Positions 1-64,000 of a stretch of 64,000 bases of DNA are shown in pieces. Source of the DNA: Patescibacteria group bacterium (lineage in GTDB: Bacteria > Patescibacteriota > Patescibacteriia > Magasanikbacterales > UBA922). Both the position numbers and the translations under genes were made by a program. How positions within the stretch are numbered: position 1 is the first letter of the stretch; the number at the start of each line of letters is the position of its first letter. The notes under the pieces were generated by a model. It made no database searches and had not been told where the DNA came from. It saw only the letters and a program-made list of their open reading frames with translations. Location: positions 64,846 through 128,845 of the forward strand of contig JAHJIX010000002.1 of the NCBI GenBank assembly GCA_018823045.1, given 5' to 3'.

Positions 1-35
1 ACTTTATTTACCGTGTATTATTAATTCATATTTCT

Positions 36-2072
36 ATGGAAACAATACCAGAAAGACAACCCTCTTCCCCACCGGCAGATCAAGCACCTCTAGAACCTCC
101 TCAAAAAGCAGGGACACTTGATCAAACAAACAGACCAAACTATATACCCAATAATGAAAAAACCACTCCTCCACCTATTCCAGAAGCAGCATTAGAAAGT
201 GATTTAGATATTGATAATATTGAAGAGCTTCCATCAGATTTTCTTATTCGAGAAGAAGAACAAAAAAATACCCGTGAACAAACTCGAGCCGCAAAAGCTT
301 TACTCGACCAAATAAAAAAAGAAGGTATTCCTGTTAACGAAAAATATGTGCAAGCTTTAGGGCCTATTATGGCCCGAACCCGATCTGAACAAGAGGCTGC
401 TGCTATTTTAGATACTGCCGAACAAGCGCTTATTCAATATAGACGAGAGCAATCAAAAACCCAATTAATTAGAGAAATTTTTACTTCTAATTTATCTGCA
501 GAACAAAGTAAATATTATCAGGATCTTCTGCAAAATCCAGATAATTTTGAATTTGTGCAACAACAATTTGCATACGAACAATCTGTCGAAGGACAACTTG
601 AAAAGAGTAAGCGCCAATTATCTTACTTATTGAAACTTTTAGAAACAAAACATCTATCAGAAGATAATCTTGTTGTATTTCATACAAATTTAGAATCTAC
701 ATTATCAAAATTAAAAGATATTGATGGAGCGGAAGAAGAGGTCCACCAATATATTACAGGACAAAATCAATTGATTGAACAATGGAGCCACCAAATAGAA
801 AATTTACCTCAAAAACCTACAAGCATGCAAGAACTAGCTGTTCTTTATAATCTTGCCTTGGGTGTAGATGGTACTGTAGTAAAAGACAGTGCAAACAAAA
901 AACTGTTTAAAAAATTCATGAAAGATCCTACATTTGTAGGGGCATATGAGCGCTTACGTACACAAGCGTCACCATTGGTAGAAGAACCAAAAACATTTTT
1001 AGGGCGTATAAAAAAATCCAAAATTGGTCGTGGACTTCAAGCACTTGGACTATTGGGTGCATTAGCTGGTACAGCAAGACAAGTAGATCAAAGCTTTACA
1101 GATCTTGGCAGAGATATGGCAAAAGCGGCCGCAACAAGACAAGCCCGTGAAAACACTCCTCGCCCTGATTTAGATCAAGGAGTCACAACCTCTGGTGTTG
1201 ATTTTGAAGACATTACAGAAGAAGGCGTTCCTATGACATCTGTGGAAGGACCAGAAATCAATATCGATGCAGTTAACCTCCCGTACCCTCGAGAAGGTGA
1301 AAACTACCCTATCCGAAATGTATTTGGGAGTAGTAATAGTCGTATTGAACCAGATGAACATTCTGTAACATCTTTGAGATTATTAGACTATGGTCCTTTC
1401 GGGAGTATTGTCACTGAGACAGTAACTCCTACAAAAGTAGGAACAAATATCACACCAGAAAAAACAGCATGGCTTCTAGATCCTAATGGCCAGGTTCTTG
1501 ATAGAGTGGACAATTTAAGTCCAGATGGCAAGTTACCAACTAACTTTGAAGCAGCGCTTAGACAAATGCGCTTTCAAGCAACTCGTGCGAGAAATGCGGC
1601 AGATATTCGAGCAGTAGGTGACCTATTGGAAGATGCAATTCCAGGAGATACAGATTTTGAGGAAGCATTTGAAGGAGTAAATCCTGATGCAGATCCACGT
1701 ACATCAACGCCAGAAAGTCGTCTCTCTACAGAAGTTGATACACCAACATCAACAGCAGATATTGATACCACCACCCCAACTACGCTTAGACAAAAAGCTG
1801 TTTCTAGTGGACAAAAGATATCTACTCCAGCAGTATCTAGTGGACAAAAACCAGAAGTAGCCCCTAATTTCCCAGAGACTCGTCGTCAAAAAGGTGATCG
1901 ACTACCAACTATTCACTTTGTGCGATCAGGTGATGGTACACCACTAAGAAAAGCTGAATTAAACGCAATGAAAAAAAAAGCAGTTAAAGAATTACGAGAA
2001 AAACATCCAGATTTAACTGATGATGAGGTTCAAACAATTCTTGACAAAGCAGAACAAGAATATAATCAGTAA
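36..2072 (+). CDS. hypothetical large hydrophilic Pro/Glu/Gln-rich protein (orphan)
   Basis: 678-aa uninterrupted ORF, low complexity, no signal peptide or TM. Followed directly by a hairpin terminator. Confidence 0.5.
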   Translation: METIPERQPSSPPADQAPLEPPQKAGTLDQTNRPNYIPNNEKTTPPPIPEAALESDLDIDNIEELPSDFLIREEEQKNTREQTRAAKALLDQIKKEGIPVNEKYVQALGPIMARTRSEQEAAAILDTAEQALIQYRREQSKTQLIREIFTSNLSAEQSKYYQDLLQNPDNFEFVQQQFAYEQSVEGQLEKSKRQLSYLLKLLETKHLSEDNLVVFHTNLESTLSKLKDIDGAEEEVHQYITGQNQLIEQWSHQIENLPQKPTSMQELAVLYNLALGVDGTVVKDSANKKLFKKFMKDPTFVGAYERLRTQASPLVEEPKTFLGRIKKSKIGRGLQALGLLGALAGTARQVDQSFTDLGRDMAKAAATRQARENTPRPDLDQGVTTSGVDFEDITEEGVPMTSVEGPEINIDAVNLPYPREGENYPIRNVFGSSNSRIEPDEHSVTSLRLLDYGPFGSIVTETVTPTKVGTNITPEKTAWLLDPNGQVLDRVDNLSPDGKLPTNFEAALRQMRFQATRARNAADIRAVGDLLEDAIPGDTDFEEAFEGVNPDADPRTSTPESRLSTEVDTPTSTADIDTTTPTTLRQKAVSSGQKISTPAVSSGQKPEVAPNFPETRRQKGDRLPTIHFVRSGDGTPLRKAELNAMKKKAVKELREKHPDLTDDEVQTILDKAEQEYNQ

Positions 2073-2083
2073 GATCTTAAAAA

Positions 2084-2106
2084 AGACGCCACCCGCGTCT
2101 TTTTTG
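2084..2106 (+). terminator. rho-independent terminator
   Basis: AGACGC-caccc-GCGTCT hairpin followed by TTTTTG. Confidence 0.6.
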
Positions 2107-2179
2107 TTTGCTTCCTTTTTTCGTAGTATTAGTATAATTATATTTTTTTTGGTATACTACCTATACTAATTATATCTCT

Positions 2180-3913
2180 ATGTCTCACCTATTTGATAGA
2201 TACCCAATTTCATTGGCTCCTCAAGAAACACTAACTGAAAAGCTTCACCCAGAAGATCGACGTTTTTTGATCTCTCAACTCCCTGCGATGATCGAAAAAG
2301 GACGAGTACAATTAAACGAAACACAACAACACGTTTGGGACGATATTGAAGCACAAAAAAATGCATACAAAATAGAAGAAAATGAAGATAAAAAATTAGA
2401 GCTAAAAAAAGCCATCTTGTTAGCAATGAAGGCATTTATTAATTCATTAGATGAATCTGTTGTGCTACCAATTATTAAAAGTAGAGAAGTGACAGATAGC
2501 CAAACAGAAATGCCAGCAGTGACTGCACCAAGTTCCACAAAAAATCCTTCTACGGGACCACTTCCCTCTGACAGCCGAGGATCTTCCCTTCACTTTTCTA
2601 CACACGGTCACGGTATTGATACACCCACCCCAACAGGAGAACCTGATCCAAATGACACAATAGAAGATCCCCCAAGACAGCCCGAGCATGTTGTTGTTGA
2701 ACCTATTCCAGAAGAAATACAGCAGCAAATAGAAGAACTTCGTCAAGCGATTAACAAAAGAAAAGAAGAAGGATATCGTCCAACAACGAGACAAAAAGAA
2801 TTAATCCAACAAATGAAGGCATTAAGAAGTTTGTTGTTGAATAAAAATAATCCACTTGTAGATACAAAAGAGAATCTTTCACGTACACAAACGATTGATC
2901 AGCTTAAAAGTGTCATAAATACATTACTCTATGAACTGTATTTACCAAATGACAACAGAGATAGTCAGACAACACAGACAGGAGATACATCTCCTGGCAT
3001 GCCAATTCCACCTCAGGTAAACATGCCAAATGAATCATTATTAAGACCAGAAGAAACACCACCGATAAGATTCCCTACCACTGCAGAAATTGATGCCGAA
3101 GCTATACAAGAAGAAATGGAACGTAGAGGTGTTGAATATAAGGAATATTCTGTAATTCAACCATCTTCAGCACCAGCACCAAGAGAAAATGTATCTACTC
3201 CCGAAGTAGATAATACCTTACCAGAAACAACAAAGAAAATAAAAGAATATTTGCAAGAATTAGCAATGCGCTATCCCTTATTTGGAGATATAAACGCTCT
3301 TCCTTTTATCCAACAAGAAATAGATCTTGCGCACACAAAAACGCCAGGGTTCTTTGCTCGATTACGAGGACATGATGCTACATCATATCGTCTTTTGGTC
3401 TTAGAAAAATCTCTTGAAAAAAAGATGAAAGATACCATGAATATGGTTGGGCGTATCCAAAAATTAGGTGTGTCGAGCTTTATTGCAGGTCGTGTAACAC
3501 TTGCGTTGCTTCAAACAGAAAACCCTTCTGCAGAAAAAGAATTTTTTACTTATGTAAAAAAAGGGAAAAAAGAATTAGCCCAATTCCCTATTGAGCACAT
3601 TATTCAAAGAGCCATTAAGAAAACAACAGGACAGGAAATTAATTTTGAAATTCCACAACCCCAACCAGTAATTTCAGCAATTCAAAATCCTCCTAGAGAA
3701 CAATTGCAACAAGCAAATCCTGAAAATAAAAATTTGTTTAAAGATGGAGACATTGTTAAATATACAACAAAACAAAACAAGACAGGAGAGTATATTTTTG
3801 TTGGGATAGAACCATCTACAGGAAAAGCAATCCTTCAACATAAAGAACGAGGACTCCAATTTACCGTACCAAAAGATCGTCTTGATCAGATAAAACCAGT
3901 AGCCACAGCTTAA
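2180..3913 (+). CDS. hypothetical Pro/Thr/Glu-rich protein (orphan)
   Basis: 577-aa ORF. The upstream region shares the 10-nt motif ACTACCTATA with the next gene. Confidence 0.5.
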   Translation: MSHLFDRYPISLAPQETLTEKLHPEDRRFLISQLPAMIEKGRVQLNETQQHVWDDIEAQKNAYKIEENEDKKLELKKAILLAMKAFINSLDESVVLPIIKSREVTDSQTEMPAVTAPSSTKNPSTGPLPSDSRGSSLHFSTHGHGIDTPTPTGEPDPNDTIEDPPRQPEHVVVEPIPEEIQQQIEELRQAINKRKEEGYRPTTRQKELIQQMKALRSLLLNKNNPLVDTKENLSRTQTIDQLKSVINTLLYELYLPNDNRDSQTTQTGDTSPGMPIPPQVNMPNESLLRPEETPPIRFPTTAEIDAEAIQEEMERRGVEYKEYSVIQPSSAPAPRENVSTPEVDNTLPETTKKIKEYLQELAMRYPLFGDINALPFIQQEIDLAHTKTPGFFARLRGHDATSYRLLVLEKSLEKKMKDTMNMVGRIQKLGVSSFIAGRVTLALLQTENPSAEKEFFTYVKKGKKELAQFPIEHIIQRAIKKTTGQEINFEIPQPQPVISAIQNPPREQLQQANPENKNLFKDGDIVKYTTKQNKTGEYIFVGIEPSTGKAILQHKERGLQFTVPKDRLDQIKPVATA

Positions 3914-3979
3914 TACTCCGTTGCTTTTTATTACAAACTATCCTACACTACCTATATAGACTTTTGATATATTAATTAT

Positions 3980-5401
3980 ATGGTTAACCACAGAGACATA
4001 CCGCCCCCTACTCCTCCCCAACCTTCTTCTGAAATTGGACGTCCAGCAACTGATTTAGCACTTGGTAGAATGGGAGGAGCCATCCCAGATATCACAAAAC
4101 CTCCACAAAATACGACTGATCAAGGATGGGCAGCTCAAAAAGCAAGAGCAGCTGCAGTACGAGAACAGGCTGCTCAAGTGACAGCAAAAGATACCGGTAG
4201 AGGAAGAGAGGCTACATACGGTGGAAAGATACATGTAGAGACCGGTTTACGACATGAGATTGCGGGGACGGGGTCTGCTGAATCAGAAAAGAGAACACAA
4301 GCAGCTGAAATCCTTGCAGAACTTGATCAACAAATTAAAAAATTACAACAAAATACTGAAGGACCAGATCCGAATATTGTTGGACCTATTATTAATGAGC
4401 TCATATCAAAAATCACAAAACTTCAAACAGATTCGTCTGTTGGTTTCACAATGCAAGAACTTCAACAACTTAGAGCAAAAAGAAATCTCCTTATAAAGCT
4501 AAACAAATCAAATTCTGCATATACATATTCAGATACTCAGACTGTAGGTGGTGAATATATTGTTATTCCACCAGCCTATTCCCAATCAGGTGTTGTTTCT
4601 TGGCCAGAACCGGGCGTATTAACCCCAGCAAGAGGTACAAAAATAGAAGATCTTATCCCAGATGAAGGAACTATAGATTTAGTTGAAGAAATTTCCCCTG
4701 AAGAGGGTATATCCTTAGATGAGCAACCTACACCAAAAAGACCACCGCTTTCTCCTGTACAAACAGCTCCCAGCCAAGAACTCCCTCAAATAATCCAATC
4801 TACACTACCACCTCAGCCAAAAATGACCAGGATTATGAATCAAGATATTAATCCGACAGAAGGCAGAAGAAATGCACTATTAAAAGAACTTGGTAAAATG
4901 GGATACAAATTTGATGAAGCTGGGAATATTAAAAGAAGACCACTACGACCCTGGAAGAGAAAAGAAAAAGATCCGTTCTTTATAGCCATGCATGATGAAC
5001 TAAAGATGTTAAGTCCTGAGTATAGACAAAAGCATCCACTACCTCGTCCAATACATACAACAGAGCTACCTCAAGTAACGAAAAAGGATATTAGACGACT
5101 TGATCCACAACAACAACGTACTAGAGAAACTCACTTAAAAAATATATCTGATAAAAAAATTGAAAATGAATTTGGAAAATTAGAACATAAAACAGTTCCT
5201 GAACTTCGTAATCTATTCCATGCTAAATACCCAGGATTTAAAATAGATTCAAAAGGATTTGTTATTAAAGAACCTCGAATGCCTTGGAATAAAACTGTTA
5301 AAAAAGAACCTCTATTTAATAATCTCTTAATGATAATTGGCAAAAAGCATGATGAGTTGGCGCAAAGACTCCAACAAGAAAATTTAAAGAGATATACATA
5401 A
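3980..5401 (+). CDS. hypothetical Pro-rich protein (orphan)
   Basis: 473-aa ORF, upstream ACTACCTATA motif, followed by a strong terminator. Confidence 0.5.
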   Translation: MVNHRDIPPPTPPQPSSEIGRPATDLALGRMGGAIPDITKPPQNTTDQGWAAQKARAAAVREQAAQVTAKDTGRGREATYGGKIHVETGLRHEIAGTGSAESEKRTQAAEILAELDQQIKKLQQNTEGPDPNIVGPIINELISKITKLQTDSSVGFTMQELQQLRAKRNLLIKLNKSNSAYTYSDTQTVGGEYIVIPPAYSQSGVVSWPEPGVLTPARGTKIEDLIPDEGTIDLVEEISPEEGISLDEQPTPKRPPLSPVQTAPSQELPQIIQSTLPPQPKMTRIMNQDINPTEGRRNALLKELGKMGYKFDEAGNIKRRPLRPWKRKEKDPFFIAMHDELKMLSPEYRQKHPLPRPIHTTELPQVTKKDIRRLDPQQQRTRETHLKNISDKKIENEFGKLEHKTVPELRNLFHAKYPGFKIDSKGFVIKEPRMPWNKTVKKEPLFNNLLMIIGKKHDELAQRLQQENLKRYT

Positions 5402-5410
5402 CCTATCCCA

Positions 5411-5448
5411 AAAAAACAGTAACCCTTCATAGGGTTACTGTTTTTTTC
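5411..5448. terminator. bidirectional rho-independent terminator
   Basis: 10-bp stem CAGTAACCCT/AGGGTTACTG with loop TCAT, flanked by an A-run on the 5' side and a T-run on the 3' side. Serves the plus-strand gene ending at 5401 and minus-strand thrS ending at 5521. Confidence 0.7.
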
Positions 5449-5520
5449 GTTCTAACAGGGGATCCTTCGAGTTTCTCCCGTACTCTGTCGGGACTCATTT
5501 CACTCGCTCAGGATGACATT

Positions 5521-7302
5521 TTATTTTCGCTCTCTAATCTCTTCTTCAATCCGTGCAATAAAATCCTCAAAATTAATGGTCTCTTGTTTTTCTTGTCCAC
5601 GTACACGCACCATGACATCACTTCCTTCAAGTTCGTTATCTCCTACTACCAACATATATGGGACCTTTTGTTGACTTGCTTTGCGAATTTTTTTCCCAAC
5701 AGTTTCATCAGCCTCATCAATACTCACACGAATACCAGCCTCTTTCATTTTTTGAGCAATTTGTTTTGCTCCGTCTAAATGATTTTCTGTTGAAACAGGA
5801 ATAACATGTACTTGTACCGGACTCATCCAAACTGGAAATGCTCCGGCGTAGTGCTCGATTAAAATACCAATAAATCGTTCAAATGATCCAAGAATTGCTC
5901 GGTGAATCATAATTGGCGTTTGCTCTTGATTATGATTATCTGTATATGTTGCACCAAAACGAGCAGGCATAGAGTAATCTACTTGAATTGTGCCACATTG
6001 CCACATTCTTCCGATCGAGTCTTTGATATTAAACTCAATCTTAGGGCCATAGAAGGCTCCCTCGCCGTCTTTTATCTCATACGCGAGTCCTTTATCCTCT
6101 AATGCTTTTTTCAATGCCTCAGTGGCATTTTCCCAATCCTCATCTGATCCAATATACTTCTCTGGTCGTGTTGCAATGTAGATGGTATATTCGGTAAAAC
6201 CAAAAGCGGTATAAATATCTTGTGCATACTCTACCATGTCGACAATTTCTTGCTGCAATTGCTCTGCACGACAAAATGAATGCGCATCATCTTGGGTAAA
6301 GGCACGCACACGAAATAATCCATGGAGCACCCCAGATTTTTCATGACGATGGACTAAGCCAAATTCCCCATTTCGAATTGGAAGCTCTTTGTATGAATGT
6401 GGTCGTGCTTTATAAATCATAAGCCCACCCGGACAATTCATTGGTTTCACGGCATATTCTGCTTCGTCAATTTCTGTAAAATACATGTTGTCACCAAATT
6501 TATCCCAGTGTCCACTGGTTACCCACAAATCTTTGTTTAAGATAATTGGTGTTTTTACTTCTGAATACCCACGTTTGCGATTTTCCATGCGGATAAATTG
6601 CTCCAGTTCTGAGTAGACCACCATCCCATTTGGATGCCAAAATGGAAAACCAGGGCCAGACTCTTGGATAGAAAATAAATCTAATTCTTTCCCTAATTTT
6701 CGGTGATCCCGTTTTTCTGCTTCTTCAAGCATGTGGAGGTATGCGTCCAACTCTTCTTGTGTAGAAAATGCAATCCCATAAATACGTTGAAGTTGCGCCT
6801 TGTTTTCGTCTCCTCGCCAATATGCTCCCGCAAGTTTTGTTAATTTAAACGCACCCAACTGACCAGTGGATTCTAAATGTGGCCCAGCACACAAATTAAC
6901 GCTGAGTGCTTTATCTAATTCTTCACCAATATAATAAAAACTAATGTCTTCTCCTCGTGCAATAATTCCTTCGACCAATTCCAATTTATATGGATCATCT
7001 TTACAAATAGCACGTGCTTCTTCTGCACCAACAACTGCTTTTTTAATTGGCAAATCTTTGTTCACAATCCAACGCATTTTCTTTTCAACGGCTTTAAATT
7101 CCTTTTCTGAAAATTGAACATCACCAAAATCGAAATCTTGGTAAAATCCATCATCCGTCCAAGGTCCTACCCCCAAACCAACCTTATGCATCATTTCAAC
7201 AGCAGCCGTCATAATATGACTGGCACTATGTTTTCTTCGAATTTCTAAATCACTTTTTTCCATATATGCTATATTAAATAAGTTACGATTAATATTATTC
7301 AT
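5521..7302 (-). CDS. thrS: threonine--tRNA ligase (class II; editing domain present, N-terminal TGS domain apparently absent)
   Basis: HSASH editing-domain motif. Class II motifs include FRVRAFTQDDAHSFC and the anticodon-binding C-terminal region. 593 aa. Confidence 0.9.
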   Translation of the reverse strand: MNNINRNLFNIAYMEKSDLEIRRKHSASHIMTAAVEMMHKVGLGVGPWTDDGFYQDFDFGDVQFSEKEFKAVEKKMRWIVNKDLPIKKAVVGAEEARAICKDDPYKLELVEGIIARGEDISFYYIGEELDKALSVNLCAGPHLESTGQLGAFKLTKLAGAYWRGDENKAQLQRIYGIAFSTQEELDAYLHMLEEAEKRDHRKLGKELDLFSIQESGPGFPFWHPNGMVVYSELEQFIRMENRKRGYSEVKTPIILNKDLWVTSGHWDKFGDNMYFTEIDEAEYAVKPMNCPGGLMIYKARPHSYKELPIRNGEFGLVHRHEKSGVLHGLFRVRAFTQDDAHSFCRAEQLQQEIVDMVEYAQDIYTAFGFTEYTIYIATRPEKYIGSDEDWENATEALKKALEDKGLAYEIKDGEGAFYGPKIEFNIKDSIGRMWQCGTIQVDYSMPARFGATYTDNHNQEQTPIMIHRAILGSFERFIGILIEHYAGAFPVWMSPVQVHVIPVSTENHLDGAKQIAQKMKEAGIRVSIDEADETVGKKIRKASQQKVPYMLVVGDNELEGSDVMVRVRGQEKQETINFEDFIARIEEEIRERK

Positions 7303-7697
7303 CTACATCATTTATGTAAATGCAATGTTCTTATTTTTTCTTTGATAAGCTCCTGCCTAAGGGTGGCTGAGAGTGACTCTACAGCCATTTTTGAAAAGAA
7401 AACATAAGAATATTGCATGACTTTATAAACCTATACAATTTAAAAACCCCAGTGCAACATGTCCAACTCATATTAGACACATCGCACCGGGGTCATTATA
7501 CTTTTGTATAAAGACGGTTCCACCCGAACGTTTTACTTTACTCTATTTTTACATCTTCCAATAGGAGTACCATAAAAACAATGATCGAGAAGACTCTCAG
7601 CAATATGTCTTCTTCTCTGTCGACCAATACATTTCCTGGGCTGACTATTGTACGTATATAGTAAGACTACTAAAAAACATCACTTTTGTCAATAATA

Positions 7698-8903
7698 TTA
7701 CTCCACCTCTTGCACAAACACCGTCAAATGCTCATTAATATGAGGAACACTTCTCATCCACGCTGGATGAAACTCAACCTCAACTTTATGAACATGATCA
7801 AGTGATAATAGATACCGCCTTACTTCATCTTTTGTTTTTCCAAAAAACATCGCTTTTTCAATTTGATCACTTTCTGGATTTAAACTTACTGTTCCATCAT
7901 AAAACACATGAAGAACTACCTCTTTTGTCAACTCATTATATGAATCAAAGGTCACGGTTGGTGTTGTGTCTGCAGGATGAACCATTTCACCACCATCAAT
8001 TGCTCTCTTCATTAATTGATCTTTTGACCACTCTCCCATTTGCTCTTCATTATAAAAAATTCCCATCACAAGTGCCGTTCCTTTTACATGAAACTCACTC
8101 ACCTCTTTGCCTGGTTCAGTATCTGCCTCAATAGTAATGTCGCCAACATCATAAATACCAGCCATACCACGACCAACTGATTGACTAAATTGCTCTTCAG
8201 ATTTTACCCGAAATGTATTTTTCATTGTCTCAGTTGCGGCATCAATATCTTTTTGAGATAACACACCAAGTGTTCTCACTCCACCTTTCATTGAGCTGTC
8301 ACTTGTCGCATACACATCTTTTTGTCTTGTTGGATTAAGACCCGGAATAACAAATGTAGATGGTCCAATGTCATTTGCGGCTCCCTCCGTATCTGAATAG
8401 ACTTCTACATTGTCTACTGTTCCATTTGCAGGCACGGTTACCCCTGATTTTAAACGAAATAAAACGTTATCACCACTCAGTAAACGAGTTGTCGCAACTA
8501 ATGGCTGTGCTGCCGCTGATGTATTGTGCAATGTAACATACCCTGTTGCTTGCCCTGGTTCTTCTTTTGTTCCTGTAGGGAAAAAAACATCATTTAATAC
8601 AATCTCTGTACTGGTGACCATGTACCCCACCCCATGTAACTCTTCTTCATCGAGTACAAGAGTAAAATCAGTACGTAAGTCAACAGGGGTCTTTTTTGTA
8701 AAAATAGTCACAACTGCTCGTTTTGAAGACATGAAAATAATAATTCCAAGCAGCACTACTGTGATGAGGAGAAATGTTAAAGCGATAAATTTATAAAAAC
8801 GGACAGGCTGCTCTGTAGGAAGCGTGCCCAATTGGCGTGAGGGTCCCATAGACAAATAAATAAATGATCTAATAAATAAAGTAAATATCTTATTCAATAA
8901 CAC
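7698..8903 (-). CDS. hypothetical membrane-anchored protein downstream of pilB
   Basis: N-terminal TM helix, then a soluble domain. Its start overlaps the pilB stop by about 14 bp, so it is co-operonic. Confidence 0.45.
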   Translation of the reverse strand: MLLNKIFTLFIRSFIYLSMGPSRQLGTLPTEQPVRFYKFIALTFLLITVVLLGIIIFMSSKRAVVTIFTKKTPVDLRTDFTLVLDEEELHGVGYMVTSTEIVLNDVFFPTGTKEEPGQATGYVTLHNTSAAAQPLVATTRLLSGDNVLFRLKSGVTVPANGTVDNVEVYSDTEGAANDIGPSTFVIPGLNPTRQKDVYATSDSSMKGGVRTLGVLSQKDIDAATETMKNTFRVKSEEQFSQSVGRGMAGIYDVGDITIEADTEPGKEVSEFHVKGTALVMGIFYNEEQMGEWSKDQLMKRAIDGGEMVHPADTTPTVTFDSYNELTKEVVLHVFYDGTVSLNPESDQIEKAMFFGKTKDEVRRYLLSLDHVHKVEVEFHPAWMRSVPHINEHLTVFVQEVE

Positions 8904-10611
8904 GGAAGACTTCTTCTACTGAAGTCATTCCTTCTAGTGCTTTTAACAATCCATCTTGCACCATCGTTACTGTCCCATGCTCAACGGCAATATGTTTAAT
9001 ATCATACTCAGCAACCTTCCCCGTTAAAATAGATTGCTCAATTTCTTCACTAATAACAAATATTTCATAAATACCTAAACGCCCTTTATATCCAATCCCA
9101 TTACACTCCACACATCCCTCTGCCCCATAATACACTTTTGGGATTTCGGCAACTTCCTTTTTTTCTTGTTCTGGTAATACATCAAATATTTTTTGGATTG
9201 ATTCTTGTGTTTCTGCATCAAGTGTTATTTCTTTTTTACATGCAGGACAAAGCCGTCTCACCAAACGCTGACCAATCACACAATTTAGGGCAGGGGCTAA
9301 TAAAAATGGTTGCACTCCCATAGATAAAAATCTAGGAATTGCCCCAAAGGCATCATTCGTATGGATTGTAGACAACATCAAATGCCCGGTAAGCGCCGCT
9401 TGAATTGCAATTTCTGCTGTTTCTAAATCACGGATCTCCCCCACCATCGCAATATCTGGATCTTGCCGAAGCATTGAGCGCAAACCACTTGCAAATGTAT
9501 ACTCACGACTTCTGTCAATTTGACTTTGATTGACCCCGTCCATTTTATATTCAACAGGATCTTCTAAAGTAATGATTTTAACATCTGAATTGTTGAGCAA
9601 CTTCATGATCGCATATAATGTGGTCGTTTTACCACTTCCTGTTGGCCCAGTCGTAATAATCATGCCATTTGGACGATCAATTTCTTGTTGTAATTTTTTC
9701 AGTGCTCGTCCACGTAAACCAAGATCTCCAAGAGACTGAATCGATTTATTTTGAACAAGTAAACGCATAACAACACTTTCTCCGTATACAGTTGGAATTG
9801 TTGATACACGAATGTCCACAGCTCCCTCTTCAAGACGAATGCCAAAACGTCCATCTTGCGGTGTGTTTGTTACATTAATTTTTAAAGAAGACAATAATTT
9901 CAAACGAGAAATTAATTGCTTATAACTTGTTTTTGGTAATTCAGCGGCATCATGCAAAATTCCATCTAAACGAAACCTCACCATAACTCCACTGTCTTCC
10001 GCTTCAATATGCACATCAGAAGCCCCTAACTTTAATCCAGCTCCCATGATAAATGTTACCAAATCTGTCGTTGTCTTTTTTTTAAGCAATGTTGCAAAAG
10101 AGCTAAAATCTGTTACGGACGCTTGCACTTGAAGCAAATCTTCAGGAGCAATACTAATATCTTTTTTAATCGCTGTCACAATTGGCAGTCGTTTATACAG
10201 TTCAATCACATGATCAAAACTTTGTAGAGAAATCGCATAAATTTCTCCATGTGCATGCATTCGTTCTTCGACTTGATACAACAATTCTTTTACTGCAGGG
10301 TCTTCCGGATTTACTGCCCCAATGCGCACTTCTTCTTGCGTTACAAAAAAACAAATCGCTTGCAACTCTTTTGCTTGCTTTTCAGGTACTTGACGCAATG
10401 CTTCATGCCCAATCGGAAAATGTTCTAAATCAATATAAGAAAATCCACTATGCTTTGCATACTGCTTTACCTCTCGTTCTTTTTCTTTTAAAGAAACATC
10501 TTCCATTTTTTTTGAAAATGCCTCTGATACCTCTGTTGTTGCAATATGCAATACAGGCTTTCCTGTTCCTGACGGATCTGACATATACTTACCCTTTTTT
10601 AAATAATCCAA
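8890..10611 (-). CDS. pilB: type IV pilus assembly / type II secretion ATPase (PilB/GspE family)
   Basis: Walker A motif GPTGSGKTT, Asp/His boxes, and a C-terminal tetracysteine CPACKKE...CVECNGIGYKGR. Confidence 0.85.
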   Translation of the reverse strand: MDYLKKGKYMSDPSGTGKPVLHIATTEVSEAFSKKMEDVSLKEKEREVKQYAKHSGFSYIDLEHFPIGHEALRQVPEKQAKELQAICFFVTQEEVRIGAVNPEDPAVKELLYQVEERMHAHGEIYAISLQSFDHVIELYKRLPIVTAIKKDISIAPEDLLQVQASVTDFSSFATLLKKKTTTDLVTFIMGAGLKLGASDVHIEAEDSGVMVRFRLDGILHDAAELPKTSYKQLISRLKLLSSLKINVTNTPQDGRFGIRLEEGAVDIRVSTIPTVYGESVVMRLLVQNKSIQSLGDLGLRGRALKKLQQEIDRPNGMIITTGPTGSGKTTTLYAIMKLLNNSDVKIITLEDPVEYKMDGVNQSQIDRSREYTFASGLRSMLRQDPDIAMVGEIRDLETAEIAIQAALTGHLMLSTIHTNDAFGAIPRFLSMGVQPFLLAPALNCVIGQRLVRRLCPACKKEITLDAETQESIQKIFDVLPEQEKKEVAEIPKVYYGAEGCVECNGIGYKGRLGIYEIFVISEEIEQSILTGKVAEYDIKHIAVEHGTVTMVQDGLLKALEGMTSVEEVFRVIE

Positions 10612-11575
10612 GCAATCGACTCTTTAACCCTTTTTTATGCATGACCAAAAATAAATACGTCCAAATAGCCGTGCTATATACACTAAACAAACTACCAATT
10701 GCAGCAAATAATATCATGAGAATCATGGTTGATAAAAACAACCCAACTTCCCAAAATACCGCACTGCCTAACATAAAACTAATTGCCCAAATAAATGACA
10801 TTTCTACCACAAATAAACCAACCAACACAAGAGCGGCTGCCAAAATACCAAGATTTAACAATACGACAATAAGACCAACCTCAAGTGATACCACCCAATG
10901 ATCTTTTAATAATTTCCACGCAGATTTAATTGATTTTATATATGAATATTCTTCTACCACAACATAACCTGCCGCATAGACAAGTAATACTGACACCAAT
11001 AAACCAAGCGCAACACTAACAATAAATAAAGCACCCAAACCGACACCTGCAAAGACATTATTTGTTACGGCAAGCATATAGGCAAAAGCAGCAAGCAGTA
11101 CTGATAATAGAACCGTAACAACTTTTTTACTTACATTTAGTGCAAGCAATCGCCAAAAATGTGAAACACCTTTATACCACGCTTTATCTACTTTTACATG
11201 ATGAAATTTTCCAAGTTTCAGTGATTGAATAATGCCATCAATCAGTGCTCCTTGAGATGACACTGAAACAAACAACAGTCCCAAACCAGCAGAGATAAAA
11301 AAGAGTATTAACCATACCACCCAAATCCATCCATCAGCCCCTATATTGAGCGATGTAAACAACTGTACAATTGCATGCCACCAAGAAGAAGCATCACCTA
11401 CGACAGAATAAAATACTAATCGATCATCAGCAACAGAAATACTTGAAAGAAAATCAAGCAAACCCATTTGTCCTAAAAACAGACTAAATAATCCAAATAT
11501 CCATAATGCTGGATGATACCGCACCACACGCCATGCATGTGAAAGTGCTTTACGATATGTTGGATCCTTTTTCAT
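10589..11575 (-). CDS. hypothetical polytopic membrane protein
   Basis: 328 aa with at least 7 predicted TM helices. No recognisable motif. Overlaps the pilB start. Confidence 0.4.
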   Translation of the reverse strand: MKKDPTYRKALSHAWRVVRYHPALWIFGLFSLFLGQMGLLDFLSSISVADDRLVFYSVVGDASSWWHAIVQLFTSLNIGADGWIWVVWLILFFISAGLGLLFVSVSSQGALIDGIIQSLKLGKFHHVKVDKAWYKGVSHFWRLLALNVSKKVVTVLLSVLLAAFAYMLAVTNNVFAGVGLGALFIVSVALGLLVSVLLVYAAGYVVVEEYSYIKSIKSAWKLLKDHWVVSLEVGLIVVLLNLGILAAALVLVGLFVVEMSFIWAISFMLGSAVFWEVGLFLSTMILMILFAAIGSLFSVYSTAIWTYLFLVMHKKGLKSRLLGLFKKG

Positions 11576-11833
11576 AAAAAATACGTTAATAGATATTCCA
11601 CGCGTTTATATTAGTATACCATAAAATCAAAAAAGAGTGTATATACTACTATCCTCTTATATAAAATCATGCTACAATATACATATCTATAATCAATTAT
11701 TTCAATAAACAATTTTTCAAAAATACTTAGCAATCACAAAAAAAGCAACATAGACCTCTACTCAAAAAAATTTTATATATCCATACAATTATTCGACACA
11801 CTTTTTCTCGAACATAATTTTTAATTACACTCT

Positions 11834-12895
11834 ATGCTTCGTAAAACAAGTTTTCAAAAAATGCGCTCCATTTTCTTTTTTTCCTTACTTATCCTGTTGG
11901 GGGTACTTTCTCTTGTTATCATGCAACCATTTGCCTACCCAATTTTTTGGGCAGCAGTTATTGCGATTATGTTTCACCCTGTGTACAAATGGATTGATAA
12001 ACACATTAAACTCCCAGGCATTAGCTCTTCTATTACCGTTATTATTGTTGTGCTTGTCATATTCCTTCCACTAGTCCTCTTATCTGCATTACTTATTCGT
12101 CAATCGACAGACATTTACCAACAAGTCACAGCAGGTGACCTTACTCTTACGATAGAGCATGTTATGACACAATTATCAGAAAGTAAACTTGCGCCACTCT
12201 TTACTTTTTTTCAAAATGATTGGGCAAACTATGCAACAGAAGGAGCAAAACAAATTTCTTTGTTTATCTTTAATAATCTCAAAGTCATTACCCAAAATTC
12301 TTTCATGTTTCTCTTTCTCTCAGCAGCCATGCTCTATACCTTGTATTTTTTCTTAAAAGATGGAGAAAAAGTCTTACAAAAAATCATGTATTACTCCCCT
12401 CTTGGAAATGAATATGAACACATGCTCTACGAAAGATTTACATCAACATCCAGAGCTACACTAAAAAGCACCCTCATTCTAGGTGGTATACAAGGAACAC
12501 TTGGAGGACTACTTTTTTTAGTCACCGGAGTTGAAGGAGCCTTCATCTGGGGGGTTATCATGACCGTCCTTTCTGTTATCCCGGCACTTGGCTCTGTCAT
12601 TGTATGGCTCCCAGCAGGTATCATTATGCTTGCACTCGGCAATACTGCAGAAGGTCTGATTATTTTACTCTTTGGCTCAATTGTTATTAGCAATATCGAC
12701 AATGTCCTTCGTCCAATCATGGTCGGAAAAGATACACAACTACATCCACTCCTTGTACTCTTTTCAACCTTAGGAGGAATTTTCTTCTTTGGTGTTTCTG
12801 GATTTATTATCGGACCAATTGTTGTCTCTCTTTTCCTTGCAATCCTATCAATTTACGATCACCACTACGCAAAAGATCTTAAAAAGAATGTGTAA
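11834..12895 (+). CDS. putative AI-2E family (PerM/UPF0118-like) membrane transporter
   Basis: 353 aa, about 8 TM helices, glycine-rich middle region. The architecture is typical of AI-2E permeases. Confidence 0.45.
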   Translation: MLRKTSFQKMRSIFFFSLLILLGVLSLVIMQPFAYPIFWAAVIAIMFHPVYKWIDKHIKLPGISSSITVIIVVLVIFLPLVLLSALLIRQSTDIYQQVTAGDLTLTIEHVMTQLSESKLAPLFTFFQNDWANYATEGAKQISLFIFNNLKVITQNSFMFLFLSAAMLYTLYFFLKDGEKVLQKIMYYSPLGNEYEHMLYERFTSTSRATLKSTLILGGIQGTLGGLLFLVTGVEGAFIWGVIMTVLSVIPALGSVIVWLPAGIIMLALGNTAEGLIILLFGSIVISNIDNVLRPIMVGKDTQLHPLLVLFSTLGGIFFFGVSGFIIGPIVVSLFLAILSIYDHHYAKDLKKNV

Positions 12896-12901
12896 AATAA
12901 A

Positions 12902-12941
12902 AAAGTATCGGATAGCTCATGTTTTACTACTATCCGATATT
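12902..12941. repeat. hairpin repeat copy 1 (AAAGTATCGGATAG-loop-CTATCCGATATT)
   Basis: 10-11 bp perfect stem TATCGGATAG/CTATCCGATA. A near-identical unit recurs at 13942..13981. Also acts as a terminator-like structure after the AI-2E gene. Confidence 0.6.
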
Positions 12942-12977
12942 TTAAAGTAACGATAAACAAAAAGAGATGATGTATTA

Positions 12978-13961
12978 TCATCTCTTTTTACTTTTTTGAT
13001 CAATATATTTTTCCACAGCCTCTTTTGTACTTAACCAATTTCTTTCCTTTTTTATGGCATGTAATATTCCTTTTCTGGCAAGTAAACTTAAATATTCTTG
13101 TGAATAAGGAACCATCTTACTTAATTCACTTAATGTTATATATTCATTTTTCATATAAGCCGTCTTTGGATCAACATGTTCTACAGCCTCTAAATATAAA
13201 CCAAGAGAACGATCTATTGCCTGTGCCACAAATAATACAAACGGCGCTAAATCTCCCTTATTTGCTTTGTTTAATACATCATAATATTTTTTTCTATCTT
13301 GTTTTAAAATTATTGCTGGTGGATACCCCATCTGCATTAAAATTAAATTCATAAAAAGTCGAGCTGTACGTCCATTTCCATCTACAAAAGGATGAATAGC
13401 CACTAACTTATAATGTGCCAAAGCAGAAAACTCTATAACACTCATGTTATTTTTTGATGTATTTAACCACTCAAAATACTCACTCATTAGTTTGGGTACC
13501 GAAATTGGATTTGGAAGTACAATATTTGCACCAAGTATTCTTACTCTGTGAATTCTATACCTCCCGGCAAACTCATCTTCTATATCTGAAAGAATAATAC
13601 CATGCAATGCCAATAATTGTTTTTCTGAAAACATTGCCTTTTTTAATACAAATTTTTCAAGTAATTCAATTGCTTTTTTATGATTTGTCGTCTCAATATG
13701 CTCTCTCAAAGTTTTTCCTTTCACGGTAATTCCTTCACGTAAAACAAGAGCTGTTTCTTTTAATGTTAACGTATTTCCCTCTATAGCATTGGAATTATAT
13801 GTCCATTCTATAATAAATTGCTCACGTAATTTACGTAAAATATCTTTTTGTAAGGGTCGAAAACTATCTAAATTCTTTTTTTTTTCTTCTATCCTGTTTA
13901 ATATTTTTTGATCTAATAACATATAATAAATGATTTTTTTTAAAGTATCGGATAGGGCCAT
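12978..13961 (-). CDS. Fic family protein (class II Fic with N-terminal inhibitory SxxxEG motif and C-terminal wHTH-like tail)
   Basis: Canonical Fic motif HPFVDGNGRTAR. Upstream inhibitory-helix motif SNAIEGN. Confidence 0.85.
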   Translation of the reverse strand: MALSDTLKKIIYYMLLDQKILNRIEEKKKNLDSFRPLQKDILRKLREQFIIEWTYNSNAIEGNTLTLKETALVLREGITVKGKTLREHIETTNHKKAIELLEKFVLKKAMFSEKQLLALHGIILSDIEDEFAGRYRIHRVRILGANIVLPNPISVPKLMSEYFEWLNTSKNNMSVIEFSALAHYKLVAIHPFVDGNGRTARLFMNLILMQMGYPPAIILKQDRKKYYDVLNKANKGDLAPFVLFVAQAIDRSLGLYLEAVEHVDPKTAYMKNEYITLSELSKMVPYSQEYLSLLARKGILHAIKKERNWLSTKEAVEKYIDQKSKKR

Positions 13962-13981
13962 TATAGCACCTATCCGATATT
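13942..13981. repeat. hairpin repeat copy 2, overlapping the Fic start codon
   Basis: GTATCGGATAGG-loop-CCTATCCGATAT. The Fic ATG (13959..13961) lies in the loop. Confidence 0.6.
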
Positions 13982-14181
13982 AAGTAAAGTATTTATAACA
14001 ATATAGAGTACATACACAAATTATTACAACAAAAAAGGCGACTTTAGGTCGTCTTTTTCATAACATTGCTAAACTCACGGCTTGCCACGAGATGGCGCTA
14101 CTGTTTTTATACTTAACTACGTAAAATCCACCATTCAGTCAAATTACATAGTATGTCATATATGGCTTGCGCCATTTTACG

Positions 14182-14268
14182 TGGTGCCGCGGGCGGGATT
14201 TGAACCCGCGCGGTATTTCTACCAAGGGATTTTAAGTCCCTCGTGTCTACCAACTCCACCACCGCGGC
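14182..14268 (-). tRNA. tRNA-Leu (anticodon UAA), type II with long variable arm, CCA encoded
   Basis: Manual fold: acceptor GCCGCGG/CCGCGGC, anticodon loop CUUAAAA, variable-arm stem GGTA/TACC, T-loop TTCAAAT. Confidence 0.8.
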
Positions 14269-14423
14269 GTATATCTACTAAATTACGGAGATAATATATC
14301 ATATACACAAAATAAAATCAAGTGCATATATATACAATACAACACCAATACGCACATGAAAAAAAACAAATATGGAATAGTAAAGTGCTGTTCTCACGTA
14401 TATGAGAGCAGCACTTTTTTGTG

Positions 14424-14675
14424 TCAATATACATGAATAAGCCACCCGTAAATACGTAATTTCAATACTGCTTCTAATATGTTTAATCGTTTCACAGGAT
14501 GACCAACCCAAAAATTTTTTTTATACTCTGGGATATCAATACAACTATAAAAAGACAAATACCCATGAAAGACATATGGGTCACACACAGTACAACCATA
14601 ATATGTTAAATATTCAATAAGCTGATCAATACAAGGCTGTTCCATGTATGGATATCGGTAAATGAAAATATCCAT
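14424..14675 (-). CDS. small hypothetical protein (83 aa), paralog A of a tandem pair
   Basis: Strong RBS AAGGAGGTG 7 nt upstream of the ATG. About 45% identity to the ORF at 14862..15113 (shared MDIF.Y, YL.YY.C, GYL.F, DIP, IL.L.LRI.GW.I.VY). Confidence 0.6.
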   Translation of the reverse strand: MDIFIYRYPYMEQPCIDQLIEYLTYYGCTVCDPYVFHGYLSFYSCIDIPEYKKNFWVGHPVKRLNILEAVLKLRIYGWLIHVY

Positions 14676-14761
14676 GTACACCTCCTTTCTATTACCGTAG
14701 CATATTTTACTAGATTTGACAAAATATCTCTTTTTTCTCTTTAGTATTTTCAATCACTTAT

Positions 14762-14820
14762 TTTTACCAATCCAACGTCCCCCCAACCTGATACTCCGTT
14801 ACTCTCGTCTCAAAAAAATC
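14762..14820. repeat. direct repeat: duplicated copy of the nrdB 3' end (last 13 codons plus stop plus downstream)
   Basis: About 60 bp near-identical to 17937..17996. Reverse-translates to RVTEYQVGGTLDW*. Confidence 0.75.
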
Positions 14821-14861
14821 ATACAGTGCTGGATTCTCATGTGGAATCCAGCACTTTTTGC

Positions 14862-15113
14862 TTAATATACATAAATACGCCACCCTTGAATTCGTAATTG
14901 TAAAATAATCTCTAATATTGTTACTCGTATTGCTCCACTTTTCCCCAGATACATTGAATGATGTACGGGAATATCCACTGGAACATGAAATGTTAAATAG
15001 CCCTCAAAAATATCAGGATTTAACACATCGCAATTATAATATTTCAAATATTGAATCAAGACCCTCCTATACTGTTTTGATGTGTATCCATGCACATAGA
15101 CAAATATATCCAT
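14862..15113 (-). CDS. small hypothetical protein (83 aa), paralog B
   Basis: RBS AAGGAGGTG. Paralogous to 14424..14675. Confidence 0.6.
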   Translation of the reverse strand: MDIFVYVHGYTSKQYRRVLIQYLKYYNCDVLNPDIFEGYLTFHVPVDIPVHHSMYLGKSGAIRVTILEIILQLRIQGWRIYVY

Positions 15114-15354
15114 GCAGCACCTCCTTTTTATTACCGTATCATATTATATGATTTTCCCCAAATATTCTATTGACAAATTTCAATATATGTGATTAACTAC
15201 GCTGTTGTCCTATTATCTATACTATTGAATCTATTTTACACTGTAGAATATACTCAATAGTGTAGATGCCCATAACAGGGCTCTACGCTTTTCTTTGCTG
15301 AGGTCACATGACCTTAGCATGGTTTCTTTAAGCACATCACGATGGAGGAAAATC

Positions 15355-16050
15355 GTGAAATACGCCTTTGCCATCTTTTTGATGGCTCTCAACATTGGAT
15401 ATGCTCAGGCGCAACAGCCAACGAGCATACCCAAAGACAATCCTGAGCTTCTAGATAAGCTCATGAACATCCACAATGAATTGCTTAATCAACCCCCCAT
15501 TGGGAACAATTATGTTCCTCAAGACTTCCCGTCGCCGTTTTGTCGGCAATTCCATAGGATGTTCATGTCCTACATGGAGACCCGAACAAGCAAACTGCCA
15601 CAGGAGACCCAACTCCGTAACCGCGCGATGGGAGCGCGACGGATCCCTGCACCATTCACGGTCCCAGCAGATATATGGGAGCAATACATTGAGTGCCTTC
15701 CATATAAGAGCGCCCCACTTAAAATCAAGAATACCAAAATGGCAGGAGAAGGATCTAAAGAAAATAAACTTAGAATCCACCTCCGTGCACAACAAGTAGA
15801 AATAGTAAAAACTTTCCGCCATGTTCTTGATGATGCCTGGAGCTATCCAGAAATCAAATACCCCTCTGAAGAATGCAGAAATGTGATAATCCTACTCAGG
15901 ACAAACGCAAAATTGACTGCATATATAGCAGAGAACTTAGAGTCAAAAGTCACTTCTGACCCAAGAAAAATCCCACCATTACCACTGACACTATTGTCTC
16001 CGAAACAATGGGAAGTGTATATTAGCTGTCTGCCCCAAATTAAGCAGTAG
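15355..16050 (+). CDS. secreted hypothetical protein with two W-E-x-Y-I-x-C-L-P motifs
   Basis: GTG start preceded by GGAGG. Signal peptide VKYAFAIFLMALNIGYAQA. GC content clearly above the genome background. The ORF track extends the frame back to 15295. Confidence 0.5.
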   Translation: MKYAFAIFLMALNIGYAQAQQPTSIPKDNPELLDKLMNIHNELLNQPPIGNNYVPQDFPSPFCRQFHRMFMSYMETRTSKLPQETQLRNRAMGARRIPAPFTVPADIWEQYIECLPYKSAPLKIKNTKMAGEGSKENKLRIHLRAQQVEIVKTFRHVLDDAWSYPEIKYPSEECRNVIILLRTNAKLTAYIAENLESKVTSDPRKIPPLPLTLLSPKQWEVYISCLPQIKQ

Positions 16051-16109
16051 CAATCCCCTCCTAAATAGCCCACCACGACAAACCCTCCAAAAGAAACCGC
16101 GCCCACCCA

Positions 16110-16137
16110 GAGCAACGCCCCGCGTTGCTCTTTTCAA
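16110..16137 (+). terminator. rho-independent terminator
   Basis: GAGCAACGC-ccc-GCGTTGCTC perfect 9-bp stem followed by TTTTCAATTTT. Confidence 0.7.
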
Positions 16138-16190
16138 TTTTAAAATTTGGCTTAATCTAGCAAAATATTAAATATTAGTGGGTAGGGGGC

Positions 16191-16219
16191 TTGACAAAAT
16201 GGTCAAAACGTGCTATAAT
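16191..16219 (+). promoter_or_regulatory. perfect sigma70 consensus promoter (TTGACA-17 nt-TATAAT)
   Basis: ttgacaaaatggtcaaaacgtgctataat read directly from the sequence. Confidence 0.7.
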
Positions 16220-16365
16220 GAATCGTTTTTTAAAATAAAGAGATATGCACATTGCTGCATCTGTACTGAAAAAGACAATACAGATGCAGTAGCGTGGATT
16301 CCATGCTCGACAACTGGGGCAACTTTGCCCCCACCAATTCCCCATTATGGGGAAGGAGAAAAGGT

Positions 16366-16803
16366 ATGCGTTTCATCGCTATCCTCATCCTCACCGCCAT
16401 CATCCCCGCCATCGCCGCCATCGCCGCGCCCGCCACCCCCGTCCTCGCCGCGCCCGCCACCCCCGTGGCGCCCGCGCCCGCCACCCCCGTGGTGGTCACG
16501 ACCGAGAAGGAGGTCAACTTCATCACCCCGATGAACCTGTCCCGCCGCTCGGTTATGGAAGAGAGGCAGCACTGTCACAAGGTGCTGACCTCACTCACCG
16601 CCCTCGAACGGGCTGAAAAGCACGGAGCCAGGGCCTACACCTTGGCCCGTGCCAAGACCCGAAAGGCCCTCTGCCCCGAGAGGAAGAGGGAGTGCATTGA
16701 GGAGCACCAATTGATCCTCACCCGCAAGTGGTATCCCCACTGGGACCACACGGCACCAATCAAGGATTGGTGCCAGAAGGTGCTGAGGATCAACCGGGGA
16801 TAA
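16366..16803 (+). CDS. small secreted protein with PATPV repeats and a C-terminal 4-Cys domain, in a strongly GC-rich segment
   Basis: RBS AAGGAG 8 nt upstream. Signal peptide MRFIAILILTAIIPAIAAIAA, then (A)PATPV x3. About 60-65% GC versus about 35% background. Alternative overlapping frames on both strands appear to be GC artefacts. Confidence 0.55.
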   Translation: MRFIAILILTAIIPAIAAIAAPATPVLAAPATPVAPAPATPVVVTTEKEVNFITPMNLSRRSVMEERQHCHKVLTSLTALERAEKHGARAYTLARAKTRKALCPERKRECIEEHQLILTRKWYPHWDHTAPIKDWCQKVLRINRG

Positions 16804-16921
16804 GTACTGCTCATTTGCGGTACCTTTCCCCACACACCCGGCGAGCGAATGCCTGAAAAACTTTCGCTCGCCCACTTTACTATCATTTTAAACTTCATTA
16901 AAGTGACAGAAGAGTCGCAAC

Positions 16922-16956
16922 AAAAAACATCCCGACTAAGTCGGGATGTTTTTTTG
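16922..16956. terminator. bidirectional terminator
   Basis: CATCCCGAC-taa-GTCGGGATG flanked by A6 and T7 runs. Confidence 0.7.
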
Positions 16957-16964
16957 TACGATTA

Positions 16965-17897
16965 TTATTCACTATCAATCAGCGCGTACCCTTCAATCAC
17001 AGCATCAAGAAAAAATTCTTCAAGTGCTAAATAATCTCCTTTTATTTGCGCCTTTTTTAAATATTCATAATATTTCCTTTTCTTTTCTTGACGAATAATC
17101 GCTGGAGGAAAATCGGCTTCAAGCAACATACCAACCATCAATAAACGACCAATTCTGCCATTTCCATCTGAAAAAGGATGGATCTTTTCAAAATCAGCGT
17201 GAAAACGAGGAATAAATGACAAAATATCTTTTTTCTTTTCCTTAAACAAACCCTTTATTAATTCTGGAACTTTCAAATAATTTGCTGTTACCACCCCAGA
17301 ACCAACAATCCTTACACCATGATTTCGATAACACCCTGCATTATCGAGTATACTATTCATAAGAATTTGATGTAATGACAACATTGTTTTTTCATTTATT
17401 TTTTCCTTTTTACTCACATGTTCAAATACCCTCAAAAAAGCAGCCTGATGATTTTTGGCTTCCATGTGCTCACGCATACTTTTGTTTTTCACCGTTACTC
17501 CATCAAACAAAATTTGAGCAGTATCCTTTACTGTCAGTGTTGACCCTTCAATACTATTACTATTGTATGTCAAAGATAAAACAAATTCATCAAATAAATC
17601 TTTTCTCTTCTTGAGTAATGGGACTATTCCCTTATGCTGTTTTTGCTTTTCCAAAACAATATTTCTTTTCTCTTCTAAAAGATTTTTTCCACTTTTCTTG
17701 ACTCCTGTATATTTTGTATACAATTCATTAATAATTTTTTTATTTGATTCTCTTGGCTCTTTTTTGCGATAAAGCCAATTATTAAGAGTAACAAAAGATA
17801 CTCCAAGCTCACGCGCAAGTGATTCTTGAGTTTTATTAAAATTTTTGAGAAGAATTGTTAATTTTTTATCATAACTCATATATTCAAAGCATATCAA
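16965..17897 (-). CDS. HTH-Fic protein (N-terminal XRE-type HTH plus Fic domain)
   Basis: Fic motif HPFSDGNGRIGR. Inhibitory motif SNSIEGS. N-terminal LARELGVSFVTLNNWL helix-turn-helix. Confidence 0.85.
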   Translation of the reverse strand: MICFEYMSYDKKLTILLKNFNKTQESLARELGVSFVTLNNWLYRKKEPRESNKKIINELYTKYTGVKKSGKNLLEEKRNIVLEKQKQHKGIVPLLKKRKDLFDEFVLSLTYNSNSIEGSTLTVKDTAQILFDGVTVKNKSMREHMEAKNHQAAFLRVFEHVSKKEKINEKTMLSLHQILMNSILDNAGCYRNHGVRIVGSGVVTANYLKVPELIKGLFKEKKKDILSFIPRFHADFEKIHPFSDGNGRIGRLLMVGMLLEADFPPAIIRQEKKRKYYEYLKKAQIKGDYLALEEFFLDAVIEGYALIDSE

Positions 17898-17940
17898 AGT
17901 TTATAAACTTTGTCAATAGAGCAGCAGTTTATAAACTTTT
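17893..17940. promoter_or_regulatory. two palindromic operator-like sites upstream of HTH-Fic
   Basis: CAAAGTTTATAAACTTTG (18-bp perfect palindrome) and AGTTTATAAACT 16 nt apart, lying between the fic start and the nrdB stop. Confidence 0.45.
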
Positions 17941-17996
17941 ACCAATCCAACGTCCCCCCAACCTGATACTCCGTTACTCTTGTTTCAAAGAAATTC
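17937..17996. repeat. direct repeat copy at the authentic nrdB 3' end
   Basis: Matches 14762..14820. Confidence 0.75.
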
Positions 17997-18973
17997 TTTT
18001 CTTTATTTAAATCAATAGCTTCACTCATCCATGGGAATGGATTTGATACCCCAAACTGTTCCGGGAGACCAACACGAGTTAAACGACGATCAGCAATATA
18101 CTCAATATATTGTTTAAATCCTTCTGCATTCATGCCAAAAATTCCTTTTGGAAATACTGTTTGTGCAAAGGTATATTCTAAGCGAGTCCCCTCTTTTACC
18201 AAATCAACAATATGTTGTTGAAACTCAGGAGTCCACAATTCTGGTTGTTCTTCTTTAATAGAATTAATTATATTGATACCAAAATTCAGATGTTGTGACT
18301 CATCGCGCATAATATACTGAATTTGCTCAGCTGACCCAATCATTTTATTTTGACGCTGAAAACCAAACATAACAGCAAAAGCAGAATAGAAAAATATTCC
18401 TTCTAAGATAAGCGCAAAGACAGCAATATTTTCTAAAAACTTTTGGTCAGCTTCAAAAGTACCTGTTTTGAAATTTGGATCAAAGATTCCTTCATTAAAA
18501 CTCAAGATAAAAGAAGCTTTTTCGTAAATTGCATCTACTTCTCTATACATATTGTAAATTTCACCCTCATCGAGCCCTAAACTTTCTACAATATATTGGT
18601 ATGCATGTGTGTGAATTGCCTCTTCATAGCCTTGGCGCAACATATACATACGACACTCTGGAGAGGTTACGTGTTTATATGAAGCAAGTACAATATTGTT
18701 CGCTGCAATAGAATCAGCAGTAGTAAAAAACCCTAGTACGGTTTTAAATGCCTTTCGTTCATCTGCTGTCAGTACTGAGTCAGATTTCCACTGCTCAATA
18801 TCATTTTGCATGGTAATCTCTGTTGGCAACCAATGATTTGCATTCCCAGCAAGATACGCTTCCCACGCAAATTTATGTTTCATAGGAGACAATTGCATGA
18901 CATCAGCATCTGCTCCATTAATAATACGCCGCTGATTGATATCAACTCGTTTTTCTGTTTTTGTGATAGGCAT
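17939..18973 (-). CDS. nrdB: ribonucleoside-diphosphate reductase beta subunit (class Ia R2)
   Basis: Di-iron ligand motifs EEAIHTHAY and RDESQHL. SNPFPWM. About 340 aa. Confidence 0.9.
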   Translation of the reverse strand: MPITKTEKRVDINQRRIINGADADVMQLSPMKHKFAWEAYLAGNANHWLPTEITMQNDIEQWKSDSVLTADERKAFKTVLGFFTTADSIAANNIVLASYKHVTSPECRMYMLRQGYEEAIHTHAYQYIVESLGLDEGEIYNMYREVDAIYEKASFILSFNEGIFDPNFKTGTFEADQKFLENIAVFALILEGIFFYSAFAVMFGFQRQNKMIGSAEQIQYIMRDESQHLNFGINIINSIKEEQPELWTPEFQQHIVDLVKEGTRLEYTFAQTVFPKGIFGMNAEGFKQYIEYIADRRLTRVGLPEQFGVSNPFPWMSEAIDLNKEKNFFETRVTEYQVGGTLDW

Positions 18974-19015
18974 AAAAAATAAATTATAGAATAAGTAGCA
19001 TGTAAGAACTTGTGT

Positions 19016-21784
19016 TTATTGACAAGCCTCACAATCAGGATCTTCAATTTTGCACAATTTGACCTCTGCTTTTGGTGCAACAGTTGTATTTGCTACTTTC
19101 GCGGTTTCTTGACGTAAATGGGTTGAACCAAAATTTTGTGTTTGTACGGTTGATTTTTCTACTTGAGAAATACCAAGCGTTCGTAAATAGTAGGTTGTTT
19201 TTAGTCCCATTTCCCATGCATAGGTATACACATCATGCAATTCTTTTCCTGATGTTCCTCTAAAATACATATTAAGTGATTGACTTTGATCGATCCATTT
19301 TGCACGGTGAGCCGCAATCTTAATCAACCATCGCATATCAATTTCAAATACCTCTTTATACATATCTTTTACTTCTTGATCGATGCCCGCAATTTGCGCA
19401 ATACTTCCGTCTTGATATTTTAATTGATTAAGCATTTCTGCATCCCACAAACCTTTTTTCTTTAATGTATCAACTAAAAATGAATTCACAATCGTAAAAT
19501 CTCCTGCTTGATTTGATTTTACAAAAATATTTTTGTAAATTGGCTCAATCGTAGGACTCGTAACAGAAATATTTGAAATTGTCGCTGTTGGCGCTACTGC
19601 CATACAATTAGAATTTCTCATGCCATACTTTTTAATTGATTCACGCACAGGTGCCCAATCCATTGACGATGAACGAGAGACTGGAATTTTTACCCCACGT
19701 TCTTCTTCTAACAAATCAAGTGTATCAAATGGAAGCATTCCTCGTTGCCATTTTGATCCTTTGTATGATGTATATGATCCACGCTCTTCAGCCAATGTAC
19801 TTGAACCCAAAATTGCATGGTAAGACACCAACTCCATTGACTCATCGGCAAACTTCACAGCTTCTTCTGAGTCAAAACGAATGCCTAATTTATATAAAGC
19901 ATATTGAAATCCCATAACACCTAAACCAACTGGACGATGTCGTAAATTTGATTGTTTTGCTTCTTTTGTTGGATAGAAATTTAAATCAACGACATTATCA
20001 AGCATGCGCATTGCAATACGAACAACCTTTGCCAATTTTTCTTTATCAAATATCCCATCAACAATAAACCGTTCAATATTCAGTGATCCTAAATTACATA
20101 CCGCTGTCTCATCAGCTGATGTATTAAGGGTAATTTCTGTACACAAATTTGAATTATGAACCACTCCCACATGATCTTGTGGTGAGCGCACATTTGATGG
20201 ATCTTTCCAAGTAATCCACGGGTGACCCGTTTCAAATAACATCACGAGCATTTTTTTCCACAAATCTTTTGCTTTTATTTTTTTATATAATGACAATTCA
20301 CCAGCGGCTCCTTTTTGCTCATACATGACATATCTTTCTTCAAATTCTTTTCCAAAAATATGATGCAAATCTGGCGTTTCATCTGGAGAAAAAAGACTCC
20401 AATCGCCATCTTCTTTTACCCGTTTCATAAACAAATCAGGAATCCAATTTGATGTATTCATGTCATGTGTTCGTCTGCGATCATCTCCTGTGTTTTTTCT
20501 GAGTTCTAAAAAGTCTTCAATATCCCAATGCCATGTTTCTAAATAAGCACACGTTGCACCACGACGACGGCCACTGCGATTAATAGCAACCGTCGTATCG
20601 TTTGCAATCTTTAAAAATGGTACAATCCCTTGACTCTCAACACCAGTTCCTTGAATTAAGGCTCCCGTTCCTCGAAGATTAGTCCAATCATTCCCAATAC
20701 CACCAGACCATTTTGATAATTGTGCATTATCTGAAATTGATTTAAAAATATGATCAAGTGAATCTTCAACAGTAGTTAAATAACATGAGCTCATTTGTGC
20801 GTGCGTTGTCCCAGAGTGAAATAATGTTGGTGTCGACGGCACATATAAACGCTCTGACATAACGTGATAAAATTCAATAGCTCGTTCTTCTCTATTTTTT
20901 TCAAGTAATGATAATCCCATTGCAACACGCATCCAAAACATTTGAATATTCTCATATGGAATTTTTGTTTCTGGATTTCTATTAAAATACCTATCAGTTA
21001 ACGTTTGTGTAGATAAATAATCATGAGCATTATCTCGAGAAAAATCTAACTCTTTACTTAAACGATCAATATCAAAGACAAGCATGCGTGGGTCAAGACG
21101 TGCATCAGCCACTGCTTGCATGATATTTTTCTTAAATGACATGCGTAATGCTTCGGCCATTTTTTGCTCATCTTTCACCTGCGTTCTTCCTACCAATGCT
21201 CGATTAGTTTGCATTATTACCAAACGCGCAGCAACATATGAATATGCAGGATCACGCTCAATCATCGTACGAACCACCATGACAAGTGCACGCTCAATAT
21301 CAGCGGTGCTCATCCCTTCATACACTTCAAGCTGTAATTGATGAAGAATATCATCAATATGAATAATATCTTCATACCCCTTAACAACAAAAGACAAGCG
21401 CCTCTTAATCTTATCAAGTGAAAACAATTCAGTACTTCCATCATGTTTAGTAACAGTAAGTCCCCCACTTACTGCTTTTTGAATCGTTTCAACCTGCTTT
21501 TGCTCACGTGTCTTTGCATGCTCATAGCGATAAATAATATATGCTTTTGCTACCTCAAAATAATCTCGGTCCATAAGCGCACGCTCTGCCATATTTTGTA
21601 CTTCTTCTACTGTTGGCACACGATCTTTTACCAATTCAGCAACATATGTAACTATACTATCTGTAATTTCTTGTAATGTTTGTTCATCTTTATTAATACC
21701 AACAGCCCCAAATGCACGAACAATAGCTGTATGAATTTTTGTTAAATCAAATGGAACAAGATCATTATTTCTTTTTTTAATCAT
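19016..21784 (-). CDS. nrdA: ribonucleoside-diphosphate reductase alpha subunit (class Ia R1) with N-terminal ATP-cone
   Basis: ATP-cone at MIKKRNNDLVPFDLTKI. C-terminal CxxC tail CKIEDPDCEACQ. About 920 aa. The ORF track extends to 21865; the likely start is the ATG at 21784. Confidence 0.9.
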   Translation of the reverse strand: MIKKRNNDLVPFDLTKIHTAIVRAFGAVGINKDEQTLQEITDSIVTYVAELVKDRVPTVEEVQNMAERALMDRDYFEVAKAYIIYRYEHAKTREQKQVETIQKAVSGGLTVTKHDGSTELFSLDKIKRRLSFVVKGYEDIIHIDDILHQLQLEVYEGMSTADIERALVMVVRTMIERDPAYSYVAARLVIMQTNRALVGRTQVKDEQKMAEALRMSFKKNIMQAVADARLDPRMLVFDIDRLSKELDFSRDNAHDYLSTQTLTDRYFNRNPETKIPYENIQMFWMRVAMGLSLLEKNREERAIEFYHVMSERLYVPSTPTLFHSGTTHAQMSSCYLTTVEDSLDHIFKSISDNAQLSKWSGGIGNDWTNLRGTGALIQGTGVESQGIVPFLKIANDTTVAINRSGRRRGATCAYLETWHWDIEDFLELRKNTGDDRRRTHDMNTSNWIPDLFMKRVKEDGDWSLFSPDETPDLHHIFGKEFEERYVMYEQKGAAGELSLYKKIKAKDLWKKMLVMLFETGHPWITWKDPSNVRSPQDHVGVVHNSNLCTEITLNTSADETAVCNLGSLNIERFIVDGIFDKEKLAKVVRIAMRMLDNVVDLNFYPTKEAKQSNLRHRPVGLGVMGFQYALYKLGIRFDSEEAVKFADESMELVSYHAILGSSTLAEERGSYTSYKGSKWQRGMLPFDTLDLLEEERGVKIPVSRSSSMDWAPVRESIKKYGMRNSNCMAVAPTATISNISVTSPTIEPIYKNIFVKSNQAGDFTIVNSFLVDTLKKKGLWDAEMLNQLKYQDGSIAQIAGIDQEVKDMYKEVFEIDMRWLIKIAAHRAKWIDQSQSLNMYFRGTSGKELHDVYTYAWEMGLKTTYYLRTLGISQVEKSTVQTQNFGSTHLRQETAKVANTTVAPKAEVKLCKIEDPDCEACQ

Positions 21785-21986
21785 GGTAAATGTATGTGTA
21801 CTAGACATAACGTGTAATATTATTGAATAAACAACATATAGTGTATGTACAAGCATTGCAAACACAATATGTTGTGCTTAGACATTATAGCACAGACAAA
21901 GAACTCATACAAAAAACGTATGAAAAAGACTTAGTTGTGCAAAATTTTAAGAATTTAAAGAAAAAAATAGTCCCCTATTTAATATA

Positions 21987-22007
21987 TTGTGGATAAGTTA
22001 TCCACAA
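21987..22007. promoter_or_regulatory. inverted pair of perfect DnaA boxes (TTGTGGATAA-g-TTATCCACAA)
   Basis: TTATCCACA consensus on both strands, in the divergent nrdA / ruvB intergenic region. Confidence 0.5.
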
Positions 22008-22165
22008 AAAATACACTCTATCTAACCTACGCAAATAAGTTGGTGTTTCCCTCTAGTAATGGTACAATACACATAGGAACATATATAAAATAAACATCCA
22101 AGTAAACAATAGATCATCTTTATCTATTTTTTTGCAAACCTCCCTACACTTAACACCTATTATTT

Positions 22166-23194
22166 TTGGCTATGATTAATGCATACGAAACGACCACAGA
22201 GAAAGAACGCCCAATATCCCCAGATATGCAACAAGAAGATACGGCCGTTGATGTCTCACTACGCCCGACAACATTAGAACATTTTATTGGACAGTCTCAT
22301 ATTAAAAATCCTTTACGTATTTCTATTACGGCAGCACAAAAGAGAGAAGAGCCAATAGACCATGTACTCCTCTATGGCAACCCAGGACTTGGGAAAACAA
22401 CTCTTGCAAATATTATTGCTAAAGAAATGCACGCCTCTATTAAAATTACTGCAGGACCAGCACTTGAACGAGTTGGTGACCTTGCTGCAATTTTATCTAA
22501 TTTACAATCAGGAGATATTTTATTCATCGATGAAATCCACCGCATGAATAAAACAATTGAAGAAATTTTATACACAGCAATGGAAGATTTTGCAATTGAT
22601 ATTATTGTAGGGAAAGGGCCTACAGCAAGAACTTTACGTATGCCCCTCGAACCATTTACTCTCATTGGAGCAACAACAAAACTCAACCTCCTTTCAAGCC
22701 CTTTACGTGATCGCTTTGGTCACGTATACCACTTAGAATTTTATGAACATACTGATATTGAATCGATTATTAAAAGAAACGCAACTATTTTAGACATACA
22801 AATGGATGATGATGCAGCGACCCTCATTAGCACCCGCGCAAGAAGAACACCACGTATTGCCAACAGGCTACTAAAACGTAGTCGTGATTATTCACAAGTC
22901 AAACACAATGGTATAATGAGCAAAGAAGCCGCAGAAGCTGCATTAGTGATGCTCCGTGTTGATCATCACGGGCTAGACGATGTTGACCGAAAACTCCTTA
23001 AAATGATTATAGATAATTTTTCTGGCGGCCCAGTCGGATTAAATACCCTTGCTGCAGCAACAGGAGAAGACATGGAAACAATTGAAACTATTTATGAACC
23101 ATACCTCCTCCAAATGGGCCTTCTTGAAAGAACCCCACGCGGAAGAAAAGCAACAGCAAAAGCATATACCCATCTTCAAAAATCTATTCATTAA
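22166..23194 (+). CDS. ruvB: Holliday junction branch migration ATPase RuvB
   Basis: Walker A GNPGLGKTTLA, Walker B ILFIDEIHR, RuvB C-terminal wHTH. Confidence 0.9.
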   Translation: MAMINAYETTTEKERPISPDMQQEDTAVDVSLRPTTLEHFIGQSHIKNPLRISITAAQKREEPIDHVLLYGNPGLGKTTLANIIAKEMHASIKITAGPALERVGDLAAILSNLQSGDILFIDEIHRMNKTIEEILYTAMEDFAIDIIVGKGPTARTLRMPLEPFTLIGATTKLNLLSSPLRDRFGHVYHLEFYEHTDIESIIKRNATILDIQMDDDAATLISTRARRTPRIANRLLKRSRDYSQVKHNGIMSKEAAEAALVMLRVDHHGLDDVDRKLLKMIIDNFSGGPVGLNTLAAATGEDMETIETIYEPYLLQMGLLERTPRGRKATAKAYTHLQKSIH

Positions 23195-23202
23195 TACTCT
23201 TT

Positions 23203-23472
23203 ATGATTGACATACCACTCTACATGTTTCTCTTTCTCTACTTTTTATTTCTTGCGGTTATCTCTGTTTTTTTACTTATCAACTTATATCATATTATTGT
23301 GAGTGGTTCCATGACACTCACCAGCTTCTTTTTAACCTTTTTAATCTTTGGCGGGCTTGGTTTTACGCTCTACATGACCCTTCAATTAACGGCACAAGTA
23401 CACTGGGGAAACACGCTTACTGTTTTTGACCCAGCATGGATTAGTAATATATTTACCCCTTCTAATTTTTAA
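23203..23472 (+). CDS. small membrane protein (2-3 TM)
   Basis: Hydrophobic 89-aa ORF immediately downstream of ruvB. Confidence 0.4.
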   Translation: MIDIPLYMFLFLYFLFLAVISVFLLINLYHIIVSGSMTLTSFFLTFLIFGGLGFTLYMTLQLTAQVHWGNTLTVFDPAWISNIFTPSNF

Positions 23473-23475
23473 ACT

Positions 23476-24033
23476 ATGTCTGTTGATAATCTTATACAAA
23501 AAAAAGACTACGAAAAAGTCCTTTATGTGCTCAGACGCCACCCACTAACCTTTGTACCAACACTGATCCTTACCGTTGTCCTTGCGGCAATGCCACCAAT
23601 TGTTTATTGGATGATTAGTACGCTCTTTCCCCTTCTATTTCAAAAAGAAGCACTCTATGCACTCACAATTCTTGGTGGCAGTATTTATTATGTAAGTTTA
23701 TTGCTTTTTTTCTATACACAATTCGTTGTCTTTTATTTAGATATTTGGATTGTCACAAATGATCGTATTATTGACATAGAACAAATTGGTCTTTTTAGTC
23801 GTACAGTATCTGAACTTGAACTCTTTCGTATTCAAGATATTACGACAGATATTAATGGAATGATCCCCACATTTTTTCGCTATGGAAATGTCATGATTAA
23901 AACAGCTTCTGATAATATCAATATAGTATTTTATGATGTTCCTCATGCAAATCGTATACGAGAAGAATTAATTACTCTTTCTCATGAAGATAGAAAGTAT
24001 CATTATGGGATTACTATGAATGAAGATTCTTAA
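23476..24033 (+). CDS. membrane protein with bacterial PH (bPH_2/YdbT-like) domain
   Basis: Two N-terminal TM helices plus about 80 aa of soluble domain. The pattern matches bPH_2 proteins. Confidence 0.4.
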   Translation: MSVDNLIQKKDYEKVLYVLRRHPLTFVPTLILTVVLAAMPPIVYWMISTLFPLLFQKEALYALTILGGSIYYVSLLLFFYTQFVVFYLDIWIVTNDRIIDIEQIGLFSRTVSELELFRIQDITTDINGMIPTFFRYGNVMIKTASDNINIVFYDVPHANRIREELITLSHEDRKYHYGITMNEDS

Positions 24034-24038
24034 AACGT

Positions 24039-24332
24039 ATGATTAAATGGTTTTCACAACTTCCCCTATTTACTCAAATACTTATATCATATATTTTAGC
24101 CATAAATATTATTACTTTTTTCTTTTTTGGATTAGATAAATTAAAATCTCAGTGGAACAAACGACGAATATCTGAAAAACAACTTTGGCTCCTTTGTTTA
24201 TTTGGTGGATCTCCCGCAGGACTTCTTGCCATGAATTACTTTCGACACAAAACAAAAAAAGGAAGCTTCCAAACAGTCCTTATTTTAATTATTGCTGTAC
24301 AAATTACCGCACTGATTCTTTTATTTGTATAA
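24039..24332 (+). CDS. DUF1294-like small membrane protein
   Basis: RISEKQLWLLCLFGGSPAGLLAMNYFRHKTKK resembles the DUF1294 signature. Confidence 0.45.
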   Translation: MIKWFSQLPLFTQILISYILAINIITFFFFGLDKLKSQWNKRRISEKQLWLLCLFGGSPAGLLAMNYFRHKTKKGSFQTVLILIIAVQITALILLFV

Positions 24333-24681
24333 TGAGACTATGAACAACATTACATTTTATCACAACCCACGTTGTAGCAAAAGCAGAGAGGCTCTTGAAC
24401 TTATTCGAGAAAAAAAAGGAGAGCCAACTATTGTTGAATACATCAAAGAACCACTCAATGCAGAAGATTTGCAAAATCTTTTATCTCTTCTTAATATGCA
24501 AGCAATGGATTTAATTCGAAAAAAAGAAACACTCTATAAAGAAATTAATCCACAAACACAAGAAGAAGCACTCAACGCAATGATACAACACCCAAAGTTA
24601 ATTGAACGCCCAATTGTTGTCTCTGGGAAAAAAGCTGTTATCGGAAGACCCAAAGAAGCGGTTCTTACCTTATTTAAATAA
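24325..24681 (+). CDS. ArsC/Spx family protein (thioredoxin-fold arsenate reductase-like)
   Basis: ITFYHNPRCSKSR N-terminal Cys motif. About 115 aa. The start is probably the Met at 24343. Confidence 0.65.
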   Translation: MYNETMNNITFYHNPRCSKSREALELIREKKGEPTIVEYIKEPLNAEDLQNLLSLLNMQAMDLIRKKETLYKEINPQTQEEALNAMIQHPKLIERPIVVSGKKAVIGRPKEAVLTLFK

Positions 24682-24688
24682 TACATCT

Positions 24689-26572
24689 ATGAATACAGAG
24701 CTGTCACCACAATCAGAACAGTTGGTCTCTATTTTTGCCAAAGCGTGCAGAGGCAGTATTGTCTCTATGGTAACAAATGCCCAAAGTGGTCACCCTGGTG
24801 GATCACTCAGTTGTATTGATTACCTCTCACTACTCTACACACAAATTATTGTAGAAACTAAAGAAACTGTTGTCATATCTAACGGACACGTCTCTCCTGC
24901 CGTATATGCAACACTTGCAGAAATGGGCACTCTTAATAAACAAGAAGTCATTGAAGGGTTTAGACAATTTGGCTCAATATACGAAGGGCACGTGACACGA
25001 CATGTTCCAGGAATTTCATATGGGACAGGTCCACTTGCTATAGGAGCTTCAGCAGCAACAGGTTTTGCACTTGCAGCAAAGAAAAATAGAAGTAACAAAC
25101 GTGTCTTTGTGCTTATTGGTGATGGAGAAGCACAGGAAGGGCAAATGTATGAGATGATGAATTTTGCAAGCAAGCAACACTTGAATAATTTGATTGTCTT
25201 TATGGACTATAATCAAGTCCAACTTTCTGGCGCACTCGCAGACATTATTCCTATTGATTATGCTGGATTATTTAACAATGCAGGCTGGCATGTACTTGAA
25301 GTTAATGGACATAATTATCAAGAGATGTGGCAAGCACTCGAAACAAGCACAACATCGACAGACAAACCAACCATTATTATAGGACACACCATTATGGGAA
25401 AAGGAGTAGAATTAATGGAAAAAGATGGAAATGCACACAAATCAAATTGGCATGGTAAAGCTCCTACTCCTGACCAAGCAAAAGAAATGCTTAAAGCACT
25501 CACACTTAGTAATGAAGAACAAAAAATTCTTTCTGCGTGGAAAGAAACAATACCATACAAACCAAGTAAAACAGAAAAAATAACTGTCGACGTTGGTACC
25601 GCGCAAAACTATCCTGTTGGAGAAATGGTAGATTGCCGGAGTGCTTATGGCAATGCCCTCCTTGATCTTGCACAAAAAAATAAACATATTATTGCGCTCA
25701 CTGCCGATGTAGCTTCTTCTGTAAAAACAAAATCGGTGCAAGATGCTCTACCAGAGCAACATATTGATTGCGGTATTGCAGAGCAACATATGATTTCTTG
25801 CGCAGGTGGACTGAGTCTTGATGGATACATTCCATTTTGTTCTACATTTGGCGTGTTTATGACAAGCCGAGCAAAAGATCAGGCACGAGTAAATGATATC
25901 AATAATACAAATGTAAAAATGGTCGCAACCCACTGTGGGCTATCTGTTGGAGAAGACGGACCAACTCATCAAGCCATTGATGACGTTACCTCATTTTTAG
26001 GATTGTATAATACAAAAATTATTGAGCCCGCAGATGCAAATCACTGTGACCGTATTATACGCTACATAGCACAGACGCCCGGGAATATATACGTACGTAT
26101 GGGCAGACATACATTACCAATACTTCAAAAAGAAGATGGCAGCCCATATTTTGATTCAAAGTACCAATATACCTATGGAGCATGCGAGCTCCTTCGTACA
26201 GGATCAGACATCACTATTGCAGCCACAGGATCAACTGTCGCCGAAGCAATGCTGGCATATGAATTATTAAAAAAAGAAAGAATATCTGCTGAAATTATTA
26301 TTGTCAGTGCTCCAAAAGTTTTTGATAACACACTCTATAATTCTGTAAAGAAAACAAAAAAAATCATTACTGTTGAAGATCACAACGCACTTGCTGGTTA
26401 TGGAACACAAATTATGCAAGCACTTCGTCAACAAAACATTTCAATAACAGCTTCGCACATTCTCGGGACAAAAACCTATGCCCTATCTGGAACTCAAGAA
26501 GAGCTATACAAAGAAGCTGAAATTGATGCATCAGGCATTGTAGCAACCGTAAAAAAATTAATTATATCATAG
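24689..26572 (+). CDS. tkt: transketolase
   Basis: GHPGGSLS thiamine-diphosphate motif, GDGE, C-terminal domain. The ORF track's 5' extension (from 24602) overlaps arsC in another frame, so the start is placed at ATG 24689. Confidence 0.85.
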   Translation: MNTELSPQSEQLVSIFAKACRGSIVSMVTNAQSGHPGGSLSCIDYLSLLYTQIIVETKETVVISNGHVSPAVYATLAEMGTLNKQEVIEGFRQFGSIYEGHVTRHVPGISYGTGPLAIGASAATGFALAAKKNRSNKRVFVLIGDGEAQEGQMYEMMNFASKQHLNNLIVFMDYNQVQLSGALADIIPIDYAGLFNNAGWHVLEVNGHNYQEMWQALETSTTSTDKPTIIIGHTIMGKGVELMEKDGNAHKSNWHGKAPTPDQAKEMLKALTLSNEEQKILSAWKETIPYKPSKTEKITVDVGTAQNYPVGEMVDCRSAYGNALLDLAQKNKHIIALTADVASSVKTKSVQDALPEQHIDCGIAEQHMISCAGGLSLDGYIPFCSTFGVFMTSRAKDQARVNDINNTNVKMVATHCGLSVGEDGPTHQAIDDVTSFLGLYNTKIIEPADANHCDRIIRYIAQTPGNIYVRMGRHTLPILQKEDGSPYFDSKYQYTYGACELLRTGSDITIAATGSTVAEAMLAYELLKKERISAEIIIVSAPKVFDNTLYNSVKKTKKIITVEDHNALAGYGTQIMQALRQQNISITASHILGTKTYALSGTQEELYKEAEIDASGIVATVKKLIIS

Positions 26573-26597
26573 ATGTACGCTTTTACGTACATAACAA

Positions 26598-26630
26598 AAT
26601 AATCCCGACTAAATCGGGATTATTTTTTCT
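26598..26630. terminator. bidirectional terminator (hairpin core CCCGAcTAAATCGGG, similar to the one at 16922)
   Basis: 11-bp stem plus T-run. Lies between tkt and the efp 3' end. Confidence 0.65.
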
Positions 26631-26640
26631 TTAAAAAAGA

Positions 26641-27207
26641 TTATTCATTTACTCGTCCACCATATTCTCCCGTTTCAGTATTTACCAAAATGTCAGTCCC
26701 CTCTTTAATAAAAATTGGTGCTTGAATTTCTAACCCATTATCAAGTACCACCTCTTTAGTAACATTACCACTTGCCGTATCTCCTTTAACCGCAGGAGGT
26801 GCAGTCACAACGGTATATTGCACTTTCTTTGGTAACTGAATTGAAACTAACTTTCCTTCATGAAAAGAACCCACCACGTCTAATCCTTCTTTTAAATATT
26901 TTCCATCATCACCAATAATATCAGCATCAACTTCAATGGTTTCATAACTTTCTTTATTCATAAAAGAAAAACTGTTTCCATCATTATATAGATACTGCAC
27001 CGTTTGACGATCAACACGAACAACATCAATAGTTTCACCACTTTTATATGTTACTTCAGCTCCTTTTCCTGAGGTAATACTTTTCATTTTTGTTTTTGTA
27101 AACGCACACCCTTTTCCTGGGTTGACAAAATGAAAATCTGTCACCACATATAAATCTCGTTGATGACGAATTACTGTTCCTTTTTTAATATCAGTTGTAT
27201 CTCCCAT
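26641..27207 (-). CDS. efp: elongation factor P
   Basis: 188 aa. Conserved loop NPGKGCA carries the modifiable Lys. Confidence 0.9.
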   Translation of the reverse strand: MGDTTDIKKGTVIRHQRDLYVVTDFHFVNPGKGCAFTKTKMKSITSGKGAEVTYKSGETIDVVRVDRQTVQYLYNDGNSFSFMNKESYETIEVDADIIGDDGKYLKEGLDVVGSFHEGKLVSIQLPKKVQYTVVTAPPAVKGDTASGNVTKEVVLDNGLEIQAPIFIKEGTDILVNTETGEYGGRVNE

Positions 27208-27241
27208 ATATAAAATAATTATAAATTTATTAAACAGATTC

Positions 27242-28252
27242 TTACATGTACTTCATAGGTAAGACTAACACATCATTTATGTTTTTGCAATTAAGCAATA
27301 CCTGCACTAAACGATCAAAACCAAGGGCAATGCCTGCAGAGGGAGGCATTCCTTTTACTGCGGCCAAAAATTCATAATCTATCCCAAAAACCTCTTGCCC
27401 CTGGTCCTTACGATATGACTGTTCTTTCTCTAAACGCTTCTTTTGTTCTCGTTCATCAGTTAATTCTGTAAAAGCATTTGCTAATTCAATACCATCAATA
27501 TATAACTCAAAACGCTCGGCATAACGTGTATCTGTTTGTGATAATTGAGAAAGAGACGCCATTTGCGCTGGATAATGATGAACAATCACTGCTCCCATCT
27601 TTTCTAAAGCGGGTTCAATTTCATGTAAAAAAATATGATAAAACAAATTTTCATATTGTTCATCTGCAGAAACAAAATATCCCCGCTCTTTACACAAATG
27701 AAACAAAGATGTTTGATCTAAATACTGTTCTAATGAAACACCTAACACGTCCTGCCACAAATCATTCATGTGCATTCGTCTGATATTTATCTTTTTTAAT
27801 TGATATTTTTCTCCTAACTGTTCATAAACATAATCAAAAAAATCCTCAACTCTTTGCATAATTGTAAACATGTTTGATTCTGTTTCATACCATTCAAGCA
27901 TAGTAAATTCAGGATTATGCAATCCCCCAAAACTTTCATTATTTCTAAAACATTTTCCTAAGCTAAAAATACGACTATATCCTGCTGCCAACATCTTTTT
28001 CATGCTATATTCAGGCGAGGTATGTAGATAATATTTTTTTTGCTCTCCATGTTCATTTGCCACGGATACTCCCATAGGAGTCAAATATGGATCTTGACCT
28101 GGAAAAGCAAGTAATTGAGGTGTTTCTACCTCAAAAAAATTTTGCTTCCAAAAAAATTCTCGAGTAGCACGAAGCAAGGCCCATCTGATATCGAGAACTT
28201 TTTTTTGCTTTGCAATGTGCATTATTTGCTCCATATGGTCAAAATGTACCAT
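27242..28252 (-). CDS. epmA: EF-P--(R)-beta-lysine ligase (EpmA/PoxA, LysRS paralog)
   Basis: Class II aaRS core HNPEFTMLEWY, TSPEY. No anticodon-binding domain. Adjacent to efp. Confidence 0.8.
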   Translation of the reverse strand: MVHFDHMEQIMHIAKQKKVLDIRWALLRATREFFWKQNFFEVETPQLLAFPGQDPYLTPMGVSVANEHGEQKKYYLHTSPEYSMKKMLAAGYSRIFSLGKCFRNNESFGGLHNPEFTMLEWYETESNMFTIMQRVEDFFDYVYEQLGEKYQLKKINIRRMHMNDLWQDVLGVSLEQYLDQTSLFHLCKERGYFVSADEQYENLFYHIFLHEIEPALEKMGAVIVHHYPAQMASLSQLSQTDTRYAERFELYIDGIELANAFTELTDEREQKKRLEKEQSYRKDQGQEVFGIDYEFLAAVKGMPPSAGIALGFDRLVQVLLNCKNINDVLVLPMKYM

Positions 28253-28280
28253 ATTATGAACAATTTTTCAAGACAGTTAT

Positions 28281-28309
28281 TGACAAACGTTTTGTTTTTA
28301 GCTATACTA
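28281..28309 (+). promoter_or_regulatory. sigma70-like promoter for the tRNA operon (TTGACA-17-TATACT)
   Basis: Read from the sequence, about 20 nt upstream of the first tRNA. Confidence 0.55.
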
Positions 28310-28331
28310 TACATCGTAATAGCTTCTCTAT

Positions 28332-28407
28332 GCGGATGTCGTATAATGGTTCATTATCTCGGCCTTCCAAGCCGATGATGCCGGTTCGATTCCGGTCATC
28401 CGCTCCA
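28332..28407 (+). tRNA. tRNA-Gly (anticodon UCC), CCA encoded
   Basis: Acceptor GCGGATG/CATCCGC. Anticodon loop CUUCCAA. Confidence 0.8.
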
Positions 28408-28449
28408 CGAAAGATATATCTTTTATCTTAGTGAACAAACAATTCATAC

Positions 28450-28523
28450 AGCGGGATAGAGCAGTCAGGCAGCTCGTCGGGCCCATAACCCGAAGGTCGC
28501 TGGTTCAAATCCAGCTCCCGCAA
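28450..28523 (+). tRNA. initiator tRNA-fMet (anticodon CAU)
   Basis: Three consecutive G-C pairs closing the anticodon stem (GGG/CCC). Position 1:72 mismatch (A.A). A73 discriminator. Confidence 0.7.
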
Positions 28524-28777
28524 CTGGGCTCCAGTAGCTCAAAGCTACTTGCGCCCAGCAAGCCAATATATTTTCTATATGCATCACAATGGAGAGAGTA
28601 AAAGTACTTCTCACCGATTGCCAGTAAAACTTATCTGGTTTGGGGCTTTTATTGATAAAATAACTGCAGCAAAGTTTGAAACTTATCTGAAATCACACTC
28701 AGGCAGAAGATTTAGAGAACGTTTCATATTATAACAAGTTTACACGGCGCAACCTGCCGAAGGACAGGTAAAGACGT

Positions 28778-28851
28778 GCGGTAATAGCTCAGTTGGCTAG
28801 AGCGCTTCCTTGCCAAGGAAGAGGTCGCCAGTTCGAATCTGGTTTACCGCT
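28778..28851 (+). tRNA. tRNA-Gly (anticodon GCC)
   Basis: Acceptor GCGGTAA/TTACCGC. Anticodon loop UUGCCAA. Followed by a hairpin plus T-run. Confidence 0.8.
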
Positions 28852-29093
28852 CAGAAAAAAAAACACCCCAGTATCGTGGTGTTTTTTTATATTATCATAA
28901 AATATTCTCTAAAAATATATTTTTTATTCACAAAAAAATAATCCACAATCATGTGGAAAAACCCTTGTAAATTTTCATAAATCTATGATATAATTTCTAT
29001 ATACATATTGGTATTTCCCCTAATACCGTATGGCAAACAAAAAACATTCGCTTTACACGGATGTTTTTTGTTTGCCCTCTTTTTAATTTCCCT

Positions 29094-29609
29094 TTACGGA
29101 AGATAGTAGGTTCGCTCATTAAGTGGATCTGTATTATCTCTATACTGGCGCTGTTCTCGATCTACTTCATCATATAAATCTCTTTCTGCATCCATATATT
29201 CACTTTGATCTCTATTGATATCATCCTCCACTAATATATTTATAACAAATGTCGTAATAGCATATGATGTTAAAATAATGACAATCCCCATTATACCACG
29301 TACCATTGTTTTTTTTCCTATTTCAATCTTTCCTTCATCTCCAGCAGCAGTCATAATCATAAATCCAGCATAAATGGTGTAAGCAAAAAATACCGTCCCG
29401 ACAAGCCCTAGGCTCGTACGGACAAGTAATGCAATTATAACACGAGGATCAGTCGCTTCACCCAAATTACCTCCATCTTTACCAGCGGTAGCCTCTAGTT
29501 GTTCTTGTAGCTCTTCCGTATATGTCGGTCCCTGCGCAACGACCTGCATTGGTTGAAACATTATTCCCAAACAAAGAATCGCAAATACACCAAACAAGAA
29601 AAAACGCAT
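29094..29609 (-). CDS. TrbC/VirB2-like pilin-family paralog A (core plus acidic C-terminal tail)
   Basis: Signal peptide; core YAGFMIMTAAGDEGK...IMGIVIILTSYAITTFV. Confidence 0.5.
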   Translation of the reverse strand: MRFFLFGVFAILCLGIMFQPMQVVAQGPTYTEELQEQLEATAGKDGGNLGEATDPRVIIALLVRTSLGLVGTVFFAYTIYAGFMIMTAAGDEGKIEIGKKTMVRGIMGIVIILTSYAITTFVINILVEDDINRDQSEYMDAERDLYDEVDREQRQYRDNTDPLNERTYYLP

Positions 29610-29613
29610 ATAA

Positions 29614-30087
29614 TTAATTTTTATATTTTAACTGACAATTAAAGTCTCCATTTCGAACCATACTCCAAAGTCCACAATCTACTTGCATATCTGTTGTTCG
29701 GTATACTTTCCCTGCAATATTGCTACTGAGTGATCGTGCAACAAATGTGGTAATGCTGTATGCCACCATAATAACAAATAATCCAATAATAGCTCGTTTT
29801 ATTGTGTCTCGTGCTTTCGATACTTTTTCTTCATTATCTCGTGCAGTGAGCAACCAATATCCAGACATAAGAACAAGTACAAAAAATATTGTGCCAATAA
29901 ATCCAAGCATCAAACGAATAAGCTCTGCAACAAATAATTGTGGTGGCACAGGAACTCCCATACCAGCAGCTCCCGCCGCAGCGCTAATTTGCTCATTTAT
30001 TTGACCAACCAATCCTTGTGCTGAAACAGTTGCTGTGATAAACAAACCCGCAAGAAGACTAAAGAAAAAAAATCGTTTCATAAACAT
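29614..30087 (-). CDS. pilin-like paralog B (core plus short 2-Cys C-terminal tail)
   Basis: Signal peptide; core SGYWLLTARDNEEK...IIGLFVIMVAYSITTFV. Confidence 0.5.
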   Translation of the reverse strand: MFMKRFFFFSLLAGLFITATVSAQGLVGQINEQISAAAGAAGMGVPVPPQLFVAELIRLMLGFIGTIFFVLVLMSGYWLLTARDNEEKVSKARDTIKRAIIGLFVIMVAYSITTFVARSLSSNIAGKVYRTTDMQVDCGLWSMVRNGDFNCQLKYKN

Positions 30088-30100
30088 AATTAAATAGATT

Positions 30101-30508
30101 TTACGGATTCAACTGAGGTGTCTGTGACGCATTAGACGATGCTGCGCTACGAGCAACAATTTTTGGCACGACAAATGCTGTAATGCTGTACGCACCCACG
30201 GTGATAATTAAACCAATAATTGCAGCTTTAATGATATCCATCGCTTTGTCTACTTTTCCTTCATCTCCTCGTGCTGTCATCCACAAATATCCTGCATAGA
30301 CCATCAACACAAGAAAGATAGTCCCCACGAAAGAAAGAAGCAAACGAATCATATATCCAACATTTTCAGCCAAAGAAATATCATTCACATTTTCATACCC
30401 TGCTTTTTCTGCCGTATCAGCTACCAGTCCAGCTCCTAGATCAATTGCATAAACAGGTAGTGCGACAAAACAGCAAAATAATGCAAGAAACACAAATATT
30501 TTTTTCAT
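30101..30508 (-). CDS. pilin-like paralog C (core only)
   Basis: YAGYLWMTARGDEGKVDKA...IIGLIITVGAYSITAFV. Confidence 0.5.
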   Translation of the reverse strand: MKKIFVFLALFCCFVALPVYAIDLGAGLVADTAEKAGYENVNDISLAENVGYMIRLLLSFVGTIFLVLMVYAGYLWMTARGDEGKVDKAMDIIKAAIIGLIITVGAYSITAFVVPKIVARSAASSNASQTPQLNP

Positions 30509-30529
30509 ACAGTTACATATAAATATTAT

Positions 30530-30898
30530 TTATTGAGGTAAAAATCGAAACAACACAAACGCATTAATTGCGTAGGCACTCATAATAATAATTAACCCAA
30601 TAATTGATGTTTTAATAATTTCCATTGCTTTTTCTACTTGCCCCTCATCTCCTCTTGCTGTCATCCATAAATATCCGGCATAGATCATCAGCACCAAAAA
30701 TATTAACCCAACCATGCTTAAAGCTAGATTAATAAATGTTCCAACCACGTTTGCCACATTTTCTTCTGCAACACCAGCTGTACCACCAGTTGTCTTTACT
30801 TTGTTTACGGCATCACCCAGTGTTGCAGTATACACTGTAGAAAATAACAAAAAGAAAGAAAAAAAACTTACAATGGCAATGCTGAATATTTTTTTCAT
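30530..30898 (-). CDS. pilin-like paralog D (core only)
   Basis: YAGYLWMTARGDEGQVEKA...IIGLIIIMSAYAINAFV. Confidence 0.5.
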   Translation of the reverse strand: MKKIFSIAIVSFFSFFLLFSTVYTATLGDAVNKVKTTGGTAGVAEENVANVVGTFINLALSMVGLIFLVLMIYAGYLWMTARGDEGQVEKAMEIIKTSIIGLIIIMSAYAINAFVLFRFLPQ

Positions 30899-30933
30899 AT
30901 ACGTATATTTAAAAAACTAGATAACACACAATA

Positions 30934-31542
30934 TTATTCTGTTGGTCCTTTTGCACAAAGTGCCTCACACTCTGGATAAGTTTTAATACCCCCATTCCAT
31001 CCCCATTCAGTATATGGATCTACGGCAGTTATTGTTTCTCCTATTAATTGACAACGCTCATAGGAATCCATACGAGCAGCCCAACTCGTTGCATATTGTC
31101 CTGTTCTATCACAGCAACAGCCCACAGGTGCACCATCAATTTGCCCTGCACTACTACCAGATGTTCCTTGTACACCAGCAACTAAACGACCAAGCACCAA
31201 ATCAACAACACCATATGATGCAATAATAACAAGCATGCCAATCGTTGCTGCAATAATAGTTTCACGTGCTTTTTCTGCTTTTCCTTCATCTCCTCTTGCA
31301 GTAATCCAACGAAAACCTGCATAAAACATGAGACCAAAAAATACCAGACCTACTAAAGTCAAAGCCCATTTAATAATTTTTCCTGTTTCTGTTTCAATAT
31401 TTGTTTGTGGAATGCCGGTTCTGCCTGATAATACTTTTACATTTGTAAATGCGTCACCAATGTCTTGTGCAGATACATCAAAAAACCAAAAAGAACCAAT
31501 ACTAATGGCAATAAGAGTTCCGTATATTGCTATTTTTTTCAT
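30934..31542 (-). CDS. pilin-like paralog E (core plus C-terminal Cys-rich ectodomain with a CCC motif)
   Basis: YAGFRWITARGDEGKAEKA...TIGMLVIIASYGV. C-terminal segment has 7 Cys. Confidence 0.5.
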   Translation of the reverse strand: MKKIAIYGTLIAISIGSFWFFDVSAQDIGDAFTNVKVLSGRTGIPQTNIETETGKIIKWALTLVGLVFFGLMFYAGFRWITARGDEGKAEKARETIIAATIGMLVIIASYGVVDLVLGRLVAGVQGTSGSSAGQIDGAPVGCCCDRTGQYATSWAARMDSYERCQLIGETITAVDPYTEWGWNGGIKTYPECEALCAKGPTE

Positions 31543-31549
31543 AGTTTTC

Positions 31550-31882
31550 TTATACTAATCCACTAAATACAAAGACAGTAATTGCATATGACGCAAGCAC
31601 AATAGCCATCCCGATAATTGCCGCGATAATAGTATCTTTTCCTTTTTCTACTTGCCCTTCATCTCCTCGTGCAGTCATCCACAAAAATCCTCCGTACACC
31701 ATAAGGATAAAAAAAAGAATCCCTATGATAGACAAAATACTTCCGACGATGCCACCGGCAAGAAGTTCAACTGTTTTACTATTTTTTAATCCTGTGCCAC
31801 CAGCTGTTTCGTTTAGTCCATACTGTGCATACACAGTAGCTGGAATAAGAAAAAAACTAAAGACACTTATAATATATTTCAT
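31550..31882 (-). CDS. pilin-like paralog F (minimal core, 110 aa)
   Basis: YGGFLWMTARGDEGQVEKG...IIGMAIVLASYAITVFV. Confidence 0.5.
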   Translation of the reverse strand: MKYIISVFSFFLIPATVYAQYGLNETAGGTGLKNSKTVELLAGGIVGSILSIIGILFFILMVYGGFLWMTARGDEGQVEKGKDTIIAAIIGMAIVLASYAITVFVFSGLV

Positions 31883-31908
31883 ATAGCTTAAACTGTATTT
31901 AAAAACTA

Positions 31909-32490
31909 CTATTCTATACCTGCATCACAACACACTATTTCATTTCCACCAGGACACAACCCTATATAACATTCATTTCCTGGAGTACAATTCTTTATTC
32001 TTTCGACTTCTGTGTCTCCAAAAACAAATGTACAATTTGCAATATTTTGACAGGCATATTTTTCATTTTGAGCAACACATTTGGCATCAGCAGCTACTGT
32101 TGGCCCCCCCGTATTATTTGTCACACTCTCAAAAATAAACTGCGTTATGGCATAAGAACTCAGCACAATGACAAGCCCAATCACGGCCGAAATGATAGTT
32201 TCTTTTCCTTTGGTGATACGTCCTTCGTCTCCTCTTGCGGTCATCCAAAGAAATCCACCATAGAGCATCAGGCCAAAAAATAATATACCCACAAAAGAAA
32301 GAGCGCCACCAATAACATCACCCACAAGTACACGAGCATCTGTGGTCTTTTTTAATTGTGTTTTTCCGACAGTTTCTCCTAAACCATAATCTTTGGGAAT
32401 AGTAATTGCTGACACAACAATAACAGACGTAAACAGTACAATAGCTGCTACTATACTTCCACATAATAAAGCAAAGTACTTTTTACGCAT
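31909..32490 (-). CDS. pilin-like paralog G (core plus C-terminal Cys-rich ectodomain ending GLCPGGNEIVCCD)
   Basis: Core identical in parts to paralog H, with about 150 bp of near-identical DNA. Confidence 0.5.
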   Translation of the reverse strand: MRKKYFALLCGSIVAAIVLFTSVIVVSAITIPKDYGLGETVGKTQLKKTTDARVLVGDVIGGALSFVGILFFGLMLYGGFLWMTARGDEGRITKGKETIISAVIGLVIVLSSYAITQFIFESVTNNTGGPTVAADAKCVAQNEKYACQNIANCTFVFGDTEVERIKNCTPGNECYIGLCPGGNEIVCCDAGIE

Positions 32491-32517
32491 ATAAAACGCA
32501 ATTATACATAGTATTAT

Positions 32518-33090
32518 TTAATCACAACACACTATTTCATTTCCACCAGAACACAACCCCCTTTGACACTGCCAATCAAATTGACCACAAGCATTTAAAA
32601 ACTCACTTATAGGAAGAGTTGGATCACTCATTTCTGCTCCTAGCGTAGAACATTGTTTAATATTTTTACAACTCCAACCAGGATTTACCTGTTCACAAGT
32701 TGCGGTAGGTCCCTCCTGTTGCTGATTGCCAGAAACACTCTCAAAAATGAACTGAGTAATAGCATAAGAACTGAGCACAATGACAAGCCCAATCACGGCC
32801 GAAATGATAGTATCTTTTCCTTTTGTGACATGTCCTTCGTCTCCTCTTGCGGTCATCCAAAGAAAACCACCATAGAGCATCAGGCCAAAAAACAATACAC
32901 CCATAAAAGATAAGGCGCCACCAACAACATCACCAACAAGTATACGCACGTCTGTTGATTTGTTTAATTTTGCTGTACTTGCAGCTTCACCTAAACCATA
33001 ATCAGCAGCTGAAACGATGAGGACAGACGTAAACAATACAATAGCGACTGCTACACTTCCGAGTAAGAGCTGAGAGTACTGTTTACGCAT
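32518..33090 (-). CDS. pilin-like paralog H (core plus C-terminal Cys-rich ectodomain ending GLCSGGNEIVCCD)
   Basis: YGGFLWMTARGDEGHVTKG...VIGLVIVLSSYAITQFI. Confidence 0.5.
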   Translation of the reverse strand: MRKQYSQLLLGSVAVAIVLFTSVLIVSAADYGLGEAASTAKLNKSTDVRILVGDVVGGALSFMGVLFFGLMLYGGFLWMTARGDEGHVTKGKDTIISAVIGLVIVLSSYAITQFIFESVSGNQQQEGPTATCEQVNPGWSCKNIKQCSTLGAEMSDPTLPISEFLNACGQFDWQCQRGLCSGGNEIVCCD

Positions 33091-33107
33091 ATAAGCAATA
33101 GTTATAA

Positions 33108-33521
33108 TTATGATTGTGGTGGATTAACGATAACATAATCATCTGCACCTGTTGAAGCTTTGTATAACTCTTTAATAACAAATGTACTAATTGAGTACGC
33201 GGTAAGAATAATCACTAACCCAACTACAGCTGCCGAAAGAATTCCTTTTGCAGTACCAATTTGATCTTCTTTCCCTGCAGCTGTCATCCATAAAAATCCA
33301 GCATAGATAACAAGAACTAACATGATTGTTCCTAAAATTCCAAGCCCTGCATTAATAATCTTTGCAACAGTAATACGTACGTCTGTATTTGTTAATCCAC
33401 TTTGACCAGCATACCCAACCCCAAGCAAATCATCATCTGCTGCTTGTGCAAGTGCAGGTGCTGCAGTAAATAAACCAAATGCGAGAACCAAGCCCAATAG
33501 GGCGCTTAACATGTATTTCAT
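33108..33521 (-). CDS. pilin-like paralog I (core)
   Basis: YAGFLWMTAAGKEDQ...VVGLVIILTAYSISTFV. Confidence 0.5.
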   Translation of the reverse strand: MKYMLSALLGLVLAFGLFTAAPALAQAADDDLLGVGYAGQSGLTNTDVRITVAKIINAGLGILGTIMLVLVIYAGFLWMTAAGKEDQIGTAKGILSAAVVGLVIILTAYSISTFVIKELYKASTGADDYVIVNPPQS

Positions 33522-33636
33522 ATGTGTAAATAAAATATAATATAATTATGAATACGCGTTGACAGTGAGAGCCTACGCCTACTCATAATGATAAGATCTG
33601 GGAAGAACTAATTTCTCCCCAGATACATAATCATAA

Positions 33637-34095
33637 TTAGATTTCGTAATCTGCGCCTGTCACACCAGTTTTTACTGCTAAATTTACAAGTACAAAACGA
33701 GCAATTGCCCATGCACTCATAATAATAGCCAAACCGATAACACCAGCAAAAATTAATTTTCTTGCTTCAGCTGTTTTTTCTTCACTTCCACCTGCTGTCA
33801 TCCATTTGAAACCACCAGCAAGTACGATTACAACAGCAATAATACCAAGTAAGCTTAACGCTACATTGATAATACTTGCTACAGTCTCTGGCAAACTATT
33901 TTTACCGAGAGCTAGAGTACTATTATCAATTCTATCGATTCCAATAGGGTCAGTTTCACTACCACTAACAGCTCCTCCTGCTGGAGGTTGTGCTTGTGCG
34001 CTCGCAATTACTGGGGCAAGCACCACTGTTAATACAATCGCAACGATTATACCAAAAGCTTTGTTATATTTTCGTAATAAATTCACATGTCTCAC
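33637..34095 (-). CDS. pilin-like paralog J (core)
   Basis: AGGFKWMTAGGSEEKTAEA...VIGLAIIMSAWAIARFV. Confidence 0.5.
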   Translation of the reverse strand: MRHVNLLRKYNKAFGIIVAIVLTVVLAPVIASAQAQPPAGGAVSGSETDPIGIDRIDNSTLALGKNSLPETVASIINVALSLLGIIAVVIVLAGGFKWMTAGGSEEKTAEARKLIFAGVIGLAIIMSAWAIARFVLVNLAVKTGVTGADYEI

Positions 34096-34118
34096 CCCCT
34101 TTCTTTTGTAGGATCATA

Positions 34119-34784
34119 TTATTTACTAATAGTCTTTAAGAATGCCTGTAGTATACCATATGCAGAAAAAATAACAAAGAGACCAATCACTGCATAAAGC
34201 ATTGTCTTTGTTCCTTTGGAAACTTTTTCTTGATTACCGGCCGAAGTCATCCACATCACGCCACCAGCAAAAAATACAGCAAATACAACTGCTCCAATAA
34301 CAGCTAACATATACTGAATAATTCTTCCAGCAAAGGCAGGGATAGATATTGGTTTTTTAGGATCACCACCTAATGGGTTTTGGAGTGTCACCACGTTTGG
34401 GTCTTTGTAGTTTGATGATGTTGGAGTTTCAACGATAGAACATGTAAGTCTATAGTGTTCCTGAACATTATTTTCTCTTAATACCGTATATTGAGTACCA
34501 GTAAATTTTGCACAACTATCCTTTGTTATTTTTTTATCTGGGATAGGAGTAGCTACTGTTGCCAATTCAGTTCTTACCAATTCATCTTTTAATTTTTTAT
34601 CAAAATAAAGCGTAACACTTTTTTCCTTTCTTTCAGCAGCAATTCCTATAGTATATGAAGCTGTACATGTACAAGCATTTGTTGTTGCAATCTGTGCAGA
34701 AACAACTGCAGGCATAATCAAAAATGCACATAATACAAACACACCCACACAGAAATACACAAGTTTTTTATATCTATCTATCAT
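34119..34784 (-). CDS. pilin-like paralog K (N-terminal Cys-containing ectodomain plus C-terminal core)
   Basis: The core AGGVMWMTSAGNQEKVSKG...VIGLFVIFSAYGILQAF sits at the C-terminus, an inverted domain order. Confidence 0.5.
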   Translation of the reverse strand: MIDRYKKLVYFCVGVFVLCAFLIMPAVVSAQIATTNACTCTASYTIGIAAERKEKSVTLYFDKKLKDELVRTELATVATPIPDKKITKDSCAKFTGTQYTVLRENNVQEHYRLTCSIVETPTSSNYKDPNVVTLQNPLGGDPKKPISIPAFAGRIIQYMLAVIGAVVFAVFFAGGVMWMTSAGNQEKVSKGTKTMLYAVIGLFVIFSAYGILQAFLKTISK

Positions 34785-34792
34785 AAAATTTC

Positions 34793-35758
34793 TTACTTAA
34801 TGACTCGAAAATCAGAAGCAACACCCAAAGCATCTAACAGGGTATCTACTAATAAATAAGCACCCAGAGCAATAATAATACCAACAACAGCTGCAATTAA
34901 AATTTGCTGCCCTTGTTTAAACTTTTCTGCATTGCCAAAAGAGGTGATCATCACTACACCGCCATACATAAACATGAGAAATGCAACAGTACCAATAATT
35001 GATAGTAATAATTGAGCGGCATTAATACCCAGTAATAGCAAATCATTAATATCTCGACACCCTCCATAAGTAAATGCACAATCTGGAATAACGCCGTCAT
35101 AACCAGCCGGTTTTGATCTTGTTGGGTCAACAGCATCTCCTGTATTAGTAAAAGCAGCAGATCCTTTGCCTATACAATTTTGATATTCAGGTTCACAAAC
35201 ATTTTTCATCTGTAATTTTTCTCCAGCTGTTAAAGGATACGGAATTCCTTTTTTATCTCCATCATCAATCAGTGCCCAAATTTCTGCACATTTTGGCTGC
35301 TTTATTTTAACTGCATCATAACAAGCAAGACTTTCTTTTTTTTCTTGCGCTGCATTAGCTTGTGCTTGTTGAGGAGTCATTGTAGGTGTACAACGCACTT
35401 CATATCCTGCCGTAACTACTCCAGCTGCCTTTACAGTTATAATCCAATCATTCGATAATTGAACACGATACCCAACACCAGCAACAGTACCATTACTTGG
35501 TGTAGATTTTAGTGCTATAGATAAAGCCTGCCCCATATTTCTATCAACACTGACAATCTTTTCTATATCTACTCCTGTATCTGCTAAAGGTATTGAAACA
35601 CAAACATTCTTTGTTACATTATAACCCTGTGTTTTTTTTATGCACTCTATCATTTTTTCGCCACTATTTGGCGGTGCACCACAAGCAGCAAAAACACTCT
35701 CAGGCACTACAAGCCCTACCATCAATACAGCAAATAAACATATTAAATATTTTTTCAT
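34793..35758 (-). CDS. pilin-like paralog L (large N-terminal Cys-rich ectodomain plus C-terminal core)
   Basis: Likely start MKKYLICLFAVLMVG (signal peptide). C-terminal core YGGVVMITSFGNAEK...VVGIIIALGAYLLV. The ORF track extends to 35791. Confidence 0.5.
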   Translation of the reverse strand: MKKYLICLFAVLMVGLVVPESVFAACGAPPNSGEKMIECIKKTQGYNVTKNVCVSIPLADTGVDIEKIVSVDRNMGQALSIALKSTPSNGTVAGVGYRVQLSNDWIITVKAAGVVTAGYEVRCTPTMTPQQAQANAAQEKKESLACYDAVKIKQPKCAEIWALIDDGDKKGIPYPLTAGEKLQMKNVCEPEYQNCIGKGSAAFTNTGDAVDPTRSKPAGYDGVIPDCAFTYGGCRDINDLLLLGINAAQLLLSIIGTVAFLMFMYGGVVMITSFGNAEKFKQGQQILIAAVVGIIIALGAYLLVDTLLDALGVASDFRVIK

Positions 35759-35759
35759 A

Positions 35760-37133
35760 TTACATGCTTTGTTGAATGCGGGCAGCCGCACTATTAATTA
35801 ATGTTTCATCTCGCTCTTGCTGATCAATATCAAGTGGGACAGGTCGTCTATATGCATCAATAAGTTCACGAAGTGCCTCATCTGCTTTTGCACTATCTCG
35901 TCCATAATACCAGTTTGTTGCAGTCAAAATTTGAGAAACAAATGGTGCAATTAACGGATCTTCTGCTTGATCTGCTAACTGACTTCTAAGCGGTGAAGGT
36001 AAACCAACAGCTGTTGTATATGATTTGATATTATTTGGTGTTGAAATAAAACGCACAAAATCCCATGCAATATCTTGATGTTTTGATTTAGCCACGACTG
36101 ACTCAACCCAATAATTTGCAACATTTATGGCTTCCTTCCCCTGTAGTTGTGGCACTGGCACAATACTTAGATTCATTTGTGGTGCTTTTGCTTTTATGCG
36201 GGCTTTGTCATATGCAAATCCAAAGTAAAAGACACTTTGCTGATTGGCAAAGACATCAAGTGCAGTATCAAAATTATCATTCCAAGTATATACATCTCGA
36301 GTAGAGCGAGCAAAATCAGTATAAAAACGCAAAGCCTGAAGTGTTGGGTGTGTTTCTCTTAAACGCTTAATATCTTGCGCAAAAGTCACATAACCAGGTT
36401 GTGTAATATTGACTTCATTTTGAAGCATTAAGAGCGCCAAAATATCTGTTGCATTATCTATATTATATGCTGTCCCCATAGAAGCACCTGCTTGCAAAAT
36501 AGTACCATTAATATCTTTCTTGGTTGTTTTTACAATCGTCTCCATAAACTCATCCCACGTTGTTGGGGGCACAGCAACTCCTGCACGATCAAGCAAATCT
36601 GTATTGTAATACAGCGCAAGCGTATCTACAGCAAGCGGCAAACCATATATTTGATTGTCAATAACAACGTCTCCTGCAACAGTACCCACAAAACTTGTTT
36701 TTAATGTATTGACCGTAGGCAATGCATGTGTTTCAAAATTGACCACCTGCTCCTGTGCATATTTTCCTTCAATCGTCATACGCGCCATCTGTACCTGTGC
36801 TGGCATCGGAGATAATCGTGGCTGATATGTTCGCACTGCACGATTATGCACAGAAATAATATCTGGGGCGATATCATCAGCTAGTGCGTTTACAAACAAA
36901 TCATCAAATTCTTCATAACGTACTTGACGGATATTAACTGTCACATGTGGATAGCGTGCATTATATTCTGCAGCAAAAGCACGTAATTGTGCTACATTAT
37001 TAAAAACGGTCCAATAATTAATCGTTACTGGTCGAACAGCAATACGCTCTGCGTCAGTTAGGCCCTTACACCCAACACCCGTACTCAACAAGACTATTGG
37101 AATAAGGAAAAATGTCATGAATTTTTTAAACAT
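35760..37133 (-). CDS. ABC transporter substrate-binding protein (sugar-binding, MalE-like family 1), orphan
   Basis: Lipoprotein-like signal ending GVGC. YGLPLAVDTLALYYNTDLL and WDEF motifs. No permease or ATPase genes adjacent. Confidence 0.6.
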   Translation of the reverse strand: MFKKFMTFFLIPIVLLSTGVGCKGLTDAERIAVRPVTINYWTVFNNVAQLRAFAAEYNARYPHVTVNIRQVRYEEFDDLFVNALADDIAPDIISVHNRAVRTYQPRLSPMPAQVQMARMTIEGKYAQEQVVNFETHALPTVNTLKTSFVGTVAGDVVIDNQIYGLPLAVDTLALYYNTDLLDRAGVAVPPTTWDEFMETIVKTTKKDINGTILQAGASMGTAYNIDNATDILALLMLQNEVNITQPGYVTFAQDIKRLRETHPTLQALRFYTDFARSTRDVYTWNDNFDTALDVFANQQSVFYFGFAYDKARIKAKAPQMNLSIVPVPQLQGKEAINVANYWVESVVAKSKHQDIAWDFVRFISTPNNIKSYTTAVGLPSPLRSQLADQAEDPLIAPFVSQILTATNWYYGRDSAKADEALRELIDAYRRPVPLDIDQQERDETLINSAAARIQQSM

Positions 37134-37167
37134 ATATGCTGATTACATTAAAAAGTTCATCTAAATA

Positions 37168-38166
37168 TTACACCCCAAGTGACCCAAAAATAAATTTCAC
37201 AATGGCATATGCACTAAACACAACCACTAAACCAAGCGCTGTCCACACCATAATCTCTTGTGCTTTTTTTTCTTTGTCAGCGTGTCCTGCCGCAGTCATC
37301 CAAAGTACACCTGCATAAATCATAAGCGCAAGTGCCACAGTACCAAGCATGCCTGTTGCCCATAAAATCATTTGCCCAATAGCTTGTGGTAAACTTTTGG
37401 CACTTAAACGATTTAATTGTTGTAATCCAGAGGCAACTTCAGAAGAAATCCCTGCAGCTTGCCCTTCTGTTGTTGGTTTTGTCGGTGTTGCTGACTCTGG
37501 TGCTTTTGTTAGCCACTCACAATTAAATAATTTTTGACCCGCTATTGATTGTCCTGTACTACTTTTACAAGTGTTTTTATGCTCTAATGTTAAAGACAAA
37601 CTTGGTATTTTACGTTTATCTGCTTTTTCTGTAGCAATGCTACAATAACATCCTTCTGCTGCACTATATGATCCGACTTCTTTTGGTGCAGTCCAACTAG
37701 AAGAATCTCTCAAACATTCAATACTTTTTATATTACAAGCCTCATAATTCCAAGTATTAGCTGTAGGTACTTCTGAATAGTTCCATACGCATAACTTTAG
37801 CGAAGGAAGCTCTATGACACTAGACATATCTTTCTTACATTTTTCATTAATAACACAATCATCATGAGTGCGTTTGCAATCTGCAGTATTCCAATTTTTT
37901 GTTTGAAAATTAAATTCACAAGGATTCAAACTATCTACATATACCACACAAATAGATTGCCCGCTATACTTCGCCAGACAACTATTCATTGCATCTTCAC
38001 ACAATTGCATATTCCAAGAACCAACCGCTGTGAGAGTGCAACCATTAATACCTAACACTGTTTTTTTACAAATATCATTATTATACTGTGCTTTCACAAC
38101 CCCAACTACCCCCATCTGCACGACAATGAGAAAAAGAAATATTGTGAGGCGGGTAGTCAGTTTCAT
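37168..38166 (-). CDS. pilin-like paralog M (large N-terminal Cys-rich ectodomain with about 22 Cys, plus C-terminal core)
   Basis: C-terminal core YAGVLWMTAAGHADKEKKA...ALGLVVVFSAYAIVKFI. Confidence 0.5.
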   Translation of the reverse strand: MKLTTRLTIFLFLIVVQMGVVGVVKAQYNNDICKKTVLGINGCTLTAVGSWNMQLCEDAMNSCLAKYSGQSICVVYVDSLNPCEFNFQTKNWNTADCKRTHDDCVINEKCKKDMSSVIELPSLKLCVWNYSEVPTANTWNYEACNIKSIECLRDSSSWTAPKEVGSYSAAEGCYCSIATEKADKRKIPSLSLTLEHKNTCKSSTGQSIAGQKLFNCEWLTKAPESATPTKPTTEGQAAGISSEVASGLQQLNRLSAKSLPQAIGQMILWATGMLGTVALALMIYAGVLWMTAAGHADKEKKAQEIMVWTALGLVVVFSAYAIVKFIFGSLGV

Positions 38167-38169
38167 AGA

Positions 38170-39042
38170 TTAAAATAAATGTGAAATTTGGTTTTTAATA
38201 TCTTTGTCTTTCATTGCAAAGTGCAATGTTGTTTTGAGCAAAGCAATTTTATTTCCGGTATCAAAATATGTTCCTTCATATTCATATGCAAGGAACTTTT
38301 TCTTTTTTGCCAGATCATCAGCAGCATCTGCCACCCAAATTTCTCCATCTTTCCCTTGCCCCTGTTTTTCTAACAGTGGCCAAATATCTTTCGTAAAAAT
38401 ATAGCGCATACCGCCAACAATTAATCCGTGAGGAGACACTTTTTTTACTGATGGTTTTTCTTTAAATTCTGTCACACGAAATGTTCTATCTTGTCTGAGT
38501 GGTTTCCCATACACATTTCCGTATTTTGTCATGGCTTCTTTATCTTCTAAACGCTGTACACCAATGACCGGGCTCCCTTGTTTTTTATATACAGAAATCA
38601 ATTGCTTAATGACAGGTGTCTTTGCGTCAATAATACTATCCCCATCTGAAAAAGCAAATGGCTCATCTCCTATAAACTCTTTTGCACAAAGCATCGCGTG
38701 ACCATTCCCAAGTGGCTGAGATTGTCTCGTATAAAAAAAACGAACTTTTTTAGATAACTCAATCAATGAATCTAGACGATCCAACTTTCCTTTTTCTTCT
38801 AATGTTTTTTCAAAATCAAAATCACGATCAAAATGATTTTCAATCGCATCTTTTTGTGCACTGGTGACAAAAATAATTTCTTTAATACCACTTGCCGCCA
38901 TTTCTTCAACAATATATTGCACTACCGGTTTATCGAGCACAGGCAACATTTCTTTTGGCATAGCTTTTGTTGCAGGTAAAAAACGAGTCCCCATTCCTGC
39001 TACAAGAATAATCCCCTTTCGTACCGGACGAGTCTTTGCCAT
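38170..39042 (-). CDS. galU: UTP--glucose-1-phosphate uridylyltransferase
   Basis: LVAGMGTRFLPATKAMPKEMLPV signature. About 290 aa. Confidence 0.85.
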   Translation of the reverse strand: MAKTRPVRKGIILVAGMGTRFLPATKAMPKEMLPVLDKPVVQYIVEEMAASGIKEIIFVTSAQKDAIENHFDRDFDFEKTLEEKGKLDRLDSLIELSKKVRFFYTRQSQPLGNGHAMLCAKEFIGDEPFAFSDGDSIIDAKTPVIKQLISVYKKQGSPVIGVQRLEDKEAMTKYGNVYGKPLRQDRTFRVTEFKEKPSVKKVSPHGLIVGGMRYIFTKDIWPLLEKQGQGKDGEIWVADAADDLAKKKKFLAYEYEGTYFDTGNKIALLKTTLHFAMKDKDIKNQISHLF

Positions 39043-39114
39043 ATGTCTATGCAATTTAAAAATATAGATAATCTAATATCAGTATACCATTTACGAACAA
39101 AAAAACCAATATAT

Positions 39115-39570
39115 TTATATACTTTCAAGCAATGCTTCTACTTTTTTTTCTGCCTCTGCTTGAATCTCTTTCGTCATAACACCTCCATGCATCTTTGCTA
39201 ACTCTTGTGCATGTGCCGCAACGAGCTCCCCTCGCATAAGTATTAATTCTTTTTTATGTGTTGCAATTTGTTTTTTTAAAGCATCTGCTCGTGCTTGATC
39301 TTGCACAGAAGCGGTATCATCATCTCCGTCAACCAACTGTAATTGCTGACGAATCTTTCTAATCACCTGCCGCACTTGCGCTATGTGAATAAGAATACTT
39401 TGCATCTGCTTTGTACCTGTTTGCACTTCTTTTACGAGATATTCTGCCCGTTCACGCATGGCAGCTGCTCGTGCTTCTGGATCAAGCTCTCCTGATTTTT
39501 CTGTTTCTTTTACTTCATAACTTCTTTCTTTTTCTGTTGTAGAAATTTTAAATTCTTGATTTTCAGCCAT
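39115..39570 (-). CDS. hypothetical coiled-coil protein
   Basis: 151 aa, charged, heptad-like. No motif recognised. Confidence 0.4.
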   Translation of the reverse strand: MAENQEFKISTTEKERSYEVKETEKSGELDPEARAAAMRERAEYLVKEVQTGTKQMQSILIHIAQVRQVIRKIRQQLQLVDGDDDTASVQDQARADALKKQIATHKKELILMRGELVAAHAQELAKMHGGVMTKEIQAEAEKKVEALLESI

Positions 39571-39653
39571 ATAATTTTTCTATTAACATTACTCCTCATA
39601 CTATAACAAAAAAACACTCACGATGAAAGTGAGTGTTTTTTATATGTTGTTTG

Positions 39654-39875
39654 TTATTTTGGAATGAATGCGATAAGTCCAGCAATACGTGCTTGTTTAA
39701 TTGCTCGTGATGCTTGACGTTGATGTTTCGCACAGAGTCCTGAACGACGACGTGGTGCAATCTTCAAAAATGAAGAAATGAATTGACGAAGTGTCTTTAC
39801 ATCTTTATAATCAACCGTTTTAATGTTGTTAGAACAAAGGCGGCACACACGTGCTTTATTTATTTTTTTTGCCAT
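39654..39875 (-). CDS. rpsR: 30S ribosomal protein S18
   Basis: CRLC...RRRSGLCAKHQRQ...ARIAGL. 73 aa. Confidence 0.85.
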   Translation of the reverse strand: MAKKINKARVCRLCSNNIKTVDYKDVKTLRQFISSFLKIAPRRRSGLCAKHQRQASRAIKQARIAGLIAFIPK

Positions 39876-39881
39876 AGAATT

Positions 39882-40325
39882 TTAGAATGGAATATCTTCT
39901 ACTTTTATCTCATCATCACTAACTGGCGCTGGAGGTGCTTGTGGCATTGGTGCGGCATTATTTCCACCAGCTTGTGGTGCTTCTGCTCCAAGAGGACCAT
40001 CAAGCATAATCAGGTTATCCACAACGATTTCTGTCCGATATCGTTTTACACCATCTTGCCCAACCCAATCACGTGTTTCAATACGTCCTTCAACGTATAC
40101 GCGTCTTCCTTTTGAAAGATACTGAGAAGCTATATCTGCAAGTTTTGCCCATAATACACAATTATGGAATTCTCCTCGCTCTTGCTTCACACCATTTTGG
40201 TCTTTCCACACACGATTTGTCACCACTGTAAGTGATGCAACATTTTGTCCTGAAGTCGTTGTTCGAACTTCTGGATCACGGGTAAGTCTCCCCAAGAGGG
40301 TCGCTCGATTTAAGTCCATTGCCAT
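39882..40325 (-). CDS. ssb: single-stranded DNA-binding protein
   Basis: OB-fold N-terminus LLGRLTRDPEVR. Gly/Pro-rich linker. Acidic tail DDEIKVEDIPF. Confidence 0.85.
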   Translation of the reverse strand: MAMDLNRATLLGRLTRDPEVRTTTSGQNVASLTVVTNRVWKDQNGVKQERGEFHNCVLWAKLADIASQYLSKGRRVYVEGRIETRDWVGQDGVKRYRTEIVVDNLIMLDGPLGAEAPQAGGNNAAPMPQAPPAPVSDDEIKVEDIPF

Positions 40326-40345
40326 AGTGATTTGATAAAATTAAA

Positions 40346-40969
40346 TTAAATGTTTGCAATACTTTGATCAAGTATTTCATCAAGTTTTTTATCAATGTCG
40401 TCCATGTCTATCTTTCCTCTTGCTTCTTCAACTTTTTCAGTTTTTTCAGCTTTTTTAACAGGAACAACTTCTTCCTTTTCTTCTTTTGGTGCTTCTTCAA
40501 CTTTTTTCTCTGAAGCAGGTGCAGCAACTTCTTTTACTACTTCCTTTTTTACTTCAGAAACTTTTTTTTCTTTTTTTATTGGTGCAACAACTGCTTGAAC
40601 ATGATCACTTTTATGTTGTACCGCTTGTTCTTGCTGTTCTTTCATTTCTGATTGTCTTTCTTCTAAAGTTACTTTTGTTCGTGGATTATACAAACGAACA
40701 ATAGCACGAAGAAGATCAGGAATAATACGTAATTTTCCTTGAATACCTGAAACTGCTTTCGGTTCAACGCTAAATGTAACAAGATAGAAATATCCATAAC
40801 GGATATGTTTCATTGGGTAAGCAAGACGGCTTTTCCCCATATCTTCTACTTTGATACCTGTTGCACCAGCACCAAGAACAACTTGCTCTACTGATGCTAT
40901 TTTCCCTGGTAACTCGTCTTCTCCGAGTGTCCCTGGAAAAATGCAGAGTAATTCATAATGCTTACTCAT
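40346..40969 (-). CDS. rpsF: 30S ribosomal protein S6 with a long Lys/Glu/Val-rich C-terminal extension
   Basis: MSKHYELLCIFPG...RLAYPMKHIRYGYFYL core, then about 110 aa of KE-rich tail. The ORF track extends to 41047; the start is chosen at MSKHYEL. Confidence 0.8.
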   Translation of the reverse strand: MSKHYELLCIFPGTLGEDELPGKIASVEQVVLGAGATGIKVEDMGKSRLAYPMKHIRYGYFYLVTFSVEPKAVSGIQGKLRIIPDLLRAIVRLYNPRTKVTLEERQSEMKEQQEQAVQHKSDHVQAVVAPIKKEKKVSEVKKEVVKEVAAPASEKKVEEAPKEEKEEVVPVKKAEKTEKVEEARGKIDMDDIDKKLDEILDQSIANI

Positions 40970-41139
40970 AACAATATATACTAAATTATATAAATAAGGA
41001 TCGACTAAGAGCCTGTTTCTCGCTATAAAAAAAGCTCTCAAATCCAAAGGCGATTATATGCGCTTACTATAGCAATTTTTTTTTAAATTGTCAAGGAATA
41101 ACCTTTCCTATTTATTCTATTCCCTATTCACCCTAAATT

Positions 41140-41829
41140 ATGCTATACTATGAAGGATTATTTATCCTCTTTATGTCAAAAATATTTTATCCGCTTATTT
41201 GCCTTATTTGTAGCATTATTCCTCTGCAACTCCATGCAGCAATGACTGGCGGTGATTTTGAAATCTATGCGGATGTCTTTTCTACCATAGAAGAGCATGT
41301 TGTCAGTGGTGGAGATTATGACTTATATGGAACATCGGGTGAATTTGGCACAGAAATGCCTTCTGGTGGTGATTATGTCTTACGTGCAGGATTTCAAGCT
41401 ATGGAAAGAGAATCTTTATCACTCACACTTGATAAAAATGCCATTGATTTAGGCGCACTAACTTCTGATGCTATTTCTTCAGATACATTGACCTGCACAG
41501 TCACTACTGATGCTATTTCTGGCTATAACATTACTATTTCTGAAGACACTGATCTACAAACAGGCACAGGCCTTGAAATTGATGATGTTATTGATGGTGA
41601 AGTAACAGCAGGTTCAGAAGAATATGGTATAAAAACAGCAGGCACCGCAGGACAATATAATGCCGCTGACACAGCGATATTAAGCACAACAAAAATTATT
41701 GCGCAACAAGTTGGTGCCGTTTCAAGCCAAGACACCGGAGTCATCTTCCGTGCTGCAGCTGATGCTGCTGCAACAGAGGCAGGAAACTATAGTCACACGG
41801 TCACATTTACTGCGACCATTAATTTATAG
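41140..41829 (+). CDS. hypothetical secreted protein
   Basis: Signal-peptide-like N-terminus. Internal GGDY(D/V)L repeats. Confidence 0.4.
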   Translation: MLYYEGLFILFMSKIFYPLICLICSIIPLQLHAAMTGGDFEIYADVFSTIEEHVVSGGDYDLYGTSGEFGTEMPSGGDYVLRAGFQAMERESLSLTLDKNAIDLGALTSDAISSDTLTCTVTTDAISGYNITISEDTDLQTGTGLEIDDVIDGEVTAGSEEYGIKTAGTAGQYNAADTAILSTTKIIAQQVGAVSSQDTGVIFRAAADAAATEAGNYSHTVTFTATINL

Positions 41830-41832
41830 GCT

Positions 41833-42699
41833 ATGAAACATTTATCACCTCTTTATCAACTATCTCTTGGCTTGCTTTGTGTATTAGCCTGTTTTTTTTA
41901 TCCACAGGATACCCAAGCACTCAGTATTACACCTGCCAGACAAACAGCGATTGTTGATGCCAGCGGAGCAACAATTGTTCCACTTTTCATTACAAATAAC
42001 ACAACAAAAAGTATTGTTGTTCTGCCAACAGTAGAAGCTTTTACCATCGAAGATACCACCCAAACTATTTTATGGAATAAAACAGACCCTGCAATTTCTT
42101 GGGTGACAACACCGGTAAAAAAAAGTCAACTTGATCCAGGAGAAAGCATTCAAGTAAATTTTACAGTAACAATACCCAGCAGTACACCACCAGGTGCACA
42201 CTATTTAGGTCTTTTTGCACAAGAGTTTAGCTATGATGGCCAAGTAGCGGTAAACTCTCGTGTTGCTTCTCTTTTTTTCTTACATGTCGCAGGCCCAGTA
42301 TATGAAACAGTGCAACTTGAAGAAATAAACACTCCACATATTTCTTTTACAAAAAATACCCAACTCAACATCCGCCTAAACAATATCGGTAACATGCATG
42401 TCTTCCCTACTATAGATATTAAACAACGCTCTCTCGGATCAAAACAAGAACTTGTTTTTGAAGAAACACATATTCCTTTTTTAGCAAAGACACAAAAAAA
42501 TAGCATATACACTATTCCACTCACCTGGAAAGACATTGGTAAAAATACTCTTGCATTAGATATCGAATATGGAGCAACAAACAAGCATATCACCAGAAAC
42601 ATATCTCTTTGGTATCTTCCCATTCCTTTTATTAGCGTATTCATTATTATTTTTATCAGTATATTGCTTTTCTTTATAAAAAAGACTCGTTCATCCTAA
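41833..42699 (+). CDS. hypothetical cell-surface protein with C-terminal TM anchor
   Basis: Signal peptide. C-terminal LPIPFISVFIIIFISILLFFIKK. Confidence 0.4.
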   Translation: MKHLSPLYQLSLGLLCVLACFFYPQDTQALSITPARQTAIVDASGATIVPLFITNNTTKSIVVLPTVEAFTIEDTTQTILWNKTDPAISWVTTPVKKSQLDPGESIQVNFTVTIPSSTPPGAHYLGLFAQEFSYDGQVAVNSRVASLFFLHVAGPVYETVQLEEINTPHISFTKNTQLNIRLNNIGNMHVFPTIDIKQRSLGSKQELVFEETHIPFLAKTQKNSIYTIPLTWKDIGKNTLALDIEYGATNKHITRNISLWYLPIPFISVFIIIFISILLFFIKKTRSS

Positions 42700-42709
42700 T
42701 TTTTTCTCT

Positions 42710-45700
42710 ATGAGATTTTCTCGCATATCTATTTTTCTTTTAGGTGTTATTGTCAGCTCACTGTGTTTTTTGGGCATGCAATATGCTCTAGCAGAAGATA
42801 TTAACGTTACTGTTACAGTCGAAACAGCAATACTCTGCGGAAATGGAACAATCGATGGAGGGGAAACCTGTGATGGAACGAACTTTGGTGCCGAGACCTG
42901 TGTCACACAAGGGTTTGATACCGGCAGTCTTACTTGTTCAGCAGGCTGTCTTATCGAAACAACATCTTGTTCAAATAATACTGGTGGAGGAGGCGGTGAC
43001 TATATTGCTCCAGTTGTCATTATTACAAGTACAGCAACCACACAAACAACCGCTAACGTCGACTGGACAGCCACCGATAATAGTGGGGTTATCCAAGCAT
43101 GTAGCTTTGAGTATGGCACAACTATTGCCCTTGGAACCATTGCTCCTCAGGTTGATCGTGTATTAAATGTATTTGATACTGCTCTTGGCGGTCTCACACC
43201 AGATACAACATACTTTTTTGAAATTGATTGTGTTGATCCTTCAGGAAACCACGGCACTGCACAAGGAACATTCTTAACAACACCGACTGTCTCCCCCGCC
43301 TGCGGAGATGGAATACATGATAGCTTTTCAGAAGAATGTGACGATGGAAATCTTATAAATGGTGATGGTTGCTCTGCAACCTGTACTATTGAAGGACGCA
43401 TTCCTATCTGTGGAGATGGAATTATTGATGGTGTCATTTTTGGAATAGAAGAATGTGATGATGGAAATGTTCAAGATGGTGATGGCTGTTCTGCAATTTG
43501 TCTTCTAGAAGGAGCAGGACCAATCTGTGGAAATGCCATTTTAGAAATAGGAGAAACCTGTGATGATGGAAACCTTATAGATGGTGACGGATGCACTGCC
43601 ACCTGTTTAGCTGAAATTGGCCCAGGAGAAGAAGGATGTGGAGATGGTATTATTCAACTCGGAGAAACCTGCGACGATGGAAATATACTAAATGGAGATG
43701 GGTGTTCTGCAATTTGTCTTCTAGAAGGAGCAGGACCAATCTGTGGAAATGCCATTTTAGAAATAGGAGAAACCTGTGATGATGGAAACCTTATAAATGG
43801 TGACGGATGTACTGCCACCTGTTTAGCTGAAAGTGGCCCACCTGGCGGTGGAGATAGCATCTGTGGAAACGCCGTACTTGAAGCAGGTGAGATGTGTGAC
43901 GATGGAAACACAAACAACGGAGATGGATGCTCTGCTACTTGTTTAAATGAGCAAGGCCCACCCGGTGGTGGAAATAACAATTGTGGAAACACACTCCTTG
44001 AAGGCGGCGAAGAATGTGATGATGGAAATACACTAAATGGAGATGGGTGTTCTGCCATGTGTCTTCTTGAAGGAATACTTCCTCCAGCCCCTGGAGAAGA
44101 ACTCGAACTGAGAGACTTTGCCTTTTGGCTTTCTCAAAGAACAATTGGGACAACACTTACTCCTGAAGATGAATTAGTGAGTCTTGCAGGAGATATTGTT
44201 ACTATTAGTGTTGCCGAACAAGATCTTTCATTTCGTGTCATTGAAGACATGCATTTAACAGTTGATGGTGCGTCATATCCATTCTTTTATCAAGAGGCAG
44301 ATGGACGCTACTATGCTGATGCATTTATGCCAATTATACCAAATTCATACCCAACAGTTATTGTCGTTGACTATGAAGGTGGTGTCCGTGATATTGTTCG
44401 CTTAACGTTTGACAGTCTTCCATTTGGACAAACAACGGATCAAGTAACTGGAAATATTTTGCCACAAGTACAGATTGAAATATATGAAGAAGCTCAACAA
44501 AACCTTTGGCAAGCCCCAATTTTTAAACAAATCAATCCTGTACAAGTACGAAATGATGGAACGTATGGATTTGTTGTTCCAAATGGAACATATAAAATTG
44601 TCGCCTTACGTGACGGATATAATAAAAAAGAAACACCCTTTTTCCAAGTAAATAATCATGTTATTAATGAACAATTAACACTCCTTGAACTTCTCCCCGA
44701 AGACGCAACAGCAGTAGAACGTATTGGACATAGCTTTGAACAAGGAAAAGAATTAGTAGCAAATACCTTATTTGCAATTGAAAACATTACAAATAACCCT
44801 ACAGTTGAACAAGTTGCTGAACAAATTGTTCCTCCAGTATCAACCGCTCTTGTTGCCGTAGCACTCCTTCCTTCACTTTGGAATTTACTTGGAACAATAT
44901 TCCGTTTTCTCTTTTTGCAACCGTTTCTCTTCTTTGGAAAAAAGAAAAGAAAAGCATGGGGATTGGTGTATAATAGTTTAAATAAACTTCCAATTGATTT
45001 AGCAACCGTTCGTTTGCTTGACGCAAAAACACAACATATTATTCAATCACGAGTCACTGATGAAGATGGTCGTTTCTTATTTGTTGTTCCAGCAGGAGTG
45101 TATCGTATTGAAGTACGCAAACCTGGATTTGTATGTCCTTCCAAACTAGTTACCGTAGAAACAGATGGAGATTTACTTGATATTTACCACGGAGAACAAA
45201 TTACCGTTGAAGAAGAAACACGTATCACCCCAAACATTCCAATTGATCCTGAAGATGCCAAAGAAACTCCATCAAGAATTGCATGGAATAAGCGATTTTT
45301 GATACTACAATACACACTCTCTATTATTGGAATTTTAGGATCAATTATTGCCTTTTATATAGCACCAGGTATGCTCACTGCAATATTTATTCTCATTCAC
45401 ATTCTCTTGTTCTTAATATTCCTTCGATTTATTTATCCACCAAAACCAGAAAGTTGGGGAATTGTATACGATCAAGACAATCATAAACCAGTCGGAAAAG
45501 CAGTCCTTCGACTATTTAATCATGAATATAACCGTTTAGTATCAACACGAATGACCGATTCAAGAGGAAGGTATTCTATGCTCTTAGGAGCAAGTACCTA
45601 TCACTTTACCGTAGAAAAAGATGGGTATACTGTTTACACCAGTGATCCGATTAAAGTAAATACTGTTGATAAAGAAGGTATACTTACGCAACATGTTCCA

Positions 45701-45718
45701 CTAAAAAAAAATAACTAA
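42710..45718 (+). CDS. large surface protein with about 7 Cys-rich repeats (CGxGxxxxGExCDDGNxxxGDGCSxxC, Myxococcus-type), about 3 carboxypeptidase-regulatory-like beta-sandwich domains and C-terminal TM helices
   Basis: Signal peptide MRFSRISIFLLGVIVSSLCFLGMQYALA. Repeat motif read directly. GRFLFVVPAGVYRIEV-type beta-sandwich signatures. Confidence 0.65.
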   Translation: MRFSRISIFLLGVIVSSLCFLGMQYALAEDINVTVTVETAILCGNGTIDGGETCDGTNFGAETCVTQGFDTGSLTCSAGCLIETTSCSNNTGGGGGDYIAPVVIITSTATTQTTANVDWTATDNSGVIQACSFEYGTTIALGTIAPQVDRVLNVFDTALGGLTPDTTYFFEIDCVDPSGNHGTAQGTFLTTPTVSPACGDGIHDSFSEECDDGNLINGDGCSATCTIEGRIPICGDGIIDGVIFGIEECDDGNVQDGDGCSAICLLEGAGPICGNAILEIGETCDDGNLIDGDGCTATCLAEIGPGEEGCGDGIIQLGETCDDGNILNGDGCSAICLLEGAGPICGNAILEIGETCDDGNLINGDGCTATCLAESGPPGGGDSICGNAVLEAGEMCDDGNTNNGDGCSATCLNEQGPPGGGNNNCGNTLLEGGEECDDGNTLNGDGCSAMCLLEGILPPAPGEELELRDFAFWLSQRTIGTTLTPEDELVSLAGDIVTISVAEQDLSFRVIEDMHLTVDGASYPFFYQEADGRYYADAFMPIIPNSYPTVIVVDYEGGVRDIVRLTFDSLPFGQTTDQVTGNILPQVQIEIYEEAQQNLWQAPIFKQINPVQVRNDGTYGFVVPNGTYKIVALRDGYNKKETPFFQVNNHVINEQLTLLELLPEDATAVERIGHSFEQGKELVANTLFAIENITNNPTVEQVAEQIVPPVSTALVAVALLPSLWNLLGTIFRFLFLQPFLFFGKKKRKAWGLVYNSLNKLPIDLATVRLLDAKTQHIIQSRVTDEDGRFLFVVPAGVYRIEVRKPGFVCPSKLVTVETDGDLLDIYHGEQITVEEETRITPNIPIDPEDAKETPSRIAWNKRFLILQYTLSIIGILGSIIAFYIAPGMLTAIFILIHILLFLIFLRFIYPPKPESWGIVYDQDNHKPVGKAVLRLFNHEYNRLVSTRMTDSRGRYSMLLGASTYHFTVEKDGYTVYTSDPIKVNTVDKEGILTQHVPLKKNN
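43487..43832 (+). repeat. intragenic tandem duplication (two about 130-bp near-identical units, period 216 bp)
   Basis: 43487..43616 versus 43703..43832 differ at about 4 positions. Confidence 0.7.
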
Positions 45719-45774
45719 CAAAGAAAAAGAAGTAGCAATATGCTACTTCTTTTTTAAACAACAAAACAGTCCCC

Positions 45775-46104
45775 TTAACGAATGGTTTGTTGATATGCGT
45801 AAAAACCACCTGTTAAATTAGAGGCTTTTGTATAACCTAACTGACGTAATATCTGTACAGCTACACGAGATCGTCCGCCTGTTGCACAACAAAGTACAAC
45901 GGGCATACCTTTATTTGGAACAACCTTACTAATACGCTCTTGAATATTTGCAAGTGGAATATTAATAGATCCATCAATATGTCCCGCATTCCACTCTCCT
46001 GTTTCTCGTACATCAACAATAACAGGAGCTTCCTGTTTACTATTCATTGCTTCTTGCAATTCTTGACAAGAAATAACAGGCGTTCGTGATAAAAAAGAAA
46101 ACAT
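45775..46104 (-). CDS. rhodanese-domain sulfurtransferase
   Basis: Active-site loop CCATGGRS. 109 aa. Confidence 0.7.
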   Translation of the reverse strand: MFSFLSRTPVISCQELQEAMNSKQEAPVIVDVRETGEWNAGHIDGSINIPLANIQERISKVVPNKGMPVVLCCATGGRSRVAVQILRQLGYTKASNLTGGFYAYQQTIR

Positions 46105-46232
46105 ACTACTGACATAAAAATAATATATATAGTATACGTGATTTTAACTCCTGTGTACAAGTTTTGTTGGTAAAAATAATGGATGTACGCTATAATGTAC
46201 ATATGTACAATTTAACTTCTAAGGAGGAACAT

Positions 46233-46940
46233 ATGACCATACAATACCGTATATACAATAGTACAAATAAAACAATTGTTGTACAAGACAAACAGAATCT
46301 ACTCTACATTCAACAAGAAAAAAAATGTCCATTTCAAAAAATTGTTGACCCAAACAAAAGAAACTTTTTGCCAGAAATATTAGACAAAAACATTTCTTCT
46401 CTTCATAAAGAAAATCAATTTTTACATTTGGCTTCTCTTATGAACTACAACACCCCACTTGAACAAATACCAGAATTTATCTATAGCAAACAATCAACAA
46501 ATATTTGGCAGCAATTACACGAAATAGGGATTGCTTCATTAGCAGGGCCAAATAGGCATGAAATTACTCACATCCTTCTTTACTACAGCCAAATTACTAA
46601 ACGAGCATTTTTTGATATTTCTGAACTACGAAAAAAAATAAAAGAAACACTAGTTTCTGTAGAACTTCCTGATGGAAAAATGTTGATTGTATCAAATATA
46701 TTACTCACGGCACTGGTTCACACTCATGCTCTTATTTTTATTGCACAAAAAGATACACTTTCTTCAGATGAGCTACTCCTCATTCAAGCAATATATCTTC
46801 AATTATACCCACTACACATTAATAAACAACTCTTTGACTATGTAGAGCACCCACGTATCTGTCGCTATATTTATACACAAACGACTCATTCTCCATCTAC
46901 ATCCTGGCAAGACAATATGAGTTCTATTATTTACTTTTAA
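46233..46940 (+). CDS. hypothetical protein
   Basis: RBS AGGAGG before ATG 46233. No motif. The ORF track begins at 46164. Confidence 0.4.
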   Translation: MTIQYRIYNSTNKTIVVQDKQNLLYIQQEKKCPFQKIVDPNKRNFLPEILDKNISSLHKENQFLHLASLMNYNTPLEQIPEFIYSKQSTNIWQQLHEIGIASLAGPNRHEITHILLYYSQITKRAFFDISELRKKIKETLVSVELPDGKMLIVSNILLTALVHTHALIFIAQKDTLSSDELLLIQAIYLQLYPLHINKQLFDYVEHPRICRYIYTQTTHSPSTSWQDNMSSIIYF

Positions 46941-46945
46941 TCGCT

Positions 46946-47641
46946 ATGGCTAAAAAAACACCTGCCATTAAAGACATCCCCCATGTTGACCGACCAAGAG
47001 AAAAAATAATGCGCTATGGACCGGATAAATTATCTAATACTGAACTACTTGCAATATTATTACGCACTGGACAACAAGGAGAAAATGTACTTGCTCTCTC
47101 ACATCGTGTACTCAAACAATTTCATAGTGGAAACTTAGCAAAAGCCAGCATCAAACAACTCACAGATATTCATGGTATTGGACCTGCAACAGCCTGTCAG
47201 CTGGTCGCAACGTTTGAACTCGGAAAACGATTACTGAAAGGAAAAACTGCACGACTCTATCTTTCTCCAGAAGATGTGTGGAAAGCAACACAAGACATCC
47301 GATCAAACAAAAAAGAACATACGCTTATCTTTTATTTAAATAGTCGCCAACAAGAAATCACAAAAGAGCATATTTCTGTCGGAACACTCACACAAAATTT
47401 AGTTCATCCACGAGAAGTATTTGAACCTGCCATTCGCCATAATGCAGCACAAATTATTGTAGCCCACAATCATCCTTCAGGAGATTGTGAACCCTCAGAA
47501 GAAGATATAATTGTTACAGAACGCTTAGTGCACGCTGGCATGATACTTGGAATTGATGTCATTGATCATGTTATAGTCACACAAAAATATTTTGTGAGTC
47601 TTCGAGAACGTGGTATGATACCATCACCAAGCTATGTATAA
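46946..47641 (+). CDS. RadC-like JAB/MPN domain protein
   Basis: HNHPSGDCEPSEED JAMM motif. HhH-like N-terminus. Confidence 0.8.
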   Translation: MAKKTPAIKDIPHVDRPREKIMRYGPDKLSNTELLAILLRTGQQGENVLALSHRVLKQFHSGNLAKASIKQLTDIHGIGPATACQLVATFELGKRLLKGKTARLYLSPEDVWKATQDIRSNKKEHTLIFYLNSRQQEITKEHISVGTLTQNLVHPREVFEPAIRHNAAQIIVAHNHPSGDCEPSEEDIIVTERLVHAGMILGIDVIDHVIVTQKYFVSLRERGMIPSPSYV

Positions 47642-47652
47642 TCATTTATTAT

Positions 47653-47991
47653 ATGGAAACAATATCAATTACCCATGCAAGAAAAAATATTTTTGATATA
47701 ACCGATATGATCTGTGAACAACAAACACAGGTAACCCTCACAGAATATGGAAAAGCAAAAGTAGTGATGATGTCAGCCGATGAATTTCATTCTTGGCAGC
47801 AAACAATGAAACTAGTAAAAAAAGACTTAGCATTTATGGCACACACAAAAAACTATACTAAAGCCATTCGTGCAAAAACATATATTGATCTTGAAGAAGC
47901 ATTGCAACAACAAGGCTTTGTTGTTGCAGATAAAACAAAACAAGCATATGCCACAAATAAAACTCCTCCAAAACGTAAAAAAAGATCTTAA
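47653..47991 (+). CDS. Phd/YefM family type II antitoxin (C-terminally extended)
   Basis: ISITHARKNIFDITDMI...VTLTEYGKAKVVMMSADEFHSWQQTMKL matches the Phd/YefM fold pattern. Confidence 0.6.
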   Translation: METISITHARKNIFDITDMICEQQTQVTLTEYGKAKVVMMSADEFHSWQQTMKLVKKDLAFMAHTKNYTKAIRAKTYIDLEEALQQQGFVVADKTKQAYATNKTPPKRKKRS

Positions 47992-48178
47992 ACAAATTAG
48001 TCCATTTGCACATGCACATGTCACATTGGCGATTCTTTCTCTTCGACAAAAAAAAACAGAGGGAATTGCCCTCTGTGGAATATACCATGGATTTTATGCA
48101 CTTACTGCAGCAAATTATATGATTATCTATCGCCCGTATGGCAAAGGAGATACTCGCTATATCGTTCGCATTACTTAA
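47948..48178 (+). CDS. putative RelE/ParE-family toxin overlapping the antitoxin 3' end
   Basis: MPQIKLLQNVKKDLKQI...GFYALTAANYMIIYRPYGKGDTRYIVRI resembles the RelE/ParE N-terminal KKDLKKL and C-terminal YRIIY...I.I.RI pattern. It is the internal Met of track ORF 47870..48178 and overlaps yefM by 44 bp in frame +1. Confidence 0.45.
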   Translation: MPQIKLLQNVKKDLKQISPFAHAHVTLAILSLRQKKTEGIALCGIYHGFYALTAANYMIIYRPYGKGDTRYIVRIT

Positions 48179-49028
48179 ATTTAACAGTAATAGCAACCTG
48201 CTCATCATATTCAGGCAACCCACTCGGGTTGTCTTTTGAAAATACCAATGTCCCTGTTGCTGTTGTGGCTGGATTAAATGTTAAACTACCTACAAACGGC
48301 ACAAACTCATAACTCATCCAGTCATCTTGCGCTGTAGCATATGAGCGACCAAGCACAACCCCTTCAGCATCATATAGTGTCACAGGAAAGTCTCCCTCAA
48401 AATACCAAGCCACAGCTTCACCCGCATAATATACAGGACTTTCTATATACGCATATTCTTCTGGACTCGTTAAACGAAAACTTGCTTTTTTTTGTCCTAA
48501 TTCAAATTGAATTACTTCACGATATGTTAAAGTACTTCCACTACTTTCTTGAATTTTTTGTATCACAATATACCCAGGAATTTCATTAGGTTTTTCAAAA
48601 GAAAATTGGATAGAAAAACGCGTGTTTTTCCCCTCAACTAATGGATGTGCAATATCAAGTATTCCTGTTGCAATATGTTTTCCTGTATCACTTTCAAGCA
48701 CGACTTGAGGAGGAACACCAAAAAACCAGTCACTATCTGCTCGTCCAACTAACACTACCCCACTCTGTAAAGTCTTTGGTAAATAATCAAACTCAATAAA
48801 TGGAAGTTCATCTTCTTCTACTGGTAATATTATTTTTGCTACGGGATCTACTCGTTCTACTATTTCTACTTGATCAGCATAATCAACTCCATTCTTTGTT
48901 GATGAGGTATGATTAATATTATTTTCTACAATACTATCTGAAAAAAACAATGAACGCACTGTAGAAAACGCAAGAATAAGTGTTGCAAAAAACACTAAAA
49001 CAAAAAAAGTAATGATGGTATGTTTCAT
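48171..49028 (-). CDS. hypothetical secreted/membrane-anchored protein
   Basis: N-terminal signal anchor. 285 aa. Confidence 0.4.
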   Translation of the reverse strand: MKHTIITFFVLVFFATLILAFSTVRSLFFSDSIVENNINHTSSTKNGVDYADQVEIVERVDPVAKIILPVEEDELPFIEFDYLPKTLQSGVVLVGRADSDWFFGVPPQVVLESDTGKHIATGILDIAHPLVEGKNTRFSIQFSFEKPNEIPGYIVIQKIQESSGSTLTYREVIQFELGQKKASFRLTSPEEYAYIESPVYYAGEAVAWYFEGDFPVTLYDAEGVVLGRSYATAQDDWMSYEFVPFVGSLTFNPATTATGTLVFSKDNPSGLPEYDEQVAITVKFK

Positions 49029-49122
49029 AGCATCTCTAATATTAATACAAAATCAGTAACTTGACAAGAGTGTAAATATTTTATATTATCTTTTTGGAAT
49101 ACATTACAACAGGAGGCTGACC

Positions 49123-49500
49123 ATGAACTTAAGAAAAATATACGTTCAATGTGGCTTAATCTTTGGAATATGCATTGCGTTTGATCAAAAAATGCTTTCA
49201 TTAGAAGAAATCCGCAACATTATTCAACATTTTTCTCCAAAACAATTATTAGAACTCATCAACACAACACCCAACACAACACTCAAATATGTTGTAGCTG
49301 AAATACTAAAACAACAACACCAAATACAAGTAACCCTCCCCAAAAAAACAAAAATACCTCAAACAGCTAGACAACAAATAGCTCTCCTTGATAAGGCGCC
49401 TCTCACGTTATCTGAGCTCATACGCATATACCAATTGTGTTCCGACAGAGCATTCAAAACATTGCTCTTCTATCGCATCACACACAAAGCCCTCCAATAA
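49123..49500 (+). CDS. hypothetical protein
   Basis: RBS GGAGG before the ATG. 125 aa. Confidence 0.35.
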   Translation: MNLRKIYVQCGLIFGICIAFDQKMLSLEEIRNIIQHFSPKQLLELINTTPNTTLKYVVAEILKQQHQIQVTLPKKTKIPQTARQQIALLDKAPLTLSELIRIYQLCSDRAFKTLLFYRITHKALQ

Positions 49501-49619
49501 AAAAAAGACCAGCATGTCTATAAACTGTTTTTTTTATACGCATCATCGCAAATATTAAAAATAATTTTACCTACTATTTATTTTTTCAAACAAATCATAT
49601 ATACTAGCCATATAGATTA

Positions 49620-50207
49620 ATGTATCTAAATATGGATCTACTCCAAATTGCAAATGCTCTCGTTGTCATGCTTGGAATACCAACAATACTCGGAGCATTT
49701 TTAGTTATTGGGAAAAAATTTCAAAAACTAGATGATTTATCTAATACAATAAACAATCGTGCTATTCCTGATTTGGCAGATGTACGAGAACGCATGTCTG
49801 GAATAGAGCAACGAGTTACTGGAATAGAAAAACAAATTGAAGTACTTTGGGGAGACCGCTTGGCTCCTGCAAAATCACCGAGACAATTAAATGAAAAAGG
49901 GATGTCCATTTTACAAGAAAGCGGAATTAAACAAATAGTAGACAAAAAAAGAAATGAGCTTTTAAAAACAATTAAAGAAAAAAAGTTGGATAATGCATAC
50001 GACACAGAACAAGCAATTTTTGACATACTTCGTGCACTCCCAGAGACACACCCTGAGTTAATAAACGAGCTCAAACAAGGAGCATTTACTGTCGGAGAAG
50101 ACATTAATGCAATATTGTTTGTTGGCGGAATTTATTTAAGAAATATTATATTTGATGATCTTGGTTTTCATCTCAAACATACTAAAAAAGAAAAAGTAAT
50201 GTTATAA
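49620..50207 (+). CDS. hypothetical protein with N-terminal TM
   Basis: 195 aa. Confidence 0.35.
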   Translation: MYLNMDLLQIANALVVMLGIPTILGAFLVIGKKFQKLDDLSNTINNRAIPDLADVRERMSGIEQRVTGIEKQIEVLWGDRLAPAKSPRQLNEKGMSILQESGIKQIVDKKRNELLKTIKEKKLDNAYDTEQAIFDILRALPETHPELINELKQGAFTVGEDINAILFVGGIYLRNIIFDDLGFHLKHTKKEKVML

Positions 50208-50282
50208 ATGAAGACAAGTGAGTATGTTCCTATACTATTTTTTTCATATAAATATCATATAGCAAATGCTATAAAGAAATTT

Positions 50283-50327
50283 TGACAAATAGAAAAAGTT
50301 CGCCTTAAGGCGAACTTTTTCTATTTG
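50283..50327. terminator. perfect 21-bp-arm palindrome (GACAAATAGAAAAAGTTCGCC-TTAA-GGCGAACTTTTTCTATTTGTC), bidirectional terminator-like
   Basis: Read directly. Abuts the 3' end of tRNA-Pro. Confidence 0.6.
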
Positions 50328-50401
50328 TCGGGCTAGTGGGACTCGAACCCACGACCTCCTGGTCCCAAACCAGGCGCTCTAGCCAACTGAGCTACAGCCC
50401 G
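50328..50401 (-). tRNA. tRNA-Pro (anticodon UGG)
   Basis: Acceptor CGGGCTG. Anticodon loop UUUGGGA. Confidence 0.8.
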
Positions 50402-50418
50402 ATATATACATTTTCACG

Positions 50419-50490
50419 TGCCGAGGGGGAGAGTTGAACTCCCGACACGAGGATTTTCAGTCCACTGCTCTACCACTGAGCTACCTCGGC
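50419..50490 (-). tRNA. tRNA-Phe (anticodon GAA)
   Basis: Acceptor GCCGAGG/CCTCGGC. Anticodon loop CUGAAAA. One U.U mismatch in the anticodon stem. Confidence 0.7.
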
Positions 50491-50584
50491 TTAAGCACGC
50501 CTTAGGACTTCGCCTAGTAAGGCTATTTAAGAATAGTTTACTAGGCGAAGCCCCGCCCTTTTATAGGGACGGGGCGTAGACTAG

Positions 50585-50657
50585 TGGACCAGAGAGGACT
50601 TGAACCCCCTACCTCCTCGGTGCAAACGAGGCGCTCTACCAGATGAGCTACTGGCCC
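50585..50657 (-). tRNA. tRNA-Ala (anticodon UGC)
   Basis: G3.U70 identity pair. Anticodon loop UUUGCAC. Confidence 0.8.
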
Positions 50658-50730
50658 TTCACAAGAACAATAAAACACGTCCTTGATTAACGAAAACAAT
50701 TATACCAAGTATGAAAAAATCTGTCAAGTT

Positions 50731-52422
50731 TTATTTATGTGTTCCGACAGTATAACGTAAATGCATTTCTTTCTTCTGTAATTTTTGCAAATCCGTAAAA
50801 GTTTTCTTTGTCCACGGCTTATCTTTTAATACTCCTGCAATCCAGTTGCCCCCAAGTAAATGGGGCATCATGACATAGTCAGCTCCCGCATTATAAAGTT
50901 CATGTAAACTCTCAATTTTGTATAAATTAGCAATAATTTTAATTTGTTTTGATACTTGACGAATATGTTTAATGAGTGTGACTTGATCATCCACTTCAGG
51001 CAAAGTAGAAACAACCATTTTTACTTTTGCAAATGGAAGTTGTTCTAAAAACTCAACATCAGCAGCATCGCCAAAGTATGCTGGAATTCCTATACGTTTT
51101 AGCTTTTGAACTGCATCTGGATTAAAATCAATAACCGCAAATGTTTGCCCTTTTTCTGCTAAAGCTTCACACACTTTCCAACCAATACGATGATATCCAA
51201 ACACAAGTACATCATATACTGGAATTTTTTCATCTTTTTGACGATGGCGATCTTTTCCAAATAAATCAAAAAATGGAATAAAAAATTTATAAATCTGTTC
51301 ATTGTAAGTAATCAGATATGAAGAAATAATAATCGTCACCAAAGCAATAAAGGTAAATATTTCAAGCTCAACACTTTGAATATGACCAAGTTGCTTTCCC
51401 GTAAAAAGCAAAATCAATCCAAACTCACTCACTTGTGCAGCAGTTGTTCCCGCAAGGAATGCATTTCTTCGTGTAAATTTTTGCATACGAAATGCAAGAT
51501 ATAAAATGAGTGGATTTCCAATTAAAATAAATATAGCGATGGTTAATCCTGGTAATAAAATATGATTTAAATTTGACAGGCTTAATTCACTTCCTAAAAT
51601 AATAAAAAATATGACAATAAAAAAATCACGGAGCGGTCGTATACGGCTACTAATTTGTTGTTGATATGAAGATGACCCTAAAGTTAAACCAGCAATGACT
51701 GCACCAAGTTCCACAGAAAATCCTAATTTATATAATAAACTAGCAACACCAAAACACCAAGCAAGAGTAAAAATAAATAAAAATTCAGATGATTTTGCAA
51801 TATTATGTAATAATTTTGGCACAACATAACGAGCAAGCAACAAAATAAGCGCACCCACCACAACCATCTTTATCAACACATCGATGAGCAATTCTCCAAC
51901 AGTTCCCTGACCCATAGAGGTCAATACCATCATCACAATTAAAGCAATCAGATCTTGAACAATCATGAGACCTAACATATATCGTCCATACACAGACTCC
52001 ATGTCTTTTTTGTCGGTCAACAATTTTATAATCACAATAGTGCTTGAAAATGTAATACCGATCCCTAGATATAATGCAGACAAAAATCCCATACCTAGGG
52101 CGCGAACAATAATATAACCAATACTCGCAGTTAATGTTACTTGTAATATACCTGTTGTCACTGCAACGCGCCCGATTTTTTTTATATGCTCAACATTTAA
52201 ACTTAACCCCACAACGAATAACAGCAAGACCACCCCAAATTGTGATAGCGCATCAAATAATTCCCTGTCTCCTCCAATTAAATTTAAAAAAAATGGACCA
52301 GCAACTATTCCTGCAATTAAATATGCCGTAATCAATGGTTGGCGAAGCCAACGCATAACAAAAGCAACCGTAACGGTTATTCCAAGTAAAATACTAATCT
52401 GAGAAAAAACAGTATCAAGCAT
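50731..52422 (-). CDS. monovalent cation:proton antiporter (CPA2/Kef-type) with C-terminal RCK/TrkA-N domain
   Basis: About 12 TM helices plus a Rossmann VLVFGYHRIGWKVCEAL. Confidence 0.75.
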   Translation of the reverse strand: MLDTVFSQISILLGITVTVAFVMRWLRQPLITAYLIAGIVAGPFFLNLIGGDRELFDALSQFGVVLLLFVVGLSLNVEHIKKIGRVAVTTGILQVTLTASIGYIIVRALGMGFLSALYLGIGITFSSTIVIIKLLTDKKDMESVYGRYMLGLMIVQDLIALIVMMVLTSMGQGTVGELLIDVLIKMVVVGALILLLARYVVPKLLHNIAKSSEFLFIFTLAWCFGVASLLYKLGFSVELGAVIAGLTLGSSSYQQQISSRIRPLRDFFIVIFFIILGSELSLSNLNHILLPGLTIAIFILIGNPLILYLAFRMQKFTRRNAFLAGTTAAQVSEFGLILLFTGKQLGHIQSVELEIFTFIALVTIIISSYLITYNEQIYKFFIPFFDLFGKDRHRQKDEKIPVYDVLVFGYHRIGWKVCEALAEKGQTFAVIDFNPDAVQKLKRIGIPAYFGDAADVEFLEQLPFAKVKMVVSTLPEVDDQVTLIKHIRQVSKQIKIIANLYKIESLHELYNAGADYVMMPHLLGGNWIAGVLKDKPWTKKTFTDLQKLQKKEMHLRYTVGTHK

Positions 52423-52465
52423 ACAGGCAAGAAGTCTAATAAATATATTTGTATTATACCATACT

Positions 52466-55400
52466 TTATCTTTTCTTTCGTAATTGATATATAGATCCAG
52501 TTAATTTTGTTACAAAACGCCAAGCCGTGCTTCCATGTGTTTTTGCCAATAGCGCAAATAACAAAGAAGTTAAACCGCCAGCTGTTGCTGTTAAATATTT
52601 TTCTGCGACTTCCTTATCTTTCTGTGCCTCACTTTCAATTTGCTTATCTTGGATGATTGTTTTAGCAACTCCTGTTTTAACAACATCAAAATTTCCCCGT
52701 GGTAATAATTGAAATACACCCTTTTTCTCAGATACAATACCTGAAATATTAACAAGATCACCTTCTGTAATACCTGCTAAATCAATCCCTGCACCACGTT
52801 TCATATATACTTTTATTTCTTCAGTTCCGTCATCAACATATAGATATGATGATTTTACTTCAGTCACTTCTCCACTTATACGAACCAATTGCCCCTCAAG
52901 TAATTCACCAATATCGGCAATATCAGCTAATACAACTTCTGGATCTCCGGGATGATCAATTTTTTGAATGTCTCCTTGCTCTTTTGTTTTTATACGTACT
53001 TCTCCATATGCCTCAGATAGTTCTCCTTGAATTTCAACCCGATCACCCACAGAAAATGCAGGAAAATCTTTACTATACATATACACTTGTATTCCACCTG
53101 AATTTTCTCCATTTGGTGCAACAATATAAAAAAATTGACCACCAAGTACTCCTGGCAAAACACTTACAATACCACGCACTGACACACGATCACCTATATC
53201 TTCATGACGAACAACATCAAGTGTAGTATAAATAAGTGCAGTAGCTTGTTTTTTTTGTATTGTCTTTTTTTCAGATTGAATAATAGCTGGCACCCATATA
53301 TTTTCAGCGCCCGGTGTTTGCACAAGACTTCTTTTCCATTCACCTTCAAACAAAATTGCACTAACCGCTTCTTGTGTATCTTCATAATGTACCTCTTGTA
53401 TTACTTGTTTTTGCTCATCAAGTATACGTACAGCATCCACCGTATTATTTAATGCAATTTTTGTATCTTCACGATCAAATACAAGATATGACTCTGCTGG
53501 AATAACAGTATTTTCAATAAATTTATATGGCCGAGACCCTCCTTCCATATCATCAAGATAAAATCCCGCAAGAGAAATATCATTTGGAGTTGGATTATAC
53601 AATTCAATAAATTCTTGTGTATCTGATCCTTCTGGGTCAGATACATATTCTGTAATAAATATATCTCTAATATCCCCAGCATCTTCGGTTTCTAACATAA
53701 AAAATGGATCTTCTACTGTAAGAGAAAATGTTGTTTGAGCAACGGCACCCGAATCAGAACGAACAATTAATGTCATTTTCTGTTCTCCTATTATATTAAA
53801 TGCATAACGACAAACATCTTCAGTGCAAATAGTTTTATCAAATAATCTCCATTCAAAAAAAAGAGCACTTCCCTGGTCATCAAAAGAATCAGAAGCATCA
53901 AAAATAACCTCACGATGTTTTGCAACTTGCAATGGTGCAGTAAATAAAATATGCGGTATTGAATCAGCCAAAACGACTATGTTTTCTTTTCCTTTACTTG
54001 ACTCCATACTCCATTTCCACACACCATCTACTAAAACAAAACTTTCGCCTTCAAGCACCTTATGCGTATAAACAACACTATCAACAACTTGTTCTTCTGG
54101 TGTATAAATTGTTACTATTTCTTCTCCACTATTGTTTAACGCAATATGTGTTTCTGAACGAGAAAATGCATGATATTCTCCCGGTTCAAGTACAAGCTGA
54201 CCAATTGTATAACGCCTTGATGACGCATCTCCTAATATAAACCCCTCTAATTGTTGAGTTGTCTCTCCGGCATTATATATTTCAATAAACTCGTCATCAC
54301 TATCGCTCCCAACTGGATTTGGAAATACTTCTGACAACAAAATATGACCACTATCAAAATCAACAACCTCTTCTGTTGTATCTAATGTGCTGATAATATT
54401 TTTTGCCCCCTTGGTAATAGTTGCTGTTAATGTAAAATCACGTGCATCAATTTGCGAATCTTTTCCATCTTCCCTTCGAGCAACACTATATGGGTCAGAA
54501 GCAAGCGGTGCATTATTTTCTAGCTCTCCATTTTGCCACGACCCATAAGTCACATCATCAATTAACACGCCACGTTCTGAAAATAATGCAATATAATCAC
54601 CACTATTATTTAACTTTCCTTTTGGTGTATCTACCACTAAAAAGTTTTTCGCCTGAATACTTCCAGATACATTTGTTTTTGTCTCACTCCCATCTTCAAT
54701 CCACCAACCATCAAGAAAAATAGTTTTAGTACTCTTATTATACAATTCAATAAACTCATCATAATTATCAGCAGGATCGCTGACAAACTCGTTGATAAGC
54801 ACGTCCCCCACAGCAACTGTTTGCACTGGTATACTTGGTATGCTTGCTCCACTACCACTTGAGGGGTTTGACGCAGGTGGTGGATCAGGATCTTCTACTA
54901 CTCTTGGAACAAATATATTTTCTGCTTCCTTTGTAATTACGGTTGTTAAGTTCCACCCATTATGATAAATAAAACTTTCTTCTTTTGTTGATAACAACTC
55001 CACACAAGACAACCCATCTAAACTGCCATAACACATGTCATCGATAAGCACTCCTTCAAAAAATAAACGCACATGATCGCCATCATTATTTAACTTTGGT
55101 TGTGGAAGTTCAATAACTACAAAAGACTCTGGCCCAATAGTACTAGTAGGGGCGGCTACTTCTCCCACACTATCAGCAATCGTATAGCCCTCTAAAGAAA
55201 CAGAACTTGTTGCGCTATTATATAATTCAACCCATTCAAGTCCATCGGCATTTGGATATATTTCAGATAATATAATAGAAGGTGTACTTGTTGGTACATC
55301 TGGTACTGGTTCAGGAATAATTTCAGTACTATGACTAAACTGAAATATACTTGAAGTACTGTGTTCTAAACCGGTGGCATCACTCACAAGCAGTTCAACT

Positions 55401-56149
55401 GTGGACGATACCACAGAAAATTTATGCGTACTCGTTAGACCGCTCGCTTGTGCACTATCTCCAAAATTCCACTGAAACAATATCATATCTTCATCTGGAT
55501 CAACACTGGTACTCGCATCAAAAAATACATCAGTGCTTGTTGCAAATGGAATAATGGAATACGAAAAATGTGCTTCTGGAGGTGATGGTTCAGGATCTGA
55601 AATTATTTGCCCCGCCCAATAATTTGCAATACCTAACGTATGACTATCTGGATGCTCTACCCAATTTGTTTCATCATAAATATCGTCCATTATACCTTTT
55701 CGCTCTAAAGAAAAATCAGAAGCAACAACATAAGTAAACTGCTCAACAAATTCACCCAAATTATTTTTTAATCCTATTCTTTCCCCTCCTTCACTTAAGG
55801 TTCCCCAAGAACTATCAAAAACACTTACTGAAATAATATATTTCTCCATTAACTGCTCGGCATCTTGTGCAATAATAGCATACTTCCCAGATTGAAGTGT
55901 GCTAGTTCCTGAAATAAGATTAAGCCCATGGTTCGTATCTGCTTCCCAAAATTTCCACCCACTTAAATCAATCGCTTCATCTCCTCTATTTACAATTTCT
56001 ATCCACTCAAGTCCCCCTGTTTCAAATGCACCAATCTCTGTAATAACAATTGATGAAAATTCAGATCGTGCAATAAGTGCGTATAAAAAAAAGCCACATA
56101 TGGCAAAACAAAACATGGCAATTCGAATTGTTGATCTATATTGTTGCAT
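52466..56149 (-). CDS. giant surface protein with at least 5 lamin-tail-like domains (LTD) and a C-terminal TM anchor
   Basis: Repeated I.L.E.....G.DEFIELYN......L.G..L.D units (e.g. VLINEFVSDPADNYDEFIELYNKS...LDGWWIED). N-terminal signal anchor. C-terminal hydrophobic helix. Confidence 0.55.
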   Translation of the reverse strand: MQQYRSTIRIAMFCFAICGFFLYALIARSEFSSIVITEIGAFETGGLEWIEIVNRGDEAIDLSGWKFWEADTNHGLNLISGTSTLQSGKYAIIAQDAEQLMEKYIISVSVFDSSWGTLSEGGERIGLKNNLGEFVEQFTYVVASDFSLERKGIMDDIYDETNWVEHPDSHTLGIANYWAGQIISDPEPSPPEAHFSYSIIPFATSTDVFFDASTSVDPDEDMILFQWNFGDSAQASGLTSTHKFSVVSSTVELLVSDATGLEHSTSSIFQFSHSTEIIPEPVPDVPTSTPSIILSEIYPNADGLEWVELYNSATSSVSLEGYTIADSVGEVAAPTSTIGPESFVVIELPQPKLNNDGDHVRLFFEGVLIDDMCYGSLDGLSCVELLSTKEESFIYHNGWNLTTVITKEAENIFVPRVVEDPDPPPASNPSSGSGASIPSIPVQTVAVGDVLINEFVSDPADNYDEFIELYNKSTKTIFLDGWWIEDGSETKTNVSGSIQAKNFLVVDTPKGKLNNSGDYIALFSERGVLIDDVTYGSWQNGELENNAPLASDPYSVARREDGKDSQIDARDFTLTATITKGAKNIISTLDTTEEVVDFDSGHILLSEVFPNPVGSDSDDEFIEIYNAGETTQQLEGFILGDASSRRYTIGQLVLEPGEYHAFSRSETHIALNNSGEEIVTIYTPEEQVVDSVVYTHKVLEGESFVLVDGVWKWSMESSKGKENIVVLADSIPHILFTAPLQVAKHREVIFDASDSFDDQGSALFFEWRLFDKTICTEDVCRYAFNIIGEQKMTLIVRSDSGAVAQTTFSLTVEDPFFMLETEDAGDIRDIFITEYVSDPEGSDTQEFIELYNPTPNDISLAGFYLDDMEGGSRPYKFIENTVIPAESYLVFDREDTKIALNNTVDAVRILDEQKQVIQEVHYEDTQEAVSAILFEGEWKRSLVQTPGAENIWVPAIIQSEKKTIQKKQATALIYTTLDVVRHEDIGDRVSVRGIVSVLPGVLGGQFFYIVAPNGENSGGIQVYMYSKDFPAFSVGDRVEIQGELSEAYGEVRIKTKEQGDIQKIDHPGDPEVVLADIADIGELLEGQLVRISGEVTEVKSSYLYVDDGTEEIKVYMKRGAGIDLAGITEGDLVNISGIVSEKKGVFQLLPRGNFDVVKTGVAKTIIQDKQIESEAQKDKEVAEKYLTATAGGLTSLLFALLAKTHGSTAWRFVTKLTGSIYQLRKKR

Positions 56150-56610
56150 ATCCCCCCAATAAACATAAATATAATAATCACTGTATATTGTATCACAAAA
56201 AAATAAAAATTTCTAAACAAATGCTTGTGTATTTTCAACATAAAATGCTATACTGGAACTATTCTATAATTACTCTTCTTATGCTCCTCGAAACATTTTT
56301 TCCAACACTTCCAACAACTGGTTTTACCTGGTTTGTCCACATTATTGCACTTGCAGGAGCCATTTGTCTTGCCTACGCAGTGTTTATTGAAAAAGAATAC
56401 CGACAAGATATTATTCGTGGCTTAGGAGCATTTGCACTACTCGGATATGCCATTTTTATAAAAAATGGTCTCTTTGCATTTGCAATGGGAATTCTTGCAC
56501 TAGCATCTCTTGTTGAATTTATTGAAATTATGCTTGGCCTTCATCAAACAGAAAAAGATCATATGAAAAAATATAAACATATGTGGCGCACGCGCGCAAA
56601 AAAACAATAA
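56077..56610 (+). CDS. hypothetical membrane protein
   Basis: 4 TM helices. The true start is probably the Met near 56215. Confidence 0.35.
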   Translation: MRIKKSHIWQNKTWQFELLIYIVAYPPNKHKYNNHCILYHKKIKISKQMLVYFQHKMLYWNYSIITLLMLLETFFPTLPTTGFTWFVHIIALAGAICLAYAVFIEKEYRQDIIRGLGAFALLGYAIFIKNGLFAFAMGILALASLVEFIEIMLGLHQTEKDHMKKYKHMWRTRAKKQ

Positions 56611-56614
56611 ATAT

Positions 56615-57583
56615 ATGTTTCATCTTATTACCGTCGGAGACACAACCCTTGATACCTTTATTATTATTGATGATACATCAAAACAAGTATCTCTTAATGC
56701 TGCCAAAAAATTATTATGTTTTAATTTTGCAGATAAAATTCCACTCAACCATATTGCACAATCAACTGGTGGAAATGCCGCAAATGTTGCCGTTGGCGCC
56801 AAAAAATTAGGGTTGCGCACTGCGCTTGTTACTGAATTAGGTGATGATATAAATGGCTATACCATTCATCAAGATTTAGAAGATTCTGGAATAGACACCT
56901 CATATATTAATATAAGAAAAAACAAAGAAACTCGTTTTTCTATTGTACTTAATTGTCAAAGTGAACGAACTATTTTATCATATCATGCACCGCGCACATA
57001 TACACTGCCAAAATTACCAAAAACAGAATGGGTATATTATACATCCCTAGGAAAAGGATTTGAAAAAATACAAGATCATATTAAAATATATTTGAAAAAA
57101 AATCCAAAAACAAAATTAGCAATCAATCCTGGTTCTTATCAAATGAATCATGGTCAAAAATATATAAAAGAAATTATTCCCCTTACAGATATCCTCTTTA
57201 TCAACAAAGAAGAAGCTGCACTACTCATTGGTAAAAACATGACTATCAAAAAAAGTATACGCCAATTACACACACTCGGCGCAAAAACAGTAGTCATTAC
57301 TGATGGAACAAATGGAGCACACGCCTCTGATGGTCAACAAATTTTTTTTATGCCTGTTTATCCGATTATTGCTCAAGCAAAAACAGGAGCAGGCGATGCT
57401 TTCACTAGTGGGTTTCTCTCGGCAACTATTTTAAAAAAAGATATTGAAACAGCCCTCCGTTGGGGAACGGCCAACGCTGGCGGAGTTATCCAAAAAATAG
57501 GCGCACAAAAAGGACTTCTCAACATATCAGGGATTAACCGTATTTGTAAAAAATATAAAACAATTATTCCAAGTAAACGATAA
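56615..57583 (+). CDS. PfkB-family carbohydrate kinase (ribokinase-like)
   Basis: GAGDAFTSGFL signature. GG N-terminal motif. Confidence 0.75.
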   Translation: MFHLITVGDTTLDTFIIIDDTSKQVSLNAAKKLLCFNFADKIPLNHIAQSTGGNAANVAVGAKKLGLRTALVTELGDDINGYTIHQDLEDSGIDTSYINIRKNKETRFSIVLNCQSERTILSYHAPRTYTLPKLPKTEWVYYTSLGKGFEKIQDHIKIYLKKNPKTKLAINPGSYQMNHGQKYIKEIIPLTDILFINKEEAALLIGKNMTIKKSIRQLHTLGAKTVVITDGTNGAHASDGQQIFFMPVYPIIAQAKTGAGDAFTSGFLSATILKKDIETALRWGTANAGGVIQKIGAQKGLLNISGINRICKKYKTIIPSKR

Positions 57584-57700
57584 ATATATAAAAACTTATT
57601 CAACAAAATAACATTGACTTTTTTGTGTTTTTAAGCTATACTCATAGCGCTTTATTTAGGCACCTTTTAACTGATAATCCATACATTATTTTTTAATTAC

Positions 57701-58987
57701 ATGGCCACAAAAAAAGAGCCACAAAATATTATCCTCTATGTTGGAGCGATATATGGCCACATGATTGACGCAATACGCGATTATCAAAAAAAGAATAAAC
57801 AATTATATCGTATTGGTCTTATTTATCATACAAAAAATCAATTAGACTCATTTACTTCTTCACATTTGAAAAAATTAGATGTTATTATCCCTTGTAATTT
57901 AGATGATGATTTAGCTATAAAAAAAGCACTTGCCCCCTATGATAGGCAAATATTGACGCTTACTTGCCGCCCAGAATCGTCAATTCCTGATCTTATAAAG
58001 ATTATTCCACATATTCCCTATATACATCACCCAACAGTTCGCTCACTTGAGCTTGCCACTGATAAAATAAAAATGCGTGAATGTCTACAAAAAAATTGCC
58101 CAAAATTAAACCCCAAATATACTGTTATTACTGACCAAAATAAACAGTCTATAAAACAAATTAAAGAAATAGTTGGTTTTCCCCTTATTGTAAAACCATC
58201 AGGGCTTGCCGCCAGTCGATTAGTCAGTATATGTTTCCACCAAGAAGAGTTAGAACAAGTACTTAAGAAAATCTTCAAAAAAATAGAATCGGTCTATAAA
58301 GAAACCCACGGAACAGGCACGCCCCAGGTACTGATAGAACAATTTATGGAGGGAAAAATGTATTCAATTGACGCGTATGTTAATCAAAAAGGAGAATCGG
58401 CATTTTGTCCAATGGTTTATGTAAAAACAGGAAGAGAAATAGGATTTGATGACTTTTTTGGATATGAACAACGAACACCAACCATTTTAAGTAAAGATAA
58501 TGAAGAAACGGCTAAAATACTTGCCAAAAAGGCCATAAAAGCAATTGGTCTTAAAAATACGACCGTGCACATTGAGCTTATGAGAGAGGAGCAGGGTTGG
58601 AAAATGATTGAAATGGGGCCTCGCACAGGAGGATTTAGACACATGATGTATGAACACGCCTTTGGCATTAATCATACCATGAACGATGTCCTTACTCGTA
58701 TTGGGAAAAAACCTATACTCCCCAAAGAACAAAAAGGGTATGCCGTTGCTATGAAATTCTTTGCCAAAAAAGAAGGGCGACTACATAAAATGACGGGCAT
58801 TAAAAAATTACAATTTCTTAACTCATTTAAACGTCTGTACACCAATAAAAAAATTGGTGACCTCTGCCGCTTTGCTAAGCATGGTGGGAGCAGTGTATTT
58901 AATATCATTATGTTTAATCCCGATCGATCTGTATTACTTGCAGATATCCGTCGTCTTGAGCAAATGATTTCTATAGAAGTAAAATAA
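57701..58987 (+). CDS. ATP-grasp domain protein
   Basis: GFPLIVKPSGLAASRLVSIC and other ATP-grasp motifs. 428 aa. Confidence 0.55.
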   Translation: MATKKEPQNIILYVGAIYGHMIDAIRDYQKKNKQLYRIGLIYHTKNQLDSFTSSHLKKLDVIIPCNLDDDLAIKKALAPYDRQILTLTCRPESSIPDLIKIIPHIPYIHHPTVRSLELATDKIKMRECLQKNCPKLNPKYTVITDQNKQSIKQIKEIVGFPLIVKPSGLAASRLVSICFHQEELEQVLKKIFKKIESVYKETHGTGTPQVLIEQFMEGKMYSIDAYVNQKGESAFCPMVYVKTGREIGFDDFFGYEQRTPTILSKDNEETAKILAKKAIKAIGLKNTTVHIELMREEQGWKMIEMGPRTGGFRHMMYEHAFGINHTMNDVLTRIGKKPILPKEQKGYAVAMKFFAKKEGRLHKMTGIKKLQFLNSFKRLYTNKKIGDLCRFAKHGGSSVFNIIMFNPDRSVLLADIRRLEQMISIEVK

Positions 58988-58988
58988 T

Positions 58989-59957
58989 ATGAACATTTAT
59001 AGTCTTACATTTTCTAGCAAAAAAAAGATGAGTAATGTAACAAAAAAAGATTTTGAGTTACTCGAAGAAGCTGCTGAAAAAAGAGGTCATAAGCTTAAAC
59101 TTATTTTTGCAAACGATTGCCAGCTTCAATTTTCAAAAAAAACTCTTGGAATTAAAGTTGATGGAAAAAAACCAAAAGATTTATATGCACTTCTTATTCG
59201 AGCCAATTTTCTTGGAACTGATTTAGATTTTCATTCAAGCATCATTAAACAATTTGAACTGACCGGTATTGATGTGATCAACAAACATAGTGCCGTTATT
59301 CGTGCTAAAAATAAAGTAAAAACTCTCCAGGTTCTTAAACAAAATAAAATTCCTATTCCACACACTTATGTTGTGCGATCAGCAGAACACATCGATCAAG
59401 TAGTAAAAGATATTGGAAAATACCCTGTTATTATGAAATCTTTCTCTGGTTCTCACGGATTAGGTGTTGCTATTGTAGAATCAAAACGAGGACTAAAATC
59501 AATGATAGAACTCATTATTGAGGATGAAAGTACACCACCGCTCACTATTCAAGAATATATTGAAGAGTCCTCAGGAAAAGATATCCGTGTATTTATTGTT
59601 GGTGGTAAAATTATAGCAGCCATGGAACGTATTGCTCTTGCTCGAGATGAATTTAGATCAAACTTTCATTTAGGTGGAGAAGTAAAGCGTGTCCAACTTA
59701 CTCCAAAAGAAAAAAAAGTTGCTCTTGCTGCCACAAAAGCCTGTGAGCTTGATATGGCAGGTGTTGATATTTTAAGATCAAACAAGGGCCCTAGAATTTT
59801 AGAAGTGAACGCAAACCCAGGATTAGAAGGAATTACAAAAGCAACTGGTATTGATGTCGCAGGAGCAATTATTGATTATACAATAGAAAGGACAGAAAAA
59901 GAGCGCCGAAAAAAACTTCGCAAAAAGAAAATAAAAAAAGCACTCCATATTTCATAA
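58989..59957 (+). CDS. RimK-like ATP-grasp ligase with Lys/Arg-rich C-terminal tail
   Basis: YPVIMKSFSGSHGLGV, ILEVNANPGLEGI, and tail EKERRKKLRKKKIKK. Confidence 0.65.
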   Translation: MNIYSLTFSSKKKMSNVTKKDFELLEEAAEKRGHKLKLIFANDCQLQFSKKTLGIKVDGKKPKDLYALLIRANFLGTDLDFHSSIIKQFELTGIDVINKHSAVIRAKNKVKTLQVLKQNKIPIPHTYVVRSAEHIDQVVKDIGKYPVIMKSFSGSHGLGVAIVESKRGLKSMIELIIEDESTPPLTIQEYIEESSGKDIRVFIVGGKIIAAMERIALARDEFRSNFHLGGEVKRVQLTPKEKKVALAATKACELDMAGVDILRSNKGPRILEVNANPGLEGITKATGIDVAGAIIDYTIERTEKERRKKLRKKKIKKALHIS

Positions 59958-59961
59958 ATAA

Positions 59962-59992
59962 AAAAATCGCATAGTATGCGATTTTTTTATTT
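59962..59992 (+). terminator. rho-independent terminator
   Basis: AAAAATCGCATA-gta-TGCGATTTTTTT. Confidence 0.7.
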
Positions 59993-60004
59993 TCTTTTTA
60001 ATTG

Positions 60005-60673
60005 CTACACATTTCCACTGTCAATTTGCCCTTGAAACCAAGCACGTTTTTCTTTTATGTCTTCAACATGAGGAAGCACTTCTAGTTTTGCAAAGCCACG
60101 CTTTACAAAAGCAACATACTCATCAATTTCTGTGTTCCACTTATTTTGATCGTTTTTAAGTGCCTGTATATCGTGGAGTAATTGCAATATAATATTACGC
60201 CTCTCTTCAAACTGTCGTACTAACGTTTGGTAATCAGCATACGCACTCTCAGCAATTAAATTACGTACATAACTTTTTGCATGATCCTTTCCGGCAACAA
60301 ACGCCTCTTCTATCATAATATTTTCTTCTGCCGTAAACGCATCCTCAAACACTTTTCCATGACGAAAATCATGAATATTTCCGCCGGCACTTATAAAACT
60401 TTTCCATTTTTCTTGTAACTCAAAAGACAAATGTGTCACAAAAAACTCACGCTCTTTTTCTTCTCCGTGTTGCTCATAAAGCACAGCCTCAGCCTGAAGA
60501 TATGGCCAAATTTGTTTTGCAAAAGCAATCATTACCCGCTCAACATCATCATCTGTTGGGTGTGTGTCTGCTAATCGCTTATATGCATCTTGCGCTTGCT
60601 CAAATACTTCAGGAGTAACACCATACGGATATGTACGCAATAATTGTGAAAATAATACTAATGTTGGATTCAT
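60005..60673 (-). CDS. hypothetical protein, paralog 1 of a tandem pair
   Basis: Shares WPY, F..GG..F, T.E motifs with 60670..61374. Confidence 0.45.
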   Translation of the reverse strand: MNPTLVLFSQLLRTYPYGVTPEVFEQAQDAYKRLADTHPTDDDVERVMIAFAKQIWPYLQAEAVLYEQHGEEKEREFFVTHLSFELQEKWKSFISAGGNIHDFRHGKVFEDAFTAEENIMIEEAFVAGKDHAKSYVRNLIAESAYADYQTLVRQFEERRNIILQLLHDIQALKNDQNKWNTEIDEYVAFVKRGFAKLEVLPHVEDIKEKRAWFQGQIDSGNV

Positions 60674-61374
60674 AAAAGATGTCGATTATCATATTTATCT
60701 TTTTTGCGACCAATAAAATGGATTGGTGCTTCACACAGTGCTTCATAGCTCATTTTTGGCCCAAGTAAACTTACCCCATATTCAAATGAGCGAATATGTT
60801 CTCGTATCTCTCCGGCAAGCTCTGGGTGTTCTTGTTCATCTTCTGCCATGGCATGTAAACCAGAGACTAATTGTTCCATATCTGCAAATAGCAATGTAAA
60901 TTCTTCTATCTTCTTTTGATACGCAACTTCTTCTGTAGAAAGTAATCTCTGTACCGTGTAATTCCACAAATCCTTATCTACACCAACCAACTGTTCACAC
61001 AGTTGTTGGCGATCTTCAGGTGTAAGCACAGTATGTAAATCTGCACCACGATAAAATGATCGAAATGTTCCTCCTGATGCAAAAAATTCTTGTACGTGCT
61101 TTTTTGAAACACCGTGTAATTTTTGTAGAAGAAATCTTTCACCAAGCTCTCCTTCATATATCCGATAAAATTCAAAAAAGGCCTCCCGATAAGGCCACAA
61201 CTTTTTTCCAAAAACAATCATTGTTTCTTCTAAAGCCTCAACACTCAGCGTCATATTATTTGCCGCCTGCTCATATGCTGACTGCACATCGGCAACAAGC
61301 TCATCTGGCACCAAAGGTGGCATATGATCTACGAGCTGCTTAAAAATTTGTATAGTGTGTATGCTTGAAGACAT
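60670..61374 (-). CDS. hypothetical protein, paralog 2
   Basis: 4-bp overlap with its downstream paralog. Confidence 0.45.
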   Translation of the reverse strand: MSSSIHTIQIFKQLVDHMPPLVPDELVADVQSAYEQAANNMTLSVEALEETMIVFGKKLWPYREAFFEFYRIYEGELGERFLLQKLHGVSKKHVQEFFASGGTFRSFYRGADLHTVLTPEDRQQLCEQLVGVDKDLWNYTVQRLLSTEEVAYQKKIEEFTLLFADMEQLVSGLHAMAEDEQEHPELAGEIREHIRSFEYGVSLLGPKMSYEALCEAPIHFIGRKKDKYDNRHLL

Positions 61375-61578
61375 AAAAAAAATATCTTGAATAAGCTCTT
61401 AGAACCTATTTAATCTCTCTATGCGAGATCAAAGAGAGATCATTTTTTTCTATTTTTTTGAAAAATAATAAAGTGATGCGGTGTATCAGTAAATTATTTT
61501 GAGAAAAAATAGGAGAAAATTGGCATTTTTGAGTCTGTATAAGAGATGTTAGATGGGCTCTTATACTAGTATACAACA

Positions 61579-62040
61579 TTATGTCACTTGCGCCAACGCA
61601 TACATGGCAACACCTGCGGCAATGCTCACATTTAAACTTTCCTTTTTTCCTTGCATTGGAATATGTACAGTATAGTCCACCATTTGAAGAACCTCTTCAG
61701 ACACTCCATCTACCTCATTACCAACAATTAAAGCGATCTCTTTATCAGATATTTCAGCAGGTATTGATGAAATATTAATACTCTGATTATTTTTTTCGAG
61801 TGCAACAAGAAGCACCCCAATCTCTTGCAGTTCTTTTAATAATGGCAACAGCTCATCACGCGATTCCCAAGAAACCCACGTTTCTGCGCCCAAAGACACT
61901 TTATCAATTTGTGGTTTTGGTGGATGAGCAGTGTACCCCACAAGAAATAATTTTTTTATACCAAACGCATCAGCAGTACGAAACATTGCACCAACATTAT
62001 GACAAGACCGTATATTTGGTAATATTAAAGAAATACCCAT
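61579..62040 (-). CDS. SPOUT-class tRNA (cytidine/uridine-2'-O)-methyltransferase (TrmL/SpoU-like)
   Basis: 153 aa. LVGYTAHPP, GNEVDGVSEE motifs. Confidence 0.7.
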   Translation of the reverse strand: MGISLILPNIRSCHNVGAMFRTADAFGIKKLFLVGYTAHPPKPQIDKVSLGAETWVSWESRDELLPLLKELQEIGVLLVALEKNNQSINISSIPAEISDKEIALIVGNEVDGVSEEVLQMVDYTVHIPMQGKKESLNVSIAAGVAMYALAQVT

Positions 62041-62380
62041 GTGTTATTCTATTATCTTTACAAAATAAATATAATTAAAAACTCATATACCATAGTATAC
62101 GAGTTTTTCAAAATTTTATCCAATCGCGACTTGCGGTAATACGAGACATACCATGCCAAAAAGCACAATGCCTACCACTAAATACATGTACACAAACGAA
62201 CTTTCAGACAATTTTGGTGTGCCTGAAACACCAACACTTTGTTGTGTCATATGTTTCTATTTATATATATATTTGGCATAATGATTGCTATTTGATCATT
62301 ATACTATTATAGTAGTATAGCACAAAATTGACCTTTTGTCAATGGTGTCGTACAATAGAAGTACTGTTTAATATTTTTTT

Positions 62381-63352
62381 ATGTCTCTTGATTCATATAT
62401 CACTCAATTTTTAGAATATTTAGAAATTGAAAGAAACCGCTCACAAAAAACAATACAAAATTATTATTTTTACCTCCACCGATTTTTAGATTGGCACGGA
62501 AGCAAAAAAAAGCCATCCTCTATTAGTGCTGATAGTATTCGCGCCTATCGATTATGGCTCAACCGCCTGATTGACGCGCACGGAGAACCGCTCAAAAAAA
62601 ACACACAAAATTATCATCTTATTGCCTTACGCTCATTTTTAAAATACCTGGCAAAACAAGATGTTCCTACTCTTGCACCAGAAAAAATTGAACTCATGAA
62701 GATGCCCGATCGTGAAGTATCTTTTTTAGCAGGTGACGACCTTGAACGACTACTTGAAGCTCCACTACTCATTTGTTCAGCAAAAAAATTACTTGACCCA
62801 AATACAAAAAAAGGATCAAAAGCACTTATAGTATTACGAGATAAGTCATTTTTAGAATTATTATTTTCAACAGGATTACGTGTTTCTGAAATTGTACATA
62901 TCAAAAAAGAAGAATTAAACCTAACACAAGACGAATTTACCGTACTTGGTAAAGGAGGAAAACGTCGTATTGTCTTTTTGTCTGAACGAGCACGCTTCTG
63001 GATTGAACAATACCTACACAGTCGATCAGATATGAATCCCTATATATTTATTTCTCATGATAAGCGTACTGGAAAACAAGAAGACGAATTTACCCCGATC
63101 ACCCCAAGAACAGCGCAAAGACTCATTCAAAAATATGCAAAAATTGCAGGTATAACAAAACCTATTACACCGCATACCATTCGACACTCATATGCAACTG
63201 ATTTACTCCGCAATGGGGCCGATATCCGCAGCGTACAAGCTATGCTTGGTCACTCATCAATCACTACTACACAAATTTATACCCACATTACCGACAAAGA
63301 ACTTCGGGGGGTACATAAAAAATTTCATGGTAAAAAACGCAAAAATGATTGA
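62381..63352 (+). CDS. tyrosine recombinase (XerC/XerD family)
   Basis: R..HxxR..Y catalytic residues: GLRVSEI, HTIRHSYAT, LGHSSITTTQIYTHI. Confidence 0.8.
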   Translation: MSLDSYITQFLEYLEIERNRSQKTIQNYYFYLHRFLDWHGSKKKPSSISADSIRAYRLWLNRLIDAHGEPLKKNTQNYHLIALRSFLKYLAKQDVPTLAPEKIELMKMPDREVSFLAGDDLERLLEAPLLICSAKKLLDPNTKKGSKALIVLRDKSFLELLFSTGLRVSEIVHIKKEELNLTQDEFTVLGKGGKRRIVFLSERARFWIEQYLHSRSDMNPYIFISHDKRTGKQEDEFTPITPRTAQRLIQKYAKIAGITKPITPHTIRHSYATDLLRNGADIRSVQAMLGHSSITTTQIYTHITDKELRGVHKKFHGKKRKND

Positions 63353-63391
63353 CAAATCCGCTATTTTTAGATACTATAGCAGAGTATTGAA

Positions 63392-63463
63392 GCTCCTGTA
63401 GTTCAATGGATAGAACACCAGCCTTCTAAGCTGGCTATGTAGGTTCGATTCCTACCAGGGGTA
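63392..63463 (+). tRNA. tRNA-Arg (anticodon UCU)
   Basis: D-arm GTTCAATGGATAGAAC. Anticodon loop CUUCUAA. Two G.U wobble pairs in the acceptor stem. No CCA encoded. Followed by a hairpin terminator at 63468..63495. Confidence 0.7.
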
Positions 63464-63555
63464 CGATAAAAACGGCTTTAGCCGTTTTTATTTTTCCTCT
63501 ATCAGTCTTGTCTAAAACATGCTACACTATATATAAAAATAAACAAATCTATTAT

Positions 63556-64000
63556 ATGAATTACCTCTTTTTTTTAGGCAATCACCCCGATCTCTCCGAA
63601 GCAGAAATACGCTCAGTGTGTACAACAATTGGATTAAACCCATCATATACACGAGATGCTGAATATCTTCTTGTTGAGTCAAGCATTGAACTTCCTGTGG
63701 AAGAAATGATTGATGCACTGGGGGGAACAATTAAAATTGCACAACAAGTAGAAGAAAGGAGTAATGACTCTGATATTGTTTCCTATTTACAAACACAAAT
63801 TCCAGAAGGAAAAATTGTATTTTCCCTTAATGCATCACAAAAAAGAGGCATTACACTAAAAAAACAACTTAAAGAATCCGGGCGCTCTGTTCGTTTTATT
63901 GAGCCAAAAAATACAGCCACCATTTTGCACAATGGACTGATTAAGAAAAAAACAGACCTTACTGTTTACCATGGGGCACTCTATGCAAGTGTCGGATTAC
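63556..64000 (+). CDS. partial ORF (runs off the window), possibly the N-terminus of a THUMP-domain RNA methyltransferase
   Basis: MNYLFFLGNHPDLSEAEI resembles THUMP-protein N-termini. Truncated by the window edge. Confidence 0.3.
   Translation, partial: MNYLFFLGNHPDLSEAEIRSVCTTIGLNPSYTRDAEYLLVESSIELPVEEMIDALGGTIKIAQQVEERSNDSDIVSYLQTQIPEGKIVFSLNASQKRGITLKKQLKESGRSVRFIEPKNTATILHNGLIKKKTDLTVYHGALYASVGL

Follow-up and report, generated by a model that had tools for sequence, protein, structure and literature searches.

A promoter-embedded palindrome as the probable autorepression operator of a portable Fic–HTH gene

Introduction

Toxin–antitoxin systems of the phd-doc type combine an enzyme of the Fic/Doc fold with an inhibitory element and with autorepression through a palindromic operator, and autoregulated type II toxin–antitoxin modules are small, mobile and often located beside tRNA genes. 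In the lac (O2/O3), gal (OE/OI) and deo systems, a second, identical operator situated hundreds of base pairs away can raise the local concentration of the repressor. Self-repression by a Fic protein that bears its own helix-turn-helix (HTH) domain has, to our knowledge, a single demonstrated example, CccR of Yersinia pseudotuberculosis. This class II Fic protein carries its inhibitory helix at the N terminus and its HTH at the C terminus, and as a dimer it represses its own promoter by way of two 10-nt inverted repeats near the -35 and -10 elements (PMC9755527). For CbFic2 of Coxiella burnetii (PDB 8cil), the accessible part of the published description reports that dimerization is driven by DNA binding, which also shifts the enzyme between its AMPylating and de-AMPylating activities; that part names no specific operator or autoregulation (PMC10628234).

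The locus described here lies in a 64-kb window, the whole stretch of DNA that was analysed, and encodes a Fic enzyme with a C-terminal HTH, as do CbFic2 and SoFic (PDB 3eqx). It resembles CccR in pairing a Fic–HTH protein with long-spaced 10-nt inverted repeats at the -35/-10 region of its own promoter. The two differ in the operator itself, which reads AGATAATCAT-N26-ATGATAATCT for CccR and TATCGGATAG-N13/14-CTATCCGATA here, with the -10 box inside the spacer; in the type of HTH, which in the window family belongs to the excisionase/MerR class (HTH_17); and in distribution, CccR being a type VI secretion (T6SS) effector of one species whereas the present family spans the CPR, DPANN and many further phyla. 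A second, distant operator copy, not described for CccR, is also present. Unlike phd-doc modules, the locus has no separate antitoxin gene, and the inhibitory helix (alpha-inh), the enzyme and the putative repressor domain reside in one polypeptide. Taken together, we consider it probable that a protein binds the repeated unit as DNA, that its promoter-proximal copy is the operator through which Fic represses its own gene on an inserted, portable cassette, and that the distal copy is a second site for the same protein.

Results

Two copies of one palindrome flank the fic gene

The palindrome TATCGGATAG-N14-CTATCCGATA has two exact matches in the 64-kb window (12906-12939 and 13946-13979, both on the + strand), against an expectation of 0 and matches in 0 of 100 shuffles, which bears out the first-pass annotation in its report of a hairpin unit repeated in direct orientation some 1.04 kb apart. 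We refer to the copy upstream of fic as op1 and to the other as op2 (Table 1); the two are 1040 bp apart, and the Fic ORF lies between them. Even when up to one mismatch is allowed, the arm GTATCGGATAG occurs at only four places in the window, namely the arms of these two units. Both stems are perfect over 10–11 bp. The 40-nt units (12902-12941 and 13942-13981) share an overall identity of 75%, which by hand count divides into 26 of 26 identical positions for the arms with their flanking AAAG and TT, versus 4 of 14 for the spacers. The same annotation held that the copies exactly bracket the Fic gene; they do flank it, but a bidirectional intrinsic terminator, which overlaps the fic stop codon and is shared by the convergent perM and fic genes, sits between the end of fic and op2.

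Searching the literature with the arm sequence yielded unrelated primers only. Each arm is itself almost palindromic (TATC-N-GATA), a symmetry that we treat as coincidence and that a variant operator, TATGGTATA, does not have. The 1040-bp spacing amounts to 99.0 helical turns, a figure given no weight because torsional phasing is negligible over such a distance.

Table 1. Positions in the window of the fic cassette, its predicted control elements and its neighbours.
Feature	Position	Strand	Basis
perM, AI-2E family transporter, intact host gene	11834..12895	+	Pfam AI-2E_transport, E 1.5e-50
Inserted fic cassette, DNA missing at the relative's syntenic site	12896..14181	.	L207/L208 comparison
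op2, second copy of the operator arms	12906..12939	-	exact palindrome; fic-strand spacer TAGTAAAACATGAG
Bidirectional intrinsic terminator, 13-14 bp stem, T-runs on both sides	12959..12989	.	terminator scan and inverted repeat I18
fic, 314 aa, class II Fic AMP-transferase with C-terminal winged HTH (residues ~260-314)	12978..13922	-	Pfam Fic; family alignment
op1, putative promoter-embedded operator	13946..13979	-	exact palindrome; same arms in the three nearest Fic relatives; 63 Fic homologues elsewhere
op1 arms	distal 13979..13970; proximal 13955..13946	-	
op1 spacer, 14 nt	13969..13956		fic strand reads GTGCTATAATGGCC
Predicted sigma-70 fic promoter	13960..13988	-	top promoter match in 12500-14500, 10/12 plus TG
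Predicted fic promoter parts	-35 TTTACT 13988..13983; 17-nt spacer; TG 13968..13967; -10 TATAAT 13965..13960	-	
tRNA-Leu(UAA), insertion landmark	14182..14268	-	ARAGORN; this tRNA adjoins perM in the relative that lacks fic

op1 is embedded in the predicted fic promoter

Inspection of the region upstream of fic reveals that the gene boundary at 13961 given by the first-pass annotation, which placed the Fic ATG in the hairpin loop, is an artefact of where the open reading frame begins. All homologues align from Met14 (13922), gene callers likewise give a 314-aa product, and the ATG at 13961-13959 consists of the final two bases of a TATAAT box and the G that follows. An exact protein look-up of the 327-aa ORF found no match because the real product has 314 residues. 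The start codon lies 24 nt past the palindrome. What had appeared to be a loop holds an extended -10 box (TGcTATAAT), whose -35 partner lies 17 nt upstream, just outside the distal arm. By its position relative to these elements, transcription would start near A13953, within the proximal arm; a transcript begun ~7 nt past the -10 box would hold the proximal arm only, and the 5' UTR from that predicted start is predicted to be unstructured (0 kcal/mol). The three nearest Fic relatives (74, 65 and 64% identity), which were picked by protein similarity and stand in unrelated neighbourhoods, all repeat the layout: TTGACA or TTGACT, 3 nt, arm, gTGnTATAAT, arm, 13-14 nt, ATG.

fic encodes a class II Fic enzyme that ends in a predicted winged HTH

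The ORF matches Pfam Fic at E 1e-22, and its catalytic motif, HPFVDGNGR, is invariant in the family alignment (class pattern HPFx[D/E]GN[G/K]R). The inhibitory motif, SNAIEGN, corresponds to the class II [S/T]xxxE[G/N] helix, and S44, E48 and G49 are invariant in 37 sequences. HTH_17 scores 19 bits in the window protein, under the Pfam cut-off of 27; across the family, 25 of 37 members have it at E<0.01. In the AlphaFold2 model (pLDDT 91), the C-terminal domain is confidently predicted (pLDDT 87-91) and has the beta-alpha-alpha-beta-beta-alpha topology of a winged HTH. Foldseek searches with this 61-residue domain place excisionases and DNA-binding domains of the MerR family, BldC and TraN, at the top, with TM scores of 0.6-0.69 and all E values above 0.1.

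The top PDB match of the Fic core is human FICD (HYPE), the nearest solved catalytic relative (phmmer E 2e-50 over residues 3-246; 38-40% identity and TM 0.74 in the Foldseek alignment). FICD has the same inhibitory and catalytic motifs but carries a membrane anchor and TPR repeats where the window protein has its HTH, and is not DNA-binding; among the prokaryotic families met in the present analysis, the window family appears by these comparisons to stand closest to human FICD. Alignment with PDB 7xux, which we take to be CccR, covers residues 31-237, the Fic core only (phmmer E 1e-12), with a whole-chain Foldseek rmsd of ~14 A, and the HTH domains of CccR and of the window family may be non-homologous. 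CbFic2 and SoFic are matched by Foldseek at E 1e-7 to 1e-8, with a whole-chain rmsd above 11 A.

The palindrome accompanies Fic–HTH genes in Bacteria and Archaea

A search of 596 Gb of public genomes for the exact 20-nt palindrome with a spacer of 10-18 nt recovered at least 119 stretches, where we estimate ~5 by chance (596 Gb x 9 spacings / 4^20). A Fic homologue of 45-57% identity starts directly beside the palindrome in 63 of these at least 119 stretches, from both Bacteria and Archaea; as these 63 loci were picked by exact arm match, they are uninformative on arm conservation. The protein–operator pair is found in the CPR, Bacteroidota, Bdellovibrionota, Acidobacteriota, Chloroflexota and at least six archaeal lineages, and the Fic family itself, with more than 7,900 homologues at E <= 1e-20, is spread through the CPR, DPANN and many further phyla. 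A scan of viral contigs gave five matches, all with GC-rich spacers and no Fic, and so lends no support to phage carriage.

The contents of the spacer differ between domains. At archaeal loci it is 13 nt long in 27 of 27 cases and contains TTTWWA in 21 of 27, invariably at spacer position 6, which sets the centre of the TATA element ~26-27 nt ahead of the ATG. Bacterial spacers are 14 nt long at 31 of 37 loci, with TTTWWA in 1 of 37 and a -10 hexamer matching at five or more of six positions in 17 of 37. The spacer thus seems, from its sequence, to track the transcription machinery of the host, with a TATA box in Archaea and -10-like hexamers in Bacteria.

Presence of the site also follows presence of the HTH. 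Among loci sampled by protein, an upstream site is found in 5 of 9 that encode the C-terminal HTH domain versus 0 of 68 that do not (hypergeometric p ~6e-6, by our own calculation), this unbiased HTH-bearing set comprising nine loci only; at the remaining four, the corresponding position holds a variant palindrome or a half-site. The variant operator TATGGTATA, which contrasts with the usual TATCGGATA, occurs at only three loci, and these are the only 3 of 70 in which the recognition helix reads S(T/E)KY(L/M)NLL rather than SQEYLSLL, a covariation that may stem from one clade. Co-occurrence, this covariation (perhaps of a single clade) and analogy with CccR are the grounds on which we identify the binder as most probably the Fic protein itself, acting through its C-terminal HTH.

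Two other readings of the unit can be set against these data. The first-pass annotation had proposed that, on the mRNA, the upstream hairpin occludes translation initiation, which can be extended to a downstream unit serving as terminator or stabilizer. If fully transcribed, both units would indeed be stable (-20.9 and -15.9 kcal/mol, z-scores -6.2 and -5.9), a TTTT run comes after op2 on the + strand, and in several bacterial relatives the ATG starts on the final base of the proximal arm. Yet with the -10 box in the loop the distal arm falls outside the transcript, and the 5' UTR and start codon of fic are placed as described above; moreover, it is the arm bases themselves that are conserved across domains, not compensatory changes, and natural variants such as TATGGTATAG with TAAACCATA break the pairing. 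Nor does the terminator scan call either unit, their loops of 12-14 nt exceeding the 3-8 nt of intrinsic terminators, and a canonical terminator lies 20 nt away. We regard an RNA hairpin as very improbable. Slightly less credible still, and in our estimate close to negligible, is that the unit is a generic dispersed repeat (REP-, MITE- or attC-like) that stands beside fic by chance. It is true that 56 of the 119 genome matches have no Fic nearby, some of them clearly unrelated; but the 64-kb window holds two copies and no further arm, and 63 of the 119 matches lie immediately beside one protein family. The suggestion of an attC- or MITE-like element in the first-pass annotation fares no better: inspection of both units found perfect stems without extrahelical bases and no GTTRRRY core, and neither unit is framed by terminal inverted repeats with target duplications.

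Orphan sites, some with no Fic within 8 kb, leave room for another binder or for other targets. Among Fic-less matches, some are clearly different in kind, such as terminators before rex in Gastranaerophilales and, in Duganella, sites that lie between divergent genes and have GC-rich spacers of 16-18 nt.

The fic gene occupies an insertion between perM and tRNA-Leu

The first-pass annotation had suggested that related strains be compared for presence or absence of the cassette, and such a comparison is informative. In a related genome (L207, L208), the order ThrRS, 383-aa gene, T2SSE, 327-aa gene, perM, terminator, tRNA-Leu(taa) is found with a single terminator and no fic between perM and the tRNA. 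Because this relative holds the perM–terminator–tRNA-Leu arrangement without fic, the comparison indicates that fic is an inserted cassette of ~1.1-1.3 kb; should the 14033-14060 hairpin represent the ancestral terminator of perM and tRNA-Leu, the minimal insert would be ~12896-14030 (~1.13 kb). The insert has a GC content of 0.27-0.33 versus 0.35-0.42 in its flanks, op1 and op2 sit at or near its two edges, and perM is undamaged, its homologues (352-356 aa) aligning across 99-100% of the window protein.

In the window, no repeated tRNA-Leu fragment and no direct or inverted repeat joining the insert edges scores above shuffled sequence, and the cassette contains no integrase or recombinase gene. 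At other loci, direct repeats of at least 13 nt flank Fic cassettes in 13 of 61 cases versus 0 of 122 shifted control intervals, which suggests that very small single-gene mobile cassettes exist as a class. These repeats are host sequence, outside the palindromes. Duplicated tRNA 3' fragments occur at two related loci (L083 and L019), and at the archaeal L083 fic, with a site on either side, stands between two copies of a 45-nt tRNA-His repeat, 10 nt separating the first copy from the first site and 12 nt the second site from the second copy. When 14 loci with flanking repeats were scanned against Rfam, tRNAs were the only result (L019, L083, L126), and no other RNA gene lay under the repeats.

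A tRNA lies within 600 nt at 11 of the 87 listed loci, three of which are the window's own contig, leaving nine independent loci. Adjacency to tRNA genes was dropped as a rule for the family, its frequency being by our own estimate roughly that expected by chance in small genomes.

op2 retains the arms of the putative operator but has a decayed promoter

op2 lies on the far side of the terminator, 10 nt past the perM stop codon, and no gene follows it. Its -10-like hexamer, TAAAAC, is without the essential final T, and a promoter scan calls nothing there. The identity of arms and flanks at all 26 positions, against a spacer identity (4 of 14) at chance level, points to constraint on the op2 arms, although perfect arms may instead mean a recent origin. 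A second site downstream of fic is present at 3 of 67 related loci, and because it is missing from the other 64, an op2-like site is, on this survey, not a general part of the mechanism.

Discussion

These observations suggest a simple route to autorepression. The 10-bp arms of op1 would straddle the extended -10 box, with the distal arm filling the space between -35 and -10 and the predicted transcription start lying within the proximal arm; a Fic dimer could place one HTH on each arm, the arm centres being 24 bp apart, and once bound would block RNA polymerase. In this way the AMP-transferase, which is potentially toxic, would limit its own level and keep it low. Together with its promoter and operator, the gene would form a self-contained cassette, here inserted between perM and tRNA-Leu, that circulates among bacterial and archaeal phyla with its arms kept and its spacer refitted to the core promoter of each host. 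op2, its promoter decayed, would give the same protein another place to bind at the far end of the cassette, and most likely derives from the promoter–operator of an adjacent or earlier cassette. If active today, it might serve as an auxiliary site through cooperative looping, as a roadblock or as a sink.

The proposed logic is that of CccR, transposed, as far as sequence and analogy can indicate, to a different and much larger family with another type of HTH and another operator. By analogy with what the available part of the CbFic2 description relates, operator binding could also tune the activity of the window enzyme. What the comparison of loci suggests beyond these systems is a portable, self-regulating gene whose operator arms are kept to the base across phyla while the spacer is exchanged to suit sigma-70 or TBP/TFB. 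If true, this would be a compact natural repressor that occludes the core promoter in both domains of life, and a testable system in which one small protein and its 34-bp site can be studied on two kinds of promoter. Such a system could inform how regulatory modules survive inter-domain transfer and whether DNA binding tunes Fic activity as in CbFic2.

Two further readings assign the palindromes other parts in the history of the cassette. One takes them as functional ends of a mobile element, that is, as recombination or targeting sites, with the Fic HTH possibly an architectural factor. The first-pass annotation, too, had seen in the pair the boundaries of a small mobile cassette, and part of this stands: fic is inserted next to the 3' end of a tRNA with the units near the insert edges, and flanking direct repeats recur at other loci. 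Also in favour, L083 has both of its sites inside the tRNA-His repeats, the HTH fold matches excisionases, and orphan sites without fic exist. Against it, 64 of 67 related loci have the promoter-side site only. Moreover, tyrosine and serine recombinases require an identical crossover region, and the spacers here differ at 10 of 14 positions; the cassette has no recombinase gene; the flanking repeats lie outside the palindromes; and placement of the sites relative to the -35/-10 elements or TATA box is fully accounted for by promoter control. Likewise, a small insertion of one gene that adjoins a tRNA and is bordered by repeats recalls integron cassettes, MITEs and tRNA islands, yet integrase, attC core and terminal inverted repeats are absent, the repeat is a promoter operator by its position, and the tRNA-Leu repeat and integrase of a tRNA-targeted island are missing from the insert. 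We therefore hold it quite unlikely that the palindromes function as recombination or targeting sites. A broader version, which we think unlikely, is that of a minimal ~1.1-kb inter-domain mobile cassette whose insertions fall at 3' ends, be it of tRNA genes or of protein genes, with host-derived direct repeats of 13-60 nt and no recombinase of its own; HTH and palindromes would join in its mobility as ends or landing pads, op1/op2 and the two sites of L083 would be element ends, and orphan sites would be empty or vacated targets.

The other reading leaves op1 as the only site that matters and makes op2 a functionless relic of a deleted tandem cassette or an earlier fic copy, which we consider possible, if tentatively so. 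Read on the fic strand, op2 keeps the promoter layout of the family (GTTACT, arm, TAGTAAAAC, arm), and its spacer resembles the working spacers GTGTAAAATCAACG and AGTAAAATTACCT save for a T-to-C change at the last -10 position. Downstream sites are rare, and tandem promoter–operator units do exist: at two loci (L099 and L039), a second unit stands ahead of a hicA/hicB-like pair. On the preferred reading, op2 may be either an auxiliary operator or a relic; at 1040 bp from op1 it could play a part equivalent to that of the distant lac, gal and deo operators, although looping of that kind requires a bridging protein and most Fic relatives have no second site. Against neutral decay of a duplicate, the contrast between the 26 of 26 conserved arm and flank positions and the 4 of 14 in the spacer is hard to explain, perM is intact to within 10 nt of op2 with no trace of a deleted gene, and the archaeal locus L083 independently retains a near-perfect second site right after its fic stop codon, where there is no gene for it to drive.

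Two exact palindromes bracket the fic gene

A pattern search of the 64-kb window for TATCGGATAG-N(8-22)-CTATCCGATA, in which two 10-nt inverted arms flank a spacer, returned two exact matches, op1 upstream of the Fic gene and op2 downstream of it, each with a 14-nt spacer. The pattern had no match in 100 shuffles of the window; at up to one mismatch, an arm is found nowhere in the 64 kb beyond these four places, and allowing three mismatches per arm added just three weak matches (5-6 mismatches each), the search for further sites in the source genome having covered these 64 kb. Comparison of the repeats confirms the two 40-nt units reported by the first-pass annotation: they agree at 26/26 positions across the arms and the flanking AAAG and TT, and at 4 of 14 spacer positions, the other 10 differing.

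The minus-strand open reading frame between the copies matches Pfam Fic (E 1e-22), with a weak C-terminal match to HTH_17. Its previously assigned start at 13961 is a mechanical ORF start; because the alignment of 36 homologues starts at Met14 and gene calls in public assemblies give a 314-aa product, we place the beginning of fic at Met14. A canonical bidirectional terminator separates its stop codon from op2.

Features of the fic locus, in window coordinates
Feature	Position	Strand	Basis
fic	12978..13922	-	Pfam Fic; start at Met14 by homologue alignment and gene callers
op1	13946-13979	fic-strand reading	exact palindrome, 14-nt spacer
op2	12906-12939	fic-strand reading	exact palindrome, 14-nt spacer
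bidirectional terminator	12959-12989	both	terminator scan

op1 is a candidate operator within the fic promoter

Read on the fic strand, the upstream copy runs TTTACT-taa-TATCGGATAG-gTGcTATAATggcc-CTATCCGATA-(23 nt)-ATG. A promoter scan ranked this sequence as its top sigma-70 match in the region (10/12, 17-nt spacer, extended TG), and the supposed hairpin loop is therefore a -10 box; the Fic ATG thought to lie in that loop consists of the AT that ends TATAAT and the G after it. The distal arm occupies the stretch between -35 and -10, and the proximal arm probably covers the fic transcription start, expected near 13953. A hairpin on the mRNA had been proposed to hide the start codon, but the transcript from the predicted promoter holds one arm only, its 5' UTR is predicted to be unstructured, and the unit lacks a defining feature of a translational hairpin. 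The three closest Fic relatives (74, 65 and 64% identity), picked by protein similarity alone, lie in unrelated gene neighbourhoods, and 3/3 have a common layout: TTGACa, 3 nt, arm, gTGnTATAAT, arm, 13-14 nt, ATG.

The C-terminal domain is the most conserved non-catalytic part of the Fic family in our alignment, with HTH_17 detected in 25 of 37 members. Its confidently predicted fold is a winged HTH, best resembling excisionases, MerR-family DNA-binding domains, BldC and TraN (TM 0.6-0.69), with weak E-values for a very small domain. Among metagenome loci sampled by protein similarity, a site (at most 2 mismatches per arm, within 150 nt upstream) precedes fic in 5 of the 9 loci with this domain, which make up the unbiased HTH sample, versus 0 of 68 with the Fic core but without the domain (hypergeometric p ~6e-6, a hand calculation that ignores base composition); one more site belongs to a gene truncated by a contig end. 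The other four HTH loci carry variant palindromes or half-sites in the equivalent position. Three of them (L129, L130, L132) have in common the operator TATGGTATAg-N13-cTAnnCCATA, and they alone (3/70 loci) have a predicted recognition helix S(T/E)KY(L/M)NLL, not SQEYLSLL. This protein-DNA covariation may be a single-clade effect; the sub-family provides a ready-made specificity pair for experiments.

In Yersinia pseudotuberculosis, CccR is a class II Fic protein with a C-terminal HTH whose dimer represses its own promoter by way of a pair of 10-nt inverted repeats near the -35/-10 elements, with 26 nt between them (PMC9755527). Fusions of HTH and Fic had already been noted by 2009, together with a suggestion of autoregulation (PMC2686095), and in CbFic2 the enzyme activity, too, is switched by DNA binding (PMC10628234). 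The likeness to CccR lies in the self-repressing Fic-HTH logic, and all sequence-testable features of CccR-type membership are present here, although the two HTH domains may not be homologous. Our family is set apart from CccR by its type of HTH, by the sequence and geometry of its operator, by its breadth across phyla and by an occasional second site; a literature search found no mention of the arm sequence as a binding site. Given the HTH co-occurrence, the helix-operator covariation and the CccR precedent, we infer that op1 is an autorepression operator, which the Fic protein would bind to repress its own gene; judged from sequence, the fic/op1 mechanism is a putative CccR-like self-repressing Fic-HTH system.

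The catalytic part has intact class II motifs, with human FICD as its closest match. No solved bacterial Fic is as close to it as FICD/HYPE (phmmer E 2e-50), which may be relevant to where the metazoan enzyme came from.

The arms accompany fic across Bacteria and Archaea

One genome per species was scanned for all 20 arm bases, matched exactly, around a 10-18 nt spacer; the palindrome occurs in at least 119 genome stretches, where ~5 would be expected by chance (a hand estimate that ignores base composition). Directly beside it in 63 of these starts a Fic homologue, 45-57% identical, and in these loci, selected by exact arms, the spacer is always 13 or 14 nt. Bacterial hosts include Patescibacteria, Bacteroidota, Bdellovibrionota, Acidobacteriota, Chloroflexota, Leptospiraceae and Margulisbacteria; archaeal hosts include Micrarchaeota, Aenigmatarchaeota, Altiarchaeota, Thermoplasmatota, Undinarchaeota and Bathyarchaeia. 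The archaeal spacer is 13 nt (27/27 loci) and contains TTTWWA in 21 of 27, always at spacer position 6; a gap of 12 nt from site to start codon places the TATA centre ~26-27 nt ahead of the ATG, as is canonical for leaderless transcripts in archaea. The bacterial spacer is 14 nt in 31 of 37 loci, with TTTWWA in 1/37 and a -10 hexamer matching at 5/6 or better in 17/37. Spacers thus sort by domain, indicating that the arms were kept and the core promoter element between them was swapped to suit the host.

The remaining 56 among the matches listed are a mixture, some clearly unrelated hairpins, others orphan sites with family-like spacers and no Fic within 8 kb. Orphan exact palindromes (L008:6220-6252, L010:1848-1880, L044:5669-5701, L087:1336-1368, L116:4787-4820 and others) have AT-rich spacers of 13-14 nt, TATA-like at position 6 in archaea; a 93-aa ORF begins 22 nt downstream of the L008 site, and L116 shares its Patescibacteria contig with two fic loci (L024, L081). 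Such sites could be extra targets, vacated sites or relics. In several Duganella species (L003, L032, L042, L045, L065, L070, L077), the same 10-nt arms surround a GC-rich spacer of 16-18 nt and lie between two divergent genes, of which one encodes a conserved 382-aa protein, with no Fic nearby; the site presumably serves an unrelated regulator as operator, its half-site shared by convergence. Many archaeal cassettes (L005, L016, L023, L033, L050, L051, L058, L088, L089, L109) carry tandem operator pairs upstream of fic, 64-66 bp apart start to start, a distance (~6 helical turns) that suggests cooperative binding on one face.

fic as an inserted cassette

A related Magasanikbacteria genome shares the left-hand synteny, including the transporter gene perM beside op2 (70% identical), and only a single bidirectional terminator stands between its perM and tRNA-Leu(UAA). 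Since fic is absent from this syntenic site, 12896-14181 is an insertion in the window; should the hairpin at 14033-14060 be the ancestral terminator, the insert may span only ~12896-14030. The insert is slightly lower in GC than the flanks, and op1 and op2 lie at or near its edges. A small mobile cassette bounded by the two units had been suggested, and the empty site and the units' position favour the cassette. The palindromes themselves, however, are unlikely recombination sites, because no repeated tRNA-Leu fragment was found in the window, no recombinase gene lies in the window cassette, the spacers differ, and a downstream site occurs in only 3/67 related loci. Judged within the 64 kb searched, the unit lacks a defining feature of an attC site, of a MITE and of a terminator.

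Elsewhere, direct repeats of at least 13 nt flank fic in 13/61 loci versus 0/122 shifted control intervals (p 2.5e-7), with a repeat-to-repeat span of 1057-1238 bp. The repeats (13-45 nt exact, up to ~60 nt with mismatches) are host-specific; those of L083 and L019 are tRNA fragments, and those of L005 are a protein gene's 3' end. The archaeal locus L083 reads 45-nt tRNA-His repeat, 10 nt, site, fic, site, 12 nt, 45-nt repeat. These repeats show a mobile-element signature, and no repeat-flanked cassette contains a recombinase gene. Interest in the family lies in an operator conserved across domains around a re-fitted promoter core, and in these flanking repeats. Repeat-flanked cassettes include L083:9-1137 and also L129, L125, L055, L130, L062, L033, L019, L048, L084, L005 and L109; in archaeal loci, the left repeat adjoins the distal palindrome, and 5-70 nt separate the stop codon from the right repeat.

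On the fic strand, op2 has the full promoter-operator form of the family, with a -10-like hexamer, TAAAAC, without the essential final T, and no gene downstream. Tandem units do occur, since L099 and L039 each have a second promoter-operator unit at the head of an adjacent hicA/hicB-like pair. We conclude that op2 arose as a promoter-operator unit, its arms being either still selected as a binding site or too young for decay; it could now act as an auxiliary operator, as a roadblock against perM read-through, or not at all. In these two Patescibacteria (L099:3168-3829, L039 1929-2619), the second unit consists of a degenerate fragment of tRNA-Trp, a promoter and the fic operator; the toxin-antitoxin pair that it precedes, assigned as hicAB by reading the sequences, adjoins the fic cassette and also tRNA-Trp. 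The layout suggests tandem cassettes with one common operator or a small Fic-HTH regulon.

Neighbouring features

The region from 12.9 to 17.9 kb (fic, tRNA-Leu, small ORFs, a GC-rich block and a second fic) looks like a variable island. Two paralogous small minus-strand ORFs (14424-14753 and 14862-15113, within 14382-15113) have no Pfam match, have in common a 74-nt repeat at 73% identity, and are each followed by a strong hairpin (14382-14417, 14817-14863); in the relative L207, a sulfatase gene follows tRNA-Leu instead. At 16200-16900, GC rises to 52-66% in a ~35% GC genome; both strands of this block hold long ORFs that overlap and are rich in Pro, Arg, Gly and Ala. The block might be of foreign origin, or a gene for a surface protein of low complexity. 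The second Fic gene (region 16965-17937, minus strand; probable start the ATG at 17877) has an N-terminal XRE-type HTH_3 in place of the C-terminal HTH. Its promoter is embedded in two perfect 12-bp palindromes, AGTTTATAAACT (17898-17909, 17926-17937): the -35 TTGACA (17915-17910) has one copy upstream of it, and the -35/-10 spacer contains the other. The arrangement looks like self-repression of a parallel design, using another HTH and another operator.

Follow-up and report, generated by a model that had tools for sequence, protein, structure and literature searches.

Gene content downstream of nrdB

The locus lies in a 64,000-nucleotide stretch of DNA from a Patescibacteria group bacterium (hereafter, the window) and is bounded on one side by nrdB (17939..18973, minus strand), which encodes the 344-aa small subunit of ribonucleotide reductase (Pfam PF00268 Ribonuc_red_sm, 6.5e-87). 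The protein ends in ...TRVTEYQVGGTLDW* and shares 80-91% identity with nrdB proteins of Patescibacteria (80-85% at the amino acid level across 80 loci), and the gene has 82% nucleotide identity with that of its nearest relative, locus L082. Downstream of nrdB, two copies of a direct repeat enclose an interval of about 3.1 kb that contains four genes, namely parB, sec251, gc169 and the HTH-Fic gene Fic2. This cargo agrees with the preliminary description of the locus, which had listed an 83-aa gene, two secreted-protein genes of elevated GC and an HTH-Fic gene; the two secreted-protein genes are ORFans with putative signal peptides and foreign GC.

The gene closest to nrdB is Fic2 (16965..17879, minus strand), which combines an XRE-type HTH (HTH_3, 2.8e-4) with a class II Fic domain (Pfam Fic, 8.6e-17). 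Its active-site motif HPFSDGNGRIGR is located at residue 234 and its inhibitory motif SNSIEG at residue 107, and in PADLOC it matches the PDC-S04 (2.3e-43) and SoFic (3.4e-28) models. The Fic2 promoter (17888..17936, minus strand; TTGACA-17-TATGCT) has a GTTTATAAAC palindrome, a putative operator, on either side, and the promoter region starts immediately past the nrdB stop codon and two further nucleotides, an arrangement that is kept in L082. Fic2 appears to be a self-regulated HTH-Fic protein that resembles single-gene phage-defence Fic proteins, with a putative role in defence. A second class II Fic gene, Fic1 (12978..13961, minus strand; Pfam Fic, 1.2e-22), with a weak C-terminal HTH_17 match, carries the motifs HPFVDGNGRTAR at residue 190 and SNAIEG at residue 57. 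Both proteins thus contain the signature of class II of the Fic/DOC family, the class with an N-terminal inhibitory helix, HxFx(D/E)GNGRxxR together with (S/T)xxxE(G/N). Fic1 is inserted between perM and tRNA-Leu(taa) (14182..14268, minus strand), a conserved landmark that in relatives adjoins perM and that shares 94.5% identity with its L082 counterpart. This second Fic gene and the tRNA sit just outside the repeats, as had been described. HTH_17 matches downstream of nrdB in other loci belong to an unrelated conserved protein.

At the opposite end of the interval is parB (14862..15113, minus strand), an 83-aa gene with no assigned function, whose only paralogue, parA (14424..14675, minus strand; also 83 aa, 43% identical), lies just outside the repeat, so that the two genes flank one repeat copy on opposite sides. 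The promoter region (14679-14732) and terminator (14382-14417) of parA resemble those of parB, the terminator hairpin of which spans 14825..14855 (minus strand). Among 5.8 billion proteins and all the loci fetched in this work, parA and parB are the sole members of their family. No family in Pfam, PHROGs, NCBIfam or PADLOC matched the 83-aa protein, and its AlphaFold model (pLDDT 54) is too poor for a fold search.

Between parB and Fic2 lie two ORFans on the plus strand. The first one, sec251 (15319..16050; GC 44%), has a signal-peptide-like N-terminus (...ALNIGYAQA/QQ) and a terminator at 16109-16131; among 1.84 billion representative proteins, no homologue but itself was recovered. The second one, gc169 (16366..16803; GC 64%), has a hydrophobic N-terminus followed by a Pro/Ala-rich tandem repeat, and is preceded by a perfect consensus sigma-70 promoter (16191..16219, plus strand; TTGACA-17-TATAAT, with TG); no relatives of it were found in IMG/VR, JGI metagenomes or plasmids. 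An inverted repeat between the convergent gc169 and Fic2 genes (16910..16966) is probably a bidirectional terminator. The interval is a compositional mosaic with GC contents of 31%, 64%, 44% and 32%. The third-position GC content (GC3) reaches 0.86 in gc169, which points to a foreign, high-GC source, and 0.46 in sec251, while Fic2 and parB (0.23-0.26) stay within the native range of 0.23-0.27. Thus, gc169 and sec251 are foreign in composition, and Fic2 and parB are native-like. No DNA match to phages was obtained, and a phage or plasmid origin was discarded on this result and on the negative searches with gc169 and sec251. An Rfam search recovered tRNAs only.

None of the four genes encodes a recombinase according to profile searches against Pfam, PHROGs, NCBIfam and PADLOC. 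A single recombinase was recognised in the window, a XerC/D/A-like protein (62381..63352, plus strand) that is presumably a housekeeping enzyme and lies 45 kb from the interval; a tblastn search of the window with this protein found only itself. The earlier statement that the interval is devoid of an integrase is thus borne out. A trans-acting integrase may be encoded elsewhere in the genome, of which 64 kb were viewed.

A direct repeat of the nrdB 3' end

The two copies of the repeat (14762-14819 and 17937-17994) are 58 nt long and match at 55 of 58 positions, the first 44 nt being identical. Their alignment confirms that the end of nrdB is directly repeated and places the copies where they had been reported, with ends that fall 1-2 nt short of the 14820 and 17996 first given. 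Copy 2 (17937..17994, minus strand) represents the genuine nrdB terminus with 2 further nt, and overlaps the open reading frame with the Ribonuc_red_sm match. Copy 1, or nrdB' (14762..14819, minus strand), is, as proposed, a stranded fragment made up of the last 18 nrdB codons, the stop codon and 2 nt. Upstream, the remainder of nrdB is missing and the terminator hairpin of parB is found in its place. On the other side, the homology stops 2 nt beyond the stop codon. The 44-nt core occurs exactly twice in the window versus an expectation of zero (100 shuffles), and with only two copies in 64 kb a dispersed repeat was ruled out. No dyad symmetry is obvious in the core by eye; for comparison, elements integrated at dif by host XerC/D (IMEX) have an att core like the dif site, in which two Xer-binding arms surround a spacer of 6-8 nt. 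The core pattern, in exact or degenerate form, was not found in JGI metagenomes or IMG/VR. No third, decayed nrdB fragment is present in the intergenic regions of the window.

The copies differ at positions 14806, 14809 and 14815, grouped within 14 nt beside the parB terminator. All three differences are synonymous third-codon-position transitions, and each of the copy 1 variants is found naturally in other nrdB genes, indicating that copy 1 derives from a functional nrdB of another lineage. The divergence of 3 in 58 is inside the genus-level range; the nrdB end of L082 differs at 5 of 59 positions. The T-run that belongs to the parB terminator (14813-14819) extends over the distal edge of copy 1, which reads ATTTTTTT versus AATTTCTTT or AATTTTTTT in nrdB genes, giving a microhomology of at most 8 nt. 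A T7 run is common to the terminator tail and to the nrdB codons TTY-TTY, which is compatible with a putative microhomology junction.

A repeat of this kind could also arise in the assembly, if an uninterrupted nrdB-parA chromosome had been mis-threaded, via the 44-nt identity, with a 3.2-kb circular molecule or with another strain. In line with this, Logan contigs built with k=31 end on both sides at exactly 30 nt inside the core, and graphs with a short k cannot separate the two threadings. However, the numbering of successive proteins in three NCBI MAGs implies the same gene order (parA-parB-sec251-x-Fic2-nrdB), on contigs of 193-197 kb where lengths are reported, reads of at least 100 nt span the 58-nt repeat, and three variant bases distinguish its copies. 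Two Logan assemblies moreover confirm pieces of the locus independently. An artefact of assembly is therefore hardly credible.

The locus in related genomes

For comparison, 80 GTDB nrdB loci and the closest metagenome contigs were examined, as were L082 and L085; in the collections searched, no relative exceeded 91% identity in nrdB. Within 10 kb, none of the 80 related Patescibacteria loci contained another nrdB 3' end, and neither did L082 or L085. In L082, the closest relative, an orthologous Fic gene (86% identical to Fic2) is located directly downstream of nrdB, with a single nrdB end and no repeat. Identity to L082 at four-fold sites is 0.54 for Fic2, 0.50 for nrdB and 0.36-0.41 for ruvB, tkt and nrdA; with a synonymous divergence similar to that of nrdB, Fic2 must have resided beside this gene for a long time and is not a recent import. 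A recent horizontal transfer of the nrdB-Fic block between L082 and the organism studied here was considered and dropped, since sliding identities and pairwise matrices show a plain clade, in which the window groups with L082 and L085 by nrdA as well as by nrdB, the nrdA branch of L082 being long. Repeats are not a general trait of HTH-Fic cassettes either, as homologues in L089, L090 and L092 are solitary, with no comparable repeats or integrases.

Two conserved anchors, nrdB and tRNA-Leu, flank the region, and the content between nrdB and tRNA-Leu/perM differs in every relative examined. The usual order in relatives is nrdB-(x)-uppS-tRNA-Leu-perM, which does not match the empty site predicted by the preliminary description, and uppS and CBS are both absent from the window. 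Neither an empty site nor an excised form was detected in the GTDB loci, the closest metagenome contigs, JGI or IMG/VR. The same arrangement with only one repeat copy, which had been named beforehand as an outcome that would speak against integration, is seen in part in L082, relatives being otherwise variable. The interval between nrdB and tRNA-Leu/perM is thus a hotspot at which accessory gene content is hypervariable within this clade of Patescibacteria. Searching the 80 loci with the Xer-like tyrosine recombinase of the window revealed no homologue beside nrdB, and the sole match among the loci was beside tRNA-Leu, in L009.

Origin of the repeat

The preliminary description had read the repeat as the attL/attR pair of a decayed island, integrated site-specifically into the 3' end of nrdB. 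The topology does fit a crossover at this place, since a crossover within the nrdB 3' end produces a direct repeat in which one copy completes the gene and the other one is left stranded; no independent feature backs the decayed island. The island would have carried an attP mimicking the last 58 nt of nrdB, restored the gene on entry and subsequently lost its integrase, becoming an element mobilised in trans as are cis-mobilizable elements of the CIME type. Besides the restored gene end, a perfect 44-nt core followed by mismatches clustered on the inner side agrees with such an origin, as do the foreign composition of gc169 and sec251 and a typical cargo of a defence-like Fic gene and ORFans. 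Against it, the block has no integrase and the window no recombinase other than the distant Xer-like enzyme, no cognate element family was found, the core pattern is missing from IMG/VR and JGI metagenomes, none of the 80 nrdB loci has a duplicated end or a recombinase beside nrdB detectable with the Xer query, and Fic2 is an old, compositionally native neighbour of nrdB. In addition, the only homologue of parB lies just outside the would-be attL, and the third nrdB fragment that a tandem accretion would leave is missing. We thus consider a site-specific island unlikely, if still worth entertaining.

The sole known homologue of parB lies directly beyond the repeat and resembles parB in its promoter and terminator, which is more readily explained by two alleles of one locus placed in tandem than by a foreign element. 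An alternative would be an intragenomic tandem duplication of the last 58 nt of nrdB together with par, followed by insertion of Fic2, gc169 and sec251 between nrdB and the upstream par copy. This would yield the observed order (nrdB...parB-nrdB'-parA) and explain the common regulatory sequences flanking the par copies. However, the par copies have only 43% amino acid identity whereas the non-coding nrdB' is 95% identical to nrdB, with 44 of 44 core positions unchanged, and a neutral fragment cannot remain so preserved without repeated gene conversion. Moreover, the differences between the nrdB copies are exclusively synonymous, and the long-standing residence of Fic2 next to nrdB is at odds with its later insertion. 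A duplication within the genome is for these reasons very improbable.

Our preferred reading, which we hold tentatively and rate at slightly below an even chance, is that the repeat is a genuine recombination junction produced by the tandem joining of two divergent nrdB-tRNA-Leu-perM haplotypes, rather than an att pair left by a dedicated mobile element. Two versions of the interval from related bacteria would have been joined, one of them (V2) with the order nrdB-Fic2-gc169-sec251-parB and the other one (V1) with the order nrdB-parA-tRNA-Leu. Incoming DNA from a relative would have recombined on one side via a conserved anchor, either nrdB or tRNA-Leu, while the other side would have been attached by an illegitimate join within the T-run of 7-8 nt behind the parB terminator, a case of homology-facilitated illegitimate recombination. 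An equivalent outcome would result if a fragment had circularised and entered by one Campbell-type crossover in the identical 44-nt core. In both cases, the last 58 nt of the nrdB gene of one lineage would have been carried along and stranded between parB and parA. Functionally, the interval is read as fixed cargo, consisting of the HTH-Fic, the two secreted ORFans and the small orphan protein. We infer this pathway, and a donor among related bacteria, from the repeat with its synonymous-only differences, the missing recombinase, the nrdB-Fic synteny and the par paralogues; in this single genome, either side may be the donor or the resident one. Neither parental haplotype turned up in a sister strain in the collections searched.

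Exchange on 44-58 bp and illegitimate joining are both rare events, which weighs against the joining of haplotypes. So does the pattern of a 44-nt identity followed by clustered mismatches, with homology ending past the stop codon, which is also typical of att sites, and so would a trans-acting integrase encoded outside the 64 kb viewed. Likewise, the 43% identity of parA and parB requires either a divergent donor or a very fast-evolving gene.

A further possibility is that the interval is itself an integrase-free mobile cassette, which would excise via the 44-58 bp repeats, spread among Patescibacteria by DNA uptake and re-insert by RecA-dependent Campbell recombination at the nrdB 3' end, a sequence that is identical or near-identical across genera and would serve as a universal landing site. 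We regard this as improbable; if true, such a cassette would provide organisms poor in mobile elements with a way to share defence genes.

Significance of the locus

Patescibacteria (CPR) have tiny genomes, and how they acquire accessory and defence genes is poorly understood. To our knowledge, few mobile elements have been described in these bacteria. The locus is a concrete scar of acquisition, situated in a hotspot downstream of one of the most conserved genes of Patescibacteria. Among the genes in this hotspot are two Fic genes of defence-like type, one gene of clearly high-GC origin, and ORFans specific to the lineage. If haplotypes were indeed joined via homologous anchors, conserved housekeeping gene ends and tRNAs would serve as anchors for gene flow that needs no integrase; if the interval is an island, nrdB would represent a new attachment site and the interval a CIME-like relic. 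In either case, this is a single instance and its reach is modest.

Comparison with known systems

With regard to their possible function, Fic1 and Fic2 compare with the SoFic and PDC-S04 single-gene Fic defence candidates of PADLOC, whose models they match at 1e-28 to 1e-43. The score against the NCBIfam equivalog for SoFic (33.7) is nevertheless far below its 550-bit cut-off, and Fic2 differs from these candidates in its N-terminal XRE HTH.

With regard to architecture, the interval shares a repeated gene end, an intact gene, a core that diverges on one side and a defence cargo with the islands of tyrosine and serine recombinases, IMEs and prophages that occupy gene 3' ends. Unlike these, it has no recombinase gene, use of its target nrdB is not seen in more than 80 related loci, and Fic2 is an old neighbour of the target. 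CIMEs are described as elements that keep attL and attR and have no integration genes (PMC5704250), and the interval likewise has retained repeats and no integrase. However, CIMEs are recognised via cognate ICEs or IMEs at the same att site, none of which occurs at nrdB in any fetched locus, and the interval, at 3.1 kb, bears no trace of modules for transfer or integration.

Homology-facilitated illegitimate recombination and tandem duplications that arise by transformation (merodiploids) are known from naturally transformable bacteria, e.g., Acinetobacter and Streptococcus pneumoniae. The former term occurs in two reports (PMC6382021; PMC8116780). This type of recombination is not known to have been demonstrated in Patescibacteria and is proposed here from a single genome. 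It has in common with the nrdB locus a conserved anchor and the lack of a recombinase, and would also share a microhomology junction, here the T-run, and a related, syntenic donor.

The Duplicated nrdB End

The 3' end of nrdB is present twice in the window, as the preliminary description had claimed: positions 14762–14819 (copy 1, hereafter nrdB') and 17937–17994 (copy 2) align over 58 nt with 55 of 58 identical. The first 44 nt are free of any mismatch, and this exact 44-mer occurs twice in the window where chance would give none. Copy 2 is the authentic end, terminating a bona fide nrdB at 17939–18973 on the minus strand (Pfam, 6.5e-87), and the edge of the repeat lies 2 nt beyond the nrdB stop codon. 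Copy 1 is indeed a stranded fragment: upstream of it, on the minus strand, lies the terminator hairpin of parB, an 83-aa gene, in place of nrdB sequence, and the T-run of this hairpin overlaps the repeat edge. The three mismatches (14806, 14809 and 14815), all confined to the 14 nt adjoining the parB terminator, are third-codon-position transitions that are synonymous in the nrdB frame, and in a set of 85 Patescibacteria nrdB genes the variants TTT, GAG and ACG are each common. It follows that copy 1 originated within a functional nrdB allele of another lineage; it is no randomly decaying duplicate. A divergence of 3/58 falls within the range for relatives at genus level; the segment is very conserved, and L082, one of the two closest relatives' loci, differs in it at 5 of 59 positions.

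From either side, Logan contigs (k=31, two sequencing runs) extend into the identical core for exactly 30 nt and no further. This is expected of a 44-nt exact repeat, whose two copies such graphs are unable to phase. Nevertheless, parA (the paralogue of parB), parB, sec251, one further protein, Fic2 and nrdB have consecutive protein accessions in three NCBI metagenome-assembled genomes (MBU0661236-41, MBU1721231-36 and MBU1901056-61; contigs of 193–197 kb where length is reported), and three variant bases tell the copies apart. The integrated arrangement is thus taken as real, and an assembly artefact or a co-existing circle is very improbable.

Gene Content of the Block and Its Surroundings

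The window is a Magasanikbacteria-like genome segment of the Patescibacteria with a GC content of 37%. On the minus strand the order is nrdA, nrdB, the Fic2 promoter, Fic2, a convergent hairpin, gc169 and sec251 (both on the opposite strand), parB with its terminator, nrdB', parA, tRNA-Leu(taa), Fic1 and perM (opposite strand). The ORFans gc169 and sec251 each have their own promoter and terminator, and both encode hydrophobic N-termini that we infer to be signal-like. Their GC3 values are 0.86 and 0.46, respectively, against 0.23–0.27 for native genes, whereas Fic2 and parB are native-like in composition; the block between the repeats is therefore a compositional mosaic. No homologue of sec251 was found among 1.84 billion representative proteins, and gc169 had no match across IMG/VR, JGI metagenomes and plasmids. 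The gc169 gene (16366–16803), which contains a Pro/Ala-rich tandem repeat (16381–16500) and is preceded by a perfect consensus promoter (16191–16219), seems to have been acquired recently from a high-GC organism and since given a native-style promoter. The parA gene also encodes 83 aa; it shares 43% identity with parB and resembles it in promoter and terminator. This family is known only from this organism, and its two members flank nrdB'.

Fic2 encodes an XRE-type HTH and a class II Fic domain with an intact HPFSDGNGRIGR motif and the inhibitory motif SNSIEG. Its promoter (TTGACA-17-TATGCT) begins straight after the nrdB stop and lies between two GTTTATAAAC palindromes, located either side of the -35 box (17899–17908 and 17927–17936) and kept in L082 (9945–9985), which are probably autoregulatory operators for the Fic2 HTH. 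Both Fic1 and Fic2 match the PADLOC defence candidates PDC-S04 and SoFic. Fic1 is located between tRNA-Leu and perM, a pair that abuts in relatives, and is bracketed by the hairpin TATCGGATAG-N14-CTATCCGATA (12906–12939 and 13946–13979), which occurs twice in the window where chance would produce none. The two copies share identical stems but have unrelated loops; the first serves as the perM terminator and the second holds the Fic1 -10 box (TATAAT) in its loop. These hairpins could be an operator for the C-terminal HTH of Fic1 or a duplication produced by insertion of the cassette between tRNA-Leu and perM.

Elsewhere on the minus strand (29094–34095 and 34793–38166), a tandem array encodes at least ten paralogous small membrane proteins with the motif G(F/Y)LWMTARGDEG. 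Five members were scanned against Pfam PF18895 (T4SS_pilin), four scoring above the cut-off and one just below; in two of the five, which are larger, this domain is C-terminal. For a pilin gene family, this array is unusually large. A Phd/YefM-family antitoxin gene is found at 47653–47991 (Pfam, 1.4e-10).

The nrdB–perM Interval in Related Genomes

The comparison set comprised 80 GTDB loci with an nrdB 80–85% identical to that of the window, labelled mostly as Magasanikbacteria or Parcubacteria (some of these genomes are apparently mislabelled). Among related Magasanikbacteria the flanking gene order is conserved as tkt-ArsC-DUF1294-bPH_2-ruvB / nrdA-nrdB ... tRNA-Leu-perM-membrane protein-GspE-ThrRS, and the content of the nrdB–perM interval differs in every genome. 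The undecaprenyl-diphosphate synthase gene uppS usually adjoins tRNA-Leu and, in comparisons of positions 11834–18973 with L001, L035, L082 and the P0127 contig, is located between nrdB and tRNA-Leu in all examined relatives that retain synteny. It was not found anywhere in the 64-kb window, so the lineage has either relocated or replaced this essential gene.

A second nrdB end was found in none of the 80 loci. The closest relatives, L082 and L085, have nrdB genes each 91% identical to that of the window and group with it in one clade for both nrdA and nrdB (pairwise matrices). L085 has nrdB, a terminator and CBS, with no Fic gene. In L082, which shows no duplicated nrdB end, nrdB is followed by a 300-nt spacer with a terminator, a Fic2 orthologue (86% identical, with operator and promoter as in the window), orf93, uppS, CBS and tRNA-Leu. 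At four-fold sites, Fic2 and nrdB of the window match L082 with identities of 0.54 and 0.50, respectively, against 0.36–0.41 for ruvB, tkt and nrdA. Synteny, four-fold identities and clade membership together indicate that the Fic2–nrdB adjacency is old in the clade and long predates the repeat, which has hardly decayed.

Origin of the Arrangement

The preliminary description, correct in its observation, interpreted the repeats as attL/attR left by site-specific integration into the nrdB 3' end, the block being a decayed island or one mobilised in trans. The topology is that of a crossover in this end, and there is no recombinase gene between the repeats, as had been stated. However, this interpretation leaves three features unaccounted for: Fic2, an old chromosomal neighbour, is inside the supposed island; the sole homologue of the island gene parB is just outside it; and neither a cognate integrase nor recurrent use of the site was seen. 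The only recombinase recognised in the 64 kb is Xer-type (62381–63352). It lies 40 nt upstream of tRNA-Arg(tct) (region 62381–63464) and, at 223.6 bits, passes the NCBIfam threshold of 220 bits for archaeal-type XerA but not those for XerC and XerD. With this protein as tblastn query, no tyrosine recombinase was detected near nrdB in the 80 loci, and a Xer-like gene was found in L009, a related Magasanikbacterium, directly beside the same tRNA-Leu(taa) (15008–15763), in the usual place of perM. This suggests that tRNA-Leu(taa) is truly used as an integration site within this clade.

The reading we favour, with confidence just short of even, is that a homology-driven event fused two haplotypes of the hypervariable interval that had diverged from one another, nrdB-Fic2-gc169-sec251-parB and nrdB-parA-tRNA-Leu. 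One exchange would be anchored in a conserved gene (nrdB and tRNA-Leu, candidate anchors, have 82% and 94.5% nucleotide identity to L082, respectively) and the second join would be an illegitimate one within the T-run that follows the parB terminator. The same product would also arise if a circularised fragment underwent a Campbell-type crossover within the 44 identical bases. The 3.1-kb block could be the incoming DNA, and so could the 0.5-kb piece made up of nrdB' and parA. A CIME-like relic is unlikely, and is retained as an alternative because the structure is that by which a CIME is defined (PMC5704250) and the view of the genome spans 64 kb of a contig of roughly 197 kb. Intragenomic tandem duplication, which would account for paired par genes and nrdB ends, is much less probable: the contrast between the 43% identity of the par genes and the 95% of the non-coding nrdB' fragment speaks against it. 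No third nrdB fragment was found in support of tandem accretion.

In all, a real but solitary recombination scar marks this hotspot of accessory and defence genes, and nothing indicates that the block is mobile at present. The integration interpretation is upheld only in part, and the scar represents a fresh instance, in a little-studied phylum, of kinds of event that are already known.

Follow-up and report, generated by a model that had tools for sequence, protein, structure and literature searches.

Genes gained by lateral transfer are, in the amelioration framework of Lawrence and Ochman, reportedly known by their atypical base composition and codon usage. Structure-stabilised or structure-gated mRNAs form another group of described systems, among them the ompA and S-layer messengers with their 5'UTR hairpins and the type I toxin mRNAs hok and aapA1, type I toxins being shorter than ~60 aa. 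The Patescibacteria are small-genome bacteria believed to live fixed to other cells, which makes secreted and surface proteins likely tools of this lifestyle. The locus described here lies in a stretch of 64,000 nt (the window) from a Patescibacteria metagenome-assembled genome (MAG) of an Äspö deep-groundwater biofilm, and it holds a gene, ORF145, whose composition and transcript are both out of the ordinary. We favour, with a probability of roughly 0.6, the view that ORF145 belongs to a laterally acquired cassette of ~590 bp that encodes an exported protein, sits in a Fic-associated module and is read from a consensus promoter into a hairpin-rich mRNA. In kind, ORF145 is an ordinary thing, an acquired accessory gene without known relatives. 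The features of the gene and of its transcript are as follows.

16191 to 16219, + strand: exact sigma-70 promoter TTGACA-17-TATAAT with an extended -10 TG, found by consensus match in AT-rich, host-like DNA
16226 to 16365, + strand: 5'UTR of ~140 nt, its start placed from the -10 box, with four hairpins (fold z = -5.3)
16286 to 16875, no strand: GC-rich foreign segment, ~590 bp at 62% GC, from GC segmentation and GC profile
16366 to 16803, + strand: ORF145, predicted exported protein of 145 aa, from GC at codon positions 1/2/3, the period-3 chi-square and a sole true match, itself
16429 to 16500, + strand: three tandem 24-nt units (CCCGCCACCCCCGT...), a DNA repeat family giving PATPV at an 8-residue period
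16796 to 16957, + strand: 3'UTR with four consecutive hairpins (fold z = -10.2)

The compositional break is sharp. The window has a mean GC of 36.7% and its top 450-bp GC peak reaches 65% at 16394, the second-highest 450-bp value elsewhere in the 64 kb being 49%, in a tRNA cluster. Maximum-likelihood two-breakpoint segmentation delimits a block at 16286-16875 (62.0% vs 36.4% GC, log-likelihood gain of 63.5) and, by the same procedure, a second and milder one at 15268-16130 (46%). The first block takes in the final ~80 nt of the 5'UTR, with a Shine-Dalgarno of its own, ORF145 and two 3' hairpins, its outer limits running from ~80 bp 5' of the ATG through a 3' hairpin. A first-pass annotation made by a model from the letters alone had pointed to a GC-rich segment in an AT-rich genome, to be given up if its GC fell below 50%; with a computed 62% the segment holds, and the long ORFs that the same annotation saw in further frames of either strand do exist. 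ORF145 itself is 64.4% GC, with 0.58/0.49/0.86 at codon positions 1/2/3, whereas GC3 in the flanking nrdA, nrdB and two Fic genes is 0.20-0.27 and that of the host is ~23%. Compositional deviation from the resident genome, here 64% vs 37% GC, is a mark of horizontally acquired genes.

The very strong period-3 GC signal in ORF145 (chi-square p = 2.7e-11) is the reason to regard it as coding. GC3 stays at 0.75-1.00 in each 20-codon window from ATG to stop, the non-repetitive C-terminal domain taken alone gives 0.53/0.45/0.83 for GC1/2/3, and the first 45 codons have a GC3 of 1.00, are C-rich and show little local pairing; amino-acid usage is GC-shifted too, with Arg exceeding Lys. ORF145 is shown by these data to be a genuine protein-coding gene of a composition foreign to the genome. 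The putatively secreted protein with three PATPV motifs and four cysteines that had been read from the sequence is indeed there, with 145 aa in place of the 146 first counted. PATPV occupies residues 22-26, 30-34 and 38-42, encoded by 24-nt repeats that start at 16429, 16453 and 16477. Read by eye, the N-terminus has an n-h-c layout of M-R, then FIAILILTAIIPAI, then AAIA|AP, with a hydropathy peak of 2.8; the putative signal peptide spans residues 1-20 (AIA|A) and has a hydrophobic core of 15 residues with Pro at -7. It reads as a Sec signal peptide, but could also be a signal anchor. The mature protein would be basic (~14 kDa, pI 9.8). Single-sequence AlphaFold2 modelling places helices at residues 63-84, 88-102, 108-119 and 130-142, with a mean pLDDT of 67 and blocks mostly at 80-88 over residues 61-110, and a fold search of the PDB with this model returned generic helical-bundle matches only (best E = 1.7). 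Cysteines stand at positions 70, 103, 110 and 136, and the domain also has six histidines, with an HCH motif and HWDH; the four Cys and six His together suggest disulfides or metal binding.

The search for relatives and for a donor was wide. Among ~15 billion proteins ORF145 has no true homologue besides itself; a word-indexed search of 5.8 billion clusters likewise retrieved only ORF145. A full HMMER search against 1.84 billion representatives gave two matches, P0005 and P0006, which were rejected as translated tandem-repeat DNA with scores inflated by 12-38 weak repeats. For ORF145, scans with back-translated peptides drew a blank in the genome, metagenome and viral collections, as did tblastn against phages and plasmids; in Pfam, PHROGs, PADLOC and NCBIfam, neither ORF145 nor two of its neighbours in the module, ORF251 and ORF83, rose above noise. 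No closest homologue points to a distant donor lineage, and since there is no true homologue, no donor can be named. The absence of any homologue counts against our main account, since one would be expected if the transfer were very recent. Codon choice in ORF145 leans to CCC (10/12), ACC (11/13), GCC (15/22), ATC (11/12), CTC (7/12, over CTG), AAG (9/9) and AGG (5/13), with C3 at 0.53 vs G3 at 0.34, and GC-rich ORFs of the relatives prefer CCG, CGC and CGG. High-GC Actinobacteria typically show a CCG/CGC/CTG pattern. The CCC/AGG/CTC choice of ORF145, a weak pointer with 145 codons only, is unlike theirs, and the suggestion of an actinobacterial host as donor, for which no homologues were found either, is therefore unsupported.

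Transcription signals are as strong as the first-pass annotation had them. The promoter (TTGACA 16191-16196, a 17-nt spacer, TATAAT 16214-16219, with TG at -15/-14 in TGcTATAAT) reaches the full score of 12/12; the window has a single further exact match, on the minus strand at 50699-50727, just 5' of a tRNA Ala-Phe-Pro cluster. The exact promoter of ORF145 is of host type and ORF145 is absent from the relatives examined, in keeping with the proposal of a foreign gene placed behind strong local signals. The leader carries hairpins at 16253-16291, 16292-16306, 16316-16331 and 16338-16354 (z = -5.3 vs dinucleotide shuffles). The first of these contains the perfect 11-bp stem noticed earlier, at 16255-16265/16279-16289 and thus ~8 nt to the left of where it had been put; the hairpin said to abut the ribosome-binding site, CCCCATTATGGGG (16340-16352), does adjoin the Shine-Dalgarno AAGGAG (16353-16358), which stands 7 nt from the ATG. 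The first four Shine-Dalgarno bases have a pairing probability of 0.71-0.99, a partial sequestration that agrees with the post-transcriptional control suggested from the sequence. Rfam has no family for the leader, that is, no curated covariance model matched it, only tRNAs in the window reaching gathering score and nothing credible appearing over 15200-17000 at E up to 10; neither the leader hairpin, sought by exact pattern in metagenomes, nor an in-ORF hairpin, sought likewise in viral contigs, turned up. At the other end of the transcript, hairpins follow each other at 16796-16831, 16840-16872 (perfect 10-bp stem) and 16873-16915, up to a bidirectional terminator at 16920-16957. The core of this terminator, ATCCCGAC-TNA-GTCGGGAT, is repeated elsewhere in the window and in relatives; the terminator hairpin (16929-16947) was tried as a cassette signature and rejected, the motif being lineage-wide.

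The structured leader was a correct observation that understated the case, as hairpins are dense in the coding region, in the 3'UTR and in neighbouring ORF251 as well. The coding region of ORF145 folds with z = -7.0 vs dinucleotide shuffles, -6.3 to -6.95 vs codon permutation and -5.25 vs a synonymous shuffle in which protein and codon usage are held; codon choice itself therefore builds structure. In comparison, the mean z of the 30 long ORFs in the window is -0.57 (sd 1.3), and none but ORF251 falls below -2.8; the GC-rich ORFs of relatives range from -0.8 to -3.8. The coding-region scores are more negative for the sense than for the antisense strand. Perfect in-frame hairpins occur within ORF145, for example GGCACCAATC-aag-GATTGGTGCC at 16752-16774, and a long-range closure pairs codons ~6-10 with codons ~139-142. 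Third-position GC is 0.93 at paired and 0.76 at unpaired sites, high in both, so that structure alone cannot explain the composition. The hairpin density beyond the leader leaves room for gene-specific selection besides donor composition. The density of hairpins over the whole transcript, which ORF251 has in common, is unexplained by any known family. That of the coding region and 3'UTR is new beyond the earlier remark on the leader, and literature searches brought up no account of ORF145 or of GC-rich, hairpin-dense Patescibacteria genes.

The surroundings of ORF145 form a module next to nrdB, with the following elements.

14182 to 14268, - strand: tRNA-Leu(taa), conserved, marking the far end of the variable interval between nrdB and tRNA-Leu
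14762 to 14819, - strand: orphan nrdB 3' end, left copy of a 58-nt direct repeat, 95% identical to the true end
14862 to 15113, - strand: ORF83, 83 aa, inside the module, 43% identical to a paralogue just outside it (14424-14675)
15355 to 16050, + strand: ORF251, likely 231 aa from GTG 15355 (Logan calls a 231-aa product), with a predicted signal peptide and four Cys
16109 to 16131, + strand: intrinsic terminator at the end of ORF251, AGAGCAACGC-ccc-GCGTTGCTCT and then a T-run, separating the two cassettes
16965 to 17897, - strand: Fic310, an HTH-Fic protein convergent with ORF145 (Pfam Fic and HTH_3; PADLOC PDC-S04, SoFic)
17937 to 17994, - strand: true nrdB 3' end (...FFETRVTEYQVGGTLDW*), right copy of the 58-nt direct repeat, from the repeat search

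Between the repeats lies a 3.2-kb module (14820-17936). The two copies share a 44-nt identical core and differ by three synonymous changes, the orphan copy encoding the identical 17 residues and stop codon. Flanking direct repeats that derive from the 3' end of the target gene, as in integrative islands, are thus present, and the pair resembles an attachment-site duplication, although Pfam, PHROGs, PADLOC and NCBIfam detect no integrase or transposase among the module proteins. Fic310 lies inside the repeats but is adjacent to nrdB in L086 too, so the repeat cannot date the arrival of ORF145. Both Fic310 and the second Fic protein, Fic327, match the PADLOC PDC-S04/SoFic models (E 4e-43 and 1e-35). 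As for ORF251, it has 44% GC, a fold z of -5.8 and a 5' region at -7.4; its only homologue is itself, it has no similarity to ORF145, and its structure model (pLDDT 43) is too poor for use. An ORF at 44% GC that is similarly hairpin-dense is an observation that counts against an account by donor alone, and part of the peculiarity may accordingly be selected and not donor-derived.

Comparison with relatives indicates that the interval is variable. We examined 80 nrdB loci (numbered with L) together with L086 (JGI 3300005086), the nearest relative found, whose nrdB is 91% and whose Fic protein is 86% identical. In L001, L002, L015, L018 and L035, which are the nearest relatives in the genome collection, the order is nrdA, nrdB, a variable stretch of 1-2.5 kb, tRNA-Leu(taa) and an AI-2E permease, while the gap from nrdB to tRNA-Leu is 5 kb in the window; in L001 and L027 uppS comes 47-76 nt past nrdB and is followed by tRNA-Leu, which represents an empty site. 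By tblastn the 80 loci hold no homologue of ORF145, ORF251 or ORF83/ORF109, and for Fic310 a single weak Fic-domain match (28% over 86 aa). In L086 the order is nrdB, HTH-Fic, a convergent gene for a 93-aa protein, uppS, CBS and tRNA-Leu; the gene for the 93-aa protein is AT-rich, with a near-consensus promoter, and its product is predicted to be secreted and has four Cys. This relative shows no GC spike at the position of ORF145 and no homologue of ORF145, ORF251 or ORF83, nor does it have a second, decayed repeat of the nrdB end; ORF145 has no similarity to the 93-aa protein, and the alignment of the two promoter regions is unconvincing. A Fic gene with one or more genes for small, predicted secreted proteins is found in both genomes, and we therefore recognize an accessory module directly past nrdB, of which Fic310, with its orthologue beside nrdB in L086, is the conserved part. 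Judged from gene order, ORF145 evidently fills the slot that carries a different gene in L086. Its distribution is patchy, ORF145 being absent from the 80 loci and from L086, and close relatives with a homologue at similar local GC, which would have spoken for a lineage-specific quirk, are found in neither. ORFs with GC3 above 0.75 in far lower-GC surroundings occur in 9/80 loci, and five of these loci (L024, L027, L028, L036 and L067) have one no more than 3 kb downstream of nrdB, in a zone amounting to 16.5% of all sequence examined. Of the nrdB-near ORFs, three are lipoprotein-like, one with a Pro-rich linker, and none of the GC-rich ORFs from the 80 loci is homologous to ORF145. The vicinity of nrdB thus seems to be a recurrent place in this lineage for foreign GC-rich genes with exported products, which fits repeated lateral acquisition.

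The arrangement is found again in independent data. ORF145 corresponds to the identical NCBI proteins MBU0661239.1, MBU1721234.1 and MBU1901058.1 from three MAGs, in all of which it lies two genes from nrdB; these entries are labelled 'Patescibacteria group bacterium', as had been guessed from the sequence. The window is contained in GCA_018814165.1, contig JAHJAC010000016.1. Logan contigs from SRR2540949 (14776-16451 and 16422-17966) and SRR2544004 (14776-16338 and 16412-17966) are 100% identical to it, and with contigs from two runs the GC-rich gene and both junctions are independently recovered; their ends fall within the PATPV repeat and inside both nrdB-repeat copies. Both runs are biofilm metagenomes from the 'modern marine' deep groundwater of the Äspö Hard Rock Laboratory (PMC5364579).

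Taken together, the lateral acquisition that we favour would have worked as follows. The donor would be an organism or mobile element of roughly at least 60% GC, and the event would be recent, since the third positions (86% GC) are still far from the ~23% of the host and show no drift toward it. Strong transcription from ~16226 would give an mRNA of ~735 nt that strings together over a dozen hairpins and is probably long-lived, and on which the UUCCCCA/UGGGGAA hairpin over part of the Shine-Dalgarno probably limits translation initiation. The product would leave the cell via Sec, with cleavage probably after AIA at residue 20, and the mature protein, in which a Pro/Ala/Thr spacer precedes the basic and probably disulfide-bonded four-helix domain, would lie outside the cell. 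It is tempting to hypothesize that such an extracellular protein would be suited to contact with the surface of a host cell or with the biofilm matrix.

Other explanations have to be weighed against lateral acquisition. ORF145 could be native or long resident, its GC content and hairpins having been selected gene by gene for a stable mRNA or a second RNA function; we hold this unlikely, though it would make good sense of the z of -5.25 under the synonymous shuffle, of the -5.8 of ORF251 at 44% GC, of a sense strand that folds better than the antisense strand and of the lack of a donor homologue. Selection for pairing, however, sits badly with a GC3 of 0.76 even at unpaired third positions and with 45 initial codons that are C-rich, at GC3 1.00, and little paired locally; GC1, GC2 and amino-acid usage are shifted as well, and the closest relative lacks ORF145 and has an AT-rich gene in its slot. 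More doubtful still, in our opinion, is the bolder idea that ORF145 and ORF251 represent an undescribed class of Patescibacteria cassettes, swapped at the Fic slot by nrdB, whose whole transcripts are selected as GC-rich hairpin chains. If it were true, the RNAs of such cassettes would be nuclease-resistant or long-lived, or would serve as structured RNA as well as template.

Could the transcript be the functional product? A toxin-like or dual-function mRNA of type I style, stable, self-locked and with a membrane-inserting N-terminus, is quite improbable. The ORF145 transcript does combine extreme structure with a sequestered Shine-Dalgarno, as type I toxin mRNAs do, and the closure of codons ~6-10 with ~139-142, the hydrophobic character of the N-terminus, the fact that no relatives are found and the defence-like surroundings, with two Fic genes matching PDC-S04/SoFic, could be quoted in its support; the frame of 145 codons, with its coding signal throughout, is nevertheless well above the toxin limit of ~60 aa, no antisense promoter accompanies it (no minus-strand promoter-like site over 16100-16900), and the N-terminus, with its putatively cleavable AXA site, has the look of a signal peptide. 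It seems to us very improbable that the segment is a large structured non-coding RNA with a fortuitous 145-codon ORF. The absence of codon periodicity expected of a structured RNA is not what ORF145 displays (p = 3e-11 in round figures, and 0.53/0.45/0.83 in the C-terminal domain), and a canonical Shine-Dalgarno at 7 nt from an ATG, an apparent textbook signal peptide, a helical domain that AlphaFold2 predicts confidently from a single sequence and the lack of an Rfam family at E up to 10 all argue against it, even though a GC-rich stretch in an AT-rich genome is typical of structured RNAs, the ~735-nt transcript folds far better than shuffles, the other exact promoter of the window lies just ahead of a tRNA cluster, long ORFs occur in five frames, a 145-codon frame is by our estimate not very improbable in 62% GC DNA, and no protein homologues are found. 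Finally, an extreme jump in composition and Logan contigs that end within the PATPV repeat might raise the suspicion of an assembly chimera or of binning contamination. This reading is essentially refuted: low-GC Patescibacteria sequence flanks the gene on both sides in one contig, contigs from two independent runs share the stretch 16422-16451 and, at 100% identity, reach over both junctions, and the same arrangement is seen in three MAGs.

Set beside known systems, ORF145 resembles classic lateral genes in its sharp GC and GC3 break, its accessory distribution and its place in a variable interval near a tRNA gene. It departs from them in the unusual size of the contrast (GC3 0.86 vs ~0.23), in having neither donor nor homologue in ~15 billion proteins, and in that the foreign piece is a single-gene cassette of 590 bp behind a host-type promoter. 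As in integrative islands, a 3.2-kb segment absent from L001 and L027 is bounded by a 58-nt direct repeat, a copy of the nrdB 3' end that restores the frame with synonymous differences; unlike them, the module has no integrase, excisionase or transposase, the Fic module of L086 has no repeat, and the nrdB repeat does not delimit the GC-rich gene. Fic310 and Fic327 match the models of the SoFic/PDC-S04 defence candidates and lie in a variable hot spot, but these proteins are neighbours of ORF145 and stand apart from the finding itself. With its strong promoter, long 5'UTR rich in hairpins, Shine-Dalgarno sequestered in part and 5'-3' closure, ORF145 recalls the ompA, S-layer, hok and aapA1 mRNAs, from all of which it differs in that its excess structure spans a coding region of 145 codons and the 3'UTR; it differs further from hok and aapA1 in that its product is a predicted signal-peptide protein and not a short toxin, with no signal of an antisense RNA. 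The locus suggests that a small Patescibacteria genome can take in a foreign gene, predicted to encode an exported protein, under a strong promoter. If the hairpin density is functional, ORF145 would be a rare bacterial case of selection on RNA structure across an entire coding region; otherwise, it would be one more lateral gene without relatives.

Open reading frames with a GC3 above 0.8 amid lower-GC DNA are also found 0-3 kb downstream of nrdB in related Patescibacteria genomes, as listed here for members (L handles) of the set of 80 related nrdB loci compared with the window.

L027, 13442-13784: ORF with GC3 >0.8
L024, 6226-6762: ORF with GC3 >0.8
L028, 7006-9591: ORF with GC3 >0.8
L036, 17746-18342: ORF with GC3 >0.8
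L067, 12127-12426: ORF with GC3 >0.8

L036 carries an additional ORF of this kind 6.7 kb downstream of nrdB, and the L027 contig ends within an ORF of 76% GC made of ADPDPELDAEA repeats, beside a tRNA-Leu. Three of the high-GC3 ORFs in relatives look like lipoproteins, one of which (L028) has a Pro-rich linker. It is worth mentioning that many GTDB representative MAGs (L001, L002, L008, L018 and other loci) show nrdAB synteny of the Patescibacteria type, yet their records are titled 'uncultured Gammaproteobacteria', 'Bdellovibrionales' or the like, labels that look wrong.

A terminator hairpin, ATCCCGAC-TNA-GTCGGGAT, recurs in the window and is common to genomes with nrdB proteins of just ~80% identity; it comes immediately after nrdB in L065 and L067. 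The perfect palindrome listed with it probably terminates the tRNA Ala-Phe-Pro cluster; its right arm stops where the 3' end of tRNA-Pro lies.

Window 16929-16947 and 26602-26620; L036 18420; L065 11055; L067 10685: recurring hairpin
50284-50329: 23+23-nt palindrome, GACAAATAGAAAAAGTTCGCCTT / AAGGCGAACTTTTTCTATTTGTC

Two further loci of the window contain repeats.

29094-33900, minus strand: array of small genes in tandem, about nine paralogues that have diverged (repeat families D1, D2, D4, D6, D8)
42710-45715, plus strand: protein of 1001 aa containing seven copies of the Cys-rich DUF4215 repeat plus two CarboxypepD_reg domains

The Pfam scan of the array covered two of its roughly nine genes and both matched T4SS_pilin, one above the cut-off and one just below. 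The 1001-aa product is probably a large surface protein.

Gene pairs occur in and around the accessory module beside nrdB.

14424-14675 and 14862-15113, minus strand: 83-aa paralogues, 43% identical
12978-13961 and 16965-17897, minus strand: Fic-domain proteins, both inside a 5-kb stretch

Of the 83-aa genes, one is within the module and the other outside; a strong ribosome-binding site and a separate terminator hairpin, long and perfect, accompany each of them, and no family match was found for the pair. The Fic proteins, with a C-terminal HTH_17 in one and an N-terminal HTH_3 in the other, both hit PDC-S04 and SoFic, which are defence candidates in PADLOC. ORF251 (15295-16050), the neighbour of ORF145, is annotated differently by source: GCA_018814165.1 gives it 103 aa, the MAG whose locus tags begin with KKG38 gives 140 aa, and Logan contigs give 231 aa, the last form being supported by a GGAGG 8 nt upstream of GTG 15355.

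The module is bounded by a direct repeat of 58 nt.

14762-14819 and 17937-17994: one copy an orphan nrdB 3' end, the other the real end

The two ends, spaced by 3175 bp, differ by three synonymous changes, and Logan contigs break inside both copies. This doubling of the nrdB end looks like an attachment-site duplication, although no integrase lies close to the repeat.
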